Source of the DNA: a virus
DNA length: 64,000 nucleotides
Reading direction: 5' to 3' (one strand)
IMG/VR virus record: IMGVR_UViG_3300007177_000055
Location: 1-64,000 of that record
Part shown: positions 1 to 64,000 of the stretch, one piece after another
Layout of the letters: each line of letters opens with the position of its first letter
Numbering within the stretch: the first letter of the stretch is position 1
Position numbers and translations under genes: made by a program
The notes under the pieces: model-generated
What the model was told of the DNA's origin: nothing
Databases searched by the model: none
The model's input: only the letters and a program-made list of their open reading frames with translations

Positions 1-249
1 CGTGGCGGTTCCTGGTTCTACCCCCCGGTGCACTGCCGCTCGGCCGCCCGCAACTACAACCGCCCCGACCATGCCAGCAACAACATCGGCTTCCGTGTGT
101 GTTGCCTGCCTAAAAACCTAAAAGTCCAAAATGACAACCAACAACTCACTGGACTAGCACTAGCAATGCTAGATAGCATCGAAAGGTCCAGAGTATTCAT
201 TCCGGAAATTACGGGTATTATCCGTAAAGCCCTTTTACTCAACGCATGA
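1..249 (+). CDS. 3' end of an FGE-sulfatase/C-type-lectin-fold protein (DGR variable-region-like), partial
   Basis: Frame 1 reads RGGSWFYPPVHCRSAARNYNRPDHASNNIGFRVCCLP, the canonical FGE-sulfatase C-terminal motif. Bases 1-110 are GC-rich, unlike the flanking DNA. The gene begins before the window. Confidence 0.8.
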   Translation, partial: RGGSWFYPPVHCRSAARNYNRPDHASNNIGFRVCCLPKNLKVQNDNQQLTGLALAMLDSIERSRVFIPEITGIIRKALLLNA

Positions 250-506
250 CTGACAACCGCTGGATAGAAATAGACGGCGTAATGAAACCTGTCATTAACT
301 TTATACACGTAATACCCATAGAAACCCGGTTAATACACTGCGCCACACTAACGTGCTGGTGCAGTCCGGTTCACGATACTCAAGACCCAGTAATAGTTCT
401 CCACCACGCTGTCAGTACTCCAGAACAGTGGGTACTAATAGGAGAACGTACTAAACTTGAACAAAGCATAACGCCTGAAGAGCCTACAACAAATGTTACT
501 TACTAA
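246..506 (+). CDS. hypothetical protein (H/C-rich, CWCSP motif)
   Basis: ORF coupled by overlap to both neighbours; HVIP..H..CWCSP..HH pattern. Confidence 0.6.
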   Translation: MTDNRWIEIDGVMKPVINFIHVIPIETRLIHCATLTCWCSPVHDTQDPVIVLHHAVSTPEQWVLIGERTKLEQSITPEEPTTNVTY

Positions 507-2673
507 CGTTAATAATAAAATTGAGTCTTCAGGTATAACTGCTTCTCGGAGCTTTGGCATAGAAACTAATGCAAAAGCTTTTAAAGCCCTGTCAGACAAT
601 TTGTATTCCAATAAGATTGGTTCGTTAGTTAGAGAGATCTGCTGTAATGCCAAAGATTCTCATTGTGAAGCAGGCTACCCTAATCGGCCCTTTACAGTAC
701 ACCTACCTTGTGCCTTAGAGCCCTGGTTCTCAGTACAGGACACTGGCGTAGGTATGTCTCAAGAAAAAATCTTTAATACTTTTGCTAGTTACTTTAGTTC
801 TACTAAAGATTCAGACAACAACAGCATTGGCGGTTACGGCATTGGAGCTAAAGCACCGTTTGTCTACACTGATTCATTTACCATCGAATCTGTCTTTGAA
901 GGTAAAGTAGGAACCTACATTGCTTTTTTAGGCAAAGACGGCAGCCCTGAAATCAGTTTGTTCCAGGAAGTTCCCACAGACCAACCCAACGGCGTAACTA
1001 TTAAAATTCCTACGTTAAAACCTGCCGATCACTCCAGTTTTCGCGACGAACTGAAAGATCAGCTAAAGTTTTTTGAACCTAAGCCTATTGTAGTAAATGG
1101 TGGTTCGTTTAAGTTTGAAGACCTAAGTTTCAGGCCAGGCTTTGAATCATGTGGGGTTCGAATACTTGAAAAAAAGTTTCTACCTAGTAAAACACTAGCG
1201 GTATGTGGTGGTATAGCTTATCCTATAGATATTTACTTATTATCCATTAACGTAGACATCAAATCTTACACCAATTTAATAAGTTGCTTTCCTCAGAACA
1301 CATTAATACTAGACTTCTCAATAGGAGACTTAGACTTAGCACTGTCTAGAGAAAGTTTGTCGTATACTGTTAAAACATCTAACGCTATAGTACTTAAACT
1401 AGAAGCGCTTAGGGCAGAAGCAAAAAACTGGATAGTTAGTTCTTTAGACTCCTTATTTACTAAGTGGGAGCAAGCTACCTTTATAGCCCAAAATACAAAG
1501 CTAATAAAAATGACTGGGTTAAATCTGTCAAGCTATTTAAATCAGTCAAAAGCCCTGGGTGAACTAAAAAGAGGTTATGCTTATTCTTACTTACTAGACT
1601 TACAAAATAAAAGCTCTGTTATTGACGGCAAAGAATGTGTTATACCAACTCACAAGATTTTTTCTGAAGTTTGTGGGGTAAAAAAAGAACTACAACCCAA
1701 CTGTGTTTATATTATAGCTAGTGAGCACAACTTTTTAATATACAACGATTTTCCAGTAAATTTCAGAATACGTATCAAAGATTGGAAAAGTACTAAAACT
1801 TGTAGTACTGTTTATTACATTGAACCTATAAACCGTAACCTGACTTCCACAGAAATAAATGCACTAATACAGAAAATTTCTTACTCTATGGGTGCCATAC
1901 CCATAATAAAAGCATCTGACTTACCCTACATTAAACGCACAACACAAATAAAAAATAAAACACCTACCGCCAAATACTACAAGTTTATAGGTAAACAGGA
2001 AGGTCGCTGCACCGTATTTAATACAACAAACTGGAAAGAGGAGGTTGATGACCTAAGCACTAACAACATAGGCGGTTACTACATTGTAATAAAAAATCGG
2101 TCTTTTGTCCTTGAAAATTTAGAGATAGACCTACAATTAGTTACTTACGGTCTAAAGCTGCAAATTCATAACATGCTAGACCGACCAATTTATGCAGTAA
2201 AGCAAGAAACCTTAAGCAAAATAGAGGCTTCGCCTATCTGGGTAAGACTAGTAGACCATTCGCGGGAATTTTACACCCAACTACTAAAGAACCCAGATTG
2301 TCAAAAGGTATTTGTAAGAGAAAGGAGGTCTCATTTAAACACTTATAGAAGGAATTTAAACACGTTACTGTTCGGACAAAAGTGGCCCGAGAACTCTGTA
2401 TTAAGTAATTTAGCAACACTGGCTAAAACTCTTGAGACAGCCTCTTTACCTCCATTGTATGATCAGAAAACTACATTAGTAGTAGAGGCCTTTAACTTAT
2501 ACGAGCTACTAAATTTAGGTGACGGTTTAAGAGCTCTATTAGAAAGTTGGGACTACGCAGCTTTTTTTGAGCACCATTACCATCTAATGGATAAACTGTT
2601 GCAGAACTTAAGAAGTATGGATGAGCGTACACTAAAAGAAATCACCGATTACTTAATCAACCACTCAAAATGA
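493..2673 (+). CDS. rIIA: rIIA-like protein (GHKL/HATPase N-terminal domain)
   Basis: LYSNKIGSLVREICCNAKDSH, DTGVGMS, STK..N.SIGGYGIGAK GHKL motifs; immediately followed by an rIIB-like gene. Confidence 0.9.
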   Translation: MLLTNVNNKIESSGITASRSFGIETNAKAFKALSDNLYSNKIGSLVREICCNAKDSHCEAGYPNRPFTVHLPCALEPWFSVQDTGVGMSQEKIFNTFASYFSSTKDSDNNSIGGYGIGAKAPFVYTDSFTIESVFEGKVGTYIAFLGKDGSPEISLFQEVPTDQPNGVTIKIPTLKPADHSSFRDELKDQLKFFEPKPIVVNGGSFKFEDLSFRPGFESCGVRILEKKFLPSKTLAVCGGIAYPIDIYLLSINVDIKSYTNLISCFPQNTLILDFSIGDLDLALSRESLSYTVKTSNAIVLKLEALRAEAKNWIVSSLDSLFTKWEQATFIAQNTKLIKMTGLNLSSYLNQSKALGELKRGYAYSYLLDLQNKSSVIDGKECVIPTHKIFSEVCGVKKELQPNCVYIIASEHNFLIYNDFPVNFRIRIKDWKSTKTCSTVYYIEPINRNLTSTEINALIQKISYSMGAIPIIKASDLPYIKRTTQIKNKTPTAKYYKFIGKQEGRCTVFNTTNWKEEVDDLSTNNIGGYYIVIKNRSFVLENLEIDLQLVTYGLKLQIHNMLDRPIYAVKQETLSKIEASPIWVRLVDHSREFYTQLLKNPDCQKVFVRERRSHLNTYRRNLNTLLFGQKWPENSVLSNLATLAKTLETASLPPLYDQKTTLVVEAFNLYELLNLGDGLRALLESWDYAAFFEHHYHLMDKLLQNLRSMDERTLKEITDYLINHSK

Positions 2674-3557
2674 GCTACATTCCGCATATTAAAACGCCTA
2701 ATACAATTACTGTTTTAATAGACGGGAAAACTTACTCCGTTTCCCAAGACTCACTTTTGTTTGAACCTGTATGTACAGCTGTAAAAAATGAAGATTTAGA
2801 CACTGTAAGCAGAATACTCAAAGTTAAGCAGCAACTGGCAGACTATTCTGCGGGATCTATCAAGCTGGTAAACGGAGAGCTGCTTTACCAAGACCAACCT
2901 ATACACTCGACCTTAAGCGAACGAATTGTTCGGTCTTTTAACGAAGGTTTTGATGTAGGTCCGATGTGTAAGTTTCTAGAAAACTTATACCAAAACCCAG
3001 ATCCAGACGCAATCAACGGGTTATGGAGTTTCTTAGAAGCCTGCAATTTACCTATCACAGCTGAAGGTAAGTTTGTAGCTTACAAAATGGTAAGTTCTGA
3101 TTTTAAAGATCTCTACACACGCAAAATTGACAATTCTCCTGGAGCTAAAGTAAAAGTCGACCGTTCAGAAGTAGAAAAAAACCCAGAAAAGACTTGCTCT
3201 CAGGGCTTACACTTTGCTTCTAGACACTACATTGAAGAAGGTAACTACGGCTTACGCACTAGAGGCGATCGGCTGGTGGTAGTTGAAATTGACCCCGCTG
3301 ACGTAGTATCTATTCCTGTAGACTACAAATTTGCTAAAGGAAGGTGCTGTGCTTACCAAGTATTAGGTGAGATTGAATGGGAAACTGAGCTACCCGCCGG
3401 AGTAGTTACTACTGACTACGACGAAGATAAACCAGACACTACAAATGAAATTAATTGGGGAAGTTCGTTTAACTCCAAAGAACCTGAAAGCTCACCTAAA
3501 AAAACACCTGCTCTCAAAAGATTGTTCGCTAACATTAGAGACTACTTTTTGCTTTAA
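2670..3557 (+). CDS. rIIB: rIIB-like protein
   Basis: FLENLYQNP, PITAEGKFVAYK, TCSQGLHF, PADVVSIPVDY..KGRCC.Y motifs typical of rIIB; ATGA overlap with rIIA. Confidence 0.9.
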   Translation: MSYIPHIKTPNTITVLIDGKTYSVSQDSLLFEPVCTAVKNEDLDTVSRILKVKQQLADYSAGSIKLVNGELLYQDQPIHSTLSERIVRSFNEGFDVGPMCKFLENLYQNPDPDAINGLWSFLEACNLPITAEGKFVAYKMVSSDFKDLYTRKIDNSPGAKVKVDRSEVEKNPEKTCSQGLHFASRHYIEEGNYGLRTRGDRLVVVEIDPADVVSIPVDYKFAKGRCCAYQVLGEIEWETELPAGVVTTDYDEDKPDTTNEINWGSSFNSKEPESSPKKTPALKRLFANIRDYFLL

Positions 3558-3560
3558 CTC

Positions 3561-3863
3561 GAAAATCTACTTAGACGATAAACGACCCACCCTGCAGGGT
3601 GGGTTCGGTGCTATTGGCCTAAAGAAGTCATAGCATTATTGGCTAAAGAAAACGTAAGTGAAATTTCTTTAGACCACGACTTAGGCGACTGGACCAGTAC
3701 ACCAGAGCGTACAGGTTACGACGTGCTAACTTGGTTAGAATGTGAAGTTCACAACGGTGGTTATCAAAACCGACCGCTTCCCAAAATACACGTTCATTCA
3801 GCAAACCCAGTAGCTAGAAAGCGGATGGAAGCTGCTATAACAGCTATATTCAAAGCTCTTTAA
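3561..3863 (+). pseudogene. cyclic-phosphate-processing receiver domain protein, frameshifted
   Basis: KIYLDDKRPT (one frame) joins PAGWVRCYWPKEVIALL..ISLDHDLGD..TGYDVL.WLE..VHSANPV (another frame) if one C is added at ~3590. No ATG precedes KIYLDD. Confidence 0.75.
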
Positions 3864-4057
3864 GCAGAGTAAAGTGACTGACAACCCCTTTTACCTAGCC
3901 CCTAAAAAAGCAAAGTTAATAGAAGTTTGGTTAGGGAAACCTAATGAAATGGAGAGCGAATTTATTCTCCGCATAGACGAGTCTTACTTACCACAGTTGA
4001 TAGCTGTCTTACGTAGGGCTCAACACCGTTAAAAGGAACCATGCACACAACGTTACT

Positions 4058-4291
4058 TTGACCAAAATGAAAAACAGTCGCGGTACACCCTCATTCAGCC
4101 TATCTGTATTTTTAATTATCGGTCCTATTTTGTTATGGCTTGTTGGGCTATTAGGTTGGGTGTTAAATATAGTGCAAGTACTGTCCCACATTCCAGCGCA
4201 GCTTAATGAAGCTACTACATTGTATATCTTACGCATAGTGGGAATTTTTGCCGTTCCGCTAGGGTCAGTATTAGGCTTCTTTCCTTCTTAA
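4058..4291 (+). CDS. small membrane protein
   Basis: Two hydrophobic segments; GWVLNIV..LRIVGIFAVPLGSVLG is a common phage membrane-protein pattern. Confidence 0.65.
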   Translation: MTKMKNSRGTPSFSLSVFLIIGPILLWLVGLLGWVLNIVQVLSHIPAQLNEATTLYILRIVGIFAVPLGSVLGFFPS

Positions 4292-4305
4292 AAGGTTGTT
4301 TACTT

Positions 4306-4519
4306 ATGTCAGGCGGGCAATTTAACGACGGCGGTAGAATTTAGTTTCCATAAACCACTTGGCTGAGGAACTTGAAAGTAACATTAGCAACAATTCTTAC
4401 GTAGCCAAGTTCGTTTATTGGGGCAAACAGCCTCAATAATGCACCACATCGACCGTCTCTACAGGGGTAATACATCAGAAGAATCGTTTATAAAAGACGT
4501 CAAGTCAACCTACTGTTAG
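4306..4519 (+). pseudogene. degraded MSGG-start phage hypothetical protein
   Basis: MSGGQF start and a HIDRLYRG.TSEESF-like end, with stops and frameshifts between. Confidence 0.45.
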
Positions 4520-4529
4520 AAAAACTTAA

Positions 4530-5435
4530 ATGTATCCACCAAACACACCGGAAGATCGTGCTTTAGGTGCTTTTATTGGCTTAGCTATAGGCGATGCTTT
4601 AGGCGCTGCAGTTGAATTTCGTAAAAAAGGCAGTTACGAGCCGTTAACTACCTACCGAGACGGCGGCCCCTTTAACTTGATAGGCGGGCAGTGGACTGAC
4701 GATACATCACAAGCTATTTGCATAGCTGAATGGTTGCTGGATCACAACCCTACTACTTACAACTTAAGGAACCGTTTTTCAGAATGGCTGTTTAGCGGCA
4801 AGAACTCTTCTACCGGTGAAGCTTTTGACGTCGGCCAAGCTACTAGCAAAGTTCTAATAGAACACCGCGCTGGTGAAGTCAACCCAGAGACTCTGGCTAA
4901 CTCTGGCGGCAACGGAGCTATTATGCGCTTAGCACCTGTGGCTCTTAAATATAGAAACGACCTCACTAAAGGACTGTTTTACGCCGAAATGAGCGGTAAC
5001 AGCACACACCGTCACCAATCTTCCAAAGACTCCGTCAGGTTGCTATTTACCCTTTTAGTGAGAGCTATCAATAAATCTGAGCTAAGCACAGACTTTATAG
5101 AGTTTGCTTGTTTGCTGCTGCCCGTAGAGTCCGAGCTTAGAGCCCAAGTGCTAAAGCTATTAGACCCTAACCAACACACTAAAGAGATCACCGACATTGA
5201 CGGTTATTCTATTACTACTTTGTTGGCAGCACTGCAAGCGCTGATCAACACTGACAGCTTTGAAAGCTGCGTTCTAAATGCAGTTAACAGAGGTGGGGAT
5301 ACTGACTCTGTAGGTGCTGTAGCAGGACAACTAGCCGGCGCGGTTTACGGGTACTCAAAAATTCCCCAAAAGTTCTTGACTAAACTTTGGGACCATGACT
5401 GCTTAGTACAGCTAGCAAATGCCTTAATCAACTGA
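4530..5435 (+). CDS. ADP-ribosylglycohydrolase (DraG/ARH family)
   Basis: GLAIGDALGA, WTDDT, GNGAIMRLAP, GGDTDSVGAVAGQLAGA motifs. Confidence 0.95.
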   Translation: MYPPNTPEDRALGAFIGLAIGDALGAAVEFRKKGSYEPLTTYRDGGPFNLIGGQWTDDTSQAICIAEWLLDHNPTTYNLRNRFSEWLFSGKNSSTGEAFDVGQATSKVLIEHRAGEVNPETLANSGGNGAIMRLAPVALKYRNDLTKGLFYAEMSGNSTHRHQSSKDSVRLLFTLLVRAINKSELSTDFIEFACLLLPVESELRAQVLKLLDPNQHTKEITDIDGYSITTLLAALQALINTDSFESCVLNAVNRGGDTDSVGAVAGQLAGAVYGYSKIPQKFLTKLWDHDCLVQLANALIN

Positions 5436-5439
5436 AACT

Positions 5440-5669
5440 ATGGAATCTGTTACGCCTGAAAAGTTGAAGCTTGGACGGGTGCTCACGAGACGCTGCATCC
5501 TACAAAAGTGCAGGCAACGCAGGCTTTTGAATACGATAAGTACCTAAAATACATATCCGACAATACCTTGTCATACCCGCAGGCATTTGTGGGCCTAAGT
5601 AACGTACCGACTTACGAGTGGTTATATAACCACTTCGAAGAACTCCAAAAACTACTACGACCAGACTAG
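5440..5669 (+). pseudogene. frameshifted small hypothetical gene
   Basis: MESVTPE continues as an open KVEAWTGAHET..LLRPD* frame if one A is added to the A-run at ~5460. Confidence 0.45.
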
Positions 5670-5781
5670 GTATCATTTAAAACACACGTTACACCTGGTG
5701 TGGAGACCACACCAGCTGGTTGCGTTAAAGTGTGCGCATGACGGCGCCGTTTTTCAAGAAATAGCCCCCTAACCTTTTACC

Positions 5782-6030
5782 ATGACCGACCGCAAATTAA
5801 TTAAAGAAGCCTGCACCGTGTTAGCAGTAACTGATGAAATAGAACTAAAGACGCACATCAAACGGCTACAAGAACTTTTAGAGCAAGGTTATACTTCCAT
5901 TGAACTTGACACAGTTGACGTTGGCCAAGAAGTCAAAGTCATTAGAACACGCCTGGAGAACGACGAAGAATATCTCCAACGTTGGGCTGAAACACAGCAC
6001 CAAAAAGTCGCCGACACGCGGTTTACGTAA
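5782..6030 (+). CDS. hypothetical protein (RLE.DEEY..R family)
   Basis: RLENDEEYLQR motif shared with 12021..12329. Confidence 0.65.
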   Translation: MTDRKLIKEACTVLAVTDEIELKTHIKRLQELLEQGYTSIELDTVDVGQEVKVIRTRLENDEEYLQRWAETQHQKVADTRFT

Positions 6031-6114
6031 AACTATACAAAGAATTCAGGACTACTTAGAACAAAGAACACCGAGAGGATGCTAAAACTAACATAAACCA
6101 ACGGGTAGGCATTC

Positions 6115-6369
6115 ATGAGTAACAACCTTAAAGAAGGAAAAGAAGTAAACGTTCGGGCAACCGAGCGGATGCTGTCCCTTAGCGACTTGGCTCTAAGTGT
6201 AGCAAGCCTACTATGTTATGTTTTCATTTTCTTAGCACTATTCAATAGTGCTAACACTACAGCTGACTTCAAAGCCAAATGTCTAAGTGAGAACGGCGAA
6301 TTCACAAATGGGTACGTTCTGATTATCCCAATTCAGACTTGTACCTACCCCAAGTCGACTAAAACTTAA
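6115..6369 (+). CDS. membrane-anchored protein with C-terminal two-Cys domain
   Basis: TM helix followed by CLSENGEFTNGY..TCTY. Confidence 0.6.
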   Translation: MSNNLKEGKEVNVRATERMLSLSDLALSVASLLCYVFIFLALFNSANTTADFKAKCLSENGEFTNGYVLIIPIQTCTYPKSTKT

Positions 6370-6461
6370 AGCGGGTATCTGCGCTAAGACAAAAAAAAGG
6401 ACAACGTATGGGGTAAAACTTAGTTTACTCCTCACACTTAGGGCTCCACTCTAAGTGCTAC

Positions 6462-6535
6462 ATCAGGATAGTTCAGCGGTAGAACACTCGCATTCTTGGC
6501 GCGGGAGGTCAGAGGTTCGAATCCTTTTCCTGATA
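6462..6535 (+). tRNA. atypical tRNA, 9-nt anticodon loop (identity unclear)
   Basis: Acceptor ATCAGGA/TCCTGAT, D-arm GTTC-AGCGGTA-GAAC, stem CTCGC/GCGGG with loop ATTCTTGGC, T-arm AGAGG-TTCGAAT-CCTTT. Confidence 0.75.
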
Positions 6536-6536
6536 T

Positions 6537-6608
6537 TCCAAAGTAGTTCAGTGGTAGAACGCCGGTATTCTCAACCGGATGTCGCTGGTTCGACTCCAGC
6601 CTTTGGTA
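6537..6608 (+). tRNA. atypical tRNA, nominal anticodon TCT (Arg) with C37
   Basis: Acceptor TCCAAAG/CTTTGGT (1-72 mismatch), stem CCGGT/ACCGG with loop ATTCTCA, T-arm GCTGG-TTCGACT-CCAGC. Confidence 0.75.
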
Positions 6609-6626
6609 TTGCCGAAAGGCATTACG

Positions 6627-6705
6627 TCCAGAATAGCTCAGCTGGTAGAGCGTCCGATCCTTAAACAGAGGGTCGGTAGTTCACTAGAATTGCCCTTTAA
6701 GGACA
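6627..6705 (+). pseudogene. degenerate tRNA
   Basis: D-arm TAGCTCAGCTGGTAGAGC is intact; the anticodon stem is poorly paired and the T-loop is disrupted (GTTCACTAGAAT). Confidence 0.55.
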
Positions 6706-6708
6706 TAC

Positions 6709-6859
6709 AACACGGTAGTTCAGCGGTAGAACATTCCCTTTGAGCTGTAGTTCAGCGGTCAGAACACCTGGTAGATAACCGGGAAGTCGGTGGTTCGACT
6801 CCACCCAGCTCAACCAAACATTCAGGGAAAGGTCGGTGGTTCGAATCCATCCCGTGTTA
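6709..6859 (+). tRNA. outer tRNA whose anticodon loop contains an entire second tRNA
   Basis: AACACGG/CCGTGTT acceptor, GTTC-AGCGGTA-GAAC D-arm, TTCCC(6734-38)/GGGAA(6825-29) anticodon stem, AGGTC variable loop, GGTGG-TTCGAAT-CCATC T-arm. Confidence 0.75.
6741..6816 (+). tRNA. inner tRNA, nominal Ile(GAT) with A33, encoded CCA
   Basis: TGAGCTG/CAGCTCA acceptor, CCTGG/CCGGG stem with loop TAGATAA, GGTGG-TTCGACT-CCACC T-arm, A-CCA end. Confidence 0.85.
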
Positions 6860-6981
6860 TTTTCCAACAAAATCAATCTTGTAGTACTCAAATAAACAAC
6901 CTTAAGAACCAAGTTATACAACAACCTAAAACAGTTTATTAAAAACAAAACAAAGAACACCGTCAGTGATCAAGAGCCGTT

Positions 6982-7344
6982 ATGTTTTATCAAATCACAG
7001 ATCGAGACTCGTACCTTCGGGCCCGTGCGCATTGGAGAGCAAACTACGCTGCTTTAAGTGCTAACCAGCGCAGAGTTAAAGCAGAAATTTCCGAGTGTCA
7101 AAAAGACTTCTCTAAAAGAGAAATCTTTTCCTATGATTGGCCTGCTGCAAAACAACAAGCATGGCTAGCAGCTTATGGTCAAGACGGAGCTTTTAGAAGC
7201 ATTCACTCAGCTCTGGCTTACCAAAAGAAAAAGAATGCTGCTCGTGCTACACACCAACTAGCAGTACGAAAGGCTATTAGTCGCACCGCTCAAACCAATT
7301 ATGAAGCCAGTCATACATCTACTTTTACGCCCACGCCATCCTAA
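6982..7344 (+). CDS. basic hypothetical protein (paralogue family with 12331 and 12789)
   Basis: ITDRDSYL..RAHWRANY..LS motif. Confidence 0.7.
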   Translation: MFYQITDRDSYLRARAHWRANYAALSANQRRVKAEISECQKDFSKREIFSYDWPAAKQQAWLAAYGQDGAFRSIHSALAYQKKKNAARATHQLAVRKAISRTAQTNYEASHTSTFTPTPS

Positions 7345-7528
7345 GGGTTTTACTCTAATTGAACTATTAATCTGTCTAACCATCATAAGCATAGTAGTTT
7401 CAATAGGCATGAGAGTTTCAACACACGAACTTTGGCCCAGTCCAAGTGCTGAATGCTCAGCAAACGGCGGCACTTGGAATGAAGGTTTCATCGACTACAG
7501 ACCAGCTTACTCTTGCACATACAAATGA
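7301..7528 (+). CDS. type IV prepilin-like small protein
   Basis: KG|FTLIELLICLTIISIV class III signal peptide with Glu5; two C-terminal Cys. Confidence 0.85.
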   Translation: MKPVIHLLLRPRHPKGFTLIELLICLTIISIVVSIGMRVSTHELWPSPSAECSANGGTWNEGFIDYRPAYSCTYK

Positions 7529-7935
7529 AAACAAACTTAAAAGCCAACGGTTGGACCATCACCGTAATCTCAGCTGTAATAGCTGTTGTAGCTGTACTAT
7601 TGTTTGCCCTACCGCAATATGGAGTGTGGCAGCAATCTCTAGAAGGTAAAGCTGAGCTAATGAAAGCGGACTACACTCGCCAAGTGGCAGTAGTCGAAGC
7701 TCAAGCTCAACTTGATGCAGCCGAAAAGCTTAAACAAGTAGCTGTCATTAAAGCTGAAGGGATTGCAAAAGCCAATGCAATCATTGGTGAAAGCCTAAAA
7801 AACAATCCTGATTACCTCACCTACTTGCAAATTGAATCCATCGAAAAAGGTGCTGCCAAAGGCAACAAAACCTACTTCGTTTCCCCTAGCCAGGGTGGAC
7901 TACCCATCGTCTTACCAGCCGCACCGGCAACATAG
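7525..7935 (+). CDS. SPFH/band-7-like coiled-coil membrane protein
   Basis: TM followed by PQYGVWQQSLEGKAEL..AEGIAKANAIIGESL..NPDYL.Y. Confidence 0.75.
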   Translation: MKTNLKANGWTITVISAVIAVVAVLLFALPQYGVWQQSLEGKAELMKADYTRQVAVVEAQAQLDAAEKLKQVAVIKAEGIAKANAIIGESLKNNPDYLTYLQIESIEKGAAKGNKTYFVSPSQGGLPIVLPAAPAT

Positions 7936-8067
7936 AGTGAAGTCTTACTGGTTAGTTATAGTGTCAGGTGTCTTATTAGCTGCATGTGCCCTAGAGTACC
8001 AAACACCTATAGTTAATTAATACACTTGCGCTGAAATTCCAATTGGTACTTTAAGACTGAGGTACAC

Positions 8068-8400
8068 TTGATGGGTTATCAAACTATAGTAGTAATAAAC
8101 AACGACCGCATTCATGAAGCTAAAGACTACCCTAGTTTAGGTACAGAACTGTACCAAGCTGTGTCCTCTAGCGTGGTACATGGTCGTGCTCCTTTTGGTA
8201 GAGGAATAGGTGAAGTCTGGTTAAGTTCACATGCAGACCAGTGCTCGTTGTTAGTGTTGGGCAGTTTACAGCTCAAAGAAATAACAGCTGTTTACAACCG
8301 CAGTCACGACGTTGAAAAGCTTGAAACCCAAGTAATGCTGCTGAAACTAGCAGCTAAAAGACTAGGTTATCGACTACATCGCATAAAAAGTTCAAAATGA
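8068..8400 (+). CDS. hypothetical protein
   Basis: MGYQTIVVINND..HAD..AAKRLGYRL; resembles a widespread phage small-protein pattern. Confidence 0.7.
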   Translation: MMGYQTIVVINNDRIHEAKDYPSLGTELYQAVSSSVVHGRAPFGRGIGEVWLSSHADQCSLLVLGSLQLKEITAVYNRSHDVEKLETQVMLLKLAAKRLGYRLHRIKSSK

Positions 8401-8843
8401 AACCACTAAAGCCGACTTTAACGCAAGTGCTACAAAAAGCACAAGAGTTGATTGACTCAGGGAAATACAAACAAATCCGAGGGGATTTCACTGATTATGG
8501 TTGTGGTAGATGTTACGTAGCCTTACTAGCAGAAGCTGCAGCCGAATGTGGACTTAAAGTCCCATACGTAGGGTCGATTTTAACCAAAACGTCTTGGTTA
8601 ATTTCACTGGGTCTTAAGAATGTACTTTACACTGAGTGCGAATGGCTACACGAAGAGGGAACACCTTTCTACAAGCTGTGGAGTAAGAACGATAACTTTC
8701 AATGGACGTACCAGCAAATTCAAGACTGGCTGGTAAAAGAAAACGAAAGTTTTAAACGCGAAGCAGCTAAAAGAAGCTTACAAAAGCTGTCTTTACCTAA
8801 TACAAATAGAAACCCAAAGATAGTTAAGGTAATCCACGCCTAA
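8397..8843 (+). CDS. hypothetical protein (SG.Y.Q..G..C family, distant paralogue of 13723/15109)
   Basis: IDSGKYKQIRG..GRC..LL..NDNFQWTYQQI. Confidence 0.65.
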   Translation: MKPLKPTLTQVLQKAQELIDSGKYKQIRGDFTDYGCGRCYVALLAEAAAECGLKVPYVGSILTKTSWLISLGLKNVLYTECEWLHEEGTPFYKLWSKNDNFQWTYQQIQDWLVKENESFKREAAKRSLQKLSLPNTNRNPKIVKVIHA

Positions 8844-9105
8844 AATGACAGAACCTGGGCGTTACTTTACAGAGTGAGAAGATTTAAACTATAAACCTTA
8901 CTGCATAGGAGGCTTTGCTCAAGTAATGAGTGCACCTGCCGCTTAATCGTTTCAGCCTATGTTTGTAGCCCAACAAACCTTAGGCTTAGAGGCTGCCCAT
9001 CACTTTATTGACGACAACGACACAGCTTTGGAATATTTGCGCCAAGTAATCGCTAGAAATTCATAAATTGAGACTTATTTAAAAATTCAATCCCTTAACA
9101 CCCAC

Positions 9106-11100
9106 ATGACTACCACTGCGCTCAAAGCTTCTGCTGTTGCAGTAAAAGACCCCTTTGTAGTTTTTGCTGAAGCAATTCAAACTAACTTCAATCGACTCAG
9201 TCGAGGAGAACTGTACGTAGTAGACTCCCCCGAACTTTGGGACATCTACCTTGCAGCTTTTCCTCCAGGCACTAACGAAAACTTCCGTACCAAAGCCAGT
9301 CACGATTGCCGTTATTGTAGGCAGTTTGTAAGAGGTCTGGGGAACGTAGTAAGCATCCAAAACAATCAATTGGTAAGCATTTGGGATTGCTCTGGTTTAC
9401 CAGAACCTTACGCCACAGTTGCCGCTGCACTATCCGCTGCGGTAAAGAACTGCAGCATAAACTCAGTTTTTCGGTCTGTAGAACCTAGTTACGGCAGGCT
9501 ACCCAACGTAGATGCCCACGACCCACGAATTACTTGGTCTCACCTTTACGCTAAAGTAGCTTCTCGACACGCAGGTGATGCAGCTGAACGAGCTTACGTA
9601 AACGACTCTCAAACGTCTTTACAAAAAGGCTTGGAAGAGTTCAGCATTGATAACCTCACAGAAGTTATTGACACAATCGAGGACTGCAATGGTATCTACC
9701 GGGGTCAAGAATTCCTGGGCAAGCTCAAAGAATACCGCACGTTAGCCCAAGCTTACCTAAGCGCTCCTAATAAAGCGCTATTTAGTTGGGAAAACGCAGG
9801 CTCCAAAGTGGCTAGGTTGCGCGGCGAAGTAATCGGTACGCTGTTGTCTGATCTAGCCGCAGGTAAGTCACTCGACGAGGCCGAGCGTGCGTTTGGTTAT
9901 AAAATGGACCCACGTAACTACAAACGTAGTGCTACTTTAATTACACCTCGTCAAATTGACTCAGCTCTAGCTACCCTTCGAGCGCTAGATTTAGAGTCTG
10001 CATTGGAGCGTCGTTACGCTCGATTGGGCGACATTTCAGTCAATGACGTCCGTTGGGTCAACAACGACGCTTCTGAAAAAATGCAGGACCCGTTGCGAGC
10101 TTTGTTGCTCGGCCAAGTCAAAAAACCCGTCACAGTTACAGCCAATTCCACGTTAAACATCGAAGAACTACTAGCTCTACGGCCCGCTAAACTGGAAGTG
10201 TTACTCAAACCAGAGCACTTCTCACGTTTTGTGAGTTTAACAGCAGCAGTACATCCAGAAGTTAACCCGTTGTTTAAGTGGGATAACCACTTTGGTTGGT
10301 CCTATGATGGCAACGTCACGGACTCTATCAAAGAACGTGTAGCCAAAGCCGGCGGCAACGTACTAGCTAGGCTTAGGTGTTCATTGGGTTGGTACAACAC
10401 TGACGACCTAGACATTCATTGCTACGGTCCTCAAGGGCATATTTACTACGCTCGGCGTGAAGGCATACTTGACGTAGACATGAACTGTCCCGGTACAGTA
10501 CCAGTACGTAACGCAGTAGAAAACCTGAGTTGGCAAAACTTAACTGACGGTACGTATGAAATTCACATACGTAACTTCTCTAAACGCGAGTCTACAGACG
10601 TAGGCTTCGAGCTACAAGTAGAGTTTGAAGGTAACATAACAAACTATGCTTACCCTAAAGCGCTGCTTCACCAAACAGAAGTTCCAGTCCTTACCTTAAC
10701 GGTTAAAGGCAAAAAGTTGGTTAACGTCACTACTCACGACGGAGTAGTAGCAGGTGAGCAACTAGTAATAGAAAAGTGGGGTGTAAAAACCAACACTCCT
10801 ACCCCAGTAGACACGGTGATGTGTTCTCCTAACCACTGGGAAAACTCCACTAAAACGGGTAACCAACACTGGTTCTTCTTCTTGAAGGACTGTGTTAACC
10901 CAGAACCCACGCGGGGGATCTACAATGAATTCCTACGCAGCGACCTAGAACCACACCGCAGGGTGTTTGAAGTCCTAGGTAGCAGAACCAAGTGCCCCTA
11001 CTCCGAAAACCAACTTTCGGGTATTGGGTTTTCGACCACACAAAAAGCCAGCATCCAAGTGCTGGTTGATTCACGTCCTTACGAACTCCAATTCTCATGA
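9106..11100 (+). CDS. conserved large-phage protein with DLDIH/LDVDMN (YfaP-like) motif
   Basis: HDCRYCRQF, LGWYNTDDLDIH, LDVDMN..AVEN, RGIYNEFL..L..HRRVFE..QLSGIGFS. Confidence 0.8.
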   Translation: MTTTALKASAVAVKDPFVVFAEAIQTNFNRLSRGELYVVDSPELWDIYLAAFPPGTNENFRTKASHDCRYCRQFVRGLGNVVSIQNNQLVSIWDCSGLPEPYATVAAALSAAVKNCSINSVFRSVEPSYGRLPNVDAHDPRITWSHLYAKVASRHAGDAAERAYVNDSQTSLQKGLEEFSIDNLTEVIDTIEDCNGIYRGQEFLGKLKEYRTLAQAYLSAPNKALFSWENAGSKVARLRGEVIGTLLSDLAAGKSLDEAERAFGYKMDPRNYKRSATLITPRQIDSALATLRALDLESALERRYARLGDISVNDVRWVNNDASEKMQDPLRALLLGQVKKPVTVTANSTLNIEELLALRPAKLEVLLKPEHFSRFVSLTAAVHPEVNPLFKWDNHFGWSYDGNVTDSIKERVAKAGGNVLARLRCSLGWYNTDDLDIHCYGPQGHIYYARREGILDVDMNCPGTVPVRNAVENLSWQNLTDGTYEIHIRNFSKRESTDVGFELQVEFEGNITNYAYPKALLHQTEVPVLTLTVKGKKLVNVTTHDGVVAGEQLVIEKWGVKTNTPTPVDTVMCSPNHWENSTKTGNQHWFFFLKDCVNPEPTRGIYNEFLRSDLEPHRRVFEVLGSRTKCPYSENQLSGIGFSTTQKASIQVLVDSRPYELQFS

Positions 11101-11528
11101 CCGCTGAACTCTTCCTTAAAGCCTCCCGCAAGGCCTGGCGCTTTGATTCGCCTCAAGGCCAACTCAACACAGAACAACTGTGGGATTTGCAGCTAACTTC
11201 AACAGTTAGCACCAAGGCAACGCTTAACAACGTTGCCGTTGCCATCAACAACCAAATTCAGAGTCTGACACAAAACTCATTTGTAGACTCCAGCAATGAC
11301 TCAGTAACTACTGAACTCACAGAAAAACTGGATTTGGTGAAATACATCATTTCTGTCAAGAAAACAGAAGCCAGAGCCGCCGCAGATCGAGTGGCCCTAC
11401 GTCAACAACTTACCAAACTTAAGGCAATTGATGCCGAAGCCCAAGACGAAGCTCTCAAGAAGATGACTCCTGCTCAACGAGCAGCTGAGCTGGCTGCCCT
11501 GGAAGCTCAACTAGCTGCAATTGAGTGA
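11097..11528 (+). CDS. conserved coiled-coil partner protein
   Basis: FLKASR..RFDSPQGQLNTEQLWDLQL; ATGA-coupled to the upstream gene. Confidence 0.8.
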   Translation: MTAELFLKASRKAWRFDSPQGQLNTEQLWDLQLTSTVSTKATLNNVAVAINNQIQSLTQNSFVDSSNDSVTTELTEKLDLVKYIISVKKTEARAAADRVALRQQLTKLKAIDAEAQDEALKKMTPAQRAAELAALEAQLAAIE

Positions 11529-11532
11529 TCAA

Positions 11533-11556
11533 AAGGGGTGGGTAATACCCACCCTT
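11533..11556 (+). terminator. intrinsic terminator-like hairpin
   Basis: AAGGGGTGGGT-AAT-ACCCACCCTT directly after the stop codon. Confidence 0.6.
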
Positions 11557-11580
11557 GCCTTCCACTACAGTTAAACCCAA

Positions 11581-11787
11581 ATGTTAGTCCAAGCAGGAGA
11601 CACAGTTACAGTCACTGGTAACAGTAGTTTTTGCAGCACTTATACAACAAAAGTAGAGGAATTGTTAACTCGTTACGACAAAATAACAGGTAAACCTTAC
11701 CAAGTGATAGTCACTAAAGAGCAGAAGTTTGATTCTCGTACAGGTTATGCCATAGATAATCTGCATTACTACTTAGCTAACTGGTAA
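11581..11787 (+). CDS. hypothetical protein
   Basis: ATG ORF in the co-oriented gene array. Confidence 0.55.
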   Translation: MLVQAGDTVTVTGNSSFCSTYTTKVEELLTRYDKITGKPYQVIVTKEQKFDSRTGYAIDNLHYYLANW

Positions 11788-11806
11788 CTCTTAAACAACC
11801 AAAACC

Positions 11807-12028
11807 ATGGCCTTACACGACACCACTTATCTTTGGGGCGTATCAGACACACTACAAACTTTAGGTATAAAGGGTAAACAAATCGAAAACCTTAGTTGGA
11901 TAAAAAGGTTAAATTCTACCAACATTAACGCAGGTGCTTATGAAAAGCTACCTTCTCCAGAAGAAGCCAGCGAGATGCAAGAAGCTGTACTAAAAGTTAA
12001 CCCTAAGCCTACCATAGCTAATGACTAA
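11807..12028 (+). CDS. hypothetical protein
   Basis: ATG ORF overlapping the next gene. Confidence 0.5.
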   Translation: MALHDTTYLWGVSDTLQTLGIKGKQIENLSWIKRLNSTNINAGAYEKLPSPEEASEMQEAVLKVNPKPTIAND

Positions 12029-12329
12029 AAAACCACCTAAAAAACTAGTTACTCGATACCAATACATAGACTTAAACGATAATATTGATGAATTACTAAT
12101 TAAGTTACAAAAAGCAAAGGCTGAAGGTTGGGAGGCTAACGAGCTTTGTGTTGGTGATGAAAGTTGGAGTGATACTAGGTACAACTATCTCATTAAACAA
12201 GAACTAGAAACAGACAAAGAATACGCTACACGTATTGCCGAAGAAAAACAGCAAGAGCAACAAACATTTGAACGCGAACGTAAGGAGTTTGAGCGACTTA
12301 GCAAAAAGTTTAGTAAGGGAAGCACCTAA
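12021..12329 (+). CDS. hypothetical protein (ETD.EY..R family)
   Basis: ELETDKEYATR..ERKEFERLSKKF. Confidence 0.7.
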   Translation: MTKKPPKKLVTRYQYIDLNDNIDELLIKLQKAKAEGWEANELCVGDESWSDTRYNYLIKQELETDKEYATRIAEEKQQEQQTFERERKEFERLSKKFSKGST

Positions 12330-12330
12330 A

Positions 12331-12792
12331 ATGTCTTTTTCAGATCCCTTAGATTACTTACCTGAGTCCCTAAAGGCAGAATATCAACTTGTCTTGACAA
12401 GATGCCTAAAGTTTAACACAAAGCGAGACTACCTTCTTGCCACAAACCGATGGAAAAGAATATACTCACTTCACAGCAAAGCCCGTCGGGACTACAAAAC
12501 TAGCTTTAAAAGGCTAAAAACTAGCCAGTTAGCCCTAGCTAACCTAATGCCAGGAAAAACTTTCAGCAGTTGGCCTTTAGAATTACGACTAGCTTATATT
12601 GCCCTATATCCTTTTAGTTATAAAGCTAAGTATCGCAACCCCAAATATGCTCAAGCTTTGTTGCATATACGGAGACTAATGAAACGTAAGGCTCGTTTAG
12701 AAAGCGAAAGAGAATACTTGAGAGAATACTTGAAACTAAACAACAAAGCAGAGCAACAAGCAAGACAATTAAAGATAAAACCACCGAGATGA
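12331..12792 (+). CDS. basic hypothetical protein (FN.R..YL..W family)
   Basis: FNTKRDYLLATNRWKRIYSLHS; ATG at 12331 preferred over the ORF-track start. Confidence 0.65.
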   Translation: MSFSDPLDYLPESLKAEYQLVLTRCLKFNTKRDYLLATNRWKRIYSLHSKARRDYKTSFKRLKTSQLALANLMPGKTFSSWPLELRLAYIALYPFSYKAKYRNPKYAQALLHIRRLMKRKARLESEREYLREYLKLNNKAEQQARQLKIKPPR

Positions 12793-13298
12793 ACAAAGTC
12801 TTGAAGTGTAATATCAACTTGGAGTACTACTTAGACTTCAACTCCCGAGAAACTTACTTAGCAAAAGTGGCTGTTTGGAAGCACTCGTACAAACGCCGAG
12901 TGCGTTTAGTGCAACTGGAAAAGCGCCAAGCTAGAGCAACTGCCCACCAGCGTAACGAGGTGTTCAGCTTGTTTCAAACCAGCAACTTTTACTACAAAGA
13001 ATGGTATCGGTGGCCTACATGGGCTGTAGCAGCTTTAAAGGCTGGCTTAAAAGAAATAGCCGACCGAGAAACTGAATCTAACAGACAGCAAGCTTTGCTA
13101 CTTGGCGACTTAACCCTAACAAATACCAGTGTAGAGAAATTAGTATCAATACGACAGCTCATGAAAGCTAAATCTCAGTACCTATGGACCCTATCTCACC
13201 CACGTAAAACTCAACCACCATGTCCTACTCAACTCTCACTACACCAAACGGCACCTGCGCTGCAGCTACAGGCCCGCCGCCGGCTGGGATGGTACTAA
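12789..13298 (+). CDS. basic hypothetical protein (FN.R..YL..W family)
   Basis: FNSRETYLAKVAVWKHSY..IRQLMKAKS. Confidence 0.65.
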   Translation: MNKVLKCNINLEYYLDFNSRETYLAKVAVWKHSYKRRVRLVQLEKRQARATAHQRNEVFSLFQTSNFYYKEWYRWPTWAVAALKAGLKEIADRETESNRQQALLLGDLTLTNTSVEKLVSIRQLMKAKSQYLWTLSHPRKTQPPCPTQLSLHQTAPALQLQARRRLGWY

Positions 13299-13501
13299 CC
13301 GTACGTAGAGCTTTTCGTACTCTTGCCGGCTACGATTACTTACCGGGTGACCAGCTTGTTCTACTAAACAAAACTTACACTGGTCAGTACGGTTGGCTAC
13401 ACTCACAAGGTAATTGGATAGTTAGAGATCGGCACTGGACTTCCGAGTGGTCTTGTTTGCCAGACTCTATAGCAGACGGTATTTTGACCATTGAAGACTA
13501 A
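13220..13501 (+). CDS. hypothetical protein
   Basis: ATG ORF with typical composition. Confidence 0.55.
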   Translation: MSYSTLTTPNGTCAAATGPPPAGMVLTVRRAFRTLAGYDYLPGDQLVLLNKTYTGQYGWLHSQGNWIVRDRHWTSEWSCLPDSIADGILTIED

Positions 13502-13722
13502 ACTTTTTAAAACTCTACTACCTTCAAGTTAAACTCATGGCTCACTCTGCTATCCGCACTAACCCCGTTATTTTGCTTGAACTTTCTCCAGAAGAAGCCC
13601 TTTGGCTTAAGAGCAAAAATGCAAAACCCTATTAGATGTTTTGATACACCTGAAAGTGATAAGGATCACAGAATTCGTTGCGCAATCTTTGAAGCACTAC
13701 CTGCCATTAACGAAATTACCCC

Positions 13723-14121
13723 ATGAGCACTCTAAAACTCAAGCCTGAAATCAAAGAAATTTGGTGTAATGCATTGGAGTCTGGAGAATACCCCCAAAGT
13801 AAAGGTAGTCTCTACTCCTCACAGGGTTTCTGTTGTTTAGGGGTCTTAGGAGACCTAGCAGTTAAAGCCGGTGTAGCTAAATGGAAGACTGTTAGGGAAA
13901 ATGAACCTAAACGACTAGTAACCAATAGCGGAGCTAGCCCAGGATATCTAGTATCAGAAGTAATAGAGTGGGCCTGCGTACCCAAAGATTGGGACGAATG
14001 CGACGGGTGCTTTTATCTGCCTGACTCCCATCCTGCAAAACCGTATCGAAGTCTTCCTGAAGCCAATGATATGGGTTTAAGTTTTACCGAAATAGCTAAA
14101 CTTATTCAAAAGCACTTTTAA
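13723..14121 (+). CDS. hypothetical protein (ALESGEYPQ..GFCCLGV family)
   Basis: Clear paralogue of 15109..15525. Confidence 0.8.
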   Translation: MSTLKLKPEIKEIWCNALESGEYPQSKGSLYSSQGFCCLGVLGDLAVKAGVAKWKTVRENEPKRLVTNSGASPGYLVSEVIEWACVPKDWDECDGCFYLPDSHPAKPYRSLPEANDMGLSFTEIAKLIQKHF

Positions 14122-14122
14122 G

Positions 14123-14321
14123 ACTAGGCAGCCTTTCCGGTTGTGGCGGAAGTTTTCTTCCTTTGGTATTATTGTAAAGCCGCTCGGACCATGTGGTGTG
14201 GCGTTCTGCAACCGCCTACAGTAATACCTGTAACTAAGGACCCATCGAGGTCAGTTGTTGGTGCCGACCTTTTCGTTGGGTGAAAGGACAACTGCAAAGA
14301 AAACCCGGCGTAAGTCCTAGC
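14123..14321 (+). ncRNA. candidate ~200-nt structured RNA with pseudoknots
   Basis: Nested helices CTAGG/CCTAG, CCGG/CCGG, GTTTTCTT/AAGAAAAC, GGTATTATTGTA/TACAGTAATACC, ACCCATCGA/TCGTTGGGT, AGGTC/GACCT. No ORF; followed by a terminator. Confidence 0.65.
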
Positions 14322-14323
14322 TC

Positions 14324-14349
14324 AGGCCTCGCAAGAGGCCTTTATTATT
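14324..14349 (+). terminator. intrinsic terminator
   Basis: AGGCCTC-GCAA-GAGGCCT followed by a T-rich tail. Confidence 0.75.
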
Positions 14350-14353
14350 CTTC

Positions 14354-14940
14354 ATGAGACTAACAGATCTTTACCAAGCTTGCAGGGACCACGTTAAAGT
14401 TTTTCCTAAAGGAAACTTAGTGTTAGGTCTTGAGCCTAGCCGTAAAAAAGCGAATACCGTAGATTCCTTAACGGACCACGAGGCGTAGTAATATTCCGCA
14501 CCAAGACACAAGACTTTGTATCTTTTAAGACACAAGCAGTACTACTGCACTGTGAGAAAAAACTTCAAGCTGTGACTAGTTGTGGCATAAACCCCTGCGG
14601 ACCTAGCTTTGATTTAGGCGTACAGTTAATAAACCGAGACTTACTAAAACAAAGTAAAGCAAAAACACAAGACCAACTTATGGATAACTTAGTAAGTCCA
14701 GCAGAACTAGACTCGAACGTAAAGACACTACTTGAGTCTGGGCCTTTTAGTGCTTTGGATTTAGCTAACCTCATTTGGGGTAGCGCTTACTTAACTCCCC
14801 AAGAAATTCCTTCAGAACTAAACTCAGCGTGGGACTCAATACGAGCTCAACTCATAGCTAGAGTTCGAAGGCGTCTTTTAGTTTTAACGGACTCGCTTTA
14901 CTATGCTCCGCTAAACCCACATGAGCCGCCGCACTTATGA
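14354..14940 (+). pseudogene. hypothetical gene(s) with an A-run frameshift near 14445
   Basis: MRLTDLYQAC..PSRKK joins SEYRRFLNGPRG.. and the 14572..14940 frame if one A is added; it may be two genes. Confidence 0.45.
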
Positions 14941-15112
14941 ACCCGAACACCGTAAGGTGTGGCAAGATCCAGTTAGAGACATCTGCCAAGTTATTGACAC
15001 ACACGTAGCTGAACACCTACGCACAGGTAATAGCTGGCACGAGACACAAGCTGAATACCTTAGGGTTTATCTACGCAACTTAAAAGACCACCTTTCTTCA
15101 ACTGAACCATGA
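14921..15112 (+). CDS. small cyanophage-type hypothetical protein
   Basis: W..PV..I...ID.H......TG..WH..QA..LR.Y...LK pattern. Confidence 0.7.
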   Translation: MSRRTYEPEHRKVWQDPVRDICQVIDTHVAEHLRTGNSWHETQAEYLRVYLRNLKDHLSSTEP

Positions 15113-15525
15113 GTTCTCCATTAGGCAAACTTAAACCTGAAATCAAAGCACGCTGGCAAGCAAAATTAGAATCCGGTGAGTACCCACAAGATAAACATCA
15201 GCTAAGATCGCCGAGAGGATTTTGTTGCTTGGGGGTACTAGGAGACTTAGCTGTAGAGGATGGCTTAGCTAGCTGGGATAAAAACGTTTTAGTAGTAAAA
15301 AGTACTGGTCAAAGGGAACCTAGCTCCTTTCCTGTAAGCCTATTAGAATGGGCTTTTGGAGCAGTGCCTGACCAGGCAGTTCTTGAAGGGCGGCGCACAA
15401 CTAACTTTCCGTTTGAAGCGCGGGGCACAACTGACTTTCCGTTTGATCTTTGTTTAACAGAACAGAATGATTCAGCAGGCCTTACTTTTCCTGAGATTTC
15501 CAAACTGATCAAAGAACACTTCTAA
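15109..15525 (+). CDS. hypothetical protein (LESGEYPQ..GFCCLGV family)
   Basis: Paralogue of 13723..14121. Confidence 0.8.
   Translation: MSSPLGKLKPEIKARWQAKLESGEYPQDKHQLRSPRGFCCLGVLGDLAVEDGLASWDKNVLVVKSTGQREPSSFPVSLLEWAFGAVPDQAVLEGRRTTNFPFEARGTTDFPFDLCLTEQNDSAGLTFPEISKLIKEHF
15383..15446 (+). repeat. 30-bp in-frame tandem duplication
   Basis: CGGCGCACAACTAACTTTCCGTTTGAAGCG / CGGGGCACAACTGACTTTCCGTTTGA, encoding RRTTNFPFEA-RGTTDFPFD. Confidence 0.85.
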
Positions 15526-16382
15526 TGCTTAAAGTAACTTTCCAATACCCCGCTACGACAAACTTACTAGAAGAAAACTACGTCAACGTAAACGTACCAT
15601 TCAAAACTTGGGTTTATTCTGGCGGTGAGATACAAGTACGTTTGGTGGAATTACCTAAGCCGCCAGCTGCGGCTAGGTTGTTTGCATTGCTGTGTAACGC
15701 ACAAGACTTCATTGAACTCTTGATGCTAACCAACGCTATCAAAGAAGCCTGCCCTGGTACACCTATACACTTAAGGTGCCCTTACTTGCCAGGAGCTCGA
15801 CAAGACCGAGTTTGCAGTCCGGGTGACGCATTTGCACTTAAGGTTTACGCTCAACTGCTAAACACTCAAGAGTACGCCTCAGTTGAAGTACTAGATCCGC
15901 ATTCAAACGTAGCTCTAGAACTAGTAGACCGAATCTACCCACTAGACGCTGCTGAGTTAGCCGCCAACGTGCTAAAGAACACCGTTGCAGGTCAAAACGC
16001 AGTACCAGACTGGTCAAAAGCTTGGTTAATACAGCCTGATCACGGTGCTGCTGCAAGAATTGCAGCTCTAGCTGATCTATTAAGCATCCCGGTAATCGCA
16101 ACAGGTGTAAAGATAAGAGACTTAACTACTGGAGAAATTACAGGAATTAAAGTCCAAAAACTCCTTTCTGATTACCCTTTGTCAGAATGCAAGGACCACA
16201 CGCTAATTATCGCAGATGACATCTGCGATGGTGGTCGTACGTTTATTGAACTAGCAAAAGTACTCAGCCCTTACCAACCTAAAGCCATCGTGCTGTACGT
16301 ATCACACGGCATCTTTTCCAAAGGCCTAGGAGTCTTTGACGGTTACATAGATCACGTTCTGACACCCTATCATTTCCAATGA
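15525..16382 (+). CDS. prs: ribose-phosphate pyrophosphokinase-like protein (probable Adps of NARP1)
   Basis: YSGGEIQV, PYLPGARQDR, DPHS, PDHGA, IIADDICDGGRTF, SHGIFSKG. Confidence 0.9.
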   Translation: MLKVTFQYPATTNLLEENYVNVNVPFKTWVYSGGEIQVRLVELPKPPAAARLFALLCNAQDFIELLMLTNAIKEACPGTPIHLRCPYLPGARQDRVCSPGDAFALKVYAQLLNTQEYASVEVLDPHSNVALELVDRIYPLDAAELAANVLKNTVAGQNAVPDWSKAWLIQPDHGAAARIAALADLLSIPVIATGVKIRDLTTGEITGIKVQKLLSDYPLSECKDHTLIIADDICDGGRTFIELAKVLSPYQPKAIVLYVSHGIFSKGLGVFDGYIDHVLTPYHFQ

Positions 16383-18001
16383 CTGAAATTACTACTACCC
16401 AAAGCTTGCTACCCTTTCCTCTATTTGCAGTAGATGGCTACAAGCTTGGTCATGCAGACCAAGCTCCGCCTAATACTACAAGCCAGTACTTTAACTTAAC
16501 AGCACGCACCGACCGAATCGCTCGTAAAACAGGTACGGTACTACATGATTTTGACGGCAAAATAGTATGGGCAGGTAACAACCACCTAGCTAAGTGGTAC
16601 TTTAAAGCTTATTGGGATCAAGAGTTCTTTGCTAAGCCTAAAGATTGGGCCGTACAAAAGTTTCAAGAATCTTCTGATAAGTACCTAGGTGCTGGTGTAG
16701 TTTCAGCTAATAGGTGGGAAGAACTTCATTCGCTAGGTCACCTACCTTTGATAATAAAAGCTTTACCTGAAGGAACCCGAGTTCCTATAGGAGTAACGCC
16801 GCTTACCATTAAAGAAAGCAAACCGCAGTTTTACTGGCTTCCTGGTTACGTAGAAACCGCTTTGTCCAGTGAACTGTGGGGTACTTCAACTGTAGCTACA
16901 ATCGCTTTTGAATACCTGAGGCTGCTAACTCACTACGCAGAAATCACAGGTTCACCTAAAGAATTCGTACCTTTACAAGGTCACGACTTTTCAGCTCGGG
17001 GTCTCAAAGGTATTTGTGATGCTGCACACACTCAAGTAGGACACTTGTTTTCGTTTATTGGTACTGACACAGTTTCAGCCATTGAACACGTTCAAAAGTA
17101 CTACGCCCCAGTAGATCCAGACCACTGCATTGGTGTTTCAGTTCCAGCAACAGAACATTCTCAAGCGTGTTTAAATATCAAATGGGAATCGTCTAAGCTA
17201 GACTCTAATCTCAATCTAGACGACCGGTTGCTGTTAGCTGAAACTGCTTTCCTAAAACGCTTGCTCACCGAGGTATATCCCAGTGGGATCTTCAGCTACG
17301 TCACTGACACTTATGACTACTGGGGTGTATTAACTAAAGTACTGCCGTCACTAAAGAAAACCATCCTTAATCGGTTACCTAACGCTTTAGGTTTAGCTAA
17401 GTTAGTCATTCGTCCGGACTCCGGCAACCCAGTACTAATAGTATGCGGTGACCCAAACGCAGAACCTGGCAGCCTACAACACAAAGGTTCTCTGCAAGTG
17501 TTGTGGGAAATCTTTGGGGGTACTACTACCAAAGTAGGTGACAAAGAGTTCAAAGTTTTAAACCCTAAGATTGGTTTGATTTACGGCGATGGTATTCACC
17601 CTACTAGAGCCGCTGAAATCTTACGTCGGATGTACCTTGCTGGCTGGGCTTCTTCAAATGTTGTGTTTGGTATCGGATCATTCACTTACCAGTACCACAC
17701 ACGAGATGACTTTGGTTGGGCTATGAAATCAACTTGGGGTGAAGTTGACGGTGTTGGTTTAGAGCTCTACAAAGACCCTAAAACTGACGACGGTACTAAG
17801 CGATCAGCTCGCGGACTCTTGCGAGTTGAACAAGAAAACGGTACCTATGTTCAATACCAATCCCAAACTAAAGAACAAGAAGCTCAAGGGGCTCTCCAGC
17901 CTATCTTTATTGACTCAATCGTCTACTCTGACGAACACATTGATGAGATCCGCTCACGTTTAGTTTCTGCAGTTTACTGGAACGGTCCGCCTACCCCCTA
18001 A
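16379..18001 (+). CDS. nadV: nicotinamide phosphoribosyltransferase-like protein (probable Namat of NARP1)
   Basis: DGYKLGH, HDFSARG, SVPATEHS, DTYD, IRPDSGNP, IYGDGI, FGIGS, AMK..KDPKTDDGTKRSARG. Confidence 0.93.
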   Translation: MTEITTTQSLLPFPLFAVDGYKLGHADQAPPNTTSQYFNLTARTDRIARKTGTVLHDFDGKIVWAGNNHLAKWYFKAYWDQEFFAKPKDWAVQKFQESSDKYLGAGVVSANRWEELHSLGHLPLIIKALPEGTRVPIGVTPLTIKESKPQFYWLPGYVETALSSELWGTSTVATIAFEYLRLLTHYAEITGSPKEFVPLQGHDFSARGLKGICDAAHTQVGHLFSFIGTDTVSAIEHVQKYYAPVDPDHCIGVSVPATEHSQACLNIKWESSKLDSNLNLDDRLLLAETAFLKRLLTEVYPSGIFSYVTDTYDYWGVLTKVLPSLKKTILNRLPNALGLAKLVIRPDSGNPVLIVCGDPNAEPGSLQHKGSLQVLWEIFGGTTTKVGDKEFKVLNPKIGLIYGDGIHPTRAAEILRRMYLAGWASSNVVFGIGSFTYQYHTRDDFGWAMKSTWGEVDGVGLELYKDPKTDDGTKRSARGLLRVEQENGTYVQYQSQTKEQEAQGALQPIFIDSIVYSDEHIDEIRSRLVSAVYWNGPPTP

Positions 18002-18097
18002 GCCCCCGACACCCACACTGCTTGTACCTGGTACCCAGCAGTGTGGTCTTTAAATAGCATACCAGTAAAGTGAGGTCCTTTAAATTGGACCCTTTAA

Positions 18098-18182
18098 GGA
18101 GAGCTGGCCGAGTGGTTTATGGCAGTTGTTTTGAAAGCAACCGAAATGAAAGTTTCCCAAGGTTCGAATCCTTGGCTCTCCG
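18098..18182 (+). tRNA. tRNA-Ser(TGA)
   Basis: GGAGAGC/GCTCTCC acceptor, GTTGT/GCAAC stem with loop TTTGAAA, long variable arm, GGTTCGAATCC, G discriminator. Confidence 0.92.
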
Positions 18183-18193
18183 TTTTAGTTAAA

Positions 18194-18427
18194 ATGAACG
18201 CTTTTCTTCTCTCTTTAAGGTTAGGTCTAGGGCTAGCTGTAGTAGCTGTAGTAGCTTTAGTAGTGCTAATCGGTGCCTGTGGTATTGGAGCAGTGCTTTT
18301 TGGATTGGGATTATTAATCTTGCCTTATGTAGGACCAGGCTAGATTGTGCTTACACTATACGGACTATTAGCAGCAGCAGCTTTTTACGTAACTAGAAAA
18401 CACCACCGTAAACTAAAAAGTTTTTAA
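18194..18427 (+). pseudogene. membrane protein with internal TAG at 18341-18343
   Basis: The hydrophobic frame continues past the stop (GPG*IVLTLYGLLAAAAFYV..). Confidence 0.5.
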
Positions 18428-18462
18428 CTAAAACAAATAACCTTTTTACTTTGGGTTTACTA

Positions 18463-18813
18463 ATGCGATCCCCTCTTTACTACGAATGTCACATCACACT
18501 AGACCCTGTCGACGAGGCAACACTACAAACACTTAAAAGCATATGTGAGGGCTATAAATTTAAGGTAGCTAAACTCTACTTACATAAACAGTCAACAAAG
18601 CCTAACATGTTAGACTCTTTTGTTACTGGTCGGGGTGTAGATTATTTAGAACTGGAACTTAGAATGGTTAAGTTAATACAAAAGCTAAAAGACTACGGTT
18701 TTGTAGTACGTCGGTACAAAATAGAATCGGCTTTACTAGACAGTCGCGTAAAAGACCACCTGGAACTTCTTGACACAAACGCTCAGCTTTTACCGCTGGA
18801 TGCCGCCAGCTAA
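18463..18813 (+). CDS. conserved phage hypothetical protein
   Basis: YYECHITL..F.V.RYKIE pattern. Confidence 0.7.
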   Translation: MRSPLYYECHITLDPVDEATLQTLKSICEGYKFKVAKLYLHKQSTKPNMLDSFVTGRGVDYLELELRMVKLIQKLKDYGFVVRRYKIESALLDSRVKDHLELLDTNAQLLPLDAAS

Positions 18814-19023
18814 GCCATTTTGGCTAAGTCTTTCAAAAGTGTAGATATAGGAAAACCAAATTGGGAGCGGAAGCTACTAAGCAACTTTTTGAGAATTGCT
18901 CTAGTAGAATCTCACTTGTTTGACACGGATCACTTGTATACCAACTTATTAAGGTTGACTATTCAACTACAAGCTCAAACCTCAAACAACCCTAACCCTT
19001 AGGGAATTTTCAAATTGATAACC

Positions 19024-19413
19024 ATGGAAAAGACTGAACACCTGATTACTCCGTCATATCAGTTAATATGCCAGTGGCAATCAGAGTCACCCTTCAAAGT
19101 CGTAAGTATTGCACGTGAGGACTATATGATTAACAGAGCTGCTCAGTGAGCAGCAGACCAAGAACTGAATGCGTGTTGTGACTGGTTGGAGAAAGGTTCT
19201 TATGGATTTTCCATCGCCGCAACAGCACCTAAGTTAACCAGCAAACTCCGTGACAACCGCCGCCCCAAACCTCCGACTCTAAAACAAAAAGCTCTGGAAT
19301 CCCTTAGAAGAATTCAGCAGTTTGGGGCAACATACCAAGATATTGAAAATATTAATTCTGCAATACAAGCACTACCAGATGAAGAGAAAGAAAGTAGCCC
19401 AGAGCTACTCTAA
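19024..19413 (+). pseudogene. cyanophage-type hypothetical protein with in-frame TGA at 19147-19149
   Basis: HLITP..QW..AAQ*AADQELNACCDWL..RRPKPPTLKQKAL matches the recalled WGADQELEACCEWL family pattern, with the stop at the Trp. Confidence 0.7.
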
Positions 19414-19476
19414 TAAAAAACTCACGCAAAACCCTCAAACATCTTACTTTACAGCTTTAAAACAAGCCTAACTAGC

Positions 19477-19854
19477 ATGGCTAATAGCGATACAGTAGAA
19501 GAACTGTGTAAACTAGCTAAGCATTCAGAGACTCCTTTAAATACACTCAAGGAACTTTCCGCGCATGAATCTGAAGAAGTAAGAGATTGTGCAGCGGCTA
19601 ACCCAACCCTAAAAGCTTGGGTATTAGAACAAAAAGTATCTTTCAACCTTACCCACTGGGACGACGACCAAACCGAAGATCGGCTGCTCTTTCTTAGTAA
19701 ATTAGAAACAATGTTTGACCACCCTAAGAACACGTTACCAGACGATTACTACTTGTTTACAGAAAACATCCCGTTAGGCTCTACAATCAAAATCACTATA
19801 GAATTCGTTAATTCACATGACTCGATAGCTAATCAACCAGAACTCCTTCAATAA
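19477..19854 (+). CDS. LRV/HEAT-like repeat protein
   Basis: LAKHSETPLNTLKELS..SEEVRDCAAANP. Confidence 0.6.
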   Translation: MANSDTVEELCKLAKHSETPLNTLKELSAHESEEVRDCAAANPTLKAWVLEQKVSFNLTHWDDDQTEDRLLFLSKLETMFDHPKNTLPDDYYLFTENIPLGSTIKITIEFVNSHDSIANQPELLQ

Positions 19855-20052
19855 GAACCACCCGTTTAACCATGACTTTTTACCAAATAACACGACTTCT
19901 CCAAAACTTACCTTTAAGCAGGCACTGATGGGTGATGTATCAACATACCTATACGCGGCAAGTCATCTCACTGCTTTGGTTTAAAACTCCCAGTCCAAAC
20001 TGGAGTAAAACAAACTTTAAAAACTAAACCTTATAAACCTTCATTCTCAATA

Positions 20053-20394
20053 ATGATTTACCTCGCTGCGCCTTATGACCACCCTGAAGTTTGGGTAGTA
20101 GAAAACCGTATGCGCTACGTAGAGCGAGCCCTAGCTTACTACGCAGCTGCTGGAACACCAGCTACTTCACCTTTGTTAATGCATCACTGCTTAAACACCG
20201 GCATCAAACTACCCAATAATTTTGAGTTCTGGGAAAAGCTTTGCGCTGACTACTGGGTTAGATGTGACTCCCTAGTAGTACTAAAACTCGCTGGCTGGTG
20301 GAGGTCTACTGGCGTATCTAAAGAACTTAGTTGGGCCAAGCGGGATAACAAGCCCGTAAGTTACCTTGACGTAAAGGAAATCTACCAGCGTTAA
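20053..20394 (+). CDS. DUF1937-like (nucleoside deoxyribosyltransferase-fold) protein
   Basis: MIYLAAPY, SPLL.H, CDSLVVLKL.GW..STGV..E. Confidence 0.8.
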   Translation: MIYLAAPYDHPEVWVVENRMRYVERALAYYAAAGTPATSPLLMHHCLNTGIKLPNNFEFWEKLCADYWVRCDSLVVLKLAGWWRSTGVSKELSWAKRDNKPVSYLDVKEIYQR

Positions 20395-20438
20395 CAATTT
20401 GCGCCAAGTGTTAGGATAAGCGCAGTTTTAAGCAAAGT

Positions 20439-21629
20439 ATGCCTTCCCTAAAAGCCAATGAAGCTGCTCGGGCTAAAAGTGTGTTGGCACTAGCTGAAGA
20501 GTATACCGCCGCTGGATATGGAACCCTACCTGAAGCTGACTGGGAAAGGTTGTTAACCATAGCACAATCTATGGAAGGTAAAAACCCAGCCTGCGAATTC
20601 CAAAAAACACTTAAATCTGCGTTTAACTCCCTTAAGAATGCCCAAGCTAAAAACTCAGAACTACGAAATTTACTAAAAACTGAATCCCTAGAATCCCGTG
20701 CCGCTGCAGACTACTATCGCCAAGCTGTCAAGTTAATGCGGTCAGACCCCATTACTACTAGCCCTGTAGTAGACCGCACTGGAATGTTAGTAACTGATGG
20801 GGTGCTGATCGTTCAGCTTTCTGATTTACACTTCAACGAAGTAGTAAAGATAAAAAACAAAACCTACAACTTCCACTTAGCTGCCGCCCGGCTAGCTCAA
20901 CTAGCGGCTAAAGCTAAGTCACTAGCATTAGCCACTGGATCCCAAAAAATCATCGTAGCTGCCAGCGGTGATTTAATGAACTCTGATCGCAGAGCTGACG
21001 AGTATTTAACCAACGAATTTCCAAAACCAGCTGGCATTCAACTAGCCGTTCGGATACTAGTTCAGTTTTACCTAGACTTAGCGTCAGTAGCTGAAGTAGA
21101 AATCTACTCTATAACAGGTAACGAATCCCGCAACACACAAGAACAAAGCTGGACCAGCAAAGCCGCCTCCAACAATGCCGACTTTAGTATTTACGAAAAC
21201 TGTAAATACAAATTAGAAGGGCACCACCGGATTAAGTTTGCTGGATATGATGCTAACGAAATATGCTTTACAGCTTTTAACAGACGTATTTTAATGCTGC
21301 ACGGTCACCAAATCCGCAACTTAGAAAGTGGCATCGGGCAAATCTACAGCAAATACGCCAAAGAGGGCACACCCTTGGATTACGTGTTGTTTGGACACAT
21401 TCACTCATCTTACATTGGAGACTTTCACGCTCGAAATTCCTCCTTAGTAGGCTCAAACTCGTACTCCTATTCCGGACTTAACTTGGCCTCTAGAGCAGCC
21501 CAAAACATCATTCACATCTCAAAAACAGGAATAGATGGCTTTAGAGTAGACCTAGAAAACCTCAATCCCGAAGTCATACCCTATGATATTAAAGAAACCT
21601 ACAACCGTTTCCAAAATGAATTCCACTAA
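20439..21629 (+). CDS. calcineurin-like metallophosphoesterase
   Basis: SDLH, GDLMNSDRR, GNE, HGH, FGHIH motifs. Confidence 0.88.
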   Translation: MPSLKANEAARAKSVLALAEEYTAAGYGTLPEADWERLLTIAQSMEGKNPACEFQKTLKSAFNSLKNAQAKNSELRNLLKTESLESRAAADYYRQAVKLMRSDPITTSPVVDRTGMLVTDGVLIVQLSDLHFNEVVKIKNKTYNFHLAAARLAQLAAKAKSLALATGSQKIIVAASGDLMNSDRRADEYLTNEFPKPAGIQLAVRILVQFYLDLASVAEVEIYSITGNESRNTQEQSWTSKAASNNADFSIYENCKYKLEGHHRIKFAGYDANEICFTAFNRRILMLHGHQIRNLESGIGQIYSKYAKEGTPLDYVLFGHIHSSYIGDFHARNSSLVGSNSYSYSGLNLASRAAQNIIHISKTGIDGFRVDLENLNPEVIPYDIKETYNRFQNEFH

Positions 21630-21912
21630 ACCTGTAAGCGCTACACAATTAGCAGACCTAATATTAAACTGTTATTTTCATCCAGAAGAAACTAATAGCC
21701 AAAGTGCTGACGTTAGACTGTTGTTAGAAGAACTGGCAGACCTGGCGCCCAATCCAACATACTTTCGAAAGTTACTGATTTTAGCTGTTGAATCTGATGA
21801 AGCTCTAAAAGAACTCGCTGAACTCAATCGGCGAGCAGTATCTCGATACATAGACGAAGCTCTTGCATTTAAAACAGGACCTAGGCCAGGGGAAAAGGTA
21901 CTAGCTACATAA
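21616..21912 (+). CDS. hypothetical protein
   Basis: Helical ORF overlapping the previous gene (ATG at 21616). Confidence 0.55.
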   Translation: MNSTKPVSATQLADLILNCYFHPEETNSQSADVRLLLEELADLAPNPTYFRKLLILAVESDEALKELAELNRRAVSRYIDEALAFKTGPRPGEKVLAT

Positions 21913-22002
21913 AGCAAGCCAACAGTTTTTAAAACAAAGTACACCACTAGACCAAACCAAGAAAGATGTTGTATTTCAAAAAACATCAAAAACAAACTCA
22001 AA

Positions 22003-22263
22003 ATGACTTCCGCACCTAACTTCCTAAAAATCAATCAAGTCTCTCAACTTCTGCCTCCACTAAAAACTCCCGTAATTCTTTGGGGGGTATATCAAGGACA
22101 ACTAGTCAGCTGTCGGTGGGTACAAGCTTGTAGTTCTAAATCTTTACCTACTCAACACATCAACTTCCACGAACCCGGAATAAACTCCAAAACTGTGTGG
22201 GTTGATGAAAACATTGCACACCCAATGCGACAAAATGATCTTTGGTCATCTATTAACGTATAG
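22003..22263 (+). CDS. hypothetical protein
   Basis: ATG ORF downstream of a TAAAACAAAGTA motif. Confidence 0.5.
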   Translation: MTSAPNFLKINQVSQLLPPLKTPVILWGVYQGQLVSCRWVQACSSKSLPTQHINFHEPGINSKTVWVDENIAHPMRQNDLWSSINV

Positions 22264-22303
22264 CTCCCATAAGGGCTAAGCTAGCCTTAGCCTTACTACA
22301 CTC

Positions 22304-22657
22304 ATGAAAAAAGGTTACCTAATCGTCAGCGCTAATCCCAAGGCTGACATAAAGTCACTTTCACTAAAAGCAGAGATTGCTGCTGATACTGCAGGCATAG
22401 AATCTGCCTACTTGAACGCACAAGATGTAGTCTACTTAACTAACACCTACAAAAAAGCACTACGCAAAGCAGCCATTAGAGCTCTAAGAGAAAACGGCTA
22501 CAGACATGTAGTAGGGCTATATTTATCTCCCGACACACACCCCACAGAACAAATAACCGAACTCGAAAAACTACTATCCGCACCTCCTTGTTATGAGGAG
22601 GGCTTTGATGAGTTGTATCTAGTTAACCAAAACCACCAACTAATTCGATATGACTAA
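22304..22657 (+). CDS. degenerate P-loop-kinase-like protein
   Basis: C-terminal PPCYEEGFDEL resembles AAA_33 kinase ends; no intact Walker A. Confidence 0.5.
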   Translation: MKKGYLIVSANPKADIKSLSLKAEIAADTAGIESAYLNAQDVVYLTNTYKKALRKAAIRALRENGYRHVVGLYLSPDTHPTEQITELEKLLSAPPCYEEGFDELYLVNQNHQLIRYD

Positions 22658-23384
22658 GTACGCTTTTATAGGAGATGTACACTCAGACATAGCCGAACTC
22701 GAAGCACTACTAAAGTTAGTACCTACAGACTATACCCTAATATTCTTAGGAGATCTCTTTGATTACCGTAAACCCACTGGCGAGGGTAATGCCTTAGGCG
22801 TATATCGTCTAATCAAGTCCATACCTAATGCTCAAGTAGTACGCAGCAACCATCAACAAAAGCTACTGTCTTACTTAAGAGGTAATCCAGTACAATCCTC
22901 CGTTGCATTACACCGAACTTTAGTGGACTTTTGTTTGCCTGGTCCAAAATACCACGAAGAACTAAAAGAGTGGTTGGAAGCTATGCCATATGCTTTGTCT
23001 CTAAGGTGCAACAATGATGAGTACAGGGTATCCCATGGTTACTACCCTGACAGCCTTGACTTAAATAACCCAACTCGCGCTCATAAACATGAGTGTATTT
23101 ATGGGTTACCAAAGTCACACCCTAAACGACAATGGTGGTTACACACCCATCACTACCCTTACATTAAAGTGTGTGGGCACCACCATACTATATTCACTTC
23201 TAGACATTCGGTAATACTAGATGGGTTGTGTGGTATTCACGAATATGGGTGTTTAGTGGCCTATTTGTCAGACTGCAAGCACTTAGTGTCTACACGACCT
23301 TTACATAAAGTCCCTAATATGAATTCAGCCTACTACTACCCAAGTGAATTAGGCCGTCCTGAAAACTTAAACAAACTAGCGTGA
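22650..23384 (+). CDS. metallophosphoesterase (Ser/Thr phosphatase / Pnkp-phosphatase-like)
   Basis: IGDVH, LGDLFD, SNH, SHG, GHHH. Confidence 0.88.
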   Translation: MTKYAFIGDVHSDIAELEALLKLVPTDYTLIFLGDLFDYRKPTGEGNALGVYRLIKSIPNAQVVRSNHQQKLLSYLRGNPVQSSVALHRTLVDFCLPGPKYHEELKEWLEAMPYALSLRCNNDEYRVSHGYYPDSLDLNNPTRAHKHECIYGLPKSHPKRQWWLHTHHYPYIKVCGHHHTIFTSRHSVILDGLCGIHEYGCLVAYLSDCKHLVSTRPLHKVPNMNSAYYYPSELGRPENLNKLA

Positions 23385-24112
23385 GAATCCAAATAGTTTC
23401 AGATTTACATGTAGATTGCCACCGTGATTGGTTAGGTATATTAAGTACTAAGGTAGTACTACCTAACCACCCTGACACTTTAATAGTAGCTGGAGACACA
23501 GCCCAGACCAATTCACCACGTTTCTTAGAAGCTTTTAGATATTTGTCCCAACACTACTCAGACATCTTAGTAGTGTTGGGTAATCATGAACACTACGGAT
23601 CTACACGGGAAGAAGTAAACACTGCAATAAAATCTTTACCTTCTAACGTAAAGGTCTTACAACAAGAAAAAGTAAGTCTCAACGGCTTTACTTTTGGCGG
23701 AACTAGCTTGTGGTTTGGCAGCGGTTTTAGTCCTAGACTAAAAAGTTGGTTGGCTGACTTTAAAAAAATTCCAGGTTTTGAGCCCTGGGTTTACAAAGCC
23801 AACTACCAGTCTCGGGTTTTCTTAGACCAACCGCTAGACGTATGGGTAACACACCACTTACCACATTACTCATCAGTAGCAGTAAAATACATAGGCTCTG
23901 CAGTCAACTGTTTCTTTGTAGATGACTGTTCTGAGTTAATCCGCACATACGCTCCATTAGTGTGTATACACGGACATACACACGAACCTGTTGATTACAA
24001 AATAGAAGGCCCACTAAAAGAAAAGATCCGGGTGCTAGCCAACCCTTTAGGCTACCCTAACGAGCATTCTGGTTTTAAGTACTGCGAAGTAACTCTGCTA
24101 CGCAGACACTAA
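23381..24112 (+). CDS. metallophosphoesterase
   Basis: SDLH, AGD, GNHEHY, THHLP, HGHTH, NPLGY. Confidence 0.92.
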   Translation: MRIQIVSDLHVDCHRDWLGILSTKVVLPNHPDTLIVAGDTAQTNSPRFLEAFRYLSQHYSDILVVLGNHEHYGSTREEVNTAIKSLPSNVKVLQQEKVSLNGFTFGGTSLWFGSGFSPRLKSWLADFKKIPGFEPWVYKANYQSRVFLDQPLDVWVTHHLPHYSSVAVKYIGSAVNCFFVDDCSELIRTYAPLVCIHGHTHEPVDYKIEGPLKEKIRVLANPLGYPNEHSGFKYCEVTLLRRH

Positions 24113-24134
24113 AAACCCCCGGTTGTCCGGGGGT
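24112..24134. terminator. bidirectional terminator
   Basis: ACCCCCGG-TTGT-CCGGGGGT between convergent genes. Confidence 0.75.
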
Positions 24135-24151
24135 AAAGAGTAACAACTAAA

Positions 24152-24427
24152 TCAAACGTTAACTTCTTGTCTTAGTGTTTGAGAAGGTACAAAGACCACA
24201 GCTTTACGGGCAGGAATTTTCAGTAGTTCTCCAGTCCGAGGGTTATGGGCAGTCCGTTCAGACCGTTGACGTAACTGAAAAGAACCAAAACCCTTAACCC
24301 GGACAGGGTGTTTTTCTAGTATAGATTCACGAAAAATTTCAATAACGTGATGCAAAACGCTTCGAGCATCCGTTTGGGTCAAGCCAGTCCTAACAGACAG
24401 ACGCTGGGTGAACTCGGTCAGGTTCAT
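24152..24427 (-). CDS. hup: HU/IHF histone-like DNA-binding protein
   Basis: MNLTEF..V.VKGFGSF..R.ERTAHNPRTGE..IPARKAVVFVPS..LRQEV. Confidence 0.93.
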   Translation of the reverse strand: MNLTEFTQRLSVRTGLTQTDARSVLHHVIEIFRESILEKHPVRVKGFGSFQLRQRSERTAHNPRTGELLKIPARKAVVFVPSQTLRQEVNV

Positions 24428-24498
24428 ACTAGGTGTGTAACTGAGTAAATCATAGCACGTCAAAAGGGCTAGTGCTGGCGCTTTCAACCAATTCCCCC

Positions 24499-24672
24499 AT
24501 GCAAGTCCCAACTCCCGAAGAACTGTGTCGGAAACTGCGACACCAAGCCGCCCTGGTTCGCTCAAGCCCAGACCTATTTTTAGGCTCAAACAGCAAAATA
24601 CTAGAAGAAGCTGCTACGCTAATTCAGCAGCAAGCTAACAAAATCGCTGAATTGTCTGCCCTAGAAGCTTAA
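24499..24672 (+). CDS. small hypothetical protein
   Basis: L..KLR..ILEEAA.LI coiled-coil pattern; ATG at 24499. Confidence 0.45.
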   Translation: MQVPTPEELCRKLRHQAALVRSSPDLFLGSNSKILEEAATLIQQQANKIAELSALEA

Positions 24673-24708
24673 AAGCGAGTATAGTACTTTCTACTTTCAA
24701 CCTATAGG

Positions 24709-25326
24709 ATGACTCTGCCTTCAATTGTTGCCATATATGCCCCCGCCCCCCAAAGCGGAAAATCCACCATTGCAAAGTACTTAGTAGGATCCAAACAGTA
24801 CGTTACATTAGCTTTTGCAGATCCCCTTAAAGAGTGGCTGGTACACTTTTTAGTTATGTATGGATATACTACAGAGCAAGCCCGAGATTATTTCTGGAAA
24901 AACAAAACCACACCACTAACAAAAGTTCCTGGCCAGCCTACGCCACGGCATTTAATGCAAACGCTAGGCACAGAATGGGGTCGTAACCTAATTAGCCCTA
25001 GGTTATGGACTGAACTGTGGGTAATAAAAGCGGCTGAAGCCCTAAGCCGAGATCAAAAGATAGTAGTAGATGACCTTAGGTTCCTATCAGAGTGGGAAGC
25101 AACTAAAGACCCCAGGGTTCTTACACACCAAAAGGATTCCCAGACTTGGTACATAAGCCGGCTGGAAGTCCTAAACGCAGCTGTTTGTAATGGTGACTTA
25201 GATCACGCCAGCGAAGGTAACTTCCACAAGCACCTTAGCGTATTCGACGCTTTCTTTGAAAACGAAAGCACAATACCAGAATTACTCAAACAAGTTGAAA
25301 ACCACTTAGCCAAACCAAATGACTAA
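24709..25326 (+). CDS. deoxynucleoside monophosphate kinase
   Basis: APQSGKST, FADPLK, TPRHLMQTLGTEWGR, DDLRF..E, HASE. Confidence 0.92.
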   Translation: MTLPSIVAIYAPAPQSGKSTIAKYLVGSKQYVTLAFADPLKEWLVHFLVMYGYTTEQARDYFWKNKTTPLTKVPGQPTPRHLMQTLGTEWGRNLISPRLWTELWVIKAAEALSRDQKIVVDDLRFLSEWEATKDPRVLTHQKDSQTWYISRLEVLNAAVCNGDLDHASEGNFHKHLSVFDAFFENESTIPELLKQVENHLAKPND

Positions 25327-25739
25327 TGCAGCTGCCGCCCAACTAAACTAACCACAATAGGTCTACCTAAACTGCCACACATTCCTGAAGTTTGGTCGGA
25401 CCCTTTAACACCAGAACAGCAAGAAGAAAATCTACCACACGTTGCGTTGTGGATCGTCGAAAACGATCAGGAAAACTTAAAAATGTTATACTGGCATGAA
25501 AGTGCAACAACACATACAGCTTTCTACCAAATGCCCCCTGCAGCACAGCATCAGTACTGCGGACTGCCATAAACTACCAAACCATCACAGCCAATGGGGT
25601 GAAGCTTGGTGAATAGACCACGACGTTTGCAAATAGGAATGCGTATTTTCACCAAAAGAGGCTTAGCACAAAGTCGCTGCTAACAGCGACCTCACGCTTT
25701 GCCTGAAAACAAAAATGGGTACAAAAACAAAATACAATT

Positions 25740-25763
25740 AAAACACCCGTAAACGGGTGTTTT
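25740..25763. terminator. bidirectional terminator
   Basis: AAAACACCCG-TAAA-CGGGTGTTTT at the strand switch. Confidence 0.8.
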
Positions 25764-25779
25764 AGAACAAAGGTAGAAA

Positions 25780-26280
25780 TTATTGAAAGACTGATACAAA
25801 CACTGTACCTTGTTTTACTAACGGCAAAACCTTGTCCCTAAGTTCTACGTTGTGGATACGTATACACCCCAAGGTAGGGTATAGGAGTTGCTTAGGTGCC
25901 CAAGCAGCAGGCCAACCGTTAGCTGTACCGCCACCATGTAAACAAATACCAGCCCGGTCATTAGAATCTTCATTACCTTCTAAGTCCACCATATCAAAAG
26001 TAAGCCAACCATAAGCTCGCAGCGTACGATCAAAAGCTGGATGGTCACCAACTCTAGCGTAATCATTAAAAACTTGCCCTAGCTTATATAAACCAGGAGG
26101 AGTATCTCCTGAATTGTTTTTCCAGTTACTAAGTTGTCCTCTGCAAAGTGCGGGAATATCCCAAAGCTTTTTGCCTTCAAAAGAGTACGCCGTTAAGCGT
26201 TCTGTCACATCATTAGCTAAAAGGTGAGAGTCACCTTTTTTAAATCCAAACTCTTGGGGTTTACGGGTAGGACCTACCAT
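25780..26280 (-). CDS. L,D-transpeptidase (YkuD)-like protein, probable endolysin
   Basis: DTPPGLY, GICLHGGG..PTLGCIRIHN (His..Cys catalytic motif); ATG at 26280. Confidence 0.8.
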   Translation of the reverse strand: MVGPTRKPQEFGFKKGDSHLLANDVTERLTAYSFEGKKLWDIPALCRGQLSNWKNNSGDTPPGLYKLGQVFNDYARVGDHPAFDRTLRAYGWLTFDMVDLEGNEDSNDRAGICLHGGGTANGWPAAWAPKQLLYPTLGCIRIHNVELRDKVLPLVKQGTVFVSVFQ

Positions 26281-26541
26281 GCTATCAAAGTTGCTGGAAT
26301 AAGTGTAAACCTTTTTAAGAGCCCCAAAAAAGCGTTTTTGGTTAGGTTTAGTTTGCAAAGACTAAACTGAACCCATTAATAACCGACCGTTTTCCGTCCT
26401 AACTTTTGTAGCATCGCAAAGATGTTCTACAAATGCCAAACAGATTTGAGTGGGGGATGAGCCATAGCTGCTGTGGACGCAGCGGCATGCGTGGTGTGCG
26501 CTGGGGATTGCCAGGGAGCAGTGTGGGAGCCATAGCGGCAT

Positions 26542-26953
26542 TCTATGGCGTGGAATTAAGCGCCTGAGCGAGCTGTGCACCCGTTGTATAAACAGTTGCG
26601 CAGTTGCTCATCCTGGTCAACTCTGGAGTCAGCTCTGTTCGCACCTGTGCCGATGTTAGGGTGAATCGTGCCGCCAGCACGCTCTAAATCCGCTCGAACA
26701 ACACCCGCCACAACCGTCACATCTGGGGCGGGTGTTGTTGGAATGACAGCAAATTGAGAATCAAGATTTACACTATTCAGCCCCCTCGCTGCGCGAATAC
26801 TGGCAGCCGTTATCGCGGCTGTACCTGTGGTGTCGGCGACTCGCCCGCCATAACGCCTCCAAACGCGCGGGAACACTCGCCCAGCCTAGCGCAGGCATGT
26901 GTTATATGCCGGAGATTGTGCCAATGCTTGACTGGAAGCGGTACAGGGGGCAT
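26542..26953 (-). pseudogene. frameshifted tail-fibre C-terminal fragment
   Basis: DTTGTAAIT..IRAARGL.S.NLDSQ..VRADLER and, in another frame, VRTELTPELTRMSNCATV.TTG.Q are pieces of one recognisable fibre C-terminus. Confidence 0.55.
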
Positions 26954-26962
26954 GGCGGAGTT

Positions 26963-27538
26963 TTATGGAGAAGTTAGCGTCTGACCCGGAAAGAGTGCAG
27001 CCTCTACGGCTGCTATAAAGGCTGAGGTCATGTGACACTTTATTGCAAGAGCCAGCAGCTCCGAGCCAATCTCAGCGGCTTGTTCTATTGGCAGCGATTC
27101 AAGAACAAGCATCATCGACTGAAGAAATGGGCCAAAGTCACCATCTTTCCTGAAATCATCAAATCTTGAAGTTAGAGAAGCCGCTGCAAATGGATCCCGG
27201 TGAAATGCAGTCTGAAACGCCGCAGTAAAACCGTTTTCTGTTCTGATTGCCTGTTGAAATTGAGCAAAATCAGGAACAGGAGGTGGTGGCGGCAAAGCCT
27301 CAATTCTCCAGTCAAAGATAGCGGTGCCACTGATCTCCGCCAATTCGTCGGTAATTGTAATGATCGACTCGGACAAAAGCTGATGAGTCGCTGGATCGTA
27401 TTCGGGCGGATCAACTTCTATGAGCTGAAGGGTTAGGTATTTGGTTCTGTCCAGGCCCGCCATGGGTCGACTGGTATTAACCCCAGATGGGTAGTTTTCA
27501 AGGGATTGAGATTCGCGGTCGTAAAGAATGCAATTCAT
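26963..27538 (-). CDS. tail-fibre-associated protein
   Basis: PEYDPATHQL..W.IE.LPPPPPVPDF pattern, in a tail gene block. Confidence 0.65.
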   Translation of the reverse strand: MNCILYDRESQSLENYPSGVNTSRPMAGLDRTKYLTLQLIEVDPPEYDPATHQLLSESIITITDELAEISGTAIFDWRIEALPPPPPVPDFAQFQQAIRTENGFTAAFQTAFHRDPFAAASLTSRFDDFRKDGDFGPFLQSMMLVLESLPIEQAAEIGSELLALAIKCHMTSAFIAAVEAALFPGQTLTSP

Positions 27539-28374
27539 TAGTAGATTGAATAGCGAGAGTTAATGTTTGCAGCCATAGCAGGCTGCTGAGAAAATCGATT
27601 TGTGGTGTAAAATATAAATTCTTGCATGGTTCCAAGCCAATAGTTTCCAATAATGCCATCCCTGCTATATGACCCAAGACTTAAATTAGTTCCAGTTTCT
27701 GAAACATTGCCAGATGCTATGTCTGAAAGGGTATTGTTGTTTTTACTTGCATAAACTCTTGATCCGGCATTTAATTGATAAAGAGACCTTAATAAAAAGC
27801 CTGATGCTCCAAAACTAAAAGCAGGATTTAAGGTGTTGTAGCTAACTAATATATTGTTATTCCCAATATAAGGAAGATATAGTCGTGCCTGGCTGCTTGC
27901 GTTATCTGGATTGGCAAATGCAAGTCTAATTGCAGAACTGTTGTCTGCGTTTCTGCATATTATATTTGCGCTAAGGTTATTAAGATTGAAGCTAGTGACT
28001 GGCAGGTTAAATCTTTGAGTTGTTCCATTAAATGACAGCGCTGGCTTGCCACCTTCCGTAATAAGGTTTCCGTTTAGAATTATTTGCGGCTGTGCGGAAT
28101 TTGTGTTTTGTGTTGCATTTGAACTACCGGCCTGGTTATACCAGATCGACACGAATCCATTATTGCCTGCGCCTACCCATGTAGCAAGCTGACCATTGAT
28201 GACTTGCGCTGCGGTAAAGTCTGATAACGTATTGTCGCTACTTCTTCTAACTCGAACAACCGGCCCAGTATATGTCAAAGATAAGTTTTCTAGGCTTAGC
28301 GCAATAGCCGCGCCGGGAAAAACATTTAGAAAGAATTCTTGTGTTTGCTGAACCCAAATCAACGATCTAGCCAT
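27538..28374 (-). CDS. tail protein with arabinofuranosidase-B/ConA-like lectin domain
   Basis: YTGPVVRVRRSSDN..GFVSIWYNQAG..A.Q....QP.I..G.MQE.I.Y. Confidence 0.75.
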   Translation of the reverse strand: MARSLIWVQQTQEFFLNVFPGAAIALSLENLSLTYTGPVVRVRRSSDNTLSDFTAAQVINGQLATWVGAGNNGFVSIWYNQAGSSNATQNTNSAQPQIILNGNLITEGGKPALSFNGTTQRFNLPVTSFNLNNLSANIICRNADNSSAIRLAFANPDNASSQARLYLPYIGNNNILVSYNTLNPAFSFGASGFLLRSLYQLNAGSRVYASKNNNTLSDIASGNVSETGTNLSLGSYSRDGIIGNYWLGTMQEFIFYTTNRFSQQPAMAANINSRYSIY

Positions 28375-29395
28375 AAACAGCCCTCACCGGCACATTCCAG
28401 CGCAGTCCAGCTCCTGCCGCAGTGCCAGAGCCGGTTCCGATTTGTGTGCACATAAACCTTATTGACATCTGAGATTCAAACCGTGGGCTTGCGGCAAACG
28501 TCGCCGAAAACGTTCCGGCCGTGCCATCACTTGATGTTGCTCCAACAGCGATCTGAGGCATTGTGCTGTAAATCGAGGTCCAGACACCGCTGATAAGGCG
28601 CTGAATATCGAAAACGCACGCGGCGCCAGATGGTGCTGTCAGCAACGTCCAGCGAGGAAGCGCCCAAACCTCATCCGTGGATGGCCAGGGCATCGTGAGA
28701 AGTGCAACCGTTTGGCTCGCGGTTAGCGGAGTTGCATCGTCACGATAGGCGAACGGCTGATAATCATCAGTGAGCGCAAGGCTGCCTGATCGATTTGGGG
28801 GCACCCACACACGAGGGGCGGTTATGCCAGTTGCATCAAACGTTCGGGCAAAACCATTCGCGCCAACCCATGAAAATCTACCATTTGCGTCAGAGAATAC
28901 GGTAAAACCTGATGCAGGAGTTGAGGGTGGCTGGGTCTGTGGGACTAATGAAATAAAATTAAGACTGTTTCCTGTTTGTTCAAACGACAACCCGGTGGCG
29001 GCCCATGAGAGCGCGCCGGTTACGGGGTTGTACGACAGCGGTCTTGTGCCACTAAACAGTTGCCGAACTTGAGAAGAGGTAAGATGGCTTTGTGCGGCCA
29101 GGTGATCGGTGAATGCCGAAGTGAGCGCCGCTGGCTGCACAGCCGTCCCCGCGAGAACCGCCGCCGCGTCCCACACGGTCTTGTCCGCCGCCGCCAGCAG
29201 GGCCTGGCCGGCCGGTAGCGCAAACGTGAGGGACACGCTGCCGTTAGTATTCGTGGATTGCGCAGTCCAGCCGGTTGGGCCGGCCAGGGAGACGGATATT
29301 CCTCCCCAAGCAAGTGAACCGTCAGGCTGGCGTGTAGGACTTTGCCCAGGTGTACCAGGCTGTCCGTTAATTAACAGTCCACCTCGAAGATCCAT
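28367..29395 (-). CDS. tail fibre protein
   Basis: Gly/Thr/Ala-rich; LAGTAVQPA and a C-terminal TAPSGA..FDI..QIGT..AGAGL domain. Confidence 0.7.
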   Translation of the reverse strand: MDLRGGLLINGQPGTPGQSPTRQPDGSLAWGGISVSLAGPTGWTAQSTNTNGSVSLTFALPAGQALLAAADKTVWDAAAVLAGTAVQPAALTSAFTDHLAAQSHLTSSQVRQLFSGTRPLSYNPVTGALSWAATGLSFEQTGNSLNFISLVPQTQPPSTPASGFTVFSDANGRFSWVGANGFARTFDATGITAPRVWVPPNRSGSLALTDDYQPFAYRDDATPLTASQTVALLTMPWPSTDEVWALPRWTLLTAPSGAACVFDIQRLISGVWTSIYSTMPQIAVGATSSDGTAGTFSATFAASPRFESQMSIRFMCTQIGTGSGTAAGAGLRWNVPVRAVYG

Positions 29396-29397
29396 TA

Positions 29398-30198
29398 TTA
29401 ACCCAGTATGGTTACTTTAAATTCGTTGACAGCTGGAACAACTCCTTCAAAAGTGAAAGTAACAGCATTTAAAGAAGTAGCTTCCATATTACAATCAATA
29501 CTTGCCCTACTACCGCTGTTTTTGCGAACCCCACTTATAACATCGTAAGAATTAAACCCATGAGTTACAACCCAAATTAACCCACTGCCATCACCTATAT
29601 CAGCAGTAGCTTTAAGCTTACGACCAGACCAATTTCCCAACTTACCAGGAGAAACAAACTTACCATTGACCGTGCCAGCATTAACTTCAGCTTGAGTAGC
29701 TTCAGCTACAACACCAGAAGTTGTCTCAGAAGCAGGAGGAGAAACACTGCCGAAAGGTACCCACGCAATACCAACGCTTCCCAAAGTACCGCTTACAGTG
29801 GTTTGCCTCCAAGTTGTTCCGGCACTAGTGCCCTCATCGACAGTAACAACTGCTGATTTTAACTCTTCTAAAGTATTAGCATCTAACGAGCGAGTCATTG
29901 CAGTTGACGGCCCATTCCATATATAAAGCCCGTTCTCAGAAGCAATGGTCTGATCGTTTAACAGTACACGATCTACACCTGCAACAGCAAAAGTAACTCC
30001 ATTTAGTGAAGAGCCAGGTGCCGCAAGGTTGACATTAGCTGTACTCTTAACACGAACATTGTCTTTAGGCCCTAAACCTTCAATTTGAGCCAAGACAAAC
30101 CTCATGTTTGCCGCATCACCAGGATTTACAGGATCCGGAAGGTTAATCGGAAGGTTAGCATTTAGAAAGTCTAGACTAGCGTTTTGTGGTCTTGGCAT
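29398..30198 (-). CDS. tail/virion structural protein
   Basis: PVNPGDAAN, DRVLL.DQT.ASENGLY.W, ASETTSGV..ATQAEV motifs. Confidence 0.75.
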   Translation of the reverse strand: MPRPQNASLDFLNANLPINLPDPVNPGDAANMRFVLAQIEGLGPKDNVRVKSTANVNLAAPGSSLNGVTFAVAGVDRVLLNDQTIASENGLYIWNGPSTAMTRSLDANTLEELKSAVVTVDEGTSAGTTWRQTTVSGTLGSVGIAWVPFGSVSPPASETTSGVVAEATQAEVNAGTVNGKFVSPGKLGNWSGRKLKATADIGDGSGLIWVVTHGFNSYDVISGVRKNSGSRASIDCNMEATSLNAVTFTFEGVVPAVNEFKVTILG

Positions 30199-30224
30199 AA
30201 CACTTAGGTAGTTAAGAGGACAAC

Positions 30225-30557
30225 TTAAATAAGTCGGGCTTGCCCAGCAGTAGCTGGGTTTAAGGTAATTACAGTTTGGTTAACTGTAGGGTGAGAAATC
30301 TCACCATCAATTTCCTGGCTGCCAGCATTAATTAGCTCAACACTAGGACGATAACCTAACCCGTGGTTAATAACCCAAGTAGTAGTAGGAATGGGCTGCA
30401 GATAAATAAAAGGTGAAAGTCCTGCGGGTCCTTGAGGACCTGGCACCAAGAGCTCAATTGTTTGAGTTTGAAGATCACCTACTTCAACCTGAAGGTCCCC
30501 TACTTCAACTACTTCAACCTGAGGGTTGTCTCCCTGGATTACTTGTACTGTAGACAT
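30225..30557 (-). CDS. virion structural protein (short collagen-like segment)
   Basis: GPQGPAG..WVINHGLGYRPSV; internal 21-bp VEVGDLQ repeat. Confidence 0.7.
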   Translation of the reverse strand: MSTVQVIQGDNPQVEVVEVGDLQVEVGDLQTQTIELLVPGPQGPAGLSPFIYLQPIPTTTWVINHGLGYRPSVELINAGSQEIDGEISHPTVNQTVITLNPATAGQARLI

Positions 30558-30892
30558 CAGTCGTCAGTTAAACCCTCTTTAATAGTGTACCGACCTTTTA
30601 ACCAAAAATACTCTCGACCTGAAGGTTCTATCAACTTAACGTCGTAGACTCCAGAGTTAATTAAGTTGCTAGTTTGAGCAGAGCTTAAAAAAAGAGTAAC
30701 TTCACCTGATTCATCTGGCCCTCGTAGAATCTGAAAAGAATCAACTTTATAGGTACGGTCTAAATCCCACAACTGAGCTAGAACTACATAGCCACTAAGG
30801 TTTAAAGGAACTCCTGCAGCCTTAAACCTTAGAAGTCTGTCAAAAGTTGACTTTCGATAAATAGTTAAGGGCAGCGTACCTGGAGTAATCAT
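30557..30892 (-). CDS. virion structural protein (BppU-N-like)
   Basis: PLNLSGY...AQ..G..TL.LS..QT..VYDV.L..WLKG. Confidence 0.7.
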   Translation of the reverse strand: MITPGTLPLTIYRKSTFDRLLRFKAAGVPLNLSGYVVLAQLWDLDRTYKVDSFQILRGPDESGEVTLFLSSAQTSNLINSGVYDVKLIEPSGREYFWLKGRYTIKEGLTDD

Positions 30893-31026
30893 TGTTAATC
30901 GACCCTACTACAAGCAGTCTAACCTTAAAACTTTCAGGAGCACTTAGTAAATGACTCAGAACCACGGGCACAGACTAAACAAAGTAAACCGTACGGAATA
31001 AATATTCATACAGACCCAGCAGTACA

Positions 31027-31794
31027 ATGCCATTAACAGCAAAAGCAACACTCAGATTTCCCTCTGGATATAGTGTACCTCTTGAAGTACCCTCAGCTGA
31101 TGTTAGAAGAGCAAACAGCAGTACCAGAGAAATTCGAGCGGTATTAGTGCTAGAAGAAACCCTAGCGTTAAATACAAAAGAACTTAATAGAATTACCAAA
31201 AACTGGCATCAAAAAGCAGTAGCTAGCAGAACTAAGCAGACTATTTCTGTTAACCAGCCTAAACTGCGTAAAGGAAAAGCTGAAACCTCACCTACAAAAA
31301 GCACCAAAGCTACAGCCAACGTAGGTATAAAAGAGTTTGTAAAGCGCAGTGAAAATTCTTATAAAACAGCTGCAGCTGCAGTGTCTACCGAACTAACAGC
31401 TGTTCAACCTACTGCCAGTCATAAAGTTGAACGGGTTACAGCTATAACATTTACCCGCAACACACCAGCTGGGCGGGGAAGCACTAAAGAAATCAAAGAT
31501 TCTAAGGGAAACATTTATCCTAACGCTGCGTCTGCAGCAGCAGCTTTTGGTGTTAGTCGCTGGTTAATCTATTGGGTTATTTCTAAACGCAACGGCCGAC
31601 TGTCTAAAGATTTAGTAATTGGCTACACAGGTAGATTAACTCCACGATGGTTTTACCGCTCCAGAATTTCTGGAAAAACTTACAGTAGTATCTTTCTAGC
31701 ATCTAAAGGCGAGGCCGTTTCTTCGGGGAAAATCTTTTCTAACCTTAAACAACCCGAAGATCAGATAGAATGGGAAGTACTTGCGCCGTCATAA
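31027..31794 (+). CDS. basic DNA-binding protein with two NUMOD1-like HTH repeats
   Basis: GNIYPNAASAAAAFGVS and GKTYSSIFLASK repeats. Confidence 0.6.
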   Translation: MPLTAKATLRFPSGYSVPLEVPSADVRRANSSTREIRAVLVLEETLALNTKELNRITKNWHQKAVASRTKQTISVNQPKLRKGKAETSPTKSTKATANVGIKEFVKRSENSYKTAAAAVSTELTAVQPTASHKVERVTAITFTRNTPAGRGSTKEIKDSKGNIYPNAASAAAAFGVSRWLIYWVISKRNGRLSKDLVIGYTGRLTPRWFYRSRISGKTYSSIFLASKGEAVSSGKIFSNLKQPEDQIEWEVLAPS

Positions 31795-32282
31795 TGATAG
31801 AAGTTTATGCTTTCTCTCGACTAAAGAAAATAACAGAGAAAGCGTGTATCAACCACGAGTTTGAAACACACGTTTTTAACACCCACAATAAATGCCATGC
31901 AGAATGGATAAAACCTTGTGTAGCTAATCGCCATTATCAAGCCTCAGCTATGTACCAATTTACTGTAGGTACCGAATCACAGTTTGAAGCCTGGAGAGAA
32001 AGCCTTTGTCTGTTATGCCATAAATGTAGCTTAAGAGACTTTTTAGCTGTTTGCACACCTAACAATTATTTTTACGTATTACTAACTTGCTCTTCCGTAG
32101 AAACCTTCTTGGGATCAACAGTATGTAAGTCTTTATACGAAGACTTTGTTAGGTTTTGGCCTGAGCTAAATAACTTGCACTGCGAAAACCTAGAAACAGC
32201 CCAGTATTTTATAAACAAGTACATAGAATGGCAACACGCTAGTTGGGTTGCTTCAAAAAGAGGCTGCCTAGAATTTGGTTAA
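31794..32282 (+). CDS. hypothetical protein
   Basis: Cys-rich ORF coupled to the previous gene. Confidence 0.55.
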   Translation: MIEVYAFSRLKKITEKACINHEFETHVFNTHNKCHAEWIKPCVANRHYQASAMYQFTVGTESQFEAWRESLCLLCHKCSLRDFLAVCTPNNYFYVLLTCSSVETFLGSTVCKSLYEDFVRFWPELNNLHCENLETAQYFINKYIEWQHASWVASKRGCLEFG

Positions 32283-32354
32283 AATTTACACACAAAGTCA
32301 ATCAACACCCAGCAAAGACTGTTCCCCGCTTAAAATCAAATTCTGTTTGTATTG

Positions 32355-32684
32355 ATGATCAAACTACTTACTGCTTTTGTAATTGTCTTAACCGCAGCCA
32401 AACCTGCTACAGCTTCAACAGTTATAGCCAGTATTTACCACCCTTGGTATAACGGTCGACCTACAGCTTCAGGAGAACTGTTTCGTTATTATGGGCTTTC
32501 CGCAGCTCATCCCTGGTTACCTTTTGGTAAATACCGTGTTAGTTACCGAGGTAGATCGGTAAATCTAAGAATCAATGACCGACTAGAGCTAAACCGTCTC
32601 GACCTTTCGTGTGGGGCAGCACAGATACTATTTGGTTCTTGCAGAGACAACCTAGCCCCAGTTACGTACACCCGAATTGACTAA
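32355..32684 (+). CDS. rlpA: RlpA-like double-psi beta-barrel lytic transglycosylase
   Basis: Signal peptide, AS.Y...NGRPTASGE, AAHPWLPFG, INDR, LDLS. Confidence 0.88.
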   Translation: MIKLLTAFVIVLTAAKPATASTVIASIYHPWYNGRPTASGELFRYYGLSAAHPWLPFGKYRVSYRGRSVNLRINDRLELNRLDLSCGAAQILFGSCRDNLAPVTYTRID

Positions 32685-32911
32685 CTATCGAGAGTCTCTT
32701 CTGGTACCAAAGAGGACTTTTTCTTAGATAAGCTTAAAGCCACTGCGCCACCACCGGCGACAGCACCTAAAGATCCAGACACTACCATTTCTACTATACG
32801 GCCATACTGAACGGCAAATTTCTCACTGCTGTAAGCCACTACAGAAGCTCCTGTAATTGCAATAACCAAAGATACGGATAAACCTAATAGTAAAGGATTA
32901 GGTAACGACAT
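32681..32911 (-). CDS. small two-TM membrane protein (holin-like candidate)
   Basis: Two hydrophobic helices and a basic C-terminus. Confidence 0.5.
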   Translation of the reverse strand: MSLPNPLLLGLSVSLVIAITGASVVAYSSEKFAVQYGRIVEMVVSGSLGAVAGGGAVALSLSKKKSSLVPEETLDS

Positions 32912-32991
32912 AAACTTCCCGCAGCTGTCACTAGTGTAGACTCCCTAACTCAGAATGCCAAAGAGTTAAAACTCAACTAAACTCACTTAAT

Positions 32992-33003
32992 TAAAACAAA
33001 GTA
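32992..33003 (+). promoter_or_regulatory. recurrent TA(A)AACAAAGTA motif (representative copy)
   Basis: Copies at 14645, 21930, 30976, 32992, 41984, 46786 and variants at 54094 and 6947, all on + and mostly just upstream of + strand genes. Confidence 0.55.
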
Positions 33004-33080
33004 TAGCGTCTGGTAAAGTTAGGTGAACTGGCTTTAGCAAGGCCGGTATGCCATAATTTACTTACTCTTGGAGCAAACTC

Positions 33081-33515
33081 ATGTCCACCAATTCCATTAC
33101 ACCTGAAATGAACAACCCCCGTTTGGAAGCTCTTACTCGCTTGAGCTCCCAACTAACTACAACTGGTTTTGAGAAAGTAACCGTTAACTTTAGCGGCCAA
33201 AACGCCAATTCAGTACTAGAAGAACCTAAGTTCTTTCGTACTGGCTTAGACGAAGCAGTAACCGCTGCTGATGTTGCAACTGTATTTAACGGTACAACGG
33301 TAGACACCTCAGTCATTATAGAAGCAGTTAGCCGAGCACTTGAAAATAGCTATCCGTTCTGGTCCGACCTTGTTGGTGCGTACGGTACGGTCAGCTACTA
33401 CCCCGGCCAGTTTGGGATGTACATTAAGATCCAAAGAATGATCATTACTACCCATGAAAGTAACCTTACCCGTAACACCCTGGAGTCACTGTATCCTAAA
33501 GTAAAAGCTGCCTGA
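33081..33515 (+). CDS. hypothetical protein (DUF6878-like?)
   Basis: V.V.FSG..W....GAYGTV pattern. Confidence 0.55.
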   Translation: MSTNSITPEMNNPRLEALTRLSSQLTTTGFEKVTVNFSGQNANSVLEEPKFFRTGLDEAVTAADVATVFNGTTVDTSVIIEAVSRALENSYPFWSDLVGAYGTVSYYPGQFGMYIKIQRMIITTHESNLTRNTLESLYPKVKAA

Positions 33516-33535
33516 TTAGACCCAACCCACGTTAT

Positions 33536-33556
33536 AGGGGGTTGCACCCCCTTTTT
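33536..33556 (+). terminator. hairpin/terminator just before the Ubl gene
   Basis: AGGGGGT-TGC-ACCCCCT-TTTT. Confidence 0.6.
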
Positions 33557-33558
33557 CT

Positions 33559-33912
33559 ATGCCAAACCTCTTTGAGACCTCAGCTTCCTTTGAAGAGGAA
33601 GACTTTACAGATGAAGCCGTCGCAGTCAGCTCTTTTGATGGCACAAGGCAAATCTCCTTAAAATATGGAACCGAAACTGTATACGTAGACCTTACGCTGT
33701 CTACCTACGCTGGCAAGACTTTGGCCCAAATCGCTGCTCTGCGAGCAGACGACTTAGGTTTTAGTCGCGATGCTTCTCGACTAAACTACCGCCGTGGGGG
33801 AGAGTCTATCGAACCCTCATTTATCCCTAAACCTGGGATGTCTTTTGTTCTTAGCACTTCTGTTGATACTAAGGGCCAGCCAGATAGTAAAGGCGGTTTT
33901 CAGTCAGTCTGA
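33559..33912 (+). CDS. prokaryotic ubiquitin-like (beta-grasp) protein with C-terminal extension
   Basis: ISLKYG / VYVDL / GKTLAQIA..DLGF / LNYRRGG / PKPGMSFVL beta-grasp pattern ending VDTKG-QPDSKGG-FQSV; acidic N-terminal leader. Confidence 0.7.
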   Translation: MPNLFETSASFEEEDFTDEAVAVSSFDGTRQISLKYGTETVYVDLTLSTYAGKTLAQIAALRADDLGFSRDASRLNYRRGGESIEPSFIPKPGMSFVLSTSVDTKGQPDSKGGFQSV

Positions 33913-33980
33913 AATAAAACCAAGCATACTTAGCACTCTGGTAACACAGAGTGCTATTGTATGTTTACTTGTCTAAAAAT

Positions 33981-35759
33981 ATGGCTAGGCTTTCTAGGGA
34001 CAGTTTTGGAGCTTATCTAAAAGAAATCGGTAGGTTTGAGCTCCTCAGTAAAAAAGACGAACAAGAACTTGGAAGCCTAGTTCAGCTGGGTGAACAACTT
34101 TTAAGCATCAAAAAACAAAATTCGGGTATCCAGACTCTAGAAGAACACGCTAATGCTGCCGGACTAACAACAAAAGAGTTACAACGCACTCTAATAAAAG
34201 CTAAAAGAGCTAAAGATAAATTGATCAAGCACAACTTACGATTAGTAGTTTCTATAGCTAAAAGATACACCAATCGTGGCGTGTCTATGGTTGATTTAGT
34301 TCAAGAAGGCACTATAGGTCTTAACCGGGCAGTCGAAAAGTTTGACCCTAAAAAGGGGTTTAAGTTCTCTACCTACGCTTGTGTACCTTTAACTACTGAG
34401 ATACTTACTCAACGAGGCTGGTTAAAGTTCCACGAACTTGAACCTGGTGATCAAACCATTGGATACGATCAAGGCGTAAGTAAGTGGACACGCATTTTAG
34501 GAAGCAAAGTTTATGGCAAAGCTCCTCTAGTAACCTTTGGAGACTCCAAGTGGTCAGTAGAGTGTACTGGCCAACATAAATGGATTGTGAATGACGAAGG
34601 TACTACAAAGCTAATACCACTAAAAGAAATTGACTTTAAAAAAGACTCTACCAGGTTAGTAACTTCTGCTAGTTTTGTCGGTGGAGATAACCCAATGACT
34701 GCAAAGGAAGCTGCTTGGATAGCCGAAGTAATTTCAGTCAGCAAACCTAAAGAAGATCAACCGGACAATGCCAGCCTATCTGATCTAGTACTAAGTCTAA
34801 AACCAGCGGCACGTAAGGCCTGGTTTGAAGTGTGGTGTAACTCAAGCAGACCTCGTTCTGTTGAGGAAACGCAAGCTTTAGCACTTTGTGCTTTTTTAGA
34901 AGGGCACTCTAAAGTTAGAGTCAACGAACAAACAGTAGAGTGGACAGTAGAGTTTAACGGTCCGGGCTCTCTTTTTATAGAAGATGTTGAAAACGTTAAC
35001 CAGAAAACTTACTCTCAAATTTTCAGCCCTCCTACCATAAAAGCTTGTGGCAGCGCACCTGTTTGGTGTCCTAATACTGAACTAGGTACCTGGACTGCTA
35101 GGACTCCGGAAGGCAGAATATTCTTAACAGGTAACACTTGGTGGGTAAGACAAGGCATTACCCGAGCAGTAGCTTTACATTCCAGAACTATACGTTTACC
35201 AGTACATATCTTTGAAAGACTTAATAAAATAAAAAAGGCAACTCGAACACTGTCACAACAAAACGGTAGACAACCAAGCATCTTTGAAATTGCCTCTTTT
35301 ATAGAAGAACCTATAAATAAAGTGCTAAAGTTAATGCAGTACTCGAAAGTAATTAGGTCGACAGACTCCTTGTTGAGCGATTCTACAGGAACCAGTTGCT
35401 TAAGAGACTTTTTAATAGACGAGATTACCCCAACACCTGAAGAAGTAGTCGAGCGAGAATTAAACGCCGTTTATATCAAAAAACTCCTTAAAGGGTTAAC
35501 AGAACAAGAAGCTTACATAATCAAAAAGCGTTATGGTATAGACCTAGAGTATCCCGTACCTCTAAAAGAAATAGGAGTAGCCCTAGATATTACTACTGAA
35601 CGAGTAAGACAAATAGAACGCAGGGCATTAGAAAAGTTAAAAGAAACCCATTTGTTTCATGAAAAACATCACCCTAAACTTAAGCGCAATACCTTAATGG
35701 GAAAAAGCGGAGTTACATACAAACCAACTGAGGTTACAAAACTTGAAGTAGACTCATAA
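33981..35759 (+). CDS. rpoD: RpoD/sigma70-family sigma factor containing an intein
   Basis: YLKEIGR, HNLRLVVSIAKRY, DLVQEGTIGLNRAVEKFDP..GFKFSTYA|intein|TWWVRQGITRA, SRTIRLPVH, ERVRQIE. Confidence 0.93.
   Translation: MARLSRDSFGAYLKEIGRFELLSKKDEQELGSLVQLGEQLLSIKKQNSGIQTLEEHANAAGLTTKELQRTLIKAKRAKDKLIKHNLRLVVSIAKRYTNRGVSMVDLVQEGTIGLNRAVEKFDPKKGFKFSTYACVPLTTEILTQRGWLKFHELEPGDQTIGYDQGVSKWTRILGSKVYGKAPLVTFGDSKWSVECTGQHKWIVNDEGTTKLIPLKEIDFKKDSTRLVTSASFVGGDNPMTAKEAAWIAEVISVSKPKEDQPDNASLSDLVLSLKPAARKAWFEVWCNSSRPRSVEETQALALCAFLEGHSKVRVNEQTVEWTVEFNGPGSLFIEDVENVNQKTYSQIFSPPTIKACGSAPVWCPNTELGTWTARTPEGRIFLTGNTWWVRQGITRAVALHSRTIRLPVHIFERLNKIKKATRTLSQQNGRQPSIFEIASFIEEPINKVLKLMQYSKVIRSTDSLLSDSTGTSCLRDFLIDEITPTPEEVVERELNAVYIKKLLKGLTEQEAYIIKKRYGIDLEYPVPLKEIGVALDITTERVRQIERRALEKLKETHLFHEKHHPKLKRNTLMGKSGVTYKPTEVTKLEVDS
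34380..35135 (+). mobile_element. 252-aa intein in sigma region 2.3
   Basis: Starts CVPLTTEILTQRGW, has block B CTGQHKW, ends VWCPNTELGTW..IFLTGN, +1 residue Thr. Removal restores FSTYATWW. Confidence 0.92.
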
Positions 35760-35762
35760 GTA

Positions 35763-36095
35763 GTGGGCTGTTGTATGTATCATCATCCTTTAGCTACTTA
35801 TGGCTCTTCTCAAGAAGAAGTAGAAGAATGTAATGCTTGGGGTTTTGCTTCAGGGTTAACTCATTCATACTTTGAATCGGAAGACCCTTTTGCAGGATTT
35901 TCTCTGCTAGCTCTTTTAAAAGACTCATCAGCTCCAGGTTCTCACTATAGAGCGTTAATCAGAGACTACAAAAAGTTTAAGACTACAGCTGTCCTTAGGG
36001 AAATACAGTGCTTACTAGCAACGGCTATAGAAGAAAGTGAAAATGGCGCAGATTTAGAAATTTTTTCATTACCACAAGACGTAGATGAATTTTGA
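35763..36095 (+). CDS. hypothetical protein
   Basis: ORF directly after the sigma gene. Confidence 0.5.
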   Translation: MGCCMYHHPLATYGSSQEEVEECNAWGFASGLTHSYFESEDPFAGFSLLALLKDSSAPGSHYRALIRDYKKFKTTAVLREIQCLLATAIEESENGADLEIFSLPQDVDEF

Positions 36096-36159
36096 TTAAG
36101 TCTTAAGTCTTAAAGCTTAACTAACTACAGATACACTGATAATATACGCTTGCACAACC

Positions 36160-36432
36160 GTGGCAGACGAGCCTAAAGAAGTTGCAGTAACAGGCGAGTT
36201 AAAGTATCTTGCCTACGGCATAGGCATAATTGTTGTGTCTACAGCTCTAATAGGTTGCTTTTCGTTTGCATGGCAAGTCTCTCTGCAACTTAATTCAGCT
36301 ACTCAAGAAATAAAATCTTTAACAGCTACGGTAAACGAACTCAAAACAGAACTAAATACGCTCAAAAAAGAACACGAATCTAACAAAGAACAAACTCAGG
36401 AACGCTTGAATGAACTACGTTTACGCCCCTAA
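36160..36432 (+). CDS. TM + coiled-coil protein
   Basis: One TM helix followed by heptad repeats. Confidence 0.6.
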   Translation: MADEPKEVAVTGELKYLAYGIGIIVVSTALIGCFSFAWQVSLQLNSATQEIKSLTATVNELKTELNTLKKEHESNKEQTQERLNELRLRP

Positions 36433-36896
36433 ACAATAAAGTAAAGGGTTTTGGGATCGGTAGTTAAAGTGTTATAAACAGCTTGAGTGCAAAAAACCAT
36501 ATTTTCTATACGGTTAGTCCCTAAAACGGTATTACTGACTACTACATTTGCAGGAACTACGGCTTCCCATCCTTCTGTAGTACCGTTTGTGTTTACTAAA
36601 AACTGTTTAGTGTCTGGTTGGTACCAAAGCTCACCTGTATAGTCTAAAGTTCCGCCGTCCTGGAACTGGTCTGGCCTTAAACCTGAATTACCTATGTAAG
36701 TATTTCCAATACGAATGACTTTATCTGAAGGATTTGTAACCGCAGTTGAACCTACTCTTAAAAACAAACCTAAAGAAGTTCTTATTAGGTTTGCCCCTGA
36801 ACGATGGTTAACTACAGGTTCAGCTCTTGCAAACTCACTTAATCGCGGTACGCGATTAGATGTATGAGTTTCTTTTAGGATAAATTCGTTAGGCAT
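36429..36896 (-). CDS. short tail-fibre-like protein
   Basis: N-terminus shared with 37921..41499; C-terminal TQAVYNTLTTDPKTLYFIV. Confidence 0.7.
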   Translation of the reverse strand: MPNEFILKETHTSNRVPRLSEFARAEPVVNHRSGANLIRTSLGLFLRVGSTAVTNPSDKVIRIGNTYIGNSGLRPDQFQDGGTLDYTGELWYQPDTKQFLVNTNGTTEGWEAVVPANVVVSNTVLGTNRIENMVFCTQAVYNTLTTDPKTLYFIV

Positions 36897-36916
36897 GGTG
36901 TTAACTCGCAGTTAAT

Positions 36917-37603
36917 TTAAGGGTTTGGCGGCCAAGACCTAAAAGCTTCAGATTTAACTAGAGTGTTTAAAGCTACTTTACTAGTTACTTGTTGAACTTG
37001 ACTAATTTTAGCCTGAGCAGCTGACCTGACCGACGCTCTCCATAAAGTGACACTTTCTGGAATTAACTGGTTAGTCTCTAGTTGTCGAACAACATACCAA
37101 TCAGTAGGTTGCAGTATTTCATAAGCTTGTTTATTGAGCTCCAACAAAAAATTTTGCTTAGCTTCTGATAGTTTAAGGCTAGGTGAAAAACACGACCATA
37201 TAAAATGCTGGCCTGTCCAGTACAACTCAGAATATTCATCTGGTTTTGATGAAGGTACTTCTTCAGTGGTATCTGCAGGTTGAGGCCAACCTACACTAGT
37301 AACTACTACCGGTGCACCTAACTTTAATTCTGGCTTATCTACTGTAGAGTAGTAAGTTTTAGGGTTGTTTTTAGCCTCTAGTGCCAAGAGTGCCTGATTT
37401 AGTATAACTTCGTAGTCTTCAAGAGACTCCAAGTCCTCTAGAACTAACTCATCAGCAACTACTCTAGCTACTACCCCTAAACCCCTAGTTTGGTCAAACT
37501 CTACACTGTTTACATCTTTAGGAACGCTGCTAAAGTCAAGGTCTTTTACGCAATCATCTCCTATGAAAACTAATTTCTGCCTAGGCTTTAAACAAATAAG
37601 CAT
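36917..37603 (-). CDS. tail fibre assembly/chaperone-like protein
   Basis: ILQPTDWYVVRQ.E..IP..V..WRA.VR..WP motif. Confidence 0.75.
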   Translation of the reverse strand: MLICLKPRQKLVFIGDDCVKDLDFSSVPKDVNSVEFDQTRGLGVVARVVADELVLEDLESLEDYEVILNQALLALEAKNNPKTYYSTVDKPELKLGAPVVVTSVGWPQPADTTEEVPSSKPDEYSELYWTGQHFIWSCFSPSLKLSEAKQNFLLELNKQAYEILQPTDWYVVRQLETNQLIPESVTLWRASVRSAAQAKISQVQQVTSKVALNTLVKSEAFRSWPPNP

Positions 37604-37609
37604 AATGGC

Positions 37610-37921
37610 TTAGGGTAAGATTTTTACACTGGCTGGTTCAATACTAGGTGAACCTTGAAAAGCACACAACAGTGCTCTACTAGTCTTGCTAAGAGTTTGG
37701 TCTACTTCGTTCCTTAATGCGTCTACACTAGCAGCTGTCTGCCTTTGTTTGTTGGCGTTTTCAATCACCAAAGTAGGCAGCCATGCAACAGCACAAGCCC
37801 AATCGTCTACCTCTTCACCAGTGTTTGGATTAGTTCCTCTGACTTGGGTAAACCAAGCACATTGTAAGCCAACACAGTCTTTTTTTATAAGGGGACAAAA
37901 TTTACCAGCTTCTAGTTTCAT
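37610..37921 (-). CDS. conserved cyanophage Cys-rich protein
   Basis: CPLIKKDC.GLQCAWF..RGTNPNTGEEVD.W.CA.AWLP..IEN..RQT.A.V..RNE. Confidence 0.8.
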   Translation of the reverse strand: MKLEAGKFCPLIKKDCVGLQCAWFTQVRGTNPNTGEEVDDWACAVAWLPTLVIENANKQRQTAASVDALRNEVDQTLSKTSRALLCAFQGSPSIEPASVKILP

Positions 37922-40900
37922 TAGTTTCTGGAACAAAGTATTACGTCAATATATTTTACTGCAAAGTCCATTGTATTAGAAGTAGTCTGAGTGGCCGAGG
38001 CGTATTGAATAAGAATGCCCGTGCTATTGCTAGCAGTACTTCCTGAACTAGTAACAAGAGAAGCTGCACCAGTACCTGTACCCGGACCTGGATCACTAGA
38101 TTGTTCCTTATACGTATAAGAGTGAGAGTGTCCCGGGTCGTTAATACCGTGGTTGTGGTTTACTAGGGGTACAGTTCTGCTAGTAAAGGCACTAGTAAAG
38201 TCCATAGTACCAGATGAGCCACCGCCAGGTCCAGATACCACTCTTATAGCTTTGTTTTGGTGTGTAGTTACTTGTGTCCAATTTAAAGGCGCTGCAGCTT
38301 GATAAAAAAGTAACGTATCTCCAGTACTAAAATCTGAAAAATTTTGAATTCTGTCATCTATTAAAGAAACAGCTGTAAAAGGAGTAAGTACAGCTTTTTG
38401 GTCCGTTCCGGCTAAAGCTTGAAGCGCGGTAGCTAACTGAACAAAACCAGCGCGTTGCGTAGTAGCGTATAGCTTCCAATTGTTAGAAGCCAATATTGGC
38501 GTTTCAAAATCTGTAAGAGAGTTAAAAGCAAACTTGGCAGACCTAAGATCTAAAGTGGCATTAGGGAACAAAAGTAGTCTTTCAGTAACTGTCAAACGCT
38601 TAAAAATCTTACTGTCAGAACTTGTAGAGCTACCCAGGTCAGTTTGCTTACCCGTCTTTAAGTCTATGATTTGTTGACCGATGATAAAGTTACCATCTTG
38701 ATCCATACCTGTGTTATAAACCCGACCGCCAAAAGACTCTTTTTTTATTCGAGCTATTGACTGCTGAAAAGTAAAAACTTTATCCTGAAACAGGGGTAGA
38801 GCCGAAGAGTAATTTAAGTATCCTTGCCATTCCCAAGTGTGTCCAGTGCATCTTATAGTGGAAGGACGATGTAAGTTAGTAAATAGCCTGGCCGGCAAAC
38901 TCACTTCTCTAGTATTTGCTTGCAGCAAAGCTGTTCTAGTAGATAAAGGCAAACCTATTTCGGTAAGTATAGTGTCTAAAGCTCTATAAGTAGCCGAAGT
39001 AGCTGGATTGGATACAGGGTCGTCAACGTTTATTTCAGGATATAGCCCACTTAATGGTTCGTTTGTAGAACCTGCCAACATTAGGGCTATATAATAAGTA
39101 CCTAAAGGTAGAGCAGTTCCCTGAAAATCAGTAGTCTTTACGCTAGCTACAAAAACAGGCGTAGTTAGCTGTAAGCCCATTAGCTGCCGATCAAGCTGCA
39201 AAACAAAGTTTTCTAAAGGCCGGCGTTTGTTAGCAGCAGAAAGACCTTCTAATTTTAGCCACAAAATGCGGTCATCTTGTTCTCTTTGGTCAGGACTGCG
39301 CTTAATGATTACAGGAAAATCTTCAACTAAAGCACGGTTGTTATATATACCGTTGTTAGTAGCTAAAGTGTTAAAAAACCAGCCATTTGAATCTTGAGAA
39401 TATAGAGGAGCTGTACTGGTCAAAGTAGCGGAGTACTCGGTACCATCTTCTCCAGTCACATACAACCTTTCTCCAGGCAAGTAAGTAAAAGGAGCTATAC
39501 GGTCTTCACTAGGCTGAGAGTCTACGTAGAGCTTAGTCGGAGTATTAATATCTAGATTAGTGCTAGTTTTTAACTTAAAGCTTAGAATAGGTATGTTAAG
39601 TACCGTTGAATCTATAGCTTTAGGTAAAATTATAGTATCTACATAAGAACCTGAGTCTTGGGGTAAAGGTTGCGCCGCAAAGCCACTAGCTACTAGAGAT
39701 AAGTCACCGAAGTTAGAGCAGCTATTGGTAATAGAAAGCTCACCTCCATTCTCTACTTCGTAATGAACTGCCGAACAAACCACAAAGCAACTAACAATTT
39801 GTGCATAGCCGCCATTAGTGGCCCTAAAAGCTCGATGTCTCCACTCTGGTTTATACCTTTTGTTTCCAGGTAGAGTATTATCGGTAGTAAAAGCTCGGGT
39901 GTCAGCCTGCAAGCTTACGTTAGTAAACTGAGCTGTAACCATCGACTTTAAGCCTGTGACTTTAGCTCCATCTATTACTAACCCATTAAGTCCAAATCTG
40001 GAACGTACCGAACAATTAAAAACGTATGGACTCGCATATACAGCAGTATCTACACCTAGAAAACCGTTTGCGTCTAAAGTTTGATTACTAGCAGTAGAAG
40101 CAACTATTTGCGTTTCAGCTGCATTAGCCTGAAAGTCAGCTAAAACTACGTTAGGAGATTGTGTTAACCCTAACACTTGGTAAATCTTAGAATAATAACT
40201 AGAGTCTGAACCTGCTAGTTCTTCTGCAGTTGCAAATTCTGCACACCCACAAAGGTGATGGCTACTCTGAAGAAATGCATTGTCAGTAAAAGTAAAACCA
40301 TATAGGTATGACCCTCCGGTTAGTTTAAAAATACTAGTTCTACCAGTACCAAAACAACCAGGGTCGGTTAGCCAATCAGTAAAGTTACCGACATACCTGG
40401 GACGAAACTTAGTTTTCCTGAGGTCTAATGCCACTATAGACACGCCCCGAGGGGTAATCAAACCACCCTTGATAGGGTTAAATACAGAATAATTAGGGTA
40501 ACTAACTGAATCTCCTATAGACCATACGCCTTTCATGCGACGCACAGTAACTGTAAAGTTGTCAACAGCAACTACTATAGCTGAGCCACCAGAAGAACTG
40601 AAAATCTGCTGACGAGGATACAGGCCTTCGGCTACAGCATTAGCAAGGTTTAGTACACCAGTAACTAAATTAATGCCAGTGACCAATCCACTTAACAACT
40701 GAGGATTAATAGGGCCCGTATCAGTTGGGGATAACCGAGGCAGAGCTGAATAGCTCACTACTCCTGGTCGGTTGTCTAAGTGGTAGTCACCAGAGTGTAC
40801 CAAAATAGTATCTTGATCATACAAATCATTATCTGCACCTGCTCGGTAAGACCTTAAAGCTGAAGCTATTAAAGCTCGCTCAGGAGTTAAAAAAGGTCTG

Positions 40901-41499
40901 GCTGGATCTAAACCGTCATTTTCAATAGAATCGTCACCTATAGTTTGATCTACGTGTATTTCATTTGATTCTGTACGTAAAGTAACAAAACCAGAGGCTG
41001 TTGCCCAATCAGCTAACCCTGCTGGGTTTACAGCCGTAGTTTCAGAAACTCCAGCTTTTATTTCTTCTAAAGTCGCTAAACGAACTAAACCAGCTTCTGT
41101 TTGGGTAGCGTCTACCGGAGTAACCTTGTACCAAACGGTTCCGTCATTAACAAAAAAAGCACCATCTGTTTTCCTTAACCACAGCTGGCCTATTTGACTT
41201 AATTTTGCAGAGTTGTTAGTAAACTCAATTCCCGGAGCGGTAGTACTTACTGCATCAGTGGTAACGTAGGCCGGACCAACTCTTACTACTTTGTCAGATA
41301 CATTTTCTGAAGCACCTGTACCAACTCTTAAAAATAAACCTACAGAACTAGCTATCAAGCTAGGGTTTGAAGTCCCGTGATTAACCGTAACTTCGCCGCG
41401 ATATAAGTCTTCAGGAGTAGTAGTACTAGGCACACGGTTAGGTATCCCACTAGACCGGGATACGATACGTGTTACGTCAAAGTCTCTGGGAGTACCCAT
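37921..41499 (-). CDS. large tail fibre/structural protein (cyanophage type)
   Basis: PRGVSIVALDLRKTK.RP, ASPYVFNCSVRS, KSMVTAQFT, RPSTIRC.GHTWEW, and a collar-like C-terminus FYQAAAP..W..AIRVVSG..HNH.I.DPGHSH. Confidence 0.85.
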   Translation of the reverse strand: MGTPRDFDVTRIVSRSSGIPNRVPSTTTPEDLYRGEVTVNHGTSNPSLIASSVGLFLRVGTGASENVSDKVVRVGPAYVTTDAVSTTAPGIEFTNNSAKLSQIGQLWLRKTDGAFFVNDGTVWYKVTPVDATQTEAGLVRLATLEEIKAGVSETTAVNPAGLADWATASGFVTLRTESNEIHVDQTIGDDSIENDGLDPARPFLTPERALIASALRSYRAGADNDLYDQDTILVHSGDYHLDNRPGVVSYSALPRLSPTDTGPINPQLLSGLVTGINLVTGVLNLANAVAEGLYPRQQIFSSSGGSAIVVAVDNFTVTVRRMKGVWSIGDSVSYPNYSVFNPIKGGLITPRGVSIVALDLRKTKFRPRYVGNFTDWLTDPGCFGTGRTSIFKLTGGSYLYGFTFTDNAFLQSSHHLCGCAEFATAEELAGSDSSYYSKIYQVLGLTQSPNVVLADFQANAAETQIVASTASNQTLDANGFLGVDTAVYASPYVFNCSVRSRFGLNGLVIDGAKVTGLKSMVTAQFTNVSLQADTRAFTTDNTLPGNKRYKPEWRHRAFRATNGGYAQIVSCFVVCSAVHYEVENGGELSITNSCSNFGDLSLVASGFAAQPLPQDSGSYVDTIILPKAIDSTVLNIPILSFKLKTSTNLDINTPTKLYVDSQPSEDRIAPFTYLPGERLYVTGEDGTEYSATLTSTAPLYSQDSNGWFFNTLATNNGIYNNRALVEDFPVIIKRSPDQREQDDRILWLKLEGLSAANKRRPLENFVLQLDRQLMGLQLTTPVFVASVKTTDFQGTALPLGTYYIALMLAGSTNEPLSGLYPEINVDDPVSNPATSATYRALDTILTEIGLPLSTRTALLQANTREVSLPARLFTNLHRPSTIRCTGHTWEWQGYLNYSSALPLFQDKVFTFQQSIARIKKESFGGRVYNTGMDQDGNFIIGQQIIDLKTGKQTDLGSSTSSDSKIFKRLTVTERLLLFPNATLDLRSAKFAFNSLTDFETPILASNNWKLYATTQRAGFVQLATALQALAGTDQKAVLTPFTAVSLIDDRIQNFSDFSTGDTLLFYQAAAPLNWTQVTTHQNKAIRVVSGPGGGSSGTMDFTSAFTSRTVPLVNHNHGINDPGHSHSYTYKEQSSDPGPGTGTGAASLVTSSGSTASNSTGILIQYASATQTTSNTMDFAVKYIDVILCSRN

Positions 41500-41596
41500 C
41501 TAACTAATTAACTTGCCTCTATAGAGACTAACAGTACAACAGTCCTTTTACCAACTACTATATCGGTTAACCTAGGTGTATACGTTAGCAAAGCGT

Positions 41597-41986
41597 ATGA
41601 ATGATGGGCTCGGCTTAACTCTTTCTGACTACTTAGACAAGAAAAAAGTCAGGTATCAACATCGTCAAGCTATCTTTACTGCATTTGACCACAAATGTGC
41701 TTACTGCGGTCAACCAGCTCAAAGTCTAGATCACGTCAAGCCTAAGCACAGAGGTGGCCAAAATCTTAGCTCTAACTTAGTACCAGCATGTTTAGCCTGC
41801 AATCAATCAAAAGGTTCTACTAACTTGTGGGATTTCTTCCACGAAGAACAATCTTTCTACTCAAAAACAAGGGCAGATTTCTTAAAAAAATGGATTTCAG
41901 GAGAAATCCATTCACTTCACGTACTTACTACACAGGAACTAGGTCTAGATACTAGCTGCTATTCGTTTAATGTAAGCTTTACTTAA
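41597..41986 (+). CDS. HNH endonuclease
   Basis: CAYCG..LDHVKP..GG..NLVPACLACNQSK. Confidence 0.9.
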   Translation: MNDGLGLTLSDYLDKKKVRYQHRQAIFTAFDHKCAYCGQPAQSLDHVKPKHRGGQNLSSNLVPACLACNQSKGSTNLWDFFHEEQSFYSKTRADFLKKWISGEIHSLHVLTTQELGLDTSCYSFNVSFT

Positions 41987-42024
41987 AACAAAGTACAGCG
42001 ATTAGTATCACACTTTACAGCTAA

Positions 42025-43650
42025 ATGAGTACAACTGAGAGTAAGACTGCAGCAATAGAACCTTTTGTTAGGACTAAAAGTGGGTGTTTACAGCTAATAA
42101 CTTCGGAATATTGGGGGAGCTGGTATAGAGCTATCGACGATCCTAAAGGTAAAGATATAGATACGAAAGACCTCTTAAGTAGGTTCTGGATAAAACCCGA
42201 CTTTGACAAAGTTCCACTAGTAGACTTACGTCGAATCGTAACTTTTTACCGTAAGTACATCTCCAACCTAGCAGCTAACTCTACAATTGACACTAACGAA
42301 GTACAAGTCTTACTGCTGCGGTCTGAAACAAATGTTAAAGTCTGGAAAATCCTAGTACCTAAGCAAATTATTACACAAGCTGCTGTTGAAGCAGTAACTC
42401 ATCCATGCTGTGATCTAGAAACTGGCGAAGATCACGATATATTCCCACCAGCAGGTTGGGTGCACGCCGGCAGCAGCCATTCTCACAACACGATGTCTGC
42501 TTTTTTTAGTCCCAAAGACGATCGAGGCGAACTGACCGTACCAGGTTTGCACTTTGTTATTGGATCCATTACGTCTGACAGCTACGACATCAAAGCGTCT
42601 ATAGTAATAAATCGCGCACGTTTCTTAGTACCACCTACTCACGTACTAGAAACTGGCGATATCCCGGTGGCAATAAACCAAGCTTTGGTAGCCAGGTTTA
42701 AAGATTCTGAAACAGTACCCTATGCAACAGAAGTAGAAACCTATGTTAAAAGGGCTCAAGACGTGCGTAACTCAGTAAAGGCTGAAAGCTTTACCTACCA
42801 CACTGCTAGCCCTTATTCATACCCTAATTTGCGTCGTCGTACTCGCAAACACTCTTTTAGAAACGCCCCTTACAGTTGGACTCCTGGCATTAACCCCAAG
42901 CTAGACGATTTCTCTGATTTACTAGAAAACTTTAACGAAATAAGTCAATACCAACCTAGCAAAACAGTAACTGTTACTGGCAGGCCGCAACTGTTAAGCA
43001 GCGTAGCGTTTGACTTAGCAGAAATACTGAAGAGTCTTAAGCATACTTACCCAGAAATAGTATTTGATGCTTTAGTAAAACACGATTATCTTTCAGCTGA
43101 AGAAACCCCCCAAGCCTCAGGTGAGGCTACAGAAACTGAAAAACCACTACTCTCAGATTTTACAGAAGACGCTGACTGGTGCGCTGACTGGTCCGCAGAT
43201 CCTTTAGACACCAGTTTTATACTGCTAACTTCTTTACTAAGCGACCTTGAACAAGAAGCTGTGGCCAAAGACATAGTTTACGCTATGTTAGTTGCTCACG
43301 GGCTCCTTAATCTCCACTACTTCTCCATTGATCCATATGTTGTAGACCTTGGAGAATATCTAGTTGAAGGTAAAATTATTGACTCGGTATTTCCCGAAAA
43401 AGAGAACCTAATCAAACTAGCTAAAGCCTTAGATTCGCTTTTAGTTGACGAATACGCCCGAGTAGTTTGTGGGATTTTGATCAACTTAGATTACCTAAGC
43501 ATTGAGGATCTTTGTGACTACTTGCCTGAAAGCGAAATTCGGCGAGGCATCCTAGAAGCCAACGAATACACTTTAACTTTTACGGATTCTAATCCTGAAC
43601 TAAGCGCCGCACCTAAATTACCAGAACCTGACTGGTCTGACTTTGTTTAA
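42025..43650 (+). CDS. JAB/MPN+ metallopeptidase (deubiquitinase-like) with acidic C-terminal region
   Basis: NEVQVLL (Glu), VPKQ, GSSHSHNTMSAFFSPKDD (HxH..S..D), GLHFVIG; PRTRC protein A type. Confidence 0.85.
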   Translation: MSTTESKTAAIEPFVRTKSGCLQLITSEYWGSWYRAIDDPKGKDIDTKDLLSRFWIKPDFDKVPLVDLRRIVTFYRKYISNLAANSTIDTNEVQVLLLRSETNVKVWKILVPKQIITQAAVEAVTHPCCDLETGEDHDIFPPAGWVHAGSSHSHNTMSAFFSPKDDRGELTVPGLHFVIGSITSDSYDIKASIVINRARFLVPPTHVLETGDIPVAINQALVARFKDSETVPYATEVETYVKRAQDVRNSVKAESFTYHTASPYSYPNLRRRTRKHSFRNAPYSWTPGINPKLDDFSDLLENFNEISQYQPSKTVTVTGRPQLLSSVAFDLAEILKSLKHTYPEIVFDALVKHDYLSAEETPQASGEATETEKPLLSDFTEDADWCADWSADPLDTSFILLTSLLSDLEQEAVAKDIVYAMLVAHGLLNLHYFSIDPYVVDLGEYLVEGKIIDSVFPEKENLIKLAKALDSLLVDEYARVVCGILINLDYLSIEDLCDYLPESEIRRGILEANEYTLTFTDSNPELSAAPKLPEPDWSDFV

Positions 43651-43653
43651 CTA

Positions 43654-44712
43654 ATGGAAAACCTAGTACTTGCTACAGAGCAAAATACACCACCCACTAA
43701 AAGAACAGCATGTAGAGGTAAACACAAGTTTATTCCGTTTCCGTCAGGAACTACAAAAGCTATAGTCTCCTATGATTCTTACGAACCTGACGAAATCTAC
43801 ACAGGATATACCACTAAAATATTTACTGTTACTGAGCCTCGAACAGCTCGAATAACACTAGCTACAAGAGAAGACTCTGCTAAATGGCTAGAAGCATTTA
43901 GTGCTAAAATCTGTAAGTCTTGTAGTAAACTGGCAGTTCCTGCCAAGATACTGGAGCAAGCTTATACTGCAGATCCAAGTTTAATAACACTAAACTTGGA
44001 TCAAATGCAAAGTTTCCTAGCCGAAAAAATTGAGGGTGCATGTTTAAGCGTTACCAACCATGTAAAAGGAGTATGCCCAGCCGGGCATGACATAGCTTCT
44101 GGACTAGAAGAGCAAAAAGTAGCTGTGATGAAAGTCCCAGCGTTATGCTTGATGTCTACGTATACTAGCAGAACAAGCAGTAGTCACTTTGCTTTTGATC
44201 AAGGACGAAAGTACAGTCTTTTTGCTTACAAAGATGATAATCAAGTTCCTTATATAAGTCCTTATAGACCAGCTAATGTATACACTAACGGAAATATTTG
44301 TTGGGGTAAGCAACCGTTACCCCAAAATCCTAAACAAGCTTTGGCGGCTTATTGGGGTTCTGGTTTCAATCGTGATTTAGCCTCTCAAGCAGCTAATACT
44401 CTAAAAGGTACCTTAGAAAACTACGAGCAGCTGTCTAGCAACTTTGAGAAGCTAACACTGCATACACTTCAAAACGTCCAGGGCATTAACAAACCTTGTG
44501 TGGGAGTTTATTTAAGCTCTTTTAGTAACTTGTTGTCGGCAGTTCCGTCAGAACTCCACATAAAAGTACGCTCTGAGACTTTTGTATTAGCTTGGGTTCT
44601 GTCTGCAGAACCTGATAGATACTTACTGGAGTTTAAGGAGTTTTTAGTAGAAATGAACGATTTAAACGGTCGTGCAAAAGTAAAAGTTCTTAGTTCATCC
44701 CCAGAAAAATGA
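43654..44712 (+). CDS. prokaryotic E2 (family D / PRTRC-B-like) conjugating protein
   Basis: PANVYTNGNICWG..YWGSGFNRDL with the putative catalytic Cys; N-terminal CxxC. Confidence 0.75.
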   Translation: MENLVLATEQNTPPTKRTACRGKHKFIPFPSGTTKAIVSYDSYEPDEIYTGYTTKIFTVTEPRTARITLATREDSAKWLEAFSAKICKSCSKLAVPAKILEQAYTADPSLITLNLDQMQSFLAEKIEGACLSVTNHVKGVCPAGHDIASGLEEQKVAVMKVPALCLMSTYTSRTSSSHFAFDQGRKYSLFAYKDDNQVPYISPYRPANVYTNGNICWGKQPLPQNPKQALAAYWGSGFNRDLASQAANTLKGTLENYEQLSSNFEKLTLHTLQNVQGINKPCVGVYLSSFSNLLSAVPSELHIKVRSETFVLAWVLSAEPDRYLLEFKEFLVEMNDLNGRAKVKVLSSSPEK

Positions 44713-45512
44713 AATTTGACGCAGTTCACCTTGTAGGTCTAGGTGGTACAGGTTCTTACTTAGCAGCTCCTCTTGCCAAGCTATTGAAGTACCACCAAAA
44801 TGGGACGGAGAACCTCCACTTTTGGGATAAAGATAAACTTGAAGTTAAAAACCTCACCAGACAAGACTTTACTCCAGAGTCTATCGACAAGAATAAAGCT
44901 CAAGAAAAAGCTGCTGAACTAGAAAGCATCAACTCTAATATTAAGGTGCATCAGTCTTGGTTCGTTCCAGACACACTAAATGCATGTTTAAAAGAGGATC
45001 CCAGTGACAACCTGCTAATAATCCTAGCTGTTGACAACGATGCAACCCGGCATCATATCATTGTTGAGCTAGACGGCATGCTTGATCAAGACTTTGTACT
45101 AGTTCTACCTGGTAACGGATACGACACCGGCAACACTTTCTGGTACGGGCGACAAGGCACAGAAACAGCTCCCGTGCACCCTTTTGAAGTGGCTGACAAC
45201 TGGGCAAGACCTCAAGATGGTCTACCAGGAGATTGTGCTTTAGAAGCAGTATCCAGCCCTCAGCTATTAGCTAGCAATTTAGCCCAAGCTCTGGGATCTT
45301 TGTTGTTGGTACAAGGTTTGTTAGAAGATCAGCCTATGCCTTTTAAACTAGACTACTCTGGCCCTGAGTTTAGCATCGTTGCTGAAGGCAGGCCTACGTA
45401 TTTTCCTAGCTTGACACGCCAACCAGAACCTGTTGTTGAGTCAGAGGCAGAAACACAAGACCTACTGCCTGAATCTGTACCTAGCTCTACAACTGTAGAG
45501 CTGTTTTCTTAA
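44709..45512 (+). CDS. ThiF/E1-like activating enzyme
   Basis: VGLGGTGS, D.D.LE.KNLTRQ, NKA, AVDN..TR, GDCA....PQL..SN (putative catalytic Cys). Confidence 0.9.
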   Translation: MKFDAVHLVGLGGTGSYLAAPLAKLLKYHQNGTENLHFWDKDKLEVKNLTRQDFTPESIDKNKAQEKAAELESINSNIKVHQSWFVPDTLNACLKEDPSDNLLIILAVDNDATRHHIIVELDGMLDQDFVLVLPGNGYDTGNTFWYGRQGTETAPVHPFEVADNWARPQDGLPGDCALEAVSSPQLLASNLAQALGSLLLVQGLLEDQPMPFKLDYSGPEFSIVAEGRPTYFPSLTRQPEPVVESEAETQDLLPESVPSSTTVELFS

Positions 45513-45513
45513 A

Positions 45514-45996
45514 CTAATACTCTCCCCCGAAAATTTGACCTACTACTAAACCTCTAGCACCTAAAGCTATCATATTTGATTGCAAAGAAACTGTTACTTG
45601 CAAAGCAGGATCTATCAAACTCATATTGTAGTTAAACTTGTTGCCAAAAGTAACTAGATCATCTGCTGTAGGGTCTTCCTCAAAGTCACCTAGTTCAGCT
45701 CTTAGTAGACCAAACCCTAAAGGACTACTAGAAACTAGAGTACCACTACCAGCAAACATAGCTACTATAAAGCAGCTCAGTCCACTGGTAGGAGCTTCAC
45801 TAAAAGTAATAGTATCCTCTAAAACTGTAAAGTTAGTTACAGGTGCTTGAGGTACACCCCCCATAACAGCCATAAGCTGAGCTGCATTAGCAGGGGTAAA
45901 AGAAGCTCCTGATAACCTTAAGGGAAAGGTTACTCTGGATCCGTCAAAAAGACTAGAAACATCATCTAGTAGTACATTACTAGCTGGATTAGACAT
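45514..45996 (-). CDS. virion structural protein
   Basis: LDDVSS.FDG...FPL..GGVPQ.P..F...ITFSEAP, a cyanophage baseplate/tail repeat motif. Confidence 0.75.
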   Translation of the reverse strand: MSNPASNVLLDDVSSLFDGSRVTFPLRLSGASFTPANAAQLMAVMGGVPQAPVTNFTVLEDTITFSEAPTSGLSCFIVAMFAGSGTLVSSSPLGFGLLRAELGDFEEDPTADDLVTFGNKFNYNMSLIDPALQVTVSLQSNMIALGARGLVVGQIFGGEY

Positions 45997-46403
45997 CAGT
46001 AAGTACCTCCATCCCAGGTAGACCCAGTCAAGGGTAAAGAATCTTCTAGAGACCCGCCATAAATAGTACCTTGACTTAGAGTACCGTTTAGAACAGTAAT
46101 AGAGTTAACCGTCAATTTATTAAGAGTGAAAACACCACTAGCGGTTATATACGGAATTTTCAGGTTTTGACCAGTAGCAGTTAAGTTTCCAATAGCCAGC
46201 AACTTATCTAAGTTGTTGTTATAGGATTGAACATGCAACCGCAAAGAATCGGCAGTAGCGTCATTATCTGTGTTGCCAGTAGAAGTTCGACGCAAACCAT
46301 TGTATGTAGTTCGATACGGACCCGTTAAAGGCAACAAACTATCATTGCTAGAAGGGTGCCCTAACAAATCTCCTAGGTCTGTCCCTTGAGTAAAGTTAGG
46401 CAT
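45996..46403 (-). CDS. virion structural protein
   Basis: Ends WDGGTY; lies in the structural strand block. Confidence 0.6.
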   Translation of the reverse strand: MPNFTQGTDLGDLLGHPSSNDSLLPLTGPYRTTYNGLRRTSTGNTDNDATADSLRLHVQSYNNNLDKLLAIGNLTATGQNLKIPYITASGVFTLNKLTVNSITVLNGTLSQGTIYGGSLEDSLPLTGSTWDGGTY

Positions 46404-46452
46404 TCAGCAAAAGCAACCTACTAAAATAGTAACTGTTGCAGTACCAAAACTG

Positions 46453-46788
46453 ATGACTTTTTCAGACTTAAATGAATTAGCAGCTTTACACGAACTCCTA
46501 GTTCCGATAGAAGCTCAATTAGTAAACAACCAAAAACTAAAAGCAAGTTACGAGTTCCGTAAACTAGAAATTGAATCTCAGCTGCAATATGCCGTCGCTT
46601 TTGATTCAACTCTAAAAAATGATACTCAACGTTCAGCTATTTTGACAGTAAACAAACTAGCTTCAGAGGAGTGGGTTAGGCTAACAAAAGTAGACCTACC
46701 TGAAGTAGAAGCTAGCTTACTAACGGACTCGTTTAAAGAAAAAAGACTAAGAGAATTAATACAATCAGTTATATGTAAACAGCACTAA
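46453..46788 (+). CDS. coiled-coil hypothetical protein
   Basis: LKNDTQR motif, helical. Confidence 0.6.
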   Translation: MTFSDLNELAALHELLVPIEAQLVNNQKLKASYEFRKLEIESQLQYAVAFDSTLKNDTQRSAILTVNKLASEEWVRLTKVDLPEVEASLLTDSFKEKRLRELIQSVICKQH

Positions 46789-46866
46789 ACAAAGTAGAAC
46801 GTTCGGCCTAAAGTTCTTTGTGCTTATTTTGTGAGTTTATCAGGTGAAAATAAAATCAGTGAATAT

Positions 46867-47445
46867 ATGAGTTATTCTTCTTTAAAGATACGAGACAAAC
46901 TAGGATCTAAAGTAAGATATATCCTTAAAAAAAGTGCTATTAACACTGCTGTTAGTTGGCCTTTTGGTTTTTACATGTATTATATAGAGCAGTTTAGGTT
47001 TATTCACTTATTGTTAAAAGAATTAGAGCTGAGATACCCTGATCAAAGTAAAAGCACTTTAGAAGACCCTGTACTATACAGCCCTGTTTTATATGAAATA
47101 ACCGCCGCCGACTTAAAAAACGTAAGGATAGAAGCAGCTTGTTGTGCTTGGCTTAGCTGGGACAACAAAACACTAGAACAACAAGGCGTGCCGGCTAACC
47201 AATTACCCGATAATCTTTCTTATGGGTTAGTTCTGAGCTACCCCGGACCTATAATGCGGGCAGCTTGTTATTTAGTAGGTGAAACTAAAGAATCAGAACT
47301 TTTATCTATAGATCCAGTAGTACACTACCAAGCAGAACAATTTGCTCTTCAAAGACTTAAAGAGGCTTTTCCTGCCCTCAACGAAGAAGACCTAAAAAAC
47401 ATTACACGGCAGCAAAAGCATTCTTTAGCAAAGAAACCTACTTAA
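46867..47445 (+). CDS. hypothetical protein
   Basis: Long ORF after a TAAACAAAGTA motif. Confidence 0.55.
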   Translation: MSYSSLKIRDKLGSKVRYILKKSAINTAVSWPFGFYMYYIEQFRFIHLLLKELELRYPDQSKSTLEDPVLYSPVLYEITAADLKNVRIEAACCAWLSWDNKTLEQQGVPANQLPDNLSYGLVLSYPGPIMRAACYLVGETKESELLSIDPVVHYQAEQFALQRLKEAFPALNEEDLKNITRQQKHSLAKKPT

Positions 47446-47882
47446 GAATCACCTGCAATCACAAACACTTCAACTAAAGCTGCAGGGTAACCCTCAGGGG
47501 GAGCCCCTGCAGGCTGAACAACAGGAGTCGAAGGAACTTGTACTCGTATGCTAGTAATAAGATCCAAACCTGTTTCAGCAGTATCCATCACTTGCATAAC
47601 AAAAGTGGTTAGCAAACTAGTAAAAGTGCTAGTGCCAGCAGTATAAGTTACTCGGACAGGCCTAGTAGACTTTACTACCAAAAGCTTAGGGGCTCCAAAG
47701 TTTTGAGCAGCTAAATTAAAGTCTTCAAAAGCACCTGCCGAAATTTTGGTAGCTACGCTGTAAGGATAAACTGGATTTTGTCTAGTACCAAAAGCCGCTT
47801 CAGGTAACTTCAGTAAACTCTTGATGTTATTAAGGGAGCTACTTACTGAAACACTAGCCGTAACAATCACGTTATAAGCCAT
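47442..47882 (-). CDS. probable structural protein
   Basis: Beta-rich ORF on the late (-) strand. Confidence 0.55.
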   Translation of the reverse strand: MAYNVIVTASVSVSSSLNNIKSLLKLPEAAFGTRQNPVYPYSVATKISAGAFEDFNLAAQNFGAPKLLVVKSTRPVRVTYTAGTSTFTSLLTTFVMQVMDTAETGLDLITSIRVQVPSTPVVQPAGAPPEGYPAALVEVFVIAGDS

Positions 47883-47904
47883 CAGACAAAAGCGTACTAA
47901 CTCT

Positions 47905-48429
47905 ATGTTACGAAACTGTCCGTTAGAGTACTACAACAATTGCATTAACGCCGGAGTCAAGTGTCGGTGGTGTTCTGCGGGTAACGGTCCCACTGGTGGA
48001 CAGCTGTTTTATGTTGCTATTGAGCCAAATACCACTGAACACCCTTGCCAACCTTCAGAAGCTAAAAAGAAAATCCTTAAAAGAGCTAAGGCCACCGAAA
48101 AAACAGTAGAAAGAGAAATTGTCAAGGGTACGCTAAGGTCTGGAGCAGCTCTAGGAGATGGAGATCATTTACTACTAGGTGAAATTCGCCAAGAAGTTAA
48201 AGACCGAGGAAATAGAACTTCTTGGAATCTCACTTGGTCGGAGTATACTAAGGGGTGCCGGCAAGGCATTCAAGTTTACGCCATTTCTATCTTGCCTCCC
48301 AAAGGCCCTCGTAAAACGATGTACATCATGGAAGAAAACGTGTTCACTGCCTTGCTAGCTAGTATTCAAGCCTTAAAAAATGAGCGACCTAAGCGACTAC
48401 TTGAAGAAGAAATACAAGGAAACAGTTAA
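47905..48429 (+). CDS. PD-(D/E)xK nuclease / Holliday junction resolvase-like protein
   Basis: E..SGA..GDGD....EVK motif, N-terminal Cys cluster, adjacent to RecA. Confidence 0.7.
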   Translation: MLRNCPLEYYNNCINAGVKCRWCSAGNGPTGGQLFYVAIEPNTTEHPCQPSEAKKKILKRAKATEKTVEREIVKGTLRSGAALGDGDHLLLGEIRQEVKDRGNRTSWNLTWSEYTKGCRQGIQVYAISILPPKGPRKTMYIMEENVFTALLASIQALKNERPKRLLEEEIQGNS

Positions 48430-49393
48430 AACTGGAGATGACTTTCCTGCTATTAAAAGAATCTCAACCGGGTTGTTGACTTTAGATACCATCTTAGGCG
48501 GGGGCCTGCCCTTAGGTAGGGTAGGAGAAATCTATGGTTTAGAGTCTTTAGGTAAAACAGCTCTTTCATTAGCTATATGCAAAGCTGCCCAACAGCAAGG
48601 CATAGAACCTTTGTTTATAGACTTAGAACGTACCTTAGATCCAGAACAGTCAGCTAGAATTGGCATCAATAATGATCTATTTCACCGTGCTTCACCTTGT
48701 TATGGTGAAGACGTAATTGACTTAGCTCTTGACGCAGCAGCCGCCGGCTCTAAATTAATCATTGTAGACTCTGTACCCTACATGGTTCCAAAGTCTACAG
48801 AAGAAAAAGTAGAAAAGGACTCAGAAGCTCGATCTATCGGCGCTATTGCTGGTTTGTTTACCAGAGTATTAGGTAAAGTAACTAAAGGTATAGAAGCTTC
48901 AGAATGCTCACTTATCTTCTTAAACCAGGCCCGAGATAAAATGGGTCCTTACGGTGGTGTGCAGTCTCCTGGTGGACATGCCAAGTCTCACTTAATGTCC
49001 TGGCGTTTGCACTTAACTCACGCTACGTTGGATCCCAATCGAGAAGGTGTTATTACTACACACTTAAAAGGTATTAAAAACAAAACTGCCACTGCTTACT
49101 TAACAGGCGAATTAACCATAGAAAGAGGTATTGTCAACGCTGCAGCTTCCTTGGTAGAGGGATCTGTTAAAGCTGGATTGCTAGAAAAAGCTGGCAGTTG
49201 GATTAAGTTTTCTTCAGAACTAGTAGAGGAACTAGGTCTGGAAAAAGCCAACTTAGCTCAGGGTGCAGTTAAAGCTGGTGCTGAGCTAGTAGCTAACCCA
49301 AAATTGTACAAGATGCTCTATTACCGTTCGTTAGTAGCTAACGGCGCCGTCCCTAGTCAAATTCCTGCGTATTGGAGGCCAGACAGTGAGTGA
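48380..49393 (+). CDS. recA: RecA/UvsX recombinase
   Basis: STG..LD..LGGGLPLGR..EIYG.ES.GKT, FIDLE, IVDSV, IFLNQ.R, PGG. Confidence 0.95.
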   Translation: MSDLSDYLKKKYKETVKTGDDFPAIKRISTGLLTLDTILGGGLPLGRVGEIYGLESLGKTALSLAICKAAQQQGIEPLFIDLERTLDPEQSARIGINNDLFHRASPCYGEDVIDLALDAAAAGSKLIIVDSVPYMVPKSTEEKVEKDSEARSIGAIAGLFTRVLGKVTKGIEASECSLIFLNQARDKMGPYGGVQSPGGHAKSHLMSWRLHLTHATLDPNREGVITTHLKGIKNKTATAYLTGELTIERGIVNAAASLVEGSVKAGLLEKAGSWIKFSSELVEELGLEKANLAQGAVKAGAELVANPKLYKMLYYRSLVANGAVPSQIPAYWRPDSE

Positions 49394-49658
49394 CCACGCT
49401 GCTCGGTTATTAGAGAATGAAAGAAAAGGCGGCGAACTAGAGCCCGCCGAAAAACAATTTGTAATTTACGCCACCCAAGAAGCTGACGCAGCTACGCTTG
49501 AATACCAACAAGCCAAATCTGTGTTCGAAAAAACAGCTGAGAACTATCGAACAAAAGTAACTGTTATTCAGGGCTTTTTAAAGTATTTAGCAAAAAAGTA
49601 CAACCTGAGTGAAAGAGAAGACATTGACGTACAAGGTAACATTATCACTCGCAGCTAG
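49386..49658 (+). CDS. hypothetical protein
   Basis: Coupled ORF between recA and polA. Confidence 0.6.
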   Translation: MSDHAARLLENERKGGELEPAEKQFVIYATQEADAATLEYQQAKSVFEKTAENYRTKVTVIQGFLKYLAKKYNLSEREDIDVQGNIITRS

Positions 49659-51010
49659 TGAACTTCTTTTACTGCAATACCCTAGAAAGCTATAACCAAG
49701 GTCTAAGCAGACTAAGTAAAGAACCGCTAGCGTTAGATACAGAAACTATGGTTAGGCCTCAGTATGAAGGTAAAGGTGGTAGTGCCCTAGACCCTCATAC
49801 AGGTCGTATTTCTCTAATCATAGTTCAACACTTAAACCAAAATCCGATCATATTTGATCTGCTTTGTTTAGAAGCTTTAGGTTACAACTCTACTTTACTA
49901 GTTGAAGCTTTAGACGCAGCTGAATACTTGTTGGGAGCTAACATCAAGTTTGATGCCAAACAGTTACGAGGGACTTTAGGCTACACACCTAAAAAACTAA
50001 GAGACGTGATGTTGCTGGCTAAGTTGATCAGTAATGCTACTGGTTCTAAAGCCGGTAAAGCTGTTGGACATTCTTTAGGTGATCTTACCAGAGAGTACTT
50101 AAATATACATCTAACCGGTAAAGGCACTCTACAGAAGTCTACCTGGGGCACTGGCATAGAATCTCGCACGTTAGACAATGAGTGGTGGGTTAGTAAATTA
50201 GCCTATGCAGCTAGCGACGTAGCGTATTTATTCTCGTTGCAAGCTAAAATGCTGCCCGTGCTGGAAACACCTTTGCCAGACTCTCCTCTAACACAAACGG
50301 GTAATGAGGGTACTTGGGGTTTTGGTATGTCAGTACCTGTTAACCGTGAGTTTAGGTTAATACCAGTCACAGCTGAAATGGAGTACAACGGCTTGCCTGT
50401 ATCTGCCACTTTTATGGCCAGCTTTCAAGAAGCTGTTCGGGATTCTTTAGACAGCCTAGGAGTATACCTTTGCAAAGAACTAAAGCTAGACACTCCACAA
50501 AAGGACTGGTCTGGCAAAGAAGTTCCGTCACTCAAAGCTCTTAAAATCTTAAGGTCAGCGACTGGACTACTAGACCTAATACGTAAAGCCTTAGATTTCA
50601 AAAAAATAGACAACGTTCAAGCTAGTGTGCTACAACGAATGGTTTTCATTCTGGACGCACTTGCTGCTTCTAAAGTAGAAGACCCAGACGCCCCTACTAG
50701 CGGCGAGTTGTTCATTAACGAAGACGAAGAATCACTATACTCTGAGTTGACAGAACTAGAACACTGTCAACTAGTAGCAGCCTCACCTTTAGTTCAAGCT
50801 ATCTTGGATTTTAAGCGCTTAACCAAACAAGATGGGATGGACTTGCGTAAGTATGTAAACCCAGCTACAGGTCGTATACACCCTTCCTATAGTCAAATAG
50901 GTGCTGCTACTGGTAGGTATGCTTCTTCCGGACCTAACGCTCAGCAAATTTCCAACAAAACCAAGGTACTACTAGATGGGTTCCAAACCCTTGGGCTGGC
51001 CGCTACGTAA
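49658..51010 (+). CDS. polA: DNA polymerase I family, N-terminal part (3'-5' exonuclease + thumb)
   Basis: ALDTET, NIKFD, YAASDV exonuclease motifs; MEYNG; GRIHPSY.Q.GAATGRYASS.PNAQQI; stops before motif A. Confidence 0.9.
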   Translation: MNFFYCNTLESYNQGLSRLSKEPLALDTETMVRPQYEGKGGSALDPHTGRISLIIVQHLNQNPIIFDLLCLEALGYNSTLLVEALDAAEYLLGANIKFDAKQLRGTLGYTPKKLRDVMLLAKLISNATGSKAGKAVGHSLGDLTREYLNIHLTGKGTLQKSTWGTGIESRTLDNEWWVSKLAYAASDVAYLFSLQAKMLPVLETPLPDSPLTQTGNEGTWGFGMSVPVNREFRLIPVTAEMEYNGLPVSATFMASFQEAVRDSLDSLGVYLCKELKLDTPQKDWSGKEVPSLKALKILRSATGLLDLIRKALDFKKIDNVQASVLQRMVFILDALAASKVEDPDAPTSGELFINEDEESLYSELTELEHCQLVAASPLVQAILDFKRLTKQDGMDLRKYVNPATGRIHPSYSQIGAATGRYASSGPNAQQISNKTKVLLDGFQTLGLAAT

Positions 51011-51338
51011 GCGACCGGTCGGCTTTGAAGACAACTTAGTGTTGAAAGAACTGCTTTTATTAGGAGCTTTTCGACAACGCAACACTATAGCTTGGCCTGC
51101 TGATACAGGACTAACAGAATCTGAAACTAAAGTTCTGCTGAAATCGCTGCGCCGAAAAAATCTTATTCGCGGTCGGGCACCTTACACACTAACTACTAAA
51201 GGTAAAAAGATAGTAGCAGACTATTACCAACACCTATTAGCTAAATATGAGTCAAGTGCTAACGCCGCCCAGCCAATTTCTGGGAACACCGAGACAAGCG
51301 TTTGTAGTAGCATCGAAGAAAGTATGGATCTCGGTTGA
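50976..51338 (+). CDS. winged-helix-like protein inserted between the polA halves
   Basis: DTGLTESETKVLLKSLRRKNLI....YTLTTKGK wHTH pattern. Confidence 0.65.
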   Translation: MGSKPLGWPLRKRPVGFEDNLVLKELLLLGAFRQRNTIAWPADTGLTESETKVLLKSLRRKNLIRGRAPYTLTTKGKKIVADYYQHLLAKYESSANAAQPISGNTETSVCSSIEESMDLG

Positions 51339-53749
51339 CTTCTCAGGTCAAGAACTAATGGTAGCCACAGCTTGGTCAAAAGACCCAGCTATGGTAAGAG
51401 CATTTACAGAACCAGAAGAATTAACCTTACCTGATGGTAAACGTTACAAAAACCCTTACGCTGACCTACACACTTTAACAGCAGTAAAGTGTTGTGCCCC
51501 TAAACTTTTTGTAGACGTACCTGAATTCGAGTGGGTGCAGCGTTCTAAAGAAAACGGCTCTAGACAAAAAGGAAAAATCACAAATTTCGGTTAAGTTATA
51601 ATAGCCGAAGTAAAACCCGCTCAATTGCTGGGAACCTCATGTAGGCAATCAGCAGCCAGACTTATAGGAAACTTTAAGCAATGGTTCAACGACTGAAGAT
51701 AACCTAAGTCCCTAGGGATACGGTGACTCTGAGACCTAGCTGTGCTAGGTAACACGGCGGGAGCTTTCTTAAGACAAATGACACCCAGATCTTGTTTAAA
51801 TTGCGGCATTTTACATACTAGGCACCACAATGCGCTGTATTGTGTGGAGTGTTCACTAGCAATCAAAGTAGCTAGCAGGGTAAAACCAAAAGTTTTAACA
51901 AAAACCTGCCAGAACTGCGGCTCTTTATTTGAACCTTCTAGCAAACCAGCCGCTAAATACTGCTTAGAGTGTGCTCCTTCCAAAAGAAAGGAAACCCAAA
52001 GGAGGTCAGTAGACCTAAACAGGATCAGAAATGGAGTAAAAGTAGGTGTGGGGTCTGGTAACAACCAAGGGTCAGGTCCTGAGCATCACTCTTACAAAAG
52101 TGGCATTGGAACTTACCAAAAAATTGGTAGAGAACTACTAGGAAACAGTTGTGAAAGATGTGGCTGTAAGATTGACAAAAGCAAGTCTTTCAGTTAGTGT
52201 ACTCATCATCGAGATCACAATCGTCTTAACAACAACATTTCCAACTTAGAACTTCTGTGTAAGAAGTGTCACCAACATCATCATTTGTCAAAAGATAGTT
52301 AAGGTATAGTCTGGGCCCGTGGCAACACGGGAATTGTCGATTTTATACTTACAGACCGCAGAATCCTTATCCTTACTTAATCACGTTAAACTAGAAGAAA
52401 CTGAACAGTGGGTATCCGGGCATAAAACTACCTACGCAGGGTACCACCATTGGGCTGAAGAATACGGAGCCATAGCTGCTAGCAGAGGCTTTGCTGTTAG
52501 TCCAGTGTCTAAAGCTATCCGTTGGGTAGACGAGGAAAACTCCAAAGGTGGCGGAGAATCACCAGCTCGCGCTGCAGTTAACTATGCTATCCAAGGGGAA
52601 TCCAGTCAAATAACTAAAGAATGTTTGATTAGATTGTATGAAACTTTATCACCAGAAATAAAAATACTAAATACAGTCCACGATAGATTTTGTCGTGGTT
52701 AAATAACCTTAATTGCTGGAAACTCCTTAGAGCTTAACTCACCACAACGTAGTCGGTAACGGCAAGCGTGACGGTTCAAAAAGAGTTATGATTGGACAAT
52801 CAGCAGCCAAGGGTCTAGTGAACTTGCTTTTAACAGCGCTAATAGGAGACGGAACAATTCAACACCAAGCAAATAAACAGAAATCTTCTGTAGTTTTTAT
52901 GGGAACAGACGAAAGTTGGATCAGATTCAAAAGTCAAGTAATTGACCGAGAATCGCATCTGAGAGTTCGTCCCCAGAGTAAAAGAGCTTGGGGTAAAAGA
53001 ACCTATCTATGTTGTCCAAACAGAGTTTAAGGCAGAATATACAAGTCTGCGAGATCTCTCTTTTAAAGAAGTCCTTGATAAATTAGACGAAGAGGACCTA
53101 ATTGTTTGGTACTTAGATGACGGATCGTTTCATCAACGTAAGCGCTTTATGCACTTGTATTCTAATAAACTATCAGAAAGCGACTCGTTGCTACTGATAG
53201 AAAAGTTTACAAACCTTTACGGTATAGCTCCAAAATTGAGGGTTGATAAGAAAAAGGACGGACGTCAGTTTTTCTATCTTTGCTTAAATGTCGAGTTATC
53301 TAAAAAGTTTCGTGCGGCAGTTGAAAAGTTTGGGGTAAAACATAAACTTTTCAACTTGTACTACAAAGCAGGCCTAGATCAAGGTTCATCGACTATCGCG
53401 GAAGCGAGTAGGACTCAAGAGAGTTCGAAACGGGTTACTAGTGAAAACTAGAAGATATAGTCAGAACATTTTGCGAAAGCAAAAGAAGCTTTACGGAATC
53501 GGTAAGGCTGCAACGCCATCGGAAATCAACTTTGAGGCCCCAGGCCGGTGTTGGCTGGACTTAGAACGCTCTAAGTTTGAAGACAACTTAATAGTAAACC
53601 CCGTTTTTGCTTACGACGAACAAGCTCTAGCTACAGCAGAACTAATAAAACAAATAATGGTAGACACAGAAACTGAGTTCTTTGCTGCCGCCGGTTCACC
53701 TATTATCGGCCGAGCTGAATACGCCATTGCTCCCTATTGGAAACACTAA
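51247..53749 (+). CDS. polA: DNA polymerase I family, catalytic part; exons 51247-51591, 52340-52684, 53522-53749
   Basis: Splicing restores RQAF..DFSGQE (motif A), DLHTLTA, RQKGKITNFG|ILY (motif B), NYAIQG, VHD|EI (motif C). Confidence 0.9.
51592..52339 (+). mobile_element. group I intron 1 in polA
   Basis: P1 TTCGGTTA/TAGCCGAA with U.G splice pair; P AATTGCTGGGAA, Q AATCAGCAG, R GTTCAACGACT, S AAGGTATAGTC; terminal G. Confidence 0.92.
51778..52302 (+). pseudogene. intron-encoded Zn-finger HNH homing endonuclease with in-frame TAG
   Basis: CxxC repeats then CERCG..FS*CTHHRDHNRLNN.ISNLELLCKKCH; TAG at 52195-52197. Confidence 0.85.
52685..53521 (+). mobile_element. group I intron 2 in polA
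   Basis: P1 CCACGAT/GTCGTGG; P AATTGCTGGAAA, Q AATCAGCAGCC, R GTTCATCGACTA, S AAGATATAGTC; terminal G before GAA (Glu). Confidence 0.92.
52818..53451 (+). pseudogene. intron-encoded LAGLIDADG homing endonuclease, frameshifted
   Basis: LLTALIGDGTI and LIVWYLDDGS lie in different frames; shift at the A-run 52995-52998. Confidence 0.85.
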
Positions 53750-54096
53750 TGACAGTTCAACTTGAATTCAAAGCAGTCACTACAGTAACCGTAGATGTAA
53801 CCGGTCCGACTTACTCTTTAATCACCTTACAAAAGACCCGAACTAGCACGGTTCGACAGTTCCGTCGCTGGGACGGTAAGCAGCTACTACTACTAGAAAA
53901 AAAGCTAGGCCCAAAAAACCGACTAGAAATTACACTACGAATAGAACCATACTTACCCAAGTCAGTTAAAACACAAGAAGATTCCGAAAAGATCCTAGGT
54001 AAAGGAGAGTTTGCATTAACTGAAAGTGAGTTCTACCAAGAACTAAAAGCAGCCACCGCGCCTTTCCTTTACCCAGAACCTCCACAAAACAACTAA
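53749..54096 (+). CDS. hypothetical protein
   Basis: TAATG-coupled to the polA end. Confidence 0.55.
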   Translation: MTVQLEFKAVTTVTVDVTGPTYSLITLQKTRTSTVRQFRRWDGKQLLLLEKKLGPKNRLEITLRIEPYLPKSVKTQEDSEKILGKGEFALTESEFYQELKAATAPFLYPEPPQNN

Positions 54097-54343
54097 ACAA
54101 AGCACAACTTTTAAAACCAATGAACAATAAATTTTGGGCAGCTGCAGCCAGCGATTGGGTTTATTACCACCCTCCTATTAGACCATCAAAAAAGTCTTAG
54201 CTGCTTATCAAGAAATTCTAAATACATTAGCTACTACTAAACAAAGCCAGACCAATCTTGTTCGTATTTTAGTCGTGACAGCATATTAGTCTTCCAAAAA
54301 GACAAAGAAAAGTACTACCAAAACACACAAACCGCCGCCGTAA

Positions 54344-55681
54344 ATGAGCACTACTAGGATAGACCTAGCCCAAGCTACAGACTTAACTGAAGCTACTAGG
54401 TGGGTATATGACCCTGACAAAGAACTTTCAGCCGGAGCTGCTTTAAGACACGTACACTTAGAGCAGATTTCTAATGAAAAACTGGGATTAACAGCCTATG
54501 CTACCGGTCAAGTCTGGTTGCACCGTATAGCCCCAGCTTCAGGTGTCATAGGCACCACCTACTTATACGACGGTGAAGACTTAATTTCCCGCGTGGCTAA
54601 GCAAGAGATTTGGCGCAAGTCTTCCTTAAGGGTAAGTCAAAACCGCAACGGGTCGCTAAAACTAGAGTGTGTTCAGCGCATCGAAAGCGATGGTAGCGTA
54701 GTTTCAGCGGGAAACATCAACTTAGGTACGTACAACGGTGACTTAGCTGACTTTGCAATACCCAGTGACGAAAACTACGTACTAGTAGCTACGCTAGACC
54801 TAGGATACGACTTTAAGACTTTAGCTCGCATAGCTGCAGACTACTCTGGTTTGCGAGGTGACACATCTAATAGAGCAGTGTGGGTGTGCTTAGAAAACCA
54901 AACGTTTCGTTTAAGTGTAACTGAGCGAGCCTCAGATCGCGGTATAGGCTTACTAACTCAAACCTTACAGGCCTCAGTCTTACACCCTTTGAGGTTAGCC
55001 TTCCAGGGTAGACACTTAAGCCGCATAGCTGACGTAATAGAAGAAAACCCAACCTTAACAATACACCTTGATTCTTTAGAACAACCTACTAGAGTTCGTT
55101 TTAGCGGCTTTGGTGGTTGGGTAGATTTACCAATAATACCTGATTATCACTGCCGAGCTTTGTCCCAAGGCGCTATGGGTGTGTTTTTAGGAGAAAACTA
55201 CGTACGAACAGAATCTCAACCAGTGTTATTTAACGTAGAAGAACTAGAAGACGGCGTGGCTATTCAAGCTCCTCAGAAAAAAGCTACTCGTAATGACGTA
55301 GTGCTAGAAATAGAAAACCAAAAGCTACTGATTTCCAAAAGATCCGACATCCGCCGATCTGAGCTTTCATCCATTCCACTACACGAAGCTACTGAACAAG
55401 ACTGGGTTGACATAGTCGTAGATCATACTTACTTAACAGACGGAATCACTGCGTTAGATAGTTTCCTGAAAGCAGCTAATAAAAGAGCTGCTGCAAACAG
55501 CTTCGCAGATGAAAGTGCTACACCAAGCGTAAAGTTAGTGTCTCTAACTCAATCTGTGTGCGCTGCCAGCAGCATCCACTTACTACTACTAAAACCAGCC
55601 TTACCAGACGAGTACGAATGTCAAGTAGCCTTAGTAGTCAACACCAAAGCTCAAACCAATGACTACAACGAAGCAGACTAA
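54344..55681 (+). CDS. putative sliding clamp (DnaN-like)
   Basis: Repeated beta-alpha pattern (LAFQGRHLSRI, FNVEELEDGV, VVDHTYLTDGI); context near the DnaX-like gene. Confidence 0.5.
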   Translation: MSTTRIDLAQATDLTEATRWVYDPDKELSAGAALRHVHLEQISNEKLGLTAYATGQVWLHRIAPASGVIGTTYLYDGEDLISRVAKQEIWRKSSLRVSQNRNGSLKLECVQRIESDGSVVSAGNINLGTYNGDLADFAIPSDENYVLVATLDLGYDFKTLARIAADYSGLRGDTSNRAVWVCLENQTFRLSVTERASDRGIGLLTQTLQASVLHPLRLAFQGRHLSRIADVIEENPTLTIHLDSLEQPTRVRFSGFGGWVDLPIIPDYHCRALSQGAMGVFLGENYVRTESQPVLFNVEELEDGVAIQAPQKKATRNDVVLEIENQKLLISKRSDIRRSELSSIPLHEATEQDWVDIVVDHTYLTDGITALDSFLKAANKRAAANSFADESATPSVKLVSLTQSVCAASSIHLLLLKPALPDEYECQVALVVNTKAQTNDYNEAD

Positions 55682-55851
55682 AGAACTAACAGCTTACACT
55701 TGCCAGTATCCTTCAGTATTAAGTTGGTGTAAACGACTTTGGGTTCTCCAAACAGGAGATTTACTAGTTAGATCCGGTGTAGTCTACCAAGTATCTCAGG
55801 TTATCCGTTCACAAATTCCTGGGGCTAAACCCAGAATAGCTTTAGTAAAGT

Positions 55852-56640
55852 ATGCAGAACCCTTACACCAATCCCAGTCCACTAATACAACAAAACCCAG
55901 ATTGCCAGTCATGCAGTCTAGGGAAAACCAGAGCTTACCGAAACACTCAGCTAAAACCGGGACAACCCCTAAAACAGTGCATACCTGGGGCAGGACCGAG
56001 GGACTTGAAATCAGTAAAACTGATCCTACTTTCTGACTATCCTGGTCACTATGAAGAAACTTACGGTTGGCCCCAAGTAGACATCAACGCTATCAAAGGC
56101 GAGCACAAAAATGGCTTGTTGTTACCTAGAAACTCTGGGGCCTTTATACGGTTGATGTTAGAAAAACTTCTAGGCCTAGATTCTTACCGAGAAGTTTGGA
56201 TAACTAACGCTGTAAAATGCAACCCTTCACAAGCCAAAGTTATTGAGTCTACGCACCTTAAGCCTTGCGTTAGACAATGGCTGGGACCAGAATTACTGGT
56301 CTTAGACCAAGAGTGCCCGCAAGTGCCCTTACTAGTAGCTGGGTTACAAGCGTTTAGGGCTGTTAAGATGCTGTATCGAACAGAAGCTCCTCAATTAGAA
56401 GCTTTGGGTTTTAACGGTTGCCGGCGCCGAAGCGACTTAACGCTAAACGGCCGGCCGGTAGTATTTGCGCCTAACCCAGCTAGACCAGCTAGATCAGAAG
56501 CTCGATTGGAATCTTCTGTAGTGTTTAGTAAAGGAAAATGGATGGTAAGCGAAAATTATTGGCTGTACCCACCTCCTATAGGTTCTCCTGTACATAGCTT
56601 TATCGAAGACCTTAAATTTCTAGCCCCTCACCTAAAATGA
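55852..56640 (+). CDS. uracil-DNA glycosylase family 4-like protein
   Basis: CQSCSL, PG.GP, DYPG..E..G.P, WITNAVKC.P, C..WL..EL. Confidence 0.8.
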   Translation: MQNPYTNPSPLIQQNPDCQSCSLGKTRAYRNTQLKPGQPLKQCIPGAGPRDLKSVKLILLSDYPGHYEETYGWPQVDINAIKGEHKNGLLLPRNSGAFIRLMLEKLLGLDSYREVWITNAVKCNPSQAKVIESTHLKPCVRQWLGPELLVLDQECPQVPLLVAGLQAFRAVKMLYRTEAPQLEALGFNGCRRRSDLTLNGRPVVFAPNPARPARSEARLESSVVFSKGKWMVSENYWLYPPPIGSPVHSFIEDLKFLAPHLK

Positions 56641-58328
56641 CCGAAACCCTAGTTTTTGAATCTTACGAGGATTTAGAAGACTTTGAACCAATAGAACCTA
56701 AACTGTTATCCGAAAAGGTTTCTGGTTACCCTCAATTCTTAGCTAGGGCATCTAAAGCTTATGCTGCTTACCTCTCTGGATTCAACGGAGCAGAATATCG
56801 CCCTTACCAACCGGAATACGCTGCTTTGATGGCTTTACGTAGATGTAATGTCATGGGGTATTCAATGGGCGTAGGTAAAACCAGCATTACCCTACTTACG
56901 ATACAAACCCTTTACGAAGGTTTAGCTCGGCACCAGTCACCTTACCGGCCAGGTTTAGTCCATATCTGTGTACCTTCTTTGCTAGCTGCCGGTAGATGGA
57001 TCGAAGAGCTCAACCGTATGCCTGCTTTAAAAGACAAGTACCGATTAGTAACCCAAGAAAAAGATTTACACCAACCATTCACAGCTGAAATTTTGATTTA
57101 TACACACGACTTTCCTAAAAGAAAGTGCCATCGGTTGTCAGCCCGTACTGAAAGCCGCAACAGTATAGCTCATTACCTAGGTAAACACTTCCAGCCAGCC
57201 TTCTTAATCATTGACGAAGTCCATGGCCTTAAAGCAAACTCCAATCGTACTGAGGCGCTAGCTTACTTAAGAGGTCGGGCCCGTCGTGTACTAGTGCTGT
57301 CTGGTACTTTGTCAGACGGTAATTTAGCGCAAATACACTCGTTATGTAAGTTTGTCTATCGTCATCACTGGCCTTACCGTACAGCTCAAGCCTTCTCGGC
57401 GTTGTTTGGTCAAAAACAACGGTTAGATACCAATTACTTATACGGGTCAGCCAGACACACAGAAGTCCCCGAAAAGTACTTGCAAAAGCTAGACCCTAAC
57501 AAGCTAGGGGCTTACTACGCTTTAATGCGACAATTCGTACACCGAGTAAAACTCAACGAGCCTCAAGTAGCTCAATACTTAACTGTACCTGAGCAAGAAG
57601 TACAACTACACGAAATAGAGCCTACTGCATGTCAAAAAGAAGCTATAGCTAACTTCATCACTCAACATCGAACAGCTCTTGCTGCAGCTGCTCGTTCAGT
57701 AACTACAAACCAAAACGCAGCTGCTTTACAGTTGATACACCCACTAATCGAACTAGCTAACTTTCCTGCCGTGGCGAGTAACAAACCAGGAAAGTTGCTA
57801 GAAATAATTAACTCAGCTACCGGTAAGGTAGTAGTGTTTTGCAGCTATGTAGGTTCAGCCCGTTACGTGCACGAATTCTTAATAACTAAACTAGGAGCCG
57901 CTGCAGTAGTAAGGCTATATGCTTCTGATCCTGAGGCCACACCTGTTACTTTAGATGCTACTGCTAGACAAGAAATAGTAAACTCCTTTCGTCACAATAA
58001 AGAAGTGCGTGTAGCGATTTTGTCAATAAACTTAGCTTCTGAGGCCATAGAATTTCCTGAAGCCTCAGACACTGTGTTTTATTGCATGCCCTGGTCCAGT
58101 CTTAAACTGGAACAAGCTGTACACAGAGTCGTAAGGCCGGGAAACCGAAATGCTAAAGTGGGCACTCACTACTTATTTCAGTCTTCTATGATTGATCAGC
58201 ATCAAGTAGCTTTAGCTATAGCTAAGATTCGAGCCAGCCGTTTGCTCTTAGACTACGAACTAGACAGTTCAGTAGAAGAAGCAGACTTAAGCCCAGCCGA
58301 AGCTATTCGCCAACTACTTGCAGGTTAA
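56637..58328 (+). CDS. SNF2-like helicase
   Basis: MGVGKT, IIDEVH, LSGT, KVVVF, EAI..EQAVHRVVRPG. Confidence 0.9.
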   Translation: MTETLVFESYEDLEDFEPIEPKLLSEKVSGYPQFLARASKAYAAYLSGFNGAEYRPYQPEYAALMALRRCNVMGYSMGVGKTSITLLTIQTLYEGLARHQSPYRPGLVHICVPSLLAAGRWIEELNRMPALKDKYRLVTQEKDLHQPFTAEILIYTHDFPKRKCHRLSARTESRNSIAHYLGKHFQPAFLIIDEVHGLKANSNRTEALAYLRGRARRVLVLSGTLSDGNLAQIHSLCKFVYRHHWPYRTAQAFSALFGQKQRLDTNYLYGSARHTEVPEKYLQKLDPNKLGAYYALMRQFVHRVKLNEPQVAQYLTVPEQEVQLHEIEPTACQKEAIANFITQHRTALAAAARSVTTNQNAAALQLIHPLIELANFPAVASNKPGKLLEIINSATGKVVVFCSYVGSARYVHEFLITKLGAAAVVRLYASDPEATPVTLDATARQEIVNSFRHNKEVRVAILSINLASEAIEFPEASDTVFYCMPWSSLKLEQAVHRVVRPGNRNAKVGTHYLFQSSMIDQHQVALAIAKIRASRLLLDYELDSSVEEADLSPAEAIRQLLAG

Positions 58329-58330
58329 CT

Positions 58331-58603
58331 ATGCACCCAGAAGAAGCTTTAGCTCAAGTAAGATTTTTTGAACAACACAGACCTTATTTAGAACTTTATA
58401 ACGAACTATACATAAGAATGCTTAGCCTTGAAGAGCAGTACAAAGCGGCTCTAAGGCTACTAAGTTCAGCAGAAGACCGTAGCGACTTAGAATCTGTAGT
58501 AGGACTGCTTGCCAAAGCGGATAAGAAGTCTAAGTTAATGGCCCAACTACTAGTACAAGAAATCCATTCTGAATCCGATCCCATTCCCAACGACCGTTTT
58601 TAA
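58331..58603 (+). CDS. hypothetical protein
   Basis: Helical ORF in the replication operon. Confidence 0.55.
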   Translation: MHPEEALAQVRFFEQHRPYLELYNELYIRMLSLEEQYKAALRLLSSAEDRSDLESVVGLLAKADKKSKLMAQLLVQEIHSESDPIPNDRF

Positions 58604-59710
58604 ATGCGCAACTTTGCATACGCCTCAAACCCTAAAGTTTGGGGCGATTACTTTGGGCATGTTGAAGTTACCAACCTCTGTAAAAAATACGTAATAAACG
58701 GAGCGAGGTCTTTACCCCGCTCTCTTTTTGTTTCTGGGCCCTCTGGTGTGGGCAAAACAGCTTTAATACGCTTATTGATCCGATCGTTTAGGTGTCAAAA
58801 TCGTCCTGCTGACGACCCCAACCCGTGTGGTACCTGCCCTGCTTGCTTAGACTCAGACGAACGTTTAGGTGACAAAACCTTTACCGACGTATATTGGAAT
58901 CAACCGGGTGGAGGTGAAGACGAAACTCTGTATTCCCAAGTCAAGACCTCTTTAGCTTCAGCTGCCAGAGGTCAAGTGCGTACTAATCGCCCGGAAACAG
59001 ATGTTAAATGGGTAGTTTTCGACGAATGGCAAGCTTTTCCCAGCAACATTCAATCTGAGGTTCTATTACGTACTGAACTAGAAGTTCCAGGCAATAACGT
59101 TTGCTACGTCTTTTTGACTATGCAAGAAGACCGACTAAGCGAACAAAACAAAATAGCTTTGATGCGTCGAGGTTCTTTTTTCCGGTTGTTGCCGTTTAGT
59201 AATGGTGACATGCAACGCTTTATAGCTGAACGTTGGCCAAAAGTCAGCCCTGAAGTAAGAGCAATGATAGCCAATCGTTCTCGCGGGTCAACTGGTTTAG
59301 CAGTAGCTTATTACGATAACATCTGTCAAATCGACTCAGACCTAAATATAGACGTAGCCTCCTACGTACTAGGCCAAGCTCGCAACGACCACCGCTGGGC
59401 TTTGTGGCAAGCGTTAAACACTAGACAACGCATTACTACACTACAAGAAAGCCTAGAATTCTTGCAAACTAAAGTGGAACCGCTAGAGTTATCCAGACAG
59501 TTGCACCAAGACCTACTGCGAGCTATGGACCTAAACGGTGTACCTACTGCAGATCAACTTTACGCTTCGGAGATGCTGCTGCAGTACCAAGCACACTACC
59601 ACAACACTTCTTTAATTACCTACTTGATAGCTTTGATGGGTATGAATTTAGTAACAGAAGCCGCTGTACTTGCTACCTCGGGGGTTTCTTTTGGATATAC
59701 CTCGGTCTAA
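58604..59710 (+). CDS. dnaX: DNA polymerase III gamma/tau-like clamp loader
   Basis: GPSGVGKT..R....C....PCGTCPAC Zn module, FDE Walker B. Confidence 0.85.
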   Translation: MRNFAYASNPKVWGDYFGHVEVTNLCKKYVINGARSLPRSLFVSGPSGVGKTALIRLLIRSFRCQNRPADDPNPCGTCPACLDSDERLGDKTFTDVYWNQPGGGEDETLYSQVKTSLASAARGQVRTNRPETDVKWVVFDEWQAFPSNIQSEVLLRTELEVPGNNVCYVFLTMQEDRLSEQNKIALMRRGSFFRLLPFSNGDMQRFIAERWPKVSPEVRAMIANRSRGSTGLAVAYYDNICQIDSDLNIDVASYVLGQARNDHRWALWQALNTRQRITTLQESLEFLQTKVEPLELSRQLHQDLLRAMDLNGVPTADQLYASEMLLQYQAHYHNTSLITYLIALMGMNLVTEAAVLATSGVSFGYTSV

Positions 59711-60626
59711 AGTTTACCTTACGTTAGGTAACGTAGAGCAGCTCTACTACGTCTTGGGTCGCCGCATTAGGTGCTTATACCACCCATCTACTGCAGAACT
59801 AACTAAAGAAATTGAGGCTCCAGTACTGTTTGAAGACCCCGACGTTTTGGTCTGGCCTCTAAGCCAAAGTGCTACCGGTCTAATAAAAGCTCGTGCTAGC
59901 ACTGCCGCCGCTGGAGCTATACCTAGCGACCAGTTCGTTCGGGTAGCCCCTGGCAAAAGAGTCTTTATTATGTTTTGTGGTGTAGACGGGCTGGTTACTA
60001 AAGCTGACGCTGCTGCAGCTAAAAAGCTTGCAGGCGGATGCTTTGAAGTACTAGATCTTAGGACGCAACACTTTAAAACTGGGCAGCCTGAATTAGATTC
60101 AGTGCTAAAAGAATATCCACTAACAGCTAAGCACTCTTTAGCTCAGCTCAGACTACTTGACGCTAACATTAACTTCTTGGCGGGAGAGCTAACACGTACA
60201 CCTGAAATAGCTTTGATAGCTAGCTTAAACACCACAGAAGGTATTGGACGATGGGGTTGTTTTAATTCAGCTGAGCTTTACAGATACTTTTTACTCACAA
60301 ACTTTAATAAACCGCCACTTTTAGTTTGGGGTAGAGCATGGAGCCTAGAACCCTACTTAGCTCCTTTTGTAAACTTAATAAAACAAGACTTAAACGTAGC
60401 TAACCCTTCAGCTCACTTAGCTAAATTTGCAGCTTGGGTATACGGAGCTAGTCACCATTGGGCTACTCCTAGTACACCTGGACTTAGCTACTACCAACCA
60501 CCTAAAGGTTTGGGTTATTACCGGTTTAACCCTTCTATACCAGCTAAACGACACTGGCATGCTACACTTAAAGGAGACCTAGTTAGGCCTTCAAAAAACA
60601 AAGTACACCACCAGGTAACTCATTAA
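59670..60626 (+). CDS. hypothetical protein (possible clamp-loader delta-like subunit)
   Basis: Follows the dnaX-like gene; similar size; no clear motif. Confidence 0.5.
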   Translation: MLPRGFLLDIPRSKVYLTLGNVEQLYYVLGRRIRCLYHPSTAELTKEIEAPVLFEDPDVLVWPLSQSATGLIKARASTAAAGAIPSDQFVRVAPGKRVFIMFCGVDGLVTKADAAAAKKLAGGCFEVLDLRTQHFKTGQPELDSVLKEYPLTAKHSLAQLRLLDANINFLAGELTRTPEIALIASLNTTEGIGRWGCFNSAELYRYFLLTNFNKPPLLVWGRAWSLEPYLAPFVNLIKQDLNVANPSAHLAKFAAWVYGASHHWATPSTPGLSYYQPPKGLGYYRFNPSIPAKRHWHATLKGDLVRPSKNKVHHQVTH

Positions 60627-60654
60627 AAACTACCTTTATTATCACCGGAAAAAA

Positions 60655-62010
60655 ATGTCTGAAATCATTCCGTTTACGCCTAACTCTACAAACCTATATG
60701 AGCTAGACCTTAGCAATACCGAAAGTCTTTTTGACGATGACAGTTCATATACCCCTCAAGCTCTAAAAGCTGTACAAAAGCCAGTTGACAACACCTGGCG
60801 GGCTCACCGTACGGTGAAATTCCGAGAAGACAAGCTAAATTGGAAACTTCCTACCTCAGCAGCCGAACGAGCCGAAGGCAAAAAGAGCCCACAAGAAATA
60901 CTACCTTTTCACCAGTTTGTAGCTATCCGAGGAATCCCGCTCGGATTTCGTTACGGTTTTTCATTAACTGAGGGCTCCGGCGATGACTTTAAGGTTCACT
61001 GTACTACTACCAGAGTAGAAGAACATTTGGGTCAGAATTCTCGTACGATCGAAGATAGGTTTCCCCTAGAAATTCCGCTATCCAGAGTTTATCAGAAAAA
61101 AGCTACGCCGAATCAACCAAACAACTGGTTTAATAATCACCCTCACATTAAAGTGTACGGTTCTCGCCCGCCTGTTGGTATGCCGGAGTCTTATTCCGGT
61201 ACTCCTAGGGAGTGCAAAGATTGCGTACTTGCAGGTGAGCACTACATTGGCACCGAAGAAGAATTCAAGTCTGCAATGCAAATACCCACTTGCAGGATGT
61301 CCGGGTATTTACTGTTCGCTGTTACGCATTTAGGCAGCCAAGACTCTTCAGAGTTAATGGAAGATCCCGTTAACGGAAAGATCAAAGTAACTTGGCAAGC
61401 TGTAAAAGACGCCAAGCTCACTACCGAAGTTGACGGACAACGTGTACCCCTTGACCGACCATTTATCTTAAAAATTGAGGGTTTAGGTAGCAGTCAACAA
61501 TCAGCTATCGGTACCGGTCAGTACGACTGGAATGTTGAAACACAAGCTGACACCAACACGTCGATCTTGCCCGCCGGCGAGAAGCTCTATTCGGCCGGAG
61601 ACTTCTTCAATTACATCAACGACCCTAGATTCATTGGTATTCGCAACCGAAAGCTAAACAACGGGATGTTGGCTTACCCAGTAGTCACAGAAGTCTACAC
61701 CGGTAAGCTTAAAGAAGAAAAGAACGGGTCTAAGTACATCCCTGTGTTTCGGCCTGTAACCGATCCTGAAGTAATCGACAACGGTATGGGTTTAAAGCCC
61801 CAAGACTGGTTGATGAGTGCTTTGCAAACTTTGCAGTACGAGCGTTCCTTAGTTAACGCTAATGAGCAAGCTTTACCACCCGCTGCAATGTCCGCAGCTT
61901 TACCAGTCGCTGTTGAAGAGCCTACAACTAAAACTACAACTAAATCCAAAGCTACTGCAGCTACAGATTACTTAGCTTCCCAAAACTTTGAAGTATTTGG
62001 TAAGCCTTAA
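60655..62010 (+). CDS. hypothetical replication protein (possible ssDNA-binding/annealing)
   Basis: CKDC..CR motif and low-complexity tail; followed by a terminator. Confidence 0.6.
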   Translation: MSEIIPFTPNSTNLYELDLSNTESLFDDDSSYTPQALKAVQKPVDNTWRAHRTVKFREDKLNWKLPTSAAERAEGKKSPQEILPFHQFVAIRGIPLGFRYGFSLTEGSGDDFKVHCTTTRVEEHLGQNSRTIEDRFPLEIPLSRVYQKKATPNQPNNWFNNHPHIKVYGSRPPVGMPESYSGTPRECKDCVLAGEHYIGTEEEFKSAMQIPTCRMSGYLLFAVTHLGSQDSSELMEDPVNGKIKVTWQAVKDAKLTTEVDGQRVPLDRPFILKIEGLGSSQQSAIGTGQYDWNVETQADTNTSILPAGEKLYSAGDFFNYINDPRFIGIRNRKLNNGMLAYPVVTEVYTGKLKEEKNGSKYIPVFRPVTDPEVIDNGMGLKPQDWLMSALQTLQYERSLVNANEQALPPAAMSAALPVAVEEPTTKTTTKSKATAATDYLASQNFEVFGKP

Positions 62011-62022
62011 CCCAAATAACTG

Positions 62023-62043
62023 AGGGGGCTTCGGCCCCCTTTT
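62023..62043 (+). terminator. intrinsic terminator
   Basis: AGGGGGC-TTCG-GCCCCCT-TTT. Confidence 0.8.
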
Positions 62044-62046
62044 CCA

Positions 62047-63516
62047 ATGAAACCTACAATCAGCTTCAACGGCTCTGCAGCAGAACTAAGTGGAGTACCT
62101 AACTCCACTCACAAAAAGGTTTATGACTTACTGTCTTGGGAAGACTCTAATGTTTCGTATCAGAACTCACGATACAGAAATTCTCGCTGGAGGGAACCAG
62201 AAGATCCCACACGCAGCGCTTATGACCTGAAGACACACCAATTCCCTACTGGTTTAGTACCCAGGGTTTTAGTAAAACTAAAGCAACTAGGTTTTGATCC
62301 AGAATTAGTAAAGCAATACGTCAGCATTACCCCCACCGAACCAGAAATCCCTGAGTGGGCTTTTGACCACCAACGAAAAGCCGTAGAACTAGCTTTACAG
62401 CACCGTAGGTGCTTAATACAAGCTCCTGCTGGTTCTGGTAAAACTTACATTTTAGTGTTTATAGCTAGTTGTTTTCCTGAAGCCCAAATACTAATCACTA
62501 TACACAACTCAGACATTTTTCTGGGACTACATAAAACTTTCAGTTCCTACTTTGACGAACCCATCGGACAAATTGGTCGTGGTAAAAAGAAATGGGAGCG
62601 CATTACTATTGGCATGCAAAAGTCTTTAGCATTGTATGCCCAGACCGACTTTGCAGACCCTTTAAGCAAAGTAGACGTATTACTTGGAGACGAAGTTCAC
62701 CATTTTGGTTGCGGCGAAGGGTCTAAGATTTCGCTGGCCCTAACCAACACTTCCTATCGTATAGGGGTAAGTGCCACTAAAGATCGAGGTGATGGAGCCG
62801 ACTTCTTAGTAGAAGGAGCTTTTGGACCTTTAGCTTTGACCATACCAGAAATGGAAATGGTGAAACTAGGAGTTATACATGCACCTCAAGCGTATTTCTT
62901 AAGTGTGCCGGCTTTAAGCTCAAGTATTACAGCTGTAATTGAACAAGAACACCGTAACAACTTAAGAGAGGGTTACTACCGCAAAGGGATAGTTCAAAAC
63001 CCTTACCGCAATGAATTAGCAGTTGACGTAGTGTTAACTTTTTTAAGTTGCTCTACCCGCAGTGGTAACGCTCTCATTTTGGTTGAGCGGCTAGAACATG
63101 GATTAGAAATCCAACGCTTGTTAGCTGCAGCAGGTAAAAAAGTAGACTTCATTGAAGGTACAAATACTTCAAACGAAGTTCGTAAAGCTCAAATTACAGC
63201 TCTAAACAATCAAGAGATAGACGCCTTAATAGCAACTTCTATTACTGACGAAGGAGTTGACATCCCGGGTCTAGAACTAGTAGTCAACTTAGCCGGGGGT
63301 TCTAGTCAACGTGCCATAATACAACGTGCAGGAAGATCAGGCCGAATTGATCGTAAAGGATCTAAAACTAGATCCTTATACATAGATTTTGAGGATCTGG
63401 AACCTGCCTTTCTTCACAAAAACTACCGGAACCGTCAGCAACACTTAAACGCTCGTTTTCCAGGTTGCAGCTCTGTTACTACGCTTGATAAATTGAGATC
63501 TATCCTTAATGACTAA
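62047..63516 (+). CDS. SF2 (UvsW-like) DEAH helicase
   Basis: HQ, APAGSGKT, DEVH, SAT, EGVDIP, QRAGRSGR. Confidence 0.92.
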   Translation: MKPTISFNGSAAELSGVPNSTHKKVYDLLSWEDSNVSYQNSRYRNSRWREPEDPTRSAYDLKTHQFPTGLVPRVLVKLKQLGFDPELVKQYVSITPTEPEIPEWAFDHQRKAVELALQHRRCLIQAPAGSGKTYILVFIASCFPEAQILITIHNSDIFLGLHKTFSSYFDEPIGQIGRGKKKWERITIGMQKSLALYAQTDFADPLSKVDVLLGDEVHHFGCGEGSKISLALTNTSYRIGVSATKDRGDGADFLVEGAFGPLALTIPEMEMVKLGVIHAPQAYFLSVPALSSSITAVIEQEHRNNLREGYYRKGIVQNPYRNELAVDVVLTFLSCSTRSGNALILVERLEHGLEIQRLLAAAGKKVDFIEGTNTSNEVRKAQITALNNQEIDALIATSITDEGVDIPGLELVVNLAGGSSQRAIIQRAGRSGRIDRKGSKTRSLYIDFEDLEPAFLHKNYRNRQQHLNARFPGCSSVTTLDKLRSILND

Positions 63517-64000
63517 CAAGTTTCCTGGAGCCTCAAGTACACAAGCTGAAGTTCTAGCTCTAATCTTAGAGCACGCGGTAAAAACAGGCCTTTTAAAGGC
63601 AAGCGTCAACGAAGGGCTGGAGTCAATTCCAGCCCCCGATGAAGTACTACCTAAAAGACAGTATCAGTCACGTTAAATAATGTAAGTCTCCCTTTTCAAG
63701 AACTAAAAGAAGGTACCATTGAGTAGTATTGATCTATTACTATGTGGTTGCCTCAAAAAGCATACAACGGCAAAAAACCCTCAGCCGTAGCTACTACTAC
63801 TGTTGGGGTATGTGCCAGTCAAGTAGTAGCAGCTTCTTTACTACCACCGCCTTTTCCTTTGTTAGCGTTGCCTATAAGTTTACTGTTAGTACTATGGCTA
63901 ACATACATGCCAGCTAAGAAGAAAAATCTAGGTTTACGGCCACCCGAAGCTATACCTACCCTTATGTATGTTGAACCCCCTGTTAATAAGCAGTTTAAGT

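Follow-up and report, generated by a model that had tools for sequence, protein, structure and literature searches.

We tentatively favour a reading in which the spacer behind a PF26948-family gene of a freshwater phage is a conserved non-coding segment of the + strand that would act as RNA through its sequence and local hairpins and would be ended by an intrinsic terminator. The segment is non-coding and conserved, a terminator motif is present, and its local hairpins are stable; its transcription, the position of its ends and its action as RNA are what we infer. In the proposed mechanism, the spacer would most likely be transcribed behind the PF26948-family gene as part of a + strand transcript, which would end at the terminator hairpin at 14324-41, the T-rich tail of which reaches the start codon at 14354. 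The product would be a 3'-UTR-type RNA bounded by the terminator, functioning through its conserved sequence and its local hairpins, namely the 12-bp helix at 14165-14228, the 5' hairpin at 14129-43 and the terminator. The end hairpin would protect the 3' end of the RNA, and the terminator would let just part of transcription continue into the next gene and the distal NAD-salvage genes. The + strand is favoured because the T-rich tail is found only there, and because the two G-U pairs, one in the 12-bp helix and one in the 5' hairpin, would turn into C-A on the opposite strand.

Among the points that weigh against this reading, an island of identity can arise by recent recombination, a constitutive 3' UTR has no obvious need for 200 conserved bases, and the stability of the fold is unremarkable within the genome. 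The spacer matches nothing known, and a hairpin with a terminator in a conserved spacer is nothing out of the ordinary. In compact phage genomes it is rare for a long non-coding stretch to evolve more slowly than the genes around it, and such a stretch beside counter-defence genes is reasonable ground on which to search for RNA-based regulation or an RNA decoy. The spacer is only a candidate in this respect, as the striking fold first proposed for it, closed end to end and doubly pseudoknotted, fails its controls, and what is left standing is a conserved spacer, one strong hairpin and a terminator.

Locus organization and coding capacity

The source record is a linear IMG/VR virus of 125,409 bp (43% G+C, estimated to be 72% complete), and its first 64 kb form the window, by which we mean the whole stretch of DNA analysed here. 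The genes surrounding the spacer all lie on the + strand. The upstream gene (13723..14121, 132 aa) belongs to family phrog_18067 / PF26948, and its TAA at 14119-21 adjoins the spacer, the body of which (14122..14323, + strand) is present as a single copy in the genome and is kept in the relatives' contigs. The spacer body is followed by the intrinsic terminator (14324..14353, + strand), in which the 7-bp stem AGGCCTC/GAGGCCT encloses a GCAA loop and precedes the tail TTATTATTCTTC, and immediately 3' of this tail lies the ATG (14354) of the next gene (14354..14940, + strand). Further 3' on the same strand are a second PF26948 paralogue (15109-15525) and then PRPP-synthetase-like and NAMPT-like genes (15525-18001), which places the spacer between two PF26948 paralogues and 1.2 kb 5' of the latter pair. 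The PRPP-synthetase-like (285 aa) and NAMPT-like (540 aa) genes are adjacent and their ends overlap; judged by their PHROG and Pfam names and by published abstracts, the pair fits Adps and Namat of the phage NAD-reconstitution pathway NARP1. The abstracts related to NARP1 name no RNA resembling the spacer.

The two PF26948 / phrog_18067 paralogues (13723-14121 and 15109-15525) share an invariant GFCCLGVLG-like core. The AlphaFold model of the upstream protein has a pLDDT of 90.9, and its comparison with the solved structures in the PDB gave no clear match (best Foldseek E-value 1.6); the best VIA hit, to GluRS C-terminal domains, has a Z of 4.1, which is under the tool's stated noise level.

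The spacer had been described as free of open reading frames, and across 14122-14349 it is indeed non-coding, the longest ORFs being of 46 aa on the + strand and of 44 and 42 aa on the - strand. The 46-aa + strand frame has no homologue among 5.8 billion proteins, and no frame is conserved in the spacer because the relatives carry indels of +2, -1 and -1; a small protein encoded here was rejected, the homologue search being empty. The description of the spacer as relatively GC-rich is weak, as its excess over the genome is small (0.49-0.51 versus 0.43) and coding windows close by have values of up to 0.48-0.525. Spacers 120-420 nt long occur often in the genome, which has 24 gaps of at least 120 nt. 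The non-coding gap with the highest G+C (0.55) lies elsewhere, at 83052-83226, and holds a further tRNA gene outside the window (83155-83227, or 1656-1728 of locus L015; Rfam tRNA, 47.7 bits).

No tandem array was found at 14122-14349 by Tandem Repeats Finder, and the 125-kb genome holds no second copy of the element, the longest identity elsewhere being one 16-nt stretch. A DGR template repeat or an internal repeat was rejected, as the genome repeats nothing of the element beyond this identity. The 16-nt match is exact, between spacer positions 14291-14306 and genome positions 82566-82581 (L015 1067-1082), which lie inside a 54-aa ORF (blastn-short E 0.006), and it is probably due to chance. 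That the spacer is a decayed paralogue of this ORF was also considered and set aside, just 6 residues being common to both.

Conservation among relatives

The DNA of close relatives was seen as contigs from freshwater metagenomes aligned to the window, from four runs of four studies, and short contigs covering the spacer came from three of these runs (X5, X7 and X8), possibly representing different strains. Divergence from the window, counted as substitutions plus gaps in the X5 and X8 contigs, is 2-6% in the spacer and 4.5-13% in the flanking genes. The X8 contig over the spacer (record 15, 14098-14329) has 9 substitutions and 4 gaps in 232 nt, or 5.6%, compared with 13.1% (49/374), 9.3% (34/365), 7.7% (14/182), 7.9% (12/151), 6.6% (7/106) and 7.2% (15/208) in the flanking X8 records. 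The corresponding X5 contig (record 2, 14017-14286) differs at 6/270 positions (2.2%), compared with 4.5% (10/221) and 11% (27/245) in its flanks. The X8 contigs come in two variants over the upstream gene and in two over 14300-14481, but the spacer is covered by a single one. The conservation of the spacer beyond that of the flanking genes argues for some function.

Similarity of the X5 and X7 contigs to the window begins only at about 13711 (the boundary lies at ~13704-13713, with loose ends of 70-101 nt), so that the gene, the spacer and the next gene travel as one block. To judge by these alignments, the boundary just 5' of the PF26948 gene start marks the mosaic edge of this conserved block.

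The relatives seen are close, at 77-86% identity in protein and 87-98% in DNA. Three relatives of the upstream protein share 86, 80 and 77% identity with it and some 50 others 32-50%, and distant PF26948 genes in two metagenome loci (L012 and L013) and in Synechococcus phage B23 have no spacer behind them. Searches beyond the close relatives returned no further copy. A blastn comparison of 13700-14700 with GenBank phages gave no match, and scans of viral contigs seeded with the upstream protein, the NAMPT-like protein, the phrog_1735 protein and alignments A1 and A5 gave no relative that carries the spacer, the NAMPT-seeded scan returning 10 loci at 30-48% identity. A scan of metagenome contigs with alignment A1 returned three distant loci without the spacer, a scan of genome contigs with alignment A3 returned none, and exact DNA patterns from the element had 0 matches each in viral contigs and genome contigs. 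Finally, a covariance model built from the element and its minimum free energy (MFE) structure (R1) found the element alone when searched against its own 125-kb genome, loci L002-L015, nine IMG/VR records and two GenBank phages (Synechococcus phage B23 and Microcoleus phage My-WqHQDG).

These distributions bear on another account, which we regard as rather unlikely, in which the spacer has no RNA function and is the leftover of a lost gene or a module junction, its similarity among relatives reflecting recent descent or recombination and only the terminator being functional. The closeness of the relatives seen, the failure to find the element in the more distant phages searched and the distant PF26948 genes without a spacer all fit this account, as do fold statistics near chance and a genome in which spacers of this length are common. 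A neutral remnant, however, would be expected to diverge faster than coding DNA and the spacer diverges more slowly; it also yielded no sign of a protein frame.

Predicted structure of the spacer

The sequence-only reading had proposed a discrete RNA of about 200 nt that would act as a ribozyme or a protein-binding scaffold; helices P1-P3 would close it, and two pseudoknots would accompany its two hairpin domains. Every helix on which this rests is present where it was placed: P1 (CTAGG 14124-28 / CCTAG 14316-20); CCGG 14137-40 / CCGG 14305-08; P3 (GTTTTCTT 14152-59 / AAGAAAAC 14297-304); the 12-bp helix P4 (14165-76 / 14217-28, with one G-U pair); P5, the ACCCA.CGA helix (ACCCATCGA 14240-48 / TCGTTGGGT 14273-81, with a T-T mismatch within it); GGTC 14249-52 / GACC 14266-69; and a 7-nt pairing (CAGTTGT 14252-58 / ACAACTG 14288-94). 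Only P1 (0.82), the 12-bp helix (0.99) and a small 5' hairpin at 14129..14143 (CAGCC-UUUCC-GGUUG, with one G-U pair; 0.88) reach high base-pair probabilities, and the remaining helices, including GTTTTCTT/AAGAAAAC and ACCCA.CGA, have probabilities of 0.22-0.49.

The fold as a whole is just marginally better than chance. The + strand of 14120-14352 has an MFE of -77.6 kcal/mol (z -2.01), a stability matched by 8 of 200 shuffles; the - strand has an MFE z of -2.26 against its shuffles. In a genome scan of 2505 windows of 200 nt, regressed on GC, the two windows over the element have z of -0.97 (rank 407) and -1.49 (rank 155). Perfect complementary 7-mer pairs number 4, compared with 1.27 +/- 1.46 in 1000 dinucleotide shuffles, 7.8% of which reach 4. 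The domain of the 12-bp helix (14165..14228, with a 40-nt apical part) is the sole domain clearly more stable than chance when folded by itself (z -2.28), and stems of at least 12 bp with at most one G-U pair and a loop of at most 60 nt number 11 on the + strand of the 125-kb genome. The 3' domain (14240..14294), which holds P5, P6 and the 7-nt partner of the proposed pseudoknot and has two competing folds, is at chance level by itself (z -0.32). The robust structures are only the 12-bp hairpin at 14165-14228, the small 5' hairpin and the terminator at 14324-14341.

The changes seen in the relatives can be set against this architecture. Those discussed here come from 40 of the 164 rows of variants, which hold 7 of the 9 substitutions of the X8 contig and 14 of the 28 of X7 record 9, so that compensation could still be present; the two further X8 substitutions probably lie near the contig ends. 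The substitutions listed within the spacer are 14179 G>A, T>C at 14167 in X8, and T>A at 14207 in X7 and X8; in the 3' domain they are 14273 T>A, 14277 T>A and, in X8, 14274 C>A. Listed indels are an insertion of CT after 14203 and a deletion of 14209 (X7, X8), an insertion of C after 14207 (X5) and a deletion of 14272 (X8). Indels are concentrated at 14203-09, within the apical region of the 12-bp-helix domain. The change at 14167 breaks one pair of the 12-bp helix, and those at 14273, 14274 and 14277 break three pairs of P5, with no change of the partner strand among those listed. P1, the 5' hairpin, GTTTTCTT/AAGAAAAC and the terminator have no variants among the changes listed, which is uninformative either way. 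When the X8 version of the spacer is rebuilt by coordinate, it adopts a different and less stable global fold (-56.4 versus -63.0 kcal/mol). The sequence is constrained, yet its variation lends the proposed architecture no support.

Taken together, a discrete fold of the kind first proposed is unlikely. In its favour, all of its helices exist, the MFE fold holds most of them (z -2.0) and P1 pairs with high probability; P1, P3, P6 and the 7-nt pairing are free of variants among the changes listed, the spacer is more conserved than its flanking genes, and an RNA without an Rfam family would be new. The end-to-end closure is not upheld, however, as the long-range helices other than P1 have pairing probabilities of 0.2-0.5 (0.2-0.45 for P2, P3 and P5), and complementary k-mers are not significantly enriched (fraction 0.078). 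Neither pseudoknot fares better: the longer form of the first (GGTTGTGG / CTGCAACC) is reduced from 8 bp to 4 pairs by the relatives' changes, and the second (CAGTTGT/ACAACTG) is an ordinary competing nested helix in the MFE fold of a 3' domain that is itself at chance level. With natural variants breaking pairs of both P4 and P5 and no compensation among the changes listed, with the X8 version folding otherwise, and with no match to a self-cleaving ribozyme family and no second match to model R1, a ribozyme-like, doubly pseudoknotted RNA of about 200 nt finds no support. The 3'-UTR-type reading has no need of the global closure or of the two pseudoknots, which stand at chance level.

The terminator motif and possible read-through

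The spacer had also been credited with a terminator of its own, and the sequence agrees with an intrinsic terminator: a hairpin at 14324-41 with 7 pairs, 5 of them G-C, and a 4-nt loop is followed on the + strand only by the T-rich tail TTATTATTCT, and a second scan recovered the site. The stem ends 12 nt ahead of the start of the next gene. The terminator stem has no variant among the changes listed, and both X7 and X8 have T>C at 14351. A scripted scan found 15 terminator-like sites, 6 of which sit 8-24 nt behind a stop codon, whereas that of the spacer sits 203 nt behind; such a distance is not unique to the spacer, because 8 of the other 14 sites likewise exceed 24 nt, lying 75 to 1927 nt past a stop. 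Nearer to the upstream gene, at 14134..14161 on the + strand, two weak terminator-like hairpins overlap (14134-52 and 14148-61), each with a T-rich tail, and they may be a first stop signal for the PF26948-family gene. Neither a promoter nor a defined 5' end was detected for the spacer, the sole sigma-70-like site in 13000-15500 being at 13457.

The position of the terminator invites the view that the spacer is a regulated attenuator, riboswitch-like or a protein-dependent antiterminator, in which a ligand or a protein sets the read-through into the 195-aa gene, the second PF26948 gene and the NAD-reconstitution genes. We consider this distinctly improbable. The order of a structured, conserved leader, a terminator and a start codon 12 nt past the stem is the one expected of such a device, and the downstream genes on the same strand include the pair that, by names and abstracts, is Adps-like and Namat-like. 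In the MFE fold, however, the terminator forms independently of the body of the spacer, the two forming together, and neither in this fold nor by eye in the sequence was a convincing antiterminator pairing or a strong competitor found. No known riboswitch class matches, a promoter-like motif (TAAAACAAAGTA) occurs further downstream at 14645, and a hairpin just before a start is also found at other junctions that have no long leader, namely at 33536, 33931 and 81904, where the next start follows 7, 25 and 9 nt past the stem.

A bolder proposal, that the spacer represents a clade-specific structured phage RNA of about 200 nt from an undescribed family in an anti-defence neighbourhood, either an attenuator responsive to a ligand or protein or a trans-acting decoy against host defence, seems to us quite unlikely.

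Comparison with known RNAs

The spacer belongs to no known family in Rfam 15, which gives 0 matches in the element at the gathering score; across the whole window the only matches are 4 to tRNA, none of them within the element. Relaxing the threshold to E <= 10 over 13900-14700 on both strands again returned nothing in the element, with two chance-level snoRNA matches that both fall outside it. None of the self-cleaving ribozyme families or known riboswitch classes of Rfam matches the element, and ARAGORN, which finds 4 tRNAs in the window, places none at 14122-14349 and reports no tmRNA.

In bacteria and phages, small RNAs that derive from 3' UTRs or are bounded by a terminator are non-coding, lie 3' of a stop codon and end in the intrinsic terminator of the operon. 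The spacer resembles them in lying on the strand of the gene behind its stop, in its terminator end and in a conservation of sequence over structure; it differs in its length, which at ~230 nt exceeds that of most, and in being known here from sequence alone. Riboswitch and attenuator leaders are likewise conserved and structured and directly precede a terminator and the start of the next gene, but the spacer has neither an Rfam riboswitch match nor an evident mutually exclusive antiterminator. Type III toxin-antitoxin loci of the ToxIN-like kind have the order of a non-coding RNA, a terminator and an ORF of ~170-200 aa. The order at the spacer is the same, but its RNA has no tandem repeats and the 195-aa protein of the relatives has no Pfam or PADLOC match; a type III antitoxin was rejected, as such an RNA is made of tandem direct repeats. 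Pseudoknotted or self-cleaving RNAs of Rfam, such as tmRNA, glmS, twister and HDV-like RNAs, are alike in size range and in the pseudoknots proposed for the spacer, and differ from it in that neither the relaxed Rfam search nor ARAGORN placed the spacer among them. Furthermore, no reverse transcriptase occurs among the 10 neighbouring ORFs at 12235-18001, as judged by PHROGs and Pfam, which argues against a retron msr-msd.

The next gene and a recurrent 12-mer

In two relatives, P0059 (93% identity) and P0060, the gene after the spacer is a single ORF of 195 aa whose start corresponds to the ATG at 14354. The window has two ORFs in its place, of 44 aa and 122 aa, because the A-run at 14444-49 is one A shorter than in the contigs of runs X6, X7 and X8; this one-base difference may reflect either a true frameshift or a fault in the assembly. 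P0061 (99 aa), a relative at greater distance, corresponds to the C-terminal part only, from the equivalent of the ATG at 14681. The AlphaFold model of the 195-aa protein is unusable (pLDDT 34.7), and the attempt to infer a partner protein from folds was abandoned, as the PF26948 model, which is confident, has no match in the PDB.

The 12-mer TAAAACAAAGTA occurs exactly at 14645, 21930, 32992 and 41984 on the + strand and with one mismatch at 25806 (- strand) and 60594 (+ strand). These 6 matches at up to one mismatch compare with an expectation of 1.6, and a count of 6 was reached in 1 of 100 shuffles. Three of the four exact copies lie shortly 5' of a start codon, and the 12-mer may be a phage promoter motif. 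The copy at 14645 lies within the 195-aa ORF of the relatives.

Follow-up and report, generated by a model that had tools for sequence, protein, structure and literature searches.

The nearest described counterpart of the locus presented here appears, by sequence, to be the uncharacterised "6d"/PRTRC class of plasmids, for which no characterisation was found in the literature searched. We equate class 6d of Iyer, Burroughs & Aravind (2006) with the Pfam family Prok-E2_D and with the plasmid- and ICE-borne PRTRC cassette of NCBIfam because of the taxon list and overlapping matches; no paper states this equation. According to that source (PMC1779556), class 6d combines a single-domain E1 with three other proteins: a JAB peptidase bearing an additional N-terminal domain, an E2-like protein whose conserved Cys is not accompanied by the classical His, and a small beta-grasp protein whose C-terminal Gly is conserved. 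Bil (BilABCD, types I and II, of which type II is '6C'; PMC10557695, PMC11601596), a bacterial anti-phage defence, encodes Ubl, E2, JAB and E1 in separate genes and lacks an E3; its E2 is proposed to choose targets directly, and its Ubl is joined to lysines. In Bub ('6E', DUF6527; PMC11601596), a cascade that resembles ubiquitination, the Ubl precursor is processed by a JAB; the parts are fused as Ubl-E2 and JAB-E1, or as E2-E1, and are accompanied by a DUF6527 protein. The type II CBASS proteins Cap2 and Cap3 provide E1 adenylation, thioester relay and reversal by a JAB, the fused E2-E1 protein Cap2 conjugating a CD-NTase and not a beta-grasp Ubl. The lambda-type tail assembly proteins I (Ubl) and K (JAB) also bring together a phage beta-grasp protein and a JAB (PMC1779556), but they are not a conjugation cascade because E1 and E2 are absent. 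No account of a phage-encoded system of the kind described below was found in the literature searched.

The analyzed window is a 64,000-nucleotide stretch (positions 1 to 64,000) of the 125-kb viral record IMGVR_UViG_3300007177_000055, which by inferred host assignment likely comes from a cyanobacterial virus. We propose, with a probability of about 0.72 that covers the mechanism and not the role, that four of its genes form a virus-borne ubiquitin-like conjugation system. This reading is directly supported by protein anatomy, conservation of catalytic residues, a beta-grasp model, a precursor-type C-terminus and the neighbourhood link between modifier and enzymes. Three of the genes constitute the tight + strand operon (42025-45512) proposed by the first-pass annotation, with consistent family matches: a JAB/JAMM (MPN+) metallopeptidase of 541 aa (42025..43650), an E2-like conjugating enzyme of 352 aa (43654..44712) and a single-domain ThiF/MoeB-type E1 of 267 aa (44709..45512). 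JAB and E2 are separated by a 3-nt gap, E2 and E1 overlap by 4 nt, and a terminator-like hairpin with a T-tract (45482..45503, +) ends the operon at the 3' end of the E1 gene, downstream of which lies a convergent gene. The fourth gene, for a predicted Ubl precursor of 117 aa (33559..33912, +), adjoins a sigma-factor gene 8.1 kb from the operon. All four ORFs lie at the positions that the first-pass annotation gave for them. The motifs that it quoted for the three enzymes are all present, and their catalytic residues are conserved in alignments.

The JAB protein consists of a JAB-N region (~1-90), a JAMM core and a lineage-specific C-terminal extension of ~320 aa. It matches Pfam Prok-JAB at 18 bits (E 0.0028, below the cut-off of 25) and PRTRC_A with E 0.001, and its profile has no match among PDB sequences. 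The core residues are E92, H152, H154, S162 and D165, and the stretch HSHNTMSAFFSPKDD conforms to HxHx7Sx2D. The protein has 34 homologues. An alignment of 23 sequences shows no variation at F161, S162, D165 and D166, and conservation of at least 90% at E92, H152, H154, W30, R99 and W107. The enzyme is predicted both to process the Ubl precursor and to deconjugate. The JAB gene of a 190-kb relative (G001) carries a self-splicing group I intron inside the JAMM motif; self-splicing introns typically home into conserved functional sites.

The E1 is matched by Pfam ThiF (3e-13) and PRTRC_ThiF (3e-10) and carries a GLGGTG ATP site (GxGGxG), GDCA and a C-terminal ..VELFS tail. In an alignment of 14 E1s (eight phage, five plasmid 6d/PRTRC-type, and that of Salmonella phage Arash), GxGGxG, R51, K63, D109 and C176 are invariant, so that the Cys and ATP-site residues of the five plasmid proteins align with those of the phage enzyme; C176 is the candidate catalytic Cys. 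Its best PDB sequence matches are 9egc/9egb (8e-6), UBA5 and ThiF, the entries 9egc/9egb/9egd having been deposited merely as 'THIF-type'.

The E2-like protein matches Pfam Prok-E2_D over residues 184-245 (25.9 bits, cut-off 25) and PRTRC_B over 186-239. This region is preceded by an N-terminal region with four conserved Cys (C87, C90, C130, C141) and followed by a C-terminal domain (~272-346). The motif NVYTNGNICWG contains an N208-x7-C216-W-G core, whose N208, C216, W217 and G218 are invariant in all 12 E2s; five of these, from three phage lineages, match PF14460, and no other family is matched. The conserved His after the Cys, reported by Iyer et al. for 6d E2s, is absent from the aligned phage E2s. 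No PDB sequence is matched by the E2 profile, and the fold is unconfirmed because the AF2 model is poor (mean pLDDT 55, lowest around Cys216).

The same enzymes could serve sulfur transfer or another non-protein acyl-adenylate chemistry (ThiS/MoaD/TtuB-like, acting on a nucleotide, lipid or small molecule), the E1 working with the small protein and the E2-like protein serving as carrier or scaffold, not as a conjugase of the ubiquitin type. The best named E1 matches are ThiS and MoaD adenylyltransferases, structural comparison of the small protein also brings up MoaD and ThiS folds, and the E2 fold is unconfirmed. We nevertheless regard this as improbable: a thioester relay is indicated by the invariant Cys and the Asn that precedes it by seven residues within the region matching Prok-E2_D; the intact JAMM active site and the precursor tails of the modifier point the same way; and no sulfurtransferase or cofactor gene is found by Pfam and NCBIfam among the scanned neighbours of the operon.

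The modifier encoded by ORF 33559 has no match in Pfam, NCBIfam, PHROG or PADLOC, and its profile matches no PDB sequence. It begins with an MPNLF motif and an acidic leader (1-30), followed by a beta-grasp (31-99) and a flexible tail ending in D103-T104-K105-G106, after which come 11 residues, QPDSKGGFQSV (codons 33877-33909), the predicted pro-peptide. The suggestion that it is a beta-grasp protein is borne out by a structure model with b-b-a-b-b-b topology over residues 31-99. Its Foldseek matches in the PDB are almost all ubiquitin, SUMO and other Ubl domains (E ~1e-3, target TM 0.6-0.68), and in VIA-align the protein pairs with Raf-RBD, ubiquitin, SUMO, ISG15 and MoaD, with Z of 7-8.7. 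In a 26-sequence family alignment K105 is invariant and K-G occurs in 24 members; six stop exactly at the K-G position and 20 have tails of 1-11 residues. By sequence, a Lys-Gly end with variable tails is the pattern expected of Ubl precursors. One family match (P0025) lacks the K-G end.

As the first-pass annotation had observed, the operon holds no modifier, since the family profile detects ORF 33559 alone in the 125-kb record. The split layout recurs in G001, which has a homologue of ORF 33559 and the trio about 16.6 kb apart. Six further viral loci (L013-L018), located by the JAB profile and representing only two further independent lineages, each hold a Ubl-family member in the same cluster as JAB, E2 and E1. 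The gene order is Ubl-JAB-E2-E1 in five of them (L014-L018), with Ubl directly upstream of JAB, and Ubl, a 352-aa ORF, Ubl, E2, JAB, E1 in L013. Their small proteins end in ..KG plus 0-2 extra residues, with profile E-values of 1e-8 to 8e-14 for Ubl and 8e-27 to 2e-40 for E1; the E2s of L014-L018 match the window-lineage E2 profile only at E 0.02-1.6 and were assigned via position and the CWG motif. These phages have no other gene in common with the window phage (blastp 1e-6), and the cassette is thus present in three unrelated lytic-looking backgrounds of up to 371 kb. Two further co-occurrences may be suggested by equal contig sizes, for JAB P0052 and Ubl P0012 (34,846) and for JAB P0057 and Ubl P0015 (149,570). 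The co-occurrence that the first-pass annotation had set as a test is therefore seen in G001 and in six of six other loci, and the presence of the modifier family in the enzyme cluster of six contigs indicates that the four genes are one module, whose modifier moved next to the sigma factor in the lineage of the window and G001. Together with the beta-grasp fold, it supports the idea that the phage has its own protein-tagging machinery.

The modifier gene has a conserved upstream neighbour, a 144-aa ORF (33081..33515, +) without a match in Pfam, PHROG, NCBIfam or PADLOC, whose 161-aa homologue stands at the equivalent position in G001. Between this ORF and the Ubl start lies a GC-rich, terminator-like hairpin with a T-tract (33536..33552, +; -11.6 kcal/mol) that has a counterpart at the same place in G001. 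A strong hairpin (33931..33956, +) separates the Ubl stop from the sigma-factor gene and folds at -25.7 kcal/mol; its G001 counterpart (-28.7 kcal/mol) preserves the stem through changes on both sides. Over the whole terminator scan 15 candidates were found against 11.0 +/- 3.2 in shuffles, showing no enrichment. One might suppose that ORF 33559 has a beta-grasp function tied to the sigma factor and ORF 33081, and that the trio has lost its own modifier or uses a host protein; conserved hairpins bracketing the gene beside the sigma-factor gene would fit this, as would its distance from the operon in both genomes. Such a separation of function seems very improbable, given that ORF 33559 is the sole member of the modifier family in the record, that the same family adjoins the enzymes in other lineages, and that proteins of the split lineage retain the D-T-K-G end followed by variable tails.

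A promoter-like or regulatory motif with the core TAAAACAAAGTA (32987..33015, +) lies 66 nt upstream of ORF 33081 and heads the stretch holding the Ubl and sigma genes. A second copy, 83% identical (41979..42007, +), is located downstream of an HNH gene stop and 38 nt upstream of the JAB start. Its 9-nt core occurs ten times on the + strand and twice on the - strand of the 125-kb record, and for eight of the ten + strand copies an ORF of 50 aa or more begins 32-86 nt further downstream. No RNA run was found to contain the stretch. We rejected the motif as a private link between the two loci because of this recurrence upstream of other ORFs, and consider it a generic class motif common to both loci and about eight other units, including the sigma-factor unit.

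Comparison with the PRTRC systems divides the first-pass assignment. The core is PRTRC-like: the four class 6d components listed above all have counterparts here, including the extra region at the N-terminus of the JAB and the E2 Cys lacking the classical His, the best or near-best NCBIfam matches being PRTRC_A for JAB, PRTRC_B for E2 and PRTRC_ThiF for E1; the Pfam and NCBIfam matches are weak but consistent, and all three enzymes point to one class. Membership fails because the scores are far below the cut-offs (18.7/101.8, 17.9/131.45 and 39.8/144.75 bits) and because ParB and PRTRC_C, D, E and F have no match in the record, in line with the earlier remark that no such partners were visible. 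PRTRC modifiers do end in ..TKG, as claimed, in the two PRTRC plasmids checked (both GTKG*); the plasmid 6d/PRTRC-type small proteins end in GTKG, HEKG, KSKG and AKNG, and the phage protein in DTKG. The phage modifier starts with a leader, and sequence comparison of its family with PRTRC_C and other plasmid Ubls detects no relationship (hhalign probability <1%). Further differences from PRTRC/6d are the long C-terminal extension of the JAB, the missing His and the additional regions at both ends of the E2, the absence of a detected separate alpha-helical partner, the lytic-looking phage carriers and the detached modifier gene.

In having four separate genes the phage system resembles Bil and differs from Bub, and DUF6527 has no match among the phage proteins scanned. 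It departs from Bil in its single-domain E1, in the absence of PADLOC and PDB sequence matches for JAB, E2 and Ubl, and in being carried by a phage. With type II CBASS it would share the adenylation, relay and JAB reversal steps, whereas a CD-NTase is absent here; the only PADLOC matches of the phage E1 are to 'E1-E2' models (best 1.7e-8). A phage-carried, Bil-like exclusion or defence module, which would tag not host proteins but the structural proteins of rival phages or, in certain conditions, of its own progeny, is quite unlikely in our assessment. Its appeal is that the operon is embedded in - strand genes, including a 1192-aa ORF, and that related classes travel on mobile elements according to PMC1779556. 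However, JAB, E2 and Ubl match no PADLOC model; the E1 is a single 267-aa domain, without the multidomain build described for BilD; and for a cassette found in three unrelated lytic-looking backgrounds a core infection function fits at least equally well.

A modification of the phage's own virion proteins during assembly, by tail or fibre maturation or covalent decoration, would extend the lambda-type I and K theme; we consider it unlikely. Iyer et al. 2006 (PMC1779556) place Ubl and JAB peptidase genes in tail-assembly clusters of caudate phages, and the operon lies between - strand genes, among them very large ORFs, both here (G000, 1192 aa) and in G001 (>2245 aa). The operon is nevertheless on the strand opposite to these large ORFs and has its motif in common with non-structural units, and the L013-L018 cassettes show no conserved structural neighbour. 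In the cultured Salmonella phage Arash (OQ632216), the gp246c-gp249c genes, which are adjacent, encode a JAB (HSHNTMGAFFSGTD) and a ThiF-type E1, matched by the profiles at E 2e-16 and E 3e-14 respectively, while the E2 position is taken by a protein of 251 aa that has a Cys-x-Gly motif. This set is much more distant from that of the window; no K-G-ended beta-grasp family member was found in Arash, the 60-aa ORF next to the set, judged by eye, does not resemble a beta-grasp protein, and the paper on the phage makes no mention of ThiF or ubiquitin. Its particle list of 116 proteins also counts against virion modification, the 'structural' labels being weak because the list includes ribonucleotide reductases and a sigma factor.

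For the proposed conjugation system we infer the steps of the cycle from family knowledge. The 117-aa protein would be synthesised as a precursor, which the JAMM peptidase would trim by cutting behind Gly106 and so releasing the 11-residue tail. The ThiF-type E1, which we presume to be a homodimer, would adenylate Gly106 and load the Ubl onto Cys176, from which it would pass to Cys216 of the E2; Asn208 precedes this Cys by seven residues, a spacing shared with canonical E2s. The E2 would then make isopeptide bonds to lysines of target proteins, a scheme that we liken to that of Bil; no E3 is apparent, and the four-Cys region and C-terminal domain of the E2 probably select targets, as the Bil E2s are proposed to do. 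The JAB peptidase would also undo the tagging.

The Ubl locus and the operon are both on the strand of the non-structural genes and have their motif in common with the sigma-factor unit, and we therefore think that tagging occurs inside the infected cell during host take-over. The first-pass annotation suggested that tagging could modify host or virion proteins or counter host ubiquitin-like defence. Host or defence proteins seem to us, tentatively, the better candidates for targets, with the phage's own virion proteins somewhat more doubtful. Work on ubiquitin-like tagging kits has until now dealt chiefly with bacterial defences against viruses; here such a kit would be carried by a virus.

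The window encodes a predicted complete, virus-borne ubiquitin-like (Ubl) conjugation module of the 6d kind (an operon class of Iyer et al. 2006), in which the modifier gene is detached from the genes of its enzymes. A conjugation mechanism is probable, and we place it at roughly 0.7, a figure that applies to the mechanism and not to the biological role. The set of Ubl, JAB peptidase, E2 and E1 proposed in the first-pass annotation was confirmed at the locus. The three enzyme genes form a + strand operon, with JAB (42025-43650, 541 aa) separated by a 3-nt gap from E2 (43654-44712, 352 aa), which in turn overlaps E1 (44709-45512) by 4 nt. A terminator-like hairpin lies at the 3' end of E1, and the adjoining downstream gene is convergent.

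Library matches of all three enzymes are weak yet consistent in direction. Pfam detects Prok-JAB at 18 bits, under the cut-off of 25, Prok-E2_D at 25.9 bits (cut-off 25) and ThiF at 3e-13, and the corresponding NCBIfam scores are 18.7 bits for PRTRC_A (cut-off 101.8), 17.9 for PRTRC_B (131.45) and 39.8 for PRTRC_ThiF (144.75). Neither PHROGs nor PADLOC contains a match for JAB, E2 or Ubl, nothing significant was obtained by PDB sequence searches with the profiles of the same three proteins, and Rfam found no match over positions 32000-47000 of the window. The residue conservation within the three enzymes is much above what these scores imply.

For JAB, 34 homologues were collected by a word-based search, and the window protein was aligned with 22 of them after omission of 12 that are near to kept sequences (P0045, P0046, P0048, P0049, P0051, P0052, P0063, P0065 and P0071-P0074). 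The JAMM/MPN+ motif, defined as E...HxHx7Sx2D, is complete in the window protein (E92, H152, H154, S162 and D165). S162 and D165 do not vary among the 23 aligned sequences; E92, H152 and H154 reach at least 90% conservation, and the same holds for W30, R99 and W107 of the N-terminal domain that precedes the JAMM core. In G001, a 190-kb relative of the source record (IMGVR_UViG_3300035681_000001), the JAB gene is interrupted inside the JAMM motif (..HSHNTM / AFFS..) by an insert of ~1.1 kb (L002:7737-8845, a stretch of G001). Within this insert lie a group I intron core (8519-8792; Rfam RF00028, 83.1 bits, E 3e-21) and, at 7773-8678, a 301-aa ORF of LAGLIDADG type. Gene callers treat the second JAB exon as a protein in its own right (P0059, 384 aa).

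The E2 was compared across 12 phage proteins from three phage lineages. The window protein scores just above the gathering score of PF14460, a marginal result; five of the 12 match this family at E <= 0.01, and no other Pfam family matches any of them. Invariant positions are N208, C216, W217, G218, P223, N239 and D241. In canonical E2 enzymes the Asn of HPN...C precedes the catalytic Cys at Asn-x7-Cys spacing, and the same spacing, N208-x7-C216, is present in all 12 sequences of the three lineages. The AF2 model of the E2 is of low confidence (mean pLDDT 55, below 50 for residues 204-271), with an order of strands and helices (four strands, Cys loop, helices) that is compatible with the UBC fold. 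The nearest clusters in the ESM Atlas are mostly viral and 14-39% of their members carry Prok-E2_D, all at feature scores below 0.9 that serve as leads only. Upstream of this core, the cysteines C87, C90, C130 and C141 (window 43912-44076) are invariant or nearly so in the three lineages, the pattern being CxxC...C...C in the window and CxxC...CPC in the high-GC lineage. This four-Cys region is a candidate zinc-binding module that may replace an E3.

Conservation is likewise strong in the E1, where G10, G12, G13, G15, R51, K63, D109, R114 and C176 are invariant in all 14 aligned sequences (8 from phages, 5 from plasmids of 6d/PRTRC type and 1 from phage Arash). By analogy with ThiF and MoeB, these residues would include the Arg finger, the Mg-binding Asp, the nucleotide loop and the conserved Cys.

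The modifier is encoded by a 117-aa ORF (33559-33912) that is unmatched in every profile library scanned (Pfam, NCBIfam, PHROGs and PADLOC). The beta-grasp fold anticipated for it in the first-pass annotation is borne out by an AF2 model built from nine sequences, which has a b-b-a-b-b-b core over residues 31-99 (mean pLDDT 70, core 74-88) and a disordered tail. The Foldseek matches of the model in the PDB are almost all ubiquitin, SUMO and other Ubl domains (E ~1e-3, target TM 0.6-0.68), and the all-against-all structural search VIA-align returned Raf-RBD, ubiquitin variants, SUMO, ISG15 and MoaD at Z 7-8.7; since unrelated pairs often score Z < 8, weight is placed on the uniformity of the match list. 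A profile search of 1.84 billion representatives yielded 24 matches, of which P0020 and P0038 are long repeat proteins and were judged spurious, P0025 lacks the Lys-Gly end and P0028 is a tandem di-Ubl, each half of which ends in HEQKG. These four, and from the set of close homologues the near-duplicates P0010 and P0011, were omitted from a wide alignment of 26 sequences.

In this alignment the Lys of the C-terminal motif is invariant and Lys-Gly is present in 24 of the 26 sequences, with Ala in place of Gly in the other two. Six proteins end at the G106 position, and tails of 1-11 residues follow it in 20. Among eight close homologues D-T-K-G is invariant; the two most distant stop at Gly and the rest have tails of 2-11 residues. 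A duplicated KG end was considered as a conserved trait and rejected, as the second KG occurs only in the window tail QPDSKGGFQSV; the tail of the closest relative reads RPDTKSAQSV and others have 2-5 residues. At the opposite end, 21 of the 26 proteins start with a short motif of M-x-x-[LI]-F type and continue into an acidic segment. The 26 sequences have no convincing match to PRTRC_C or to Ubl families, and the members looked up are of metagenome-only origin. The modifier family is previously unrecognised.

Linkage of this distant modifier to the enzymes is supported by other phages. In G001 (96% complete) the layout is as in the window, with Ubl beside the sigma-factor gene and the enzymes ~16.6 kb downstream, compared with 8.1 kb in the window. 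The two records are syntenic, so that their common layout alone says little. An IMG/VR scan with the JAB alignment retrieved six further viral loci (L013-L018) on contigs of 40-371 kb, whose six-frame ORFs were searched with our own profiles. In all six the JAB/E1 gene cluster includes a Ubl family member (E 1e-8 to 8e-14), with the E1 located downstream at E 8e-27 to 2e-40, and in L014-L018 the Ubl lies immediately 5' of JAB. An ORF with the Cys-Trp-Gly motif precedes JAB in L013 and separates JAB from E1 in the remaining loci; the E2 profile of the window lineage recognises it at E 1e-10 in L013 and only at 0.02-1.6 in the other five. The modifiers end in HEQKG* (two copies, L013), SESKGRH*, SESKG*, SEAKG*, SESKG* and SETKGLG*. 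By blastp, JAB and E1 are the only genes common to these phages and the window's record. Because L014-L018 share many genes mutually, the six loci add two independent lineages and not six. The co-occurrence of the four genes that had been suggested as a check is thus seen in G001 and in 6/6 other loci representing two further lineages, and additional co-occurrence of Ubl, JAB and E2 is suggested by equal longest contigs (34,846; 149,570; 205,078; 39,155; 57,842).

Several features of gene order accompany these loci. In the window's record and in G001 an HNH endonuclease gene (window 41576-41986, Pfam 9e-11) is found directly 5' of JAB, which is the position taken by Ubl in L014-L018. Locus L013 (IMGVR_UViG_3300030385_002649, 370,804 bp) has two nearly identical Ubl genes (L013:6127-8092), both ending in HEQKG*, that enclose a 352-aa charged ORF, probably a coiled coil, and its enzymes are ordered E2-JAB-E1 instead of JAB-E2-E1.

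Analysis of upstream regions identified a motif with core TAAAACAAAGTA located 38 nt 5' of JAB and 66 nt 5' of ORF 33081, the gene before Ubl. The + strand of the 125-kb record carries 10 copies of its 9-nt core AACAAAGTA, usually after TAA or AAA, and the - strand two; core copies lie at window positions 32995, 41987, 30978, 46788, 60597, 14648 and 21933 and at genome positions 76029 and 110161, and 8 of the 10 + strand copies sit 32-86 nt upstream of ORFs. With ~10 copies the motif is generic and sets apart a class of about as many units, and its reading as a private link of the Ubl and enzyme loci was rejected; it is probably a phage promoter or a 5'-leader motif of one temporal class. The Ubl gene is also flanked by hairpins, one before it (window 33536-33552; counterpart at ~1478-1493 of L004, another G001 stretch) and one after it (window 33931-33956; L004 ~1838-1895; -25.7 and -28.7 kcal/mol). 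Both are kept in G001, the downstream stem despite changes on both of its sides; the terminator scan as a whole was not above chance. We read this bracketing as giving the modifier, a stoichiometric component, a transcript level of its own.

The closest described parallels are the plasmid loci of the 6d and PRTRC types, the latter being an NCBIfam plasmid cassette, which were fetched with E1 as bait. The statement in the first-pass annotation that the Ubl of PRTRC-type systems ends in ..TKG proved accurate for the Azospira and Sulfuricystis plasmids, whose PRTRC protein C ends in GTKG*, and related ends occur on other plasmids: 65-72-aa proteins of the Geoalkalibacter and Alteromonas loci end in HEKG* and KSKG*, and a 158-aa protein of a B. 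thuringiensis plasmid ends in AKNG*. These modifier ends indicate that a Lys-Gly-type end accompanies the JAB/E2/E1 trio. An unannotated 6d-like set is present on plasmid1 of the cyanobacterium Chondrocystis sp. NIES-4102 (L007:3136-6774), where a 147-aa protein with an internal ..RVGTKG and then an 80-residue extension is followed by a 228-aa protein, an E2 (GQVCWGK), a JAB (HSHGHANAFFSNTD) and an E1.

As described in the accessible part of PMC1779556, the 6d operon comprises a Ubl ending in Gly, a JAB carrying an additional N-terminal domain, an E1, an E2 without the classical His and an alpha-helical protein; the same source names a conserved Arg and Trp in JAB-N, a strictly conserved His that follows the E2 Cys and the rapid divergence of the alpha-helical protein as marks of the class. 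The phage system resembles it in having Ubl with Gly, JAB, E1 and E2, contiguous in L013-L018 and with Ubl detached in the window and G001. It differs in that the 12 aligned phage E2s have no invariant His after C216: where the phage protein reads FNRD, the plasmid E2s read FSH, FTH or NTH, the Chondrocystis E2 also being without this His. No separate gene for the alpha-helical protein was found at the 6d position, and the PRTRC_F model gave no match; the C-terminal extension of JAB is a possible counterpart.

The distance to PRTRC is larger. The phage scores for PRTRC_A, PRTRC_B and PRTRC_ThiF fall far under the curated cut-offs, and the models for PRTRC_C, ParB, D, E and F (NCBIfam TIGR03734-03742 set) had 0 matches each in the 125-kb record, which is an estimated 72% complete; the absence of ParB and other PRTRC partners remarked on earlier extends over this record. 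By hhalign, the probability for the phage Ubl family was 0.4% against PRTRC_C and 0.7% against an alignment of six plasmid Ubls in which the Chondrocystis range ends one residue before its Gly. Judged by its sequences, the phage system is 6d-like in its predicted working and outside PRTRC by scores and absent partners. No functional work on 6d or PRTRC was found in the literature searched.

Bacterial Ubl pathways were also considered. In the later literature, class 6C corresponds to type II Bil and class 6E to Bub, according to the accessible portions of PMC11601596, PMC10557695 and 10.1101/2023.09.04.556158. By the definition in the accessible text of PMC11601596 the system is not Bil, since its E1 is of 267 aa with a single ThiF domain. 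The same portion of PMC11601596 describes Bub as a DUF6527 protein accompanied either by Ubl-E2 plus JAB-E1 fusions or by fused E2 and E1; the system is not Bub either, since its four genes are separate and without fusions, and DUF6527 had no match among the 10 proteins scanned.

Relatives in characterised phages are scarce. Near-identity and protein searches with the operon and E2 against 50,697 phage records gave no match, E2 being found in no cultured phage of that set, and no confirmed hit came from scanning IMG/VR with E2 or Ubl as single proteins or with a partial alignment restricted to distant Ubls. In the phage record collection the N-terminal part of JAB matches one uncultured contig and Salmonella phage Arash (OQ632216, cultured, 181 kb), whose gp246c-gp248c make up a distant counterpart (E1, JAB and an E2-like protein) that lacks a K-G beta-grasp. 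The Arash cassette gp249c-gp246c (L019:1340-4539) consists of a 60-aa ORF, a 251-aa ..GNMCVG.. protein, a JAB (HSHNTMGAFFSGTD) and a 346-aa ThiF-type E1; two of its proteins are annotated as 'structural protein' from a particle proteome of 116 proteins, and the Arash paper mentions neither ThiF nor ubiquitin. Among 185,579 species genomes, seven loci on bacterial MAG contigs (L020-L026; Planctomycetota, Deltaproteobacteria, Thermodesulfobacteriota, Vicinamibacteria and others) have a weak JAB relative with a ThiF-type E1 immediately after it (E 3e-9 to 9e-33). The phage-type Ubl and E2 profiles had no match in them, so they may constitute yet another variant. In the literature searched, no phage-encoded system of this kind was found beyond the lambda-type Ubl and JAB, although the Bil/Bub operon tables may list phage-borne operons.

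The source record (125,409 bp, estimated 72% complete, 43% G+C) likely derives from a phage of a cyanobacterium. The nearest relatives of its family-A DNA polymerase fragment share only 25-28% identity with it and belong to freshwater cyanophages (Microcystis phages of the MaMV/Ma-LMM01 group, Pseudanabaena phage PA-SR01 and a Microcoleus phage), and these relatives together with the encoded sigma-70 family factor point to such a host. A survey of sequencing runs located the stretch in five DNA runs of two studies, from aquaculture and freshwater metagenomes, and listed no RNA run. The sigma-70 factor (602 aa, window 33951-35759) has an insertion of ~270 aa between regions 2 and 3 (Pfam region 2 ends at residue 144 and region 3 begins at 422), the insertion in the G001 gene is longer, and no intein/Hint family was matched by Pfam at E <= 0.1.

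One specific target was weighed, namely the replication sliding clamp, whose tagging would parallel, in prokaryotes and viruses, the ubiquitination and SUMOylation of PCNA. Terminal [D/E/N]-L-F motifs recur in the modifier, which starts with an MPNLF-type sequence (window 33559-33576; 21 of 26 in the family), in the E1 tails (..VELFS in the window, 45495-45509; ..VDLFC in G001), in PRTRC protein E, which ends in ..AELF on two plasmids (L006:4306-4998 and L009:6927-7337 are among the LF-motif sites), and in a Geoalkalibacter 136-aa protein that ends in ..LDLF. We take these motifs to resemble beta-clamp-binding peptides of the QL[SD]LF type, and dnaN is immediately upstream of the cassette in both PRTRC plasmids inspected. 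A search of five phage records for DnaN found none, so the clamp in question would be that of the host. It is very improbable that tagging is aimed at the clamp; on that reading the host clamp, or proteins bound to it, would serve as the docking site for the tagging enzymes or the tag, and host replication would be redirected or shut down.

The predicted conjugation module has practical consequences for its detection. With a Lys-Gly end, tryptic digestion would reduce the remnant on modified lysines to one Gly (+57.02 Da), a mass isobaric with iodoacetamide alkylation, so that standard di-Gly proteomics would miss the conjugates. Due to the split layout, gene searches limited to the neighbourhood can miss the modifier, and current libraries barely recognise the E2 and JAB families and do not recognise the modifier at all.

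Prokaryotic Ubl conjugation has lately drawn much study as part of anti-phage immunity, in Bil, Bub and CBASS Cap2/Cap3, where the user is always the bacterium. Here, viruses of three or more unrelated lineages (genomes of 40-371 kb) possess the full set: tag, activating enzyme, carrier enzyme and protease. If active, the module would allow these phages to rewrite infected-cell proteins through Ubl tagging, loosely comparable to the phage T7 kinase, which is reported (PMC13645617) to disarm defences by phosphorylation. An active module would also provide the first functional handle on the plasmid 6d/PRTRC class, uncharacterised since 2006.
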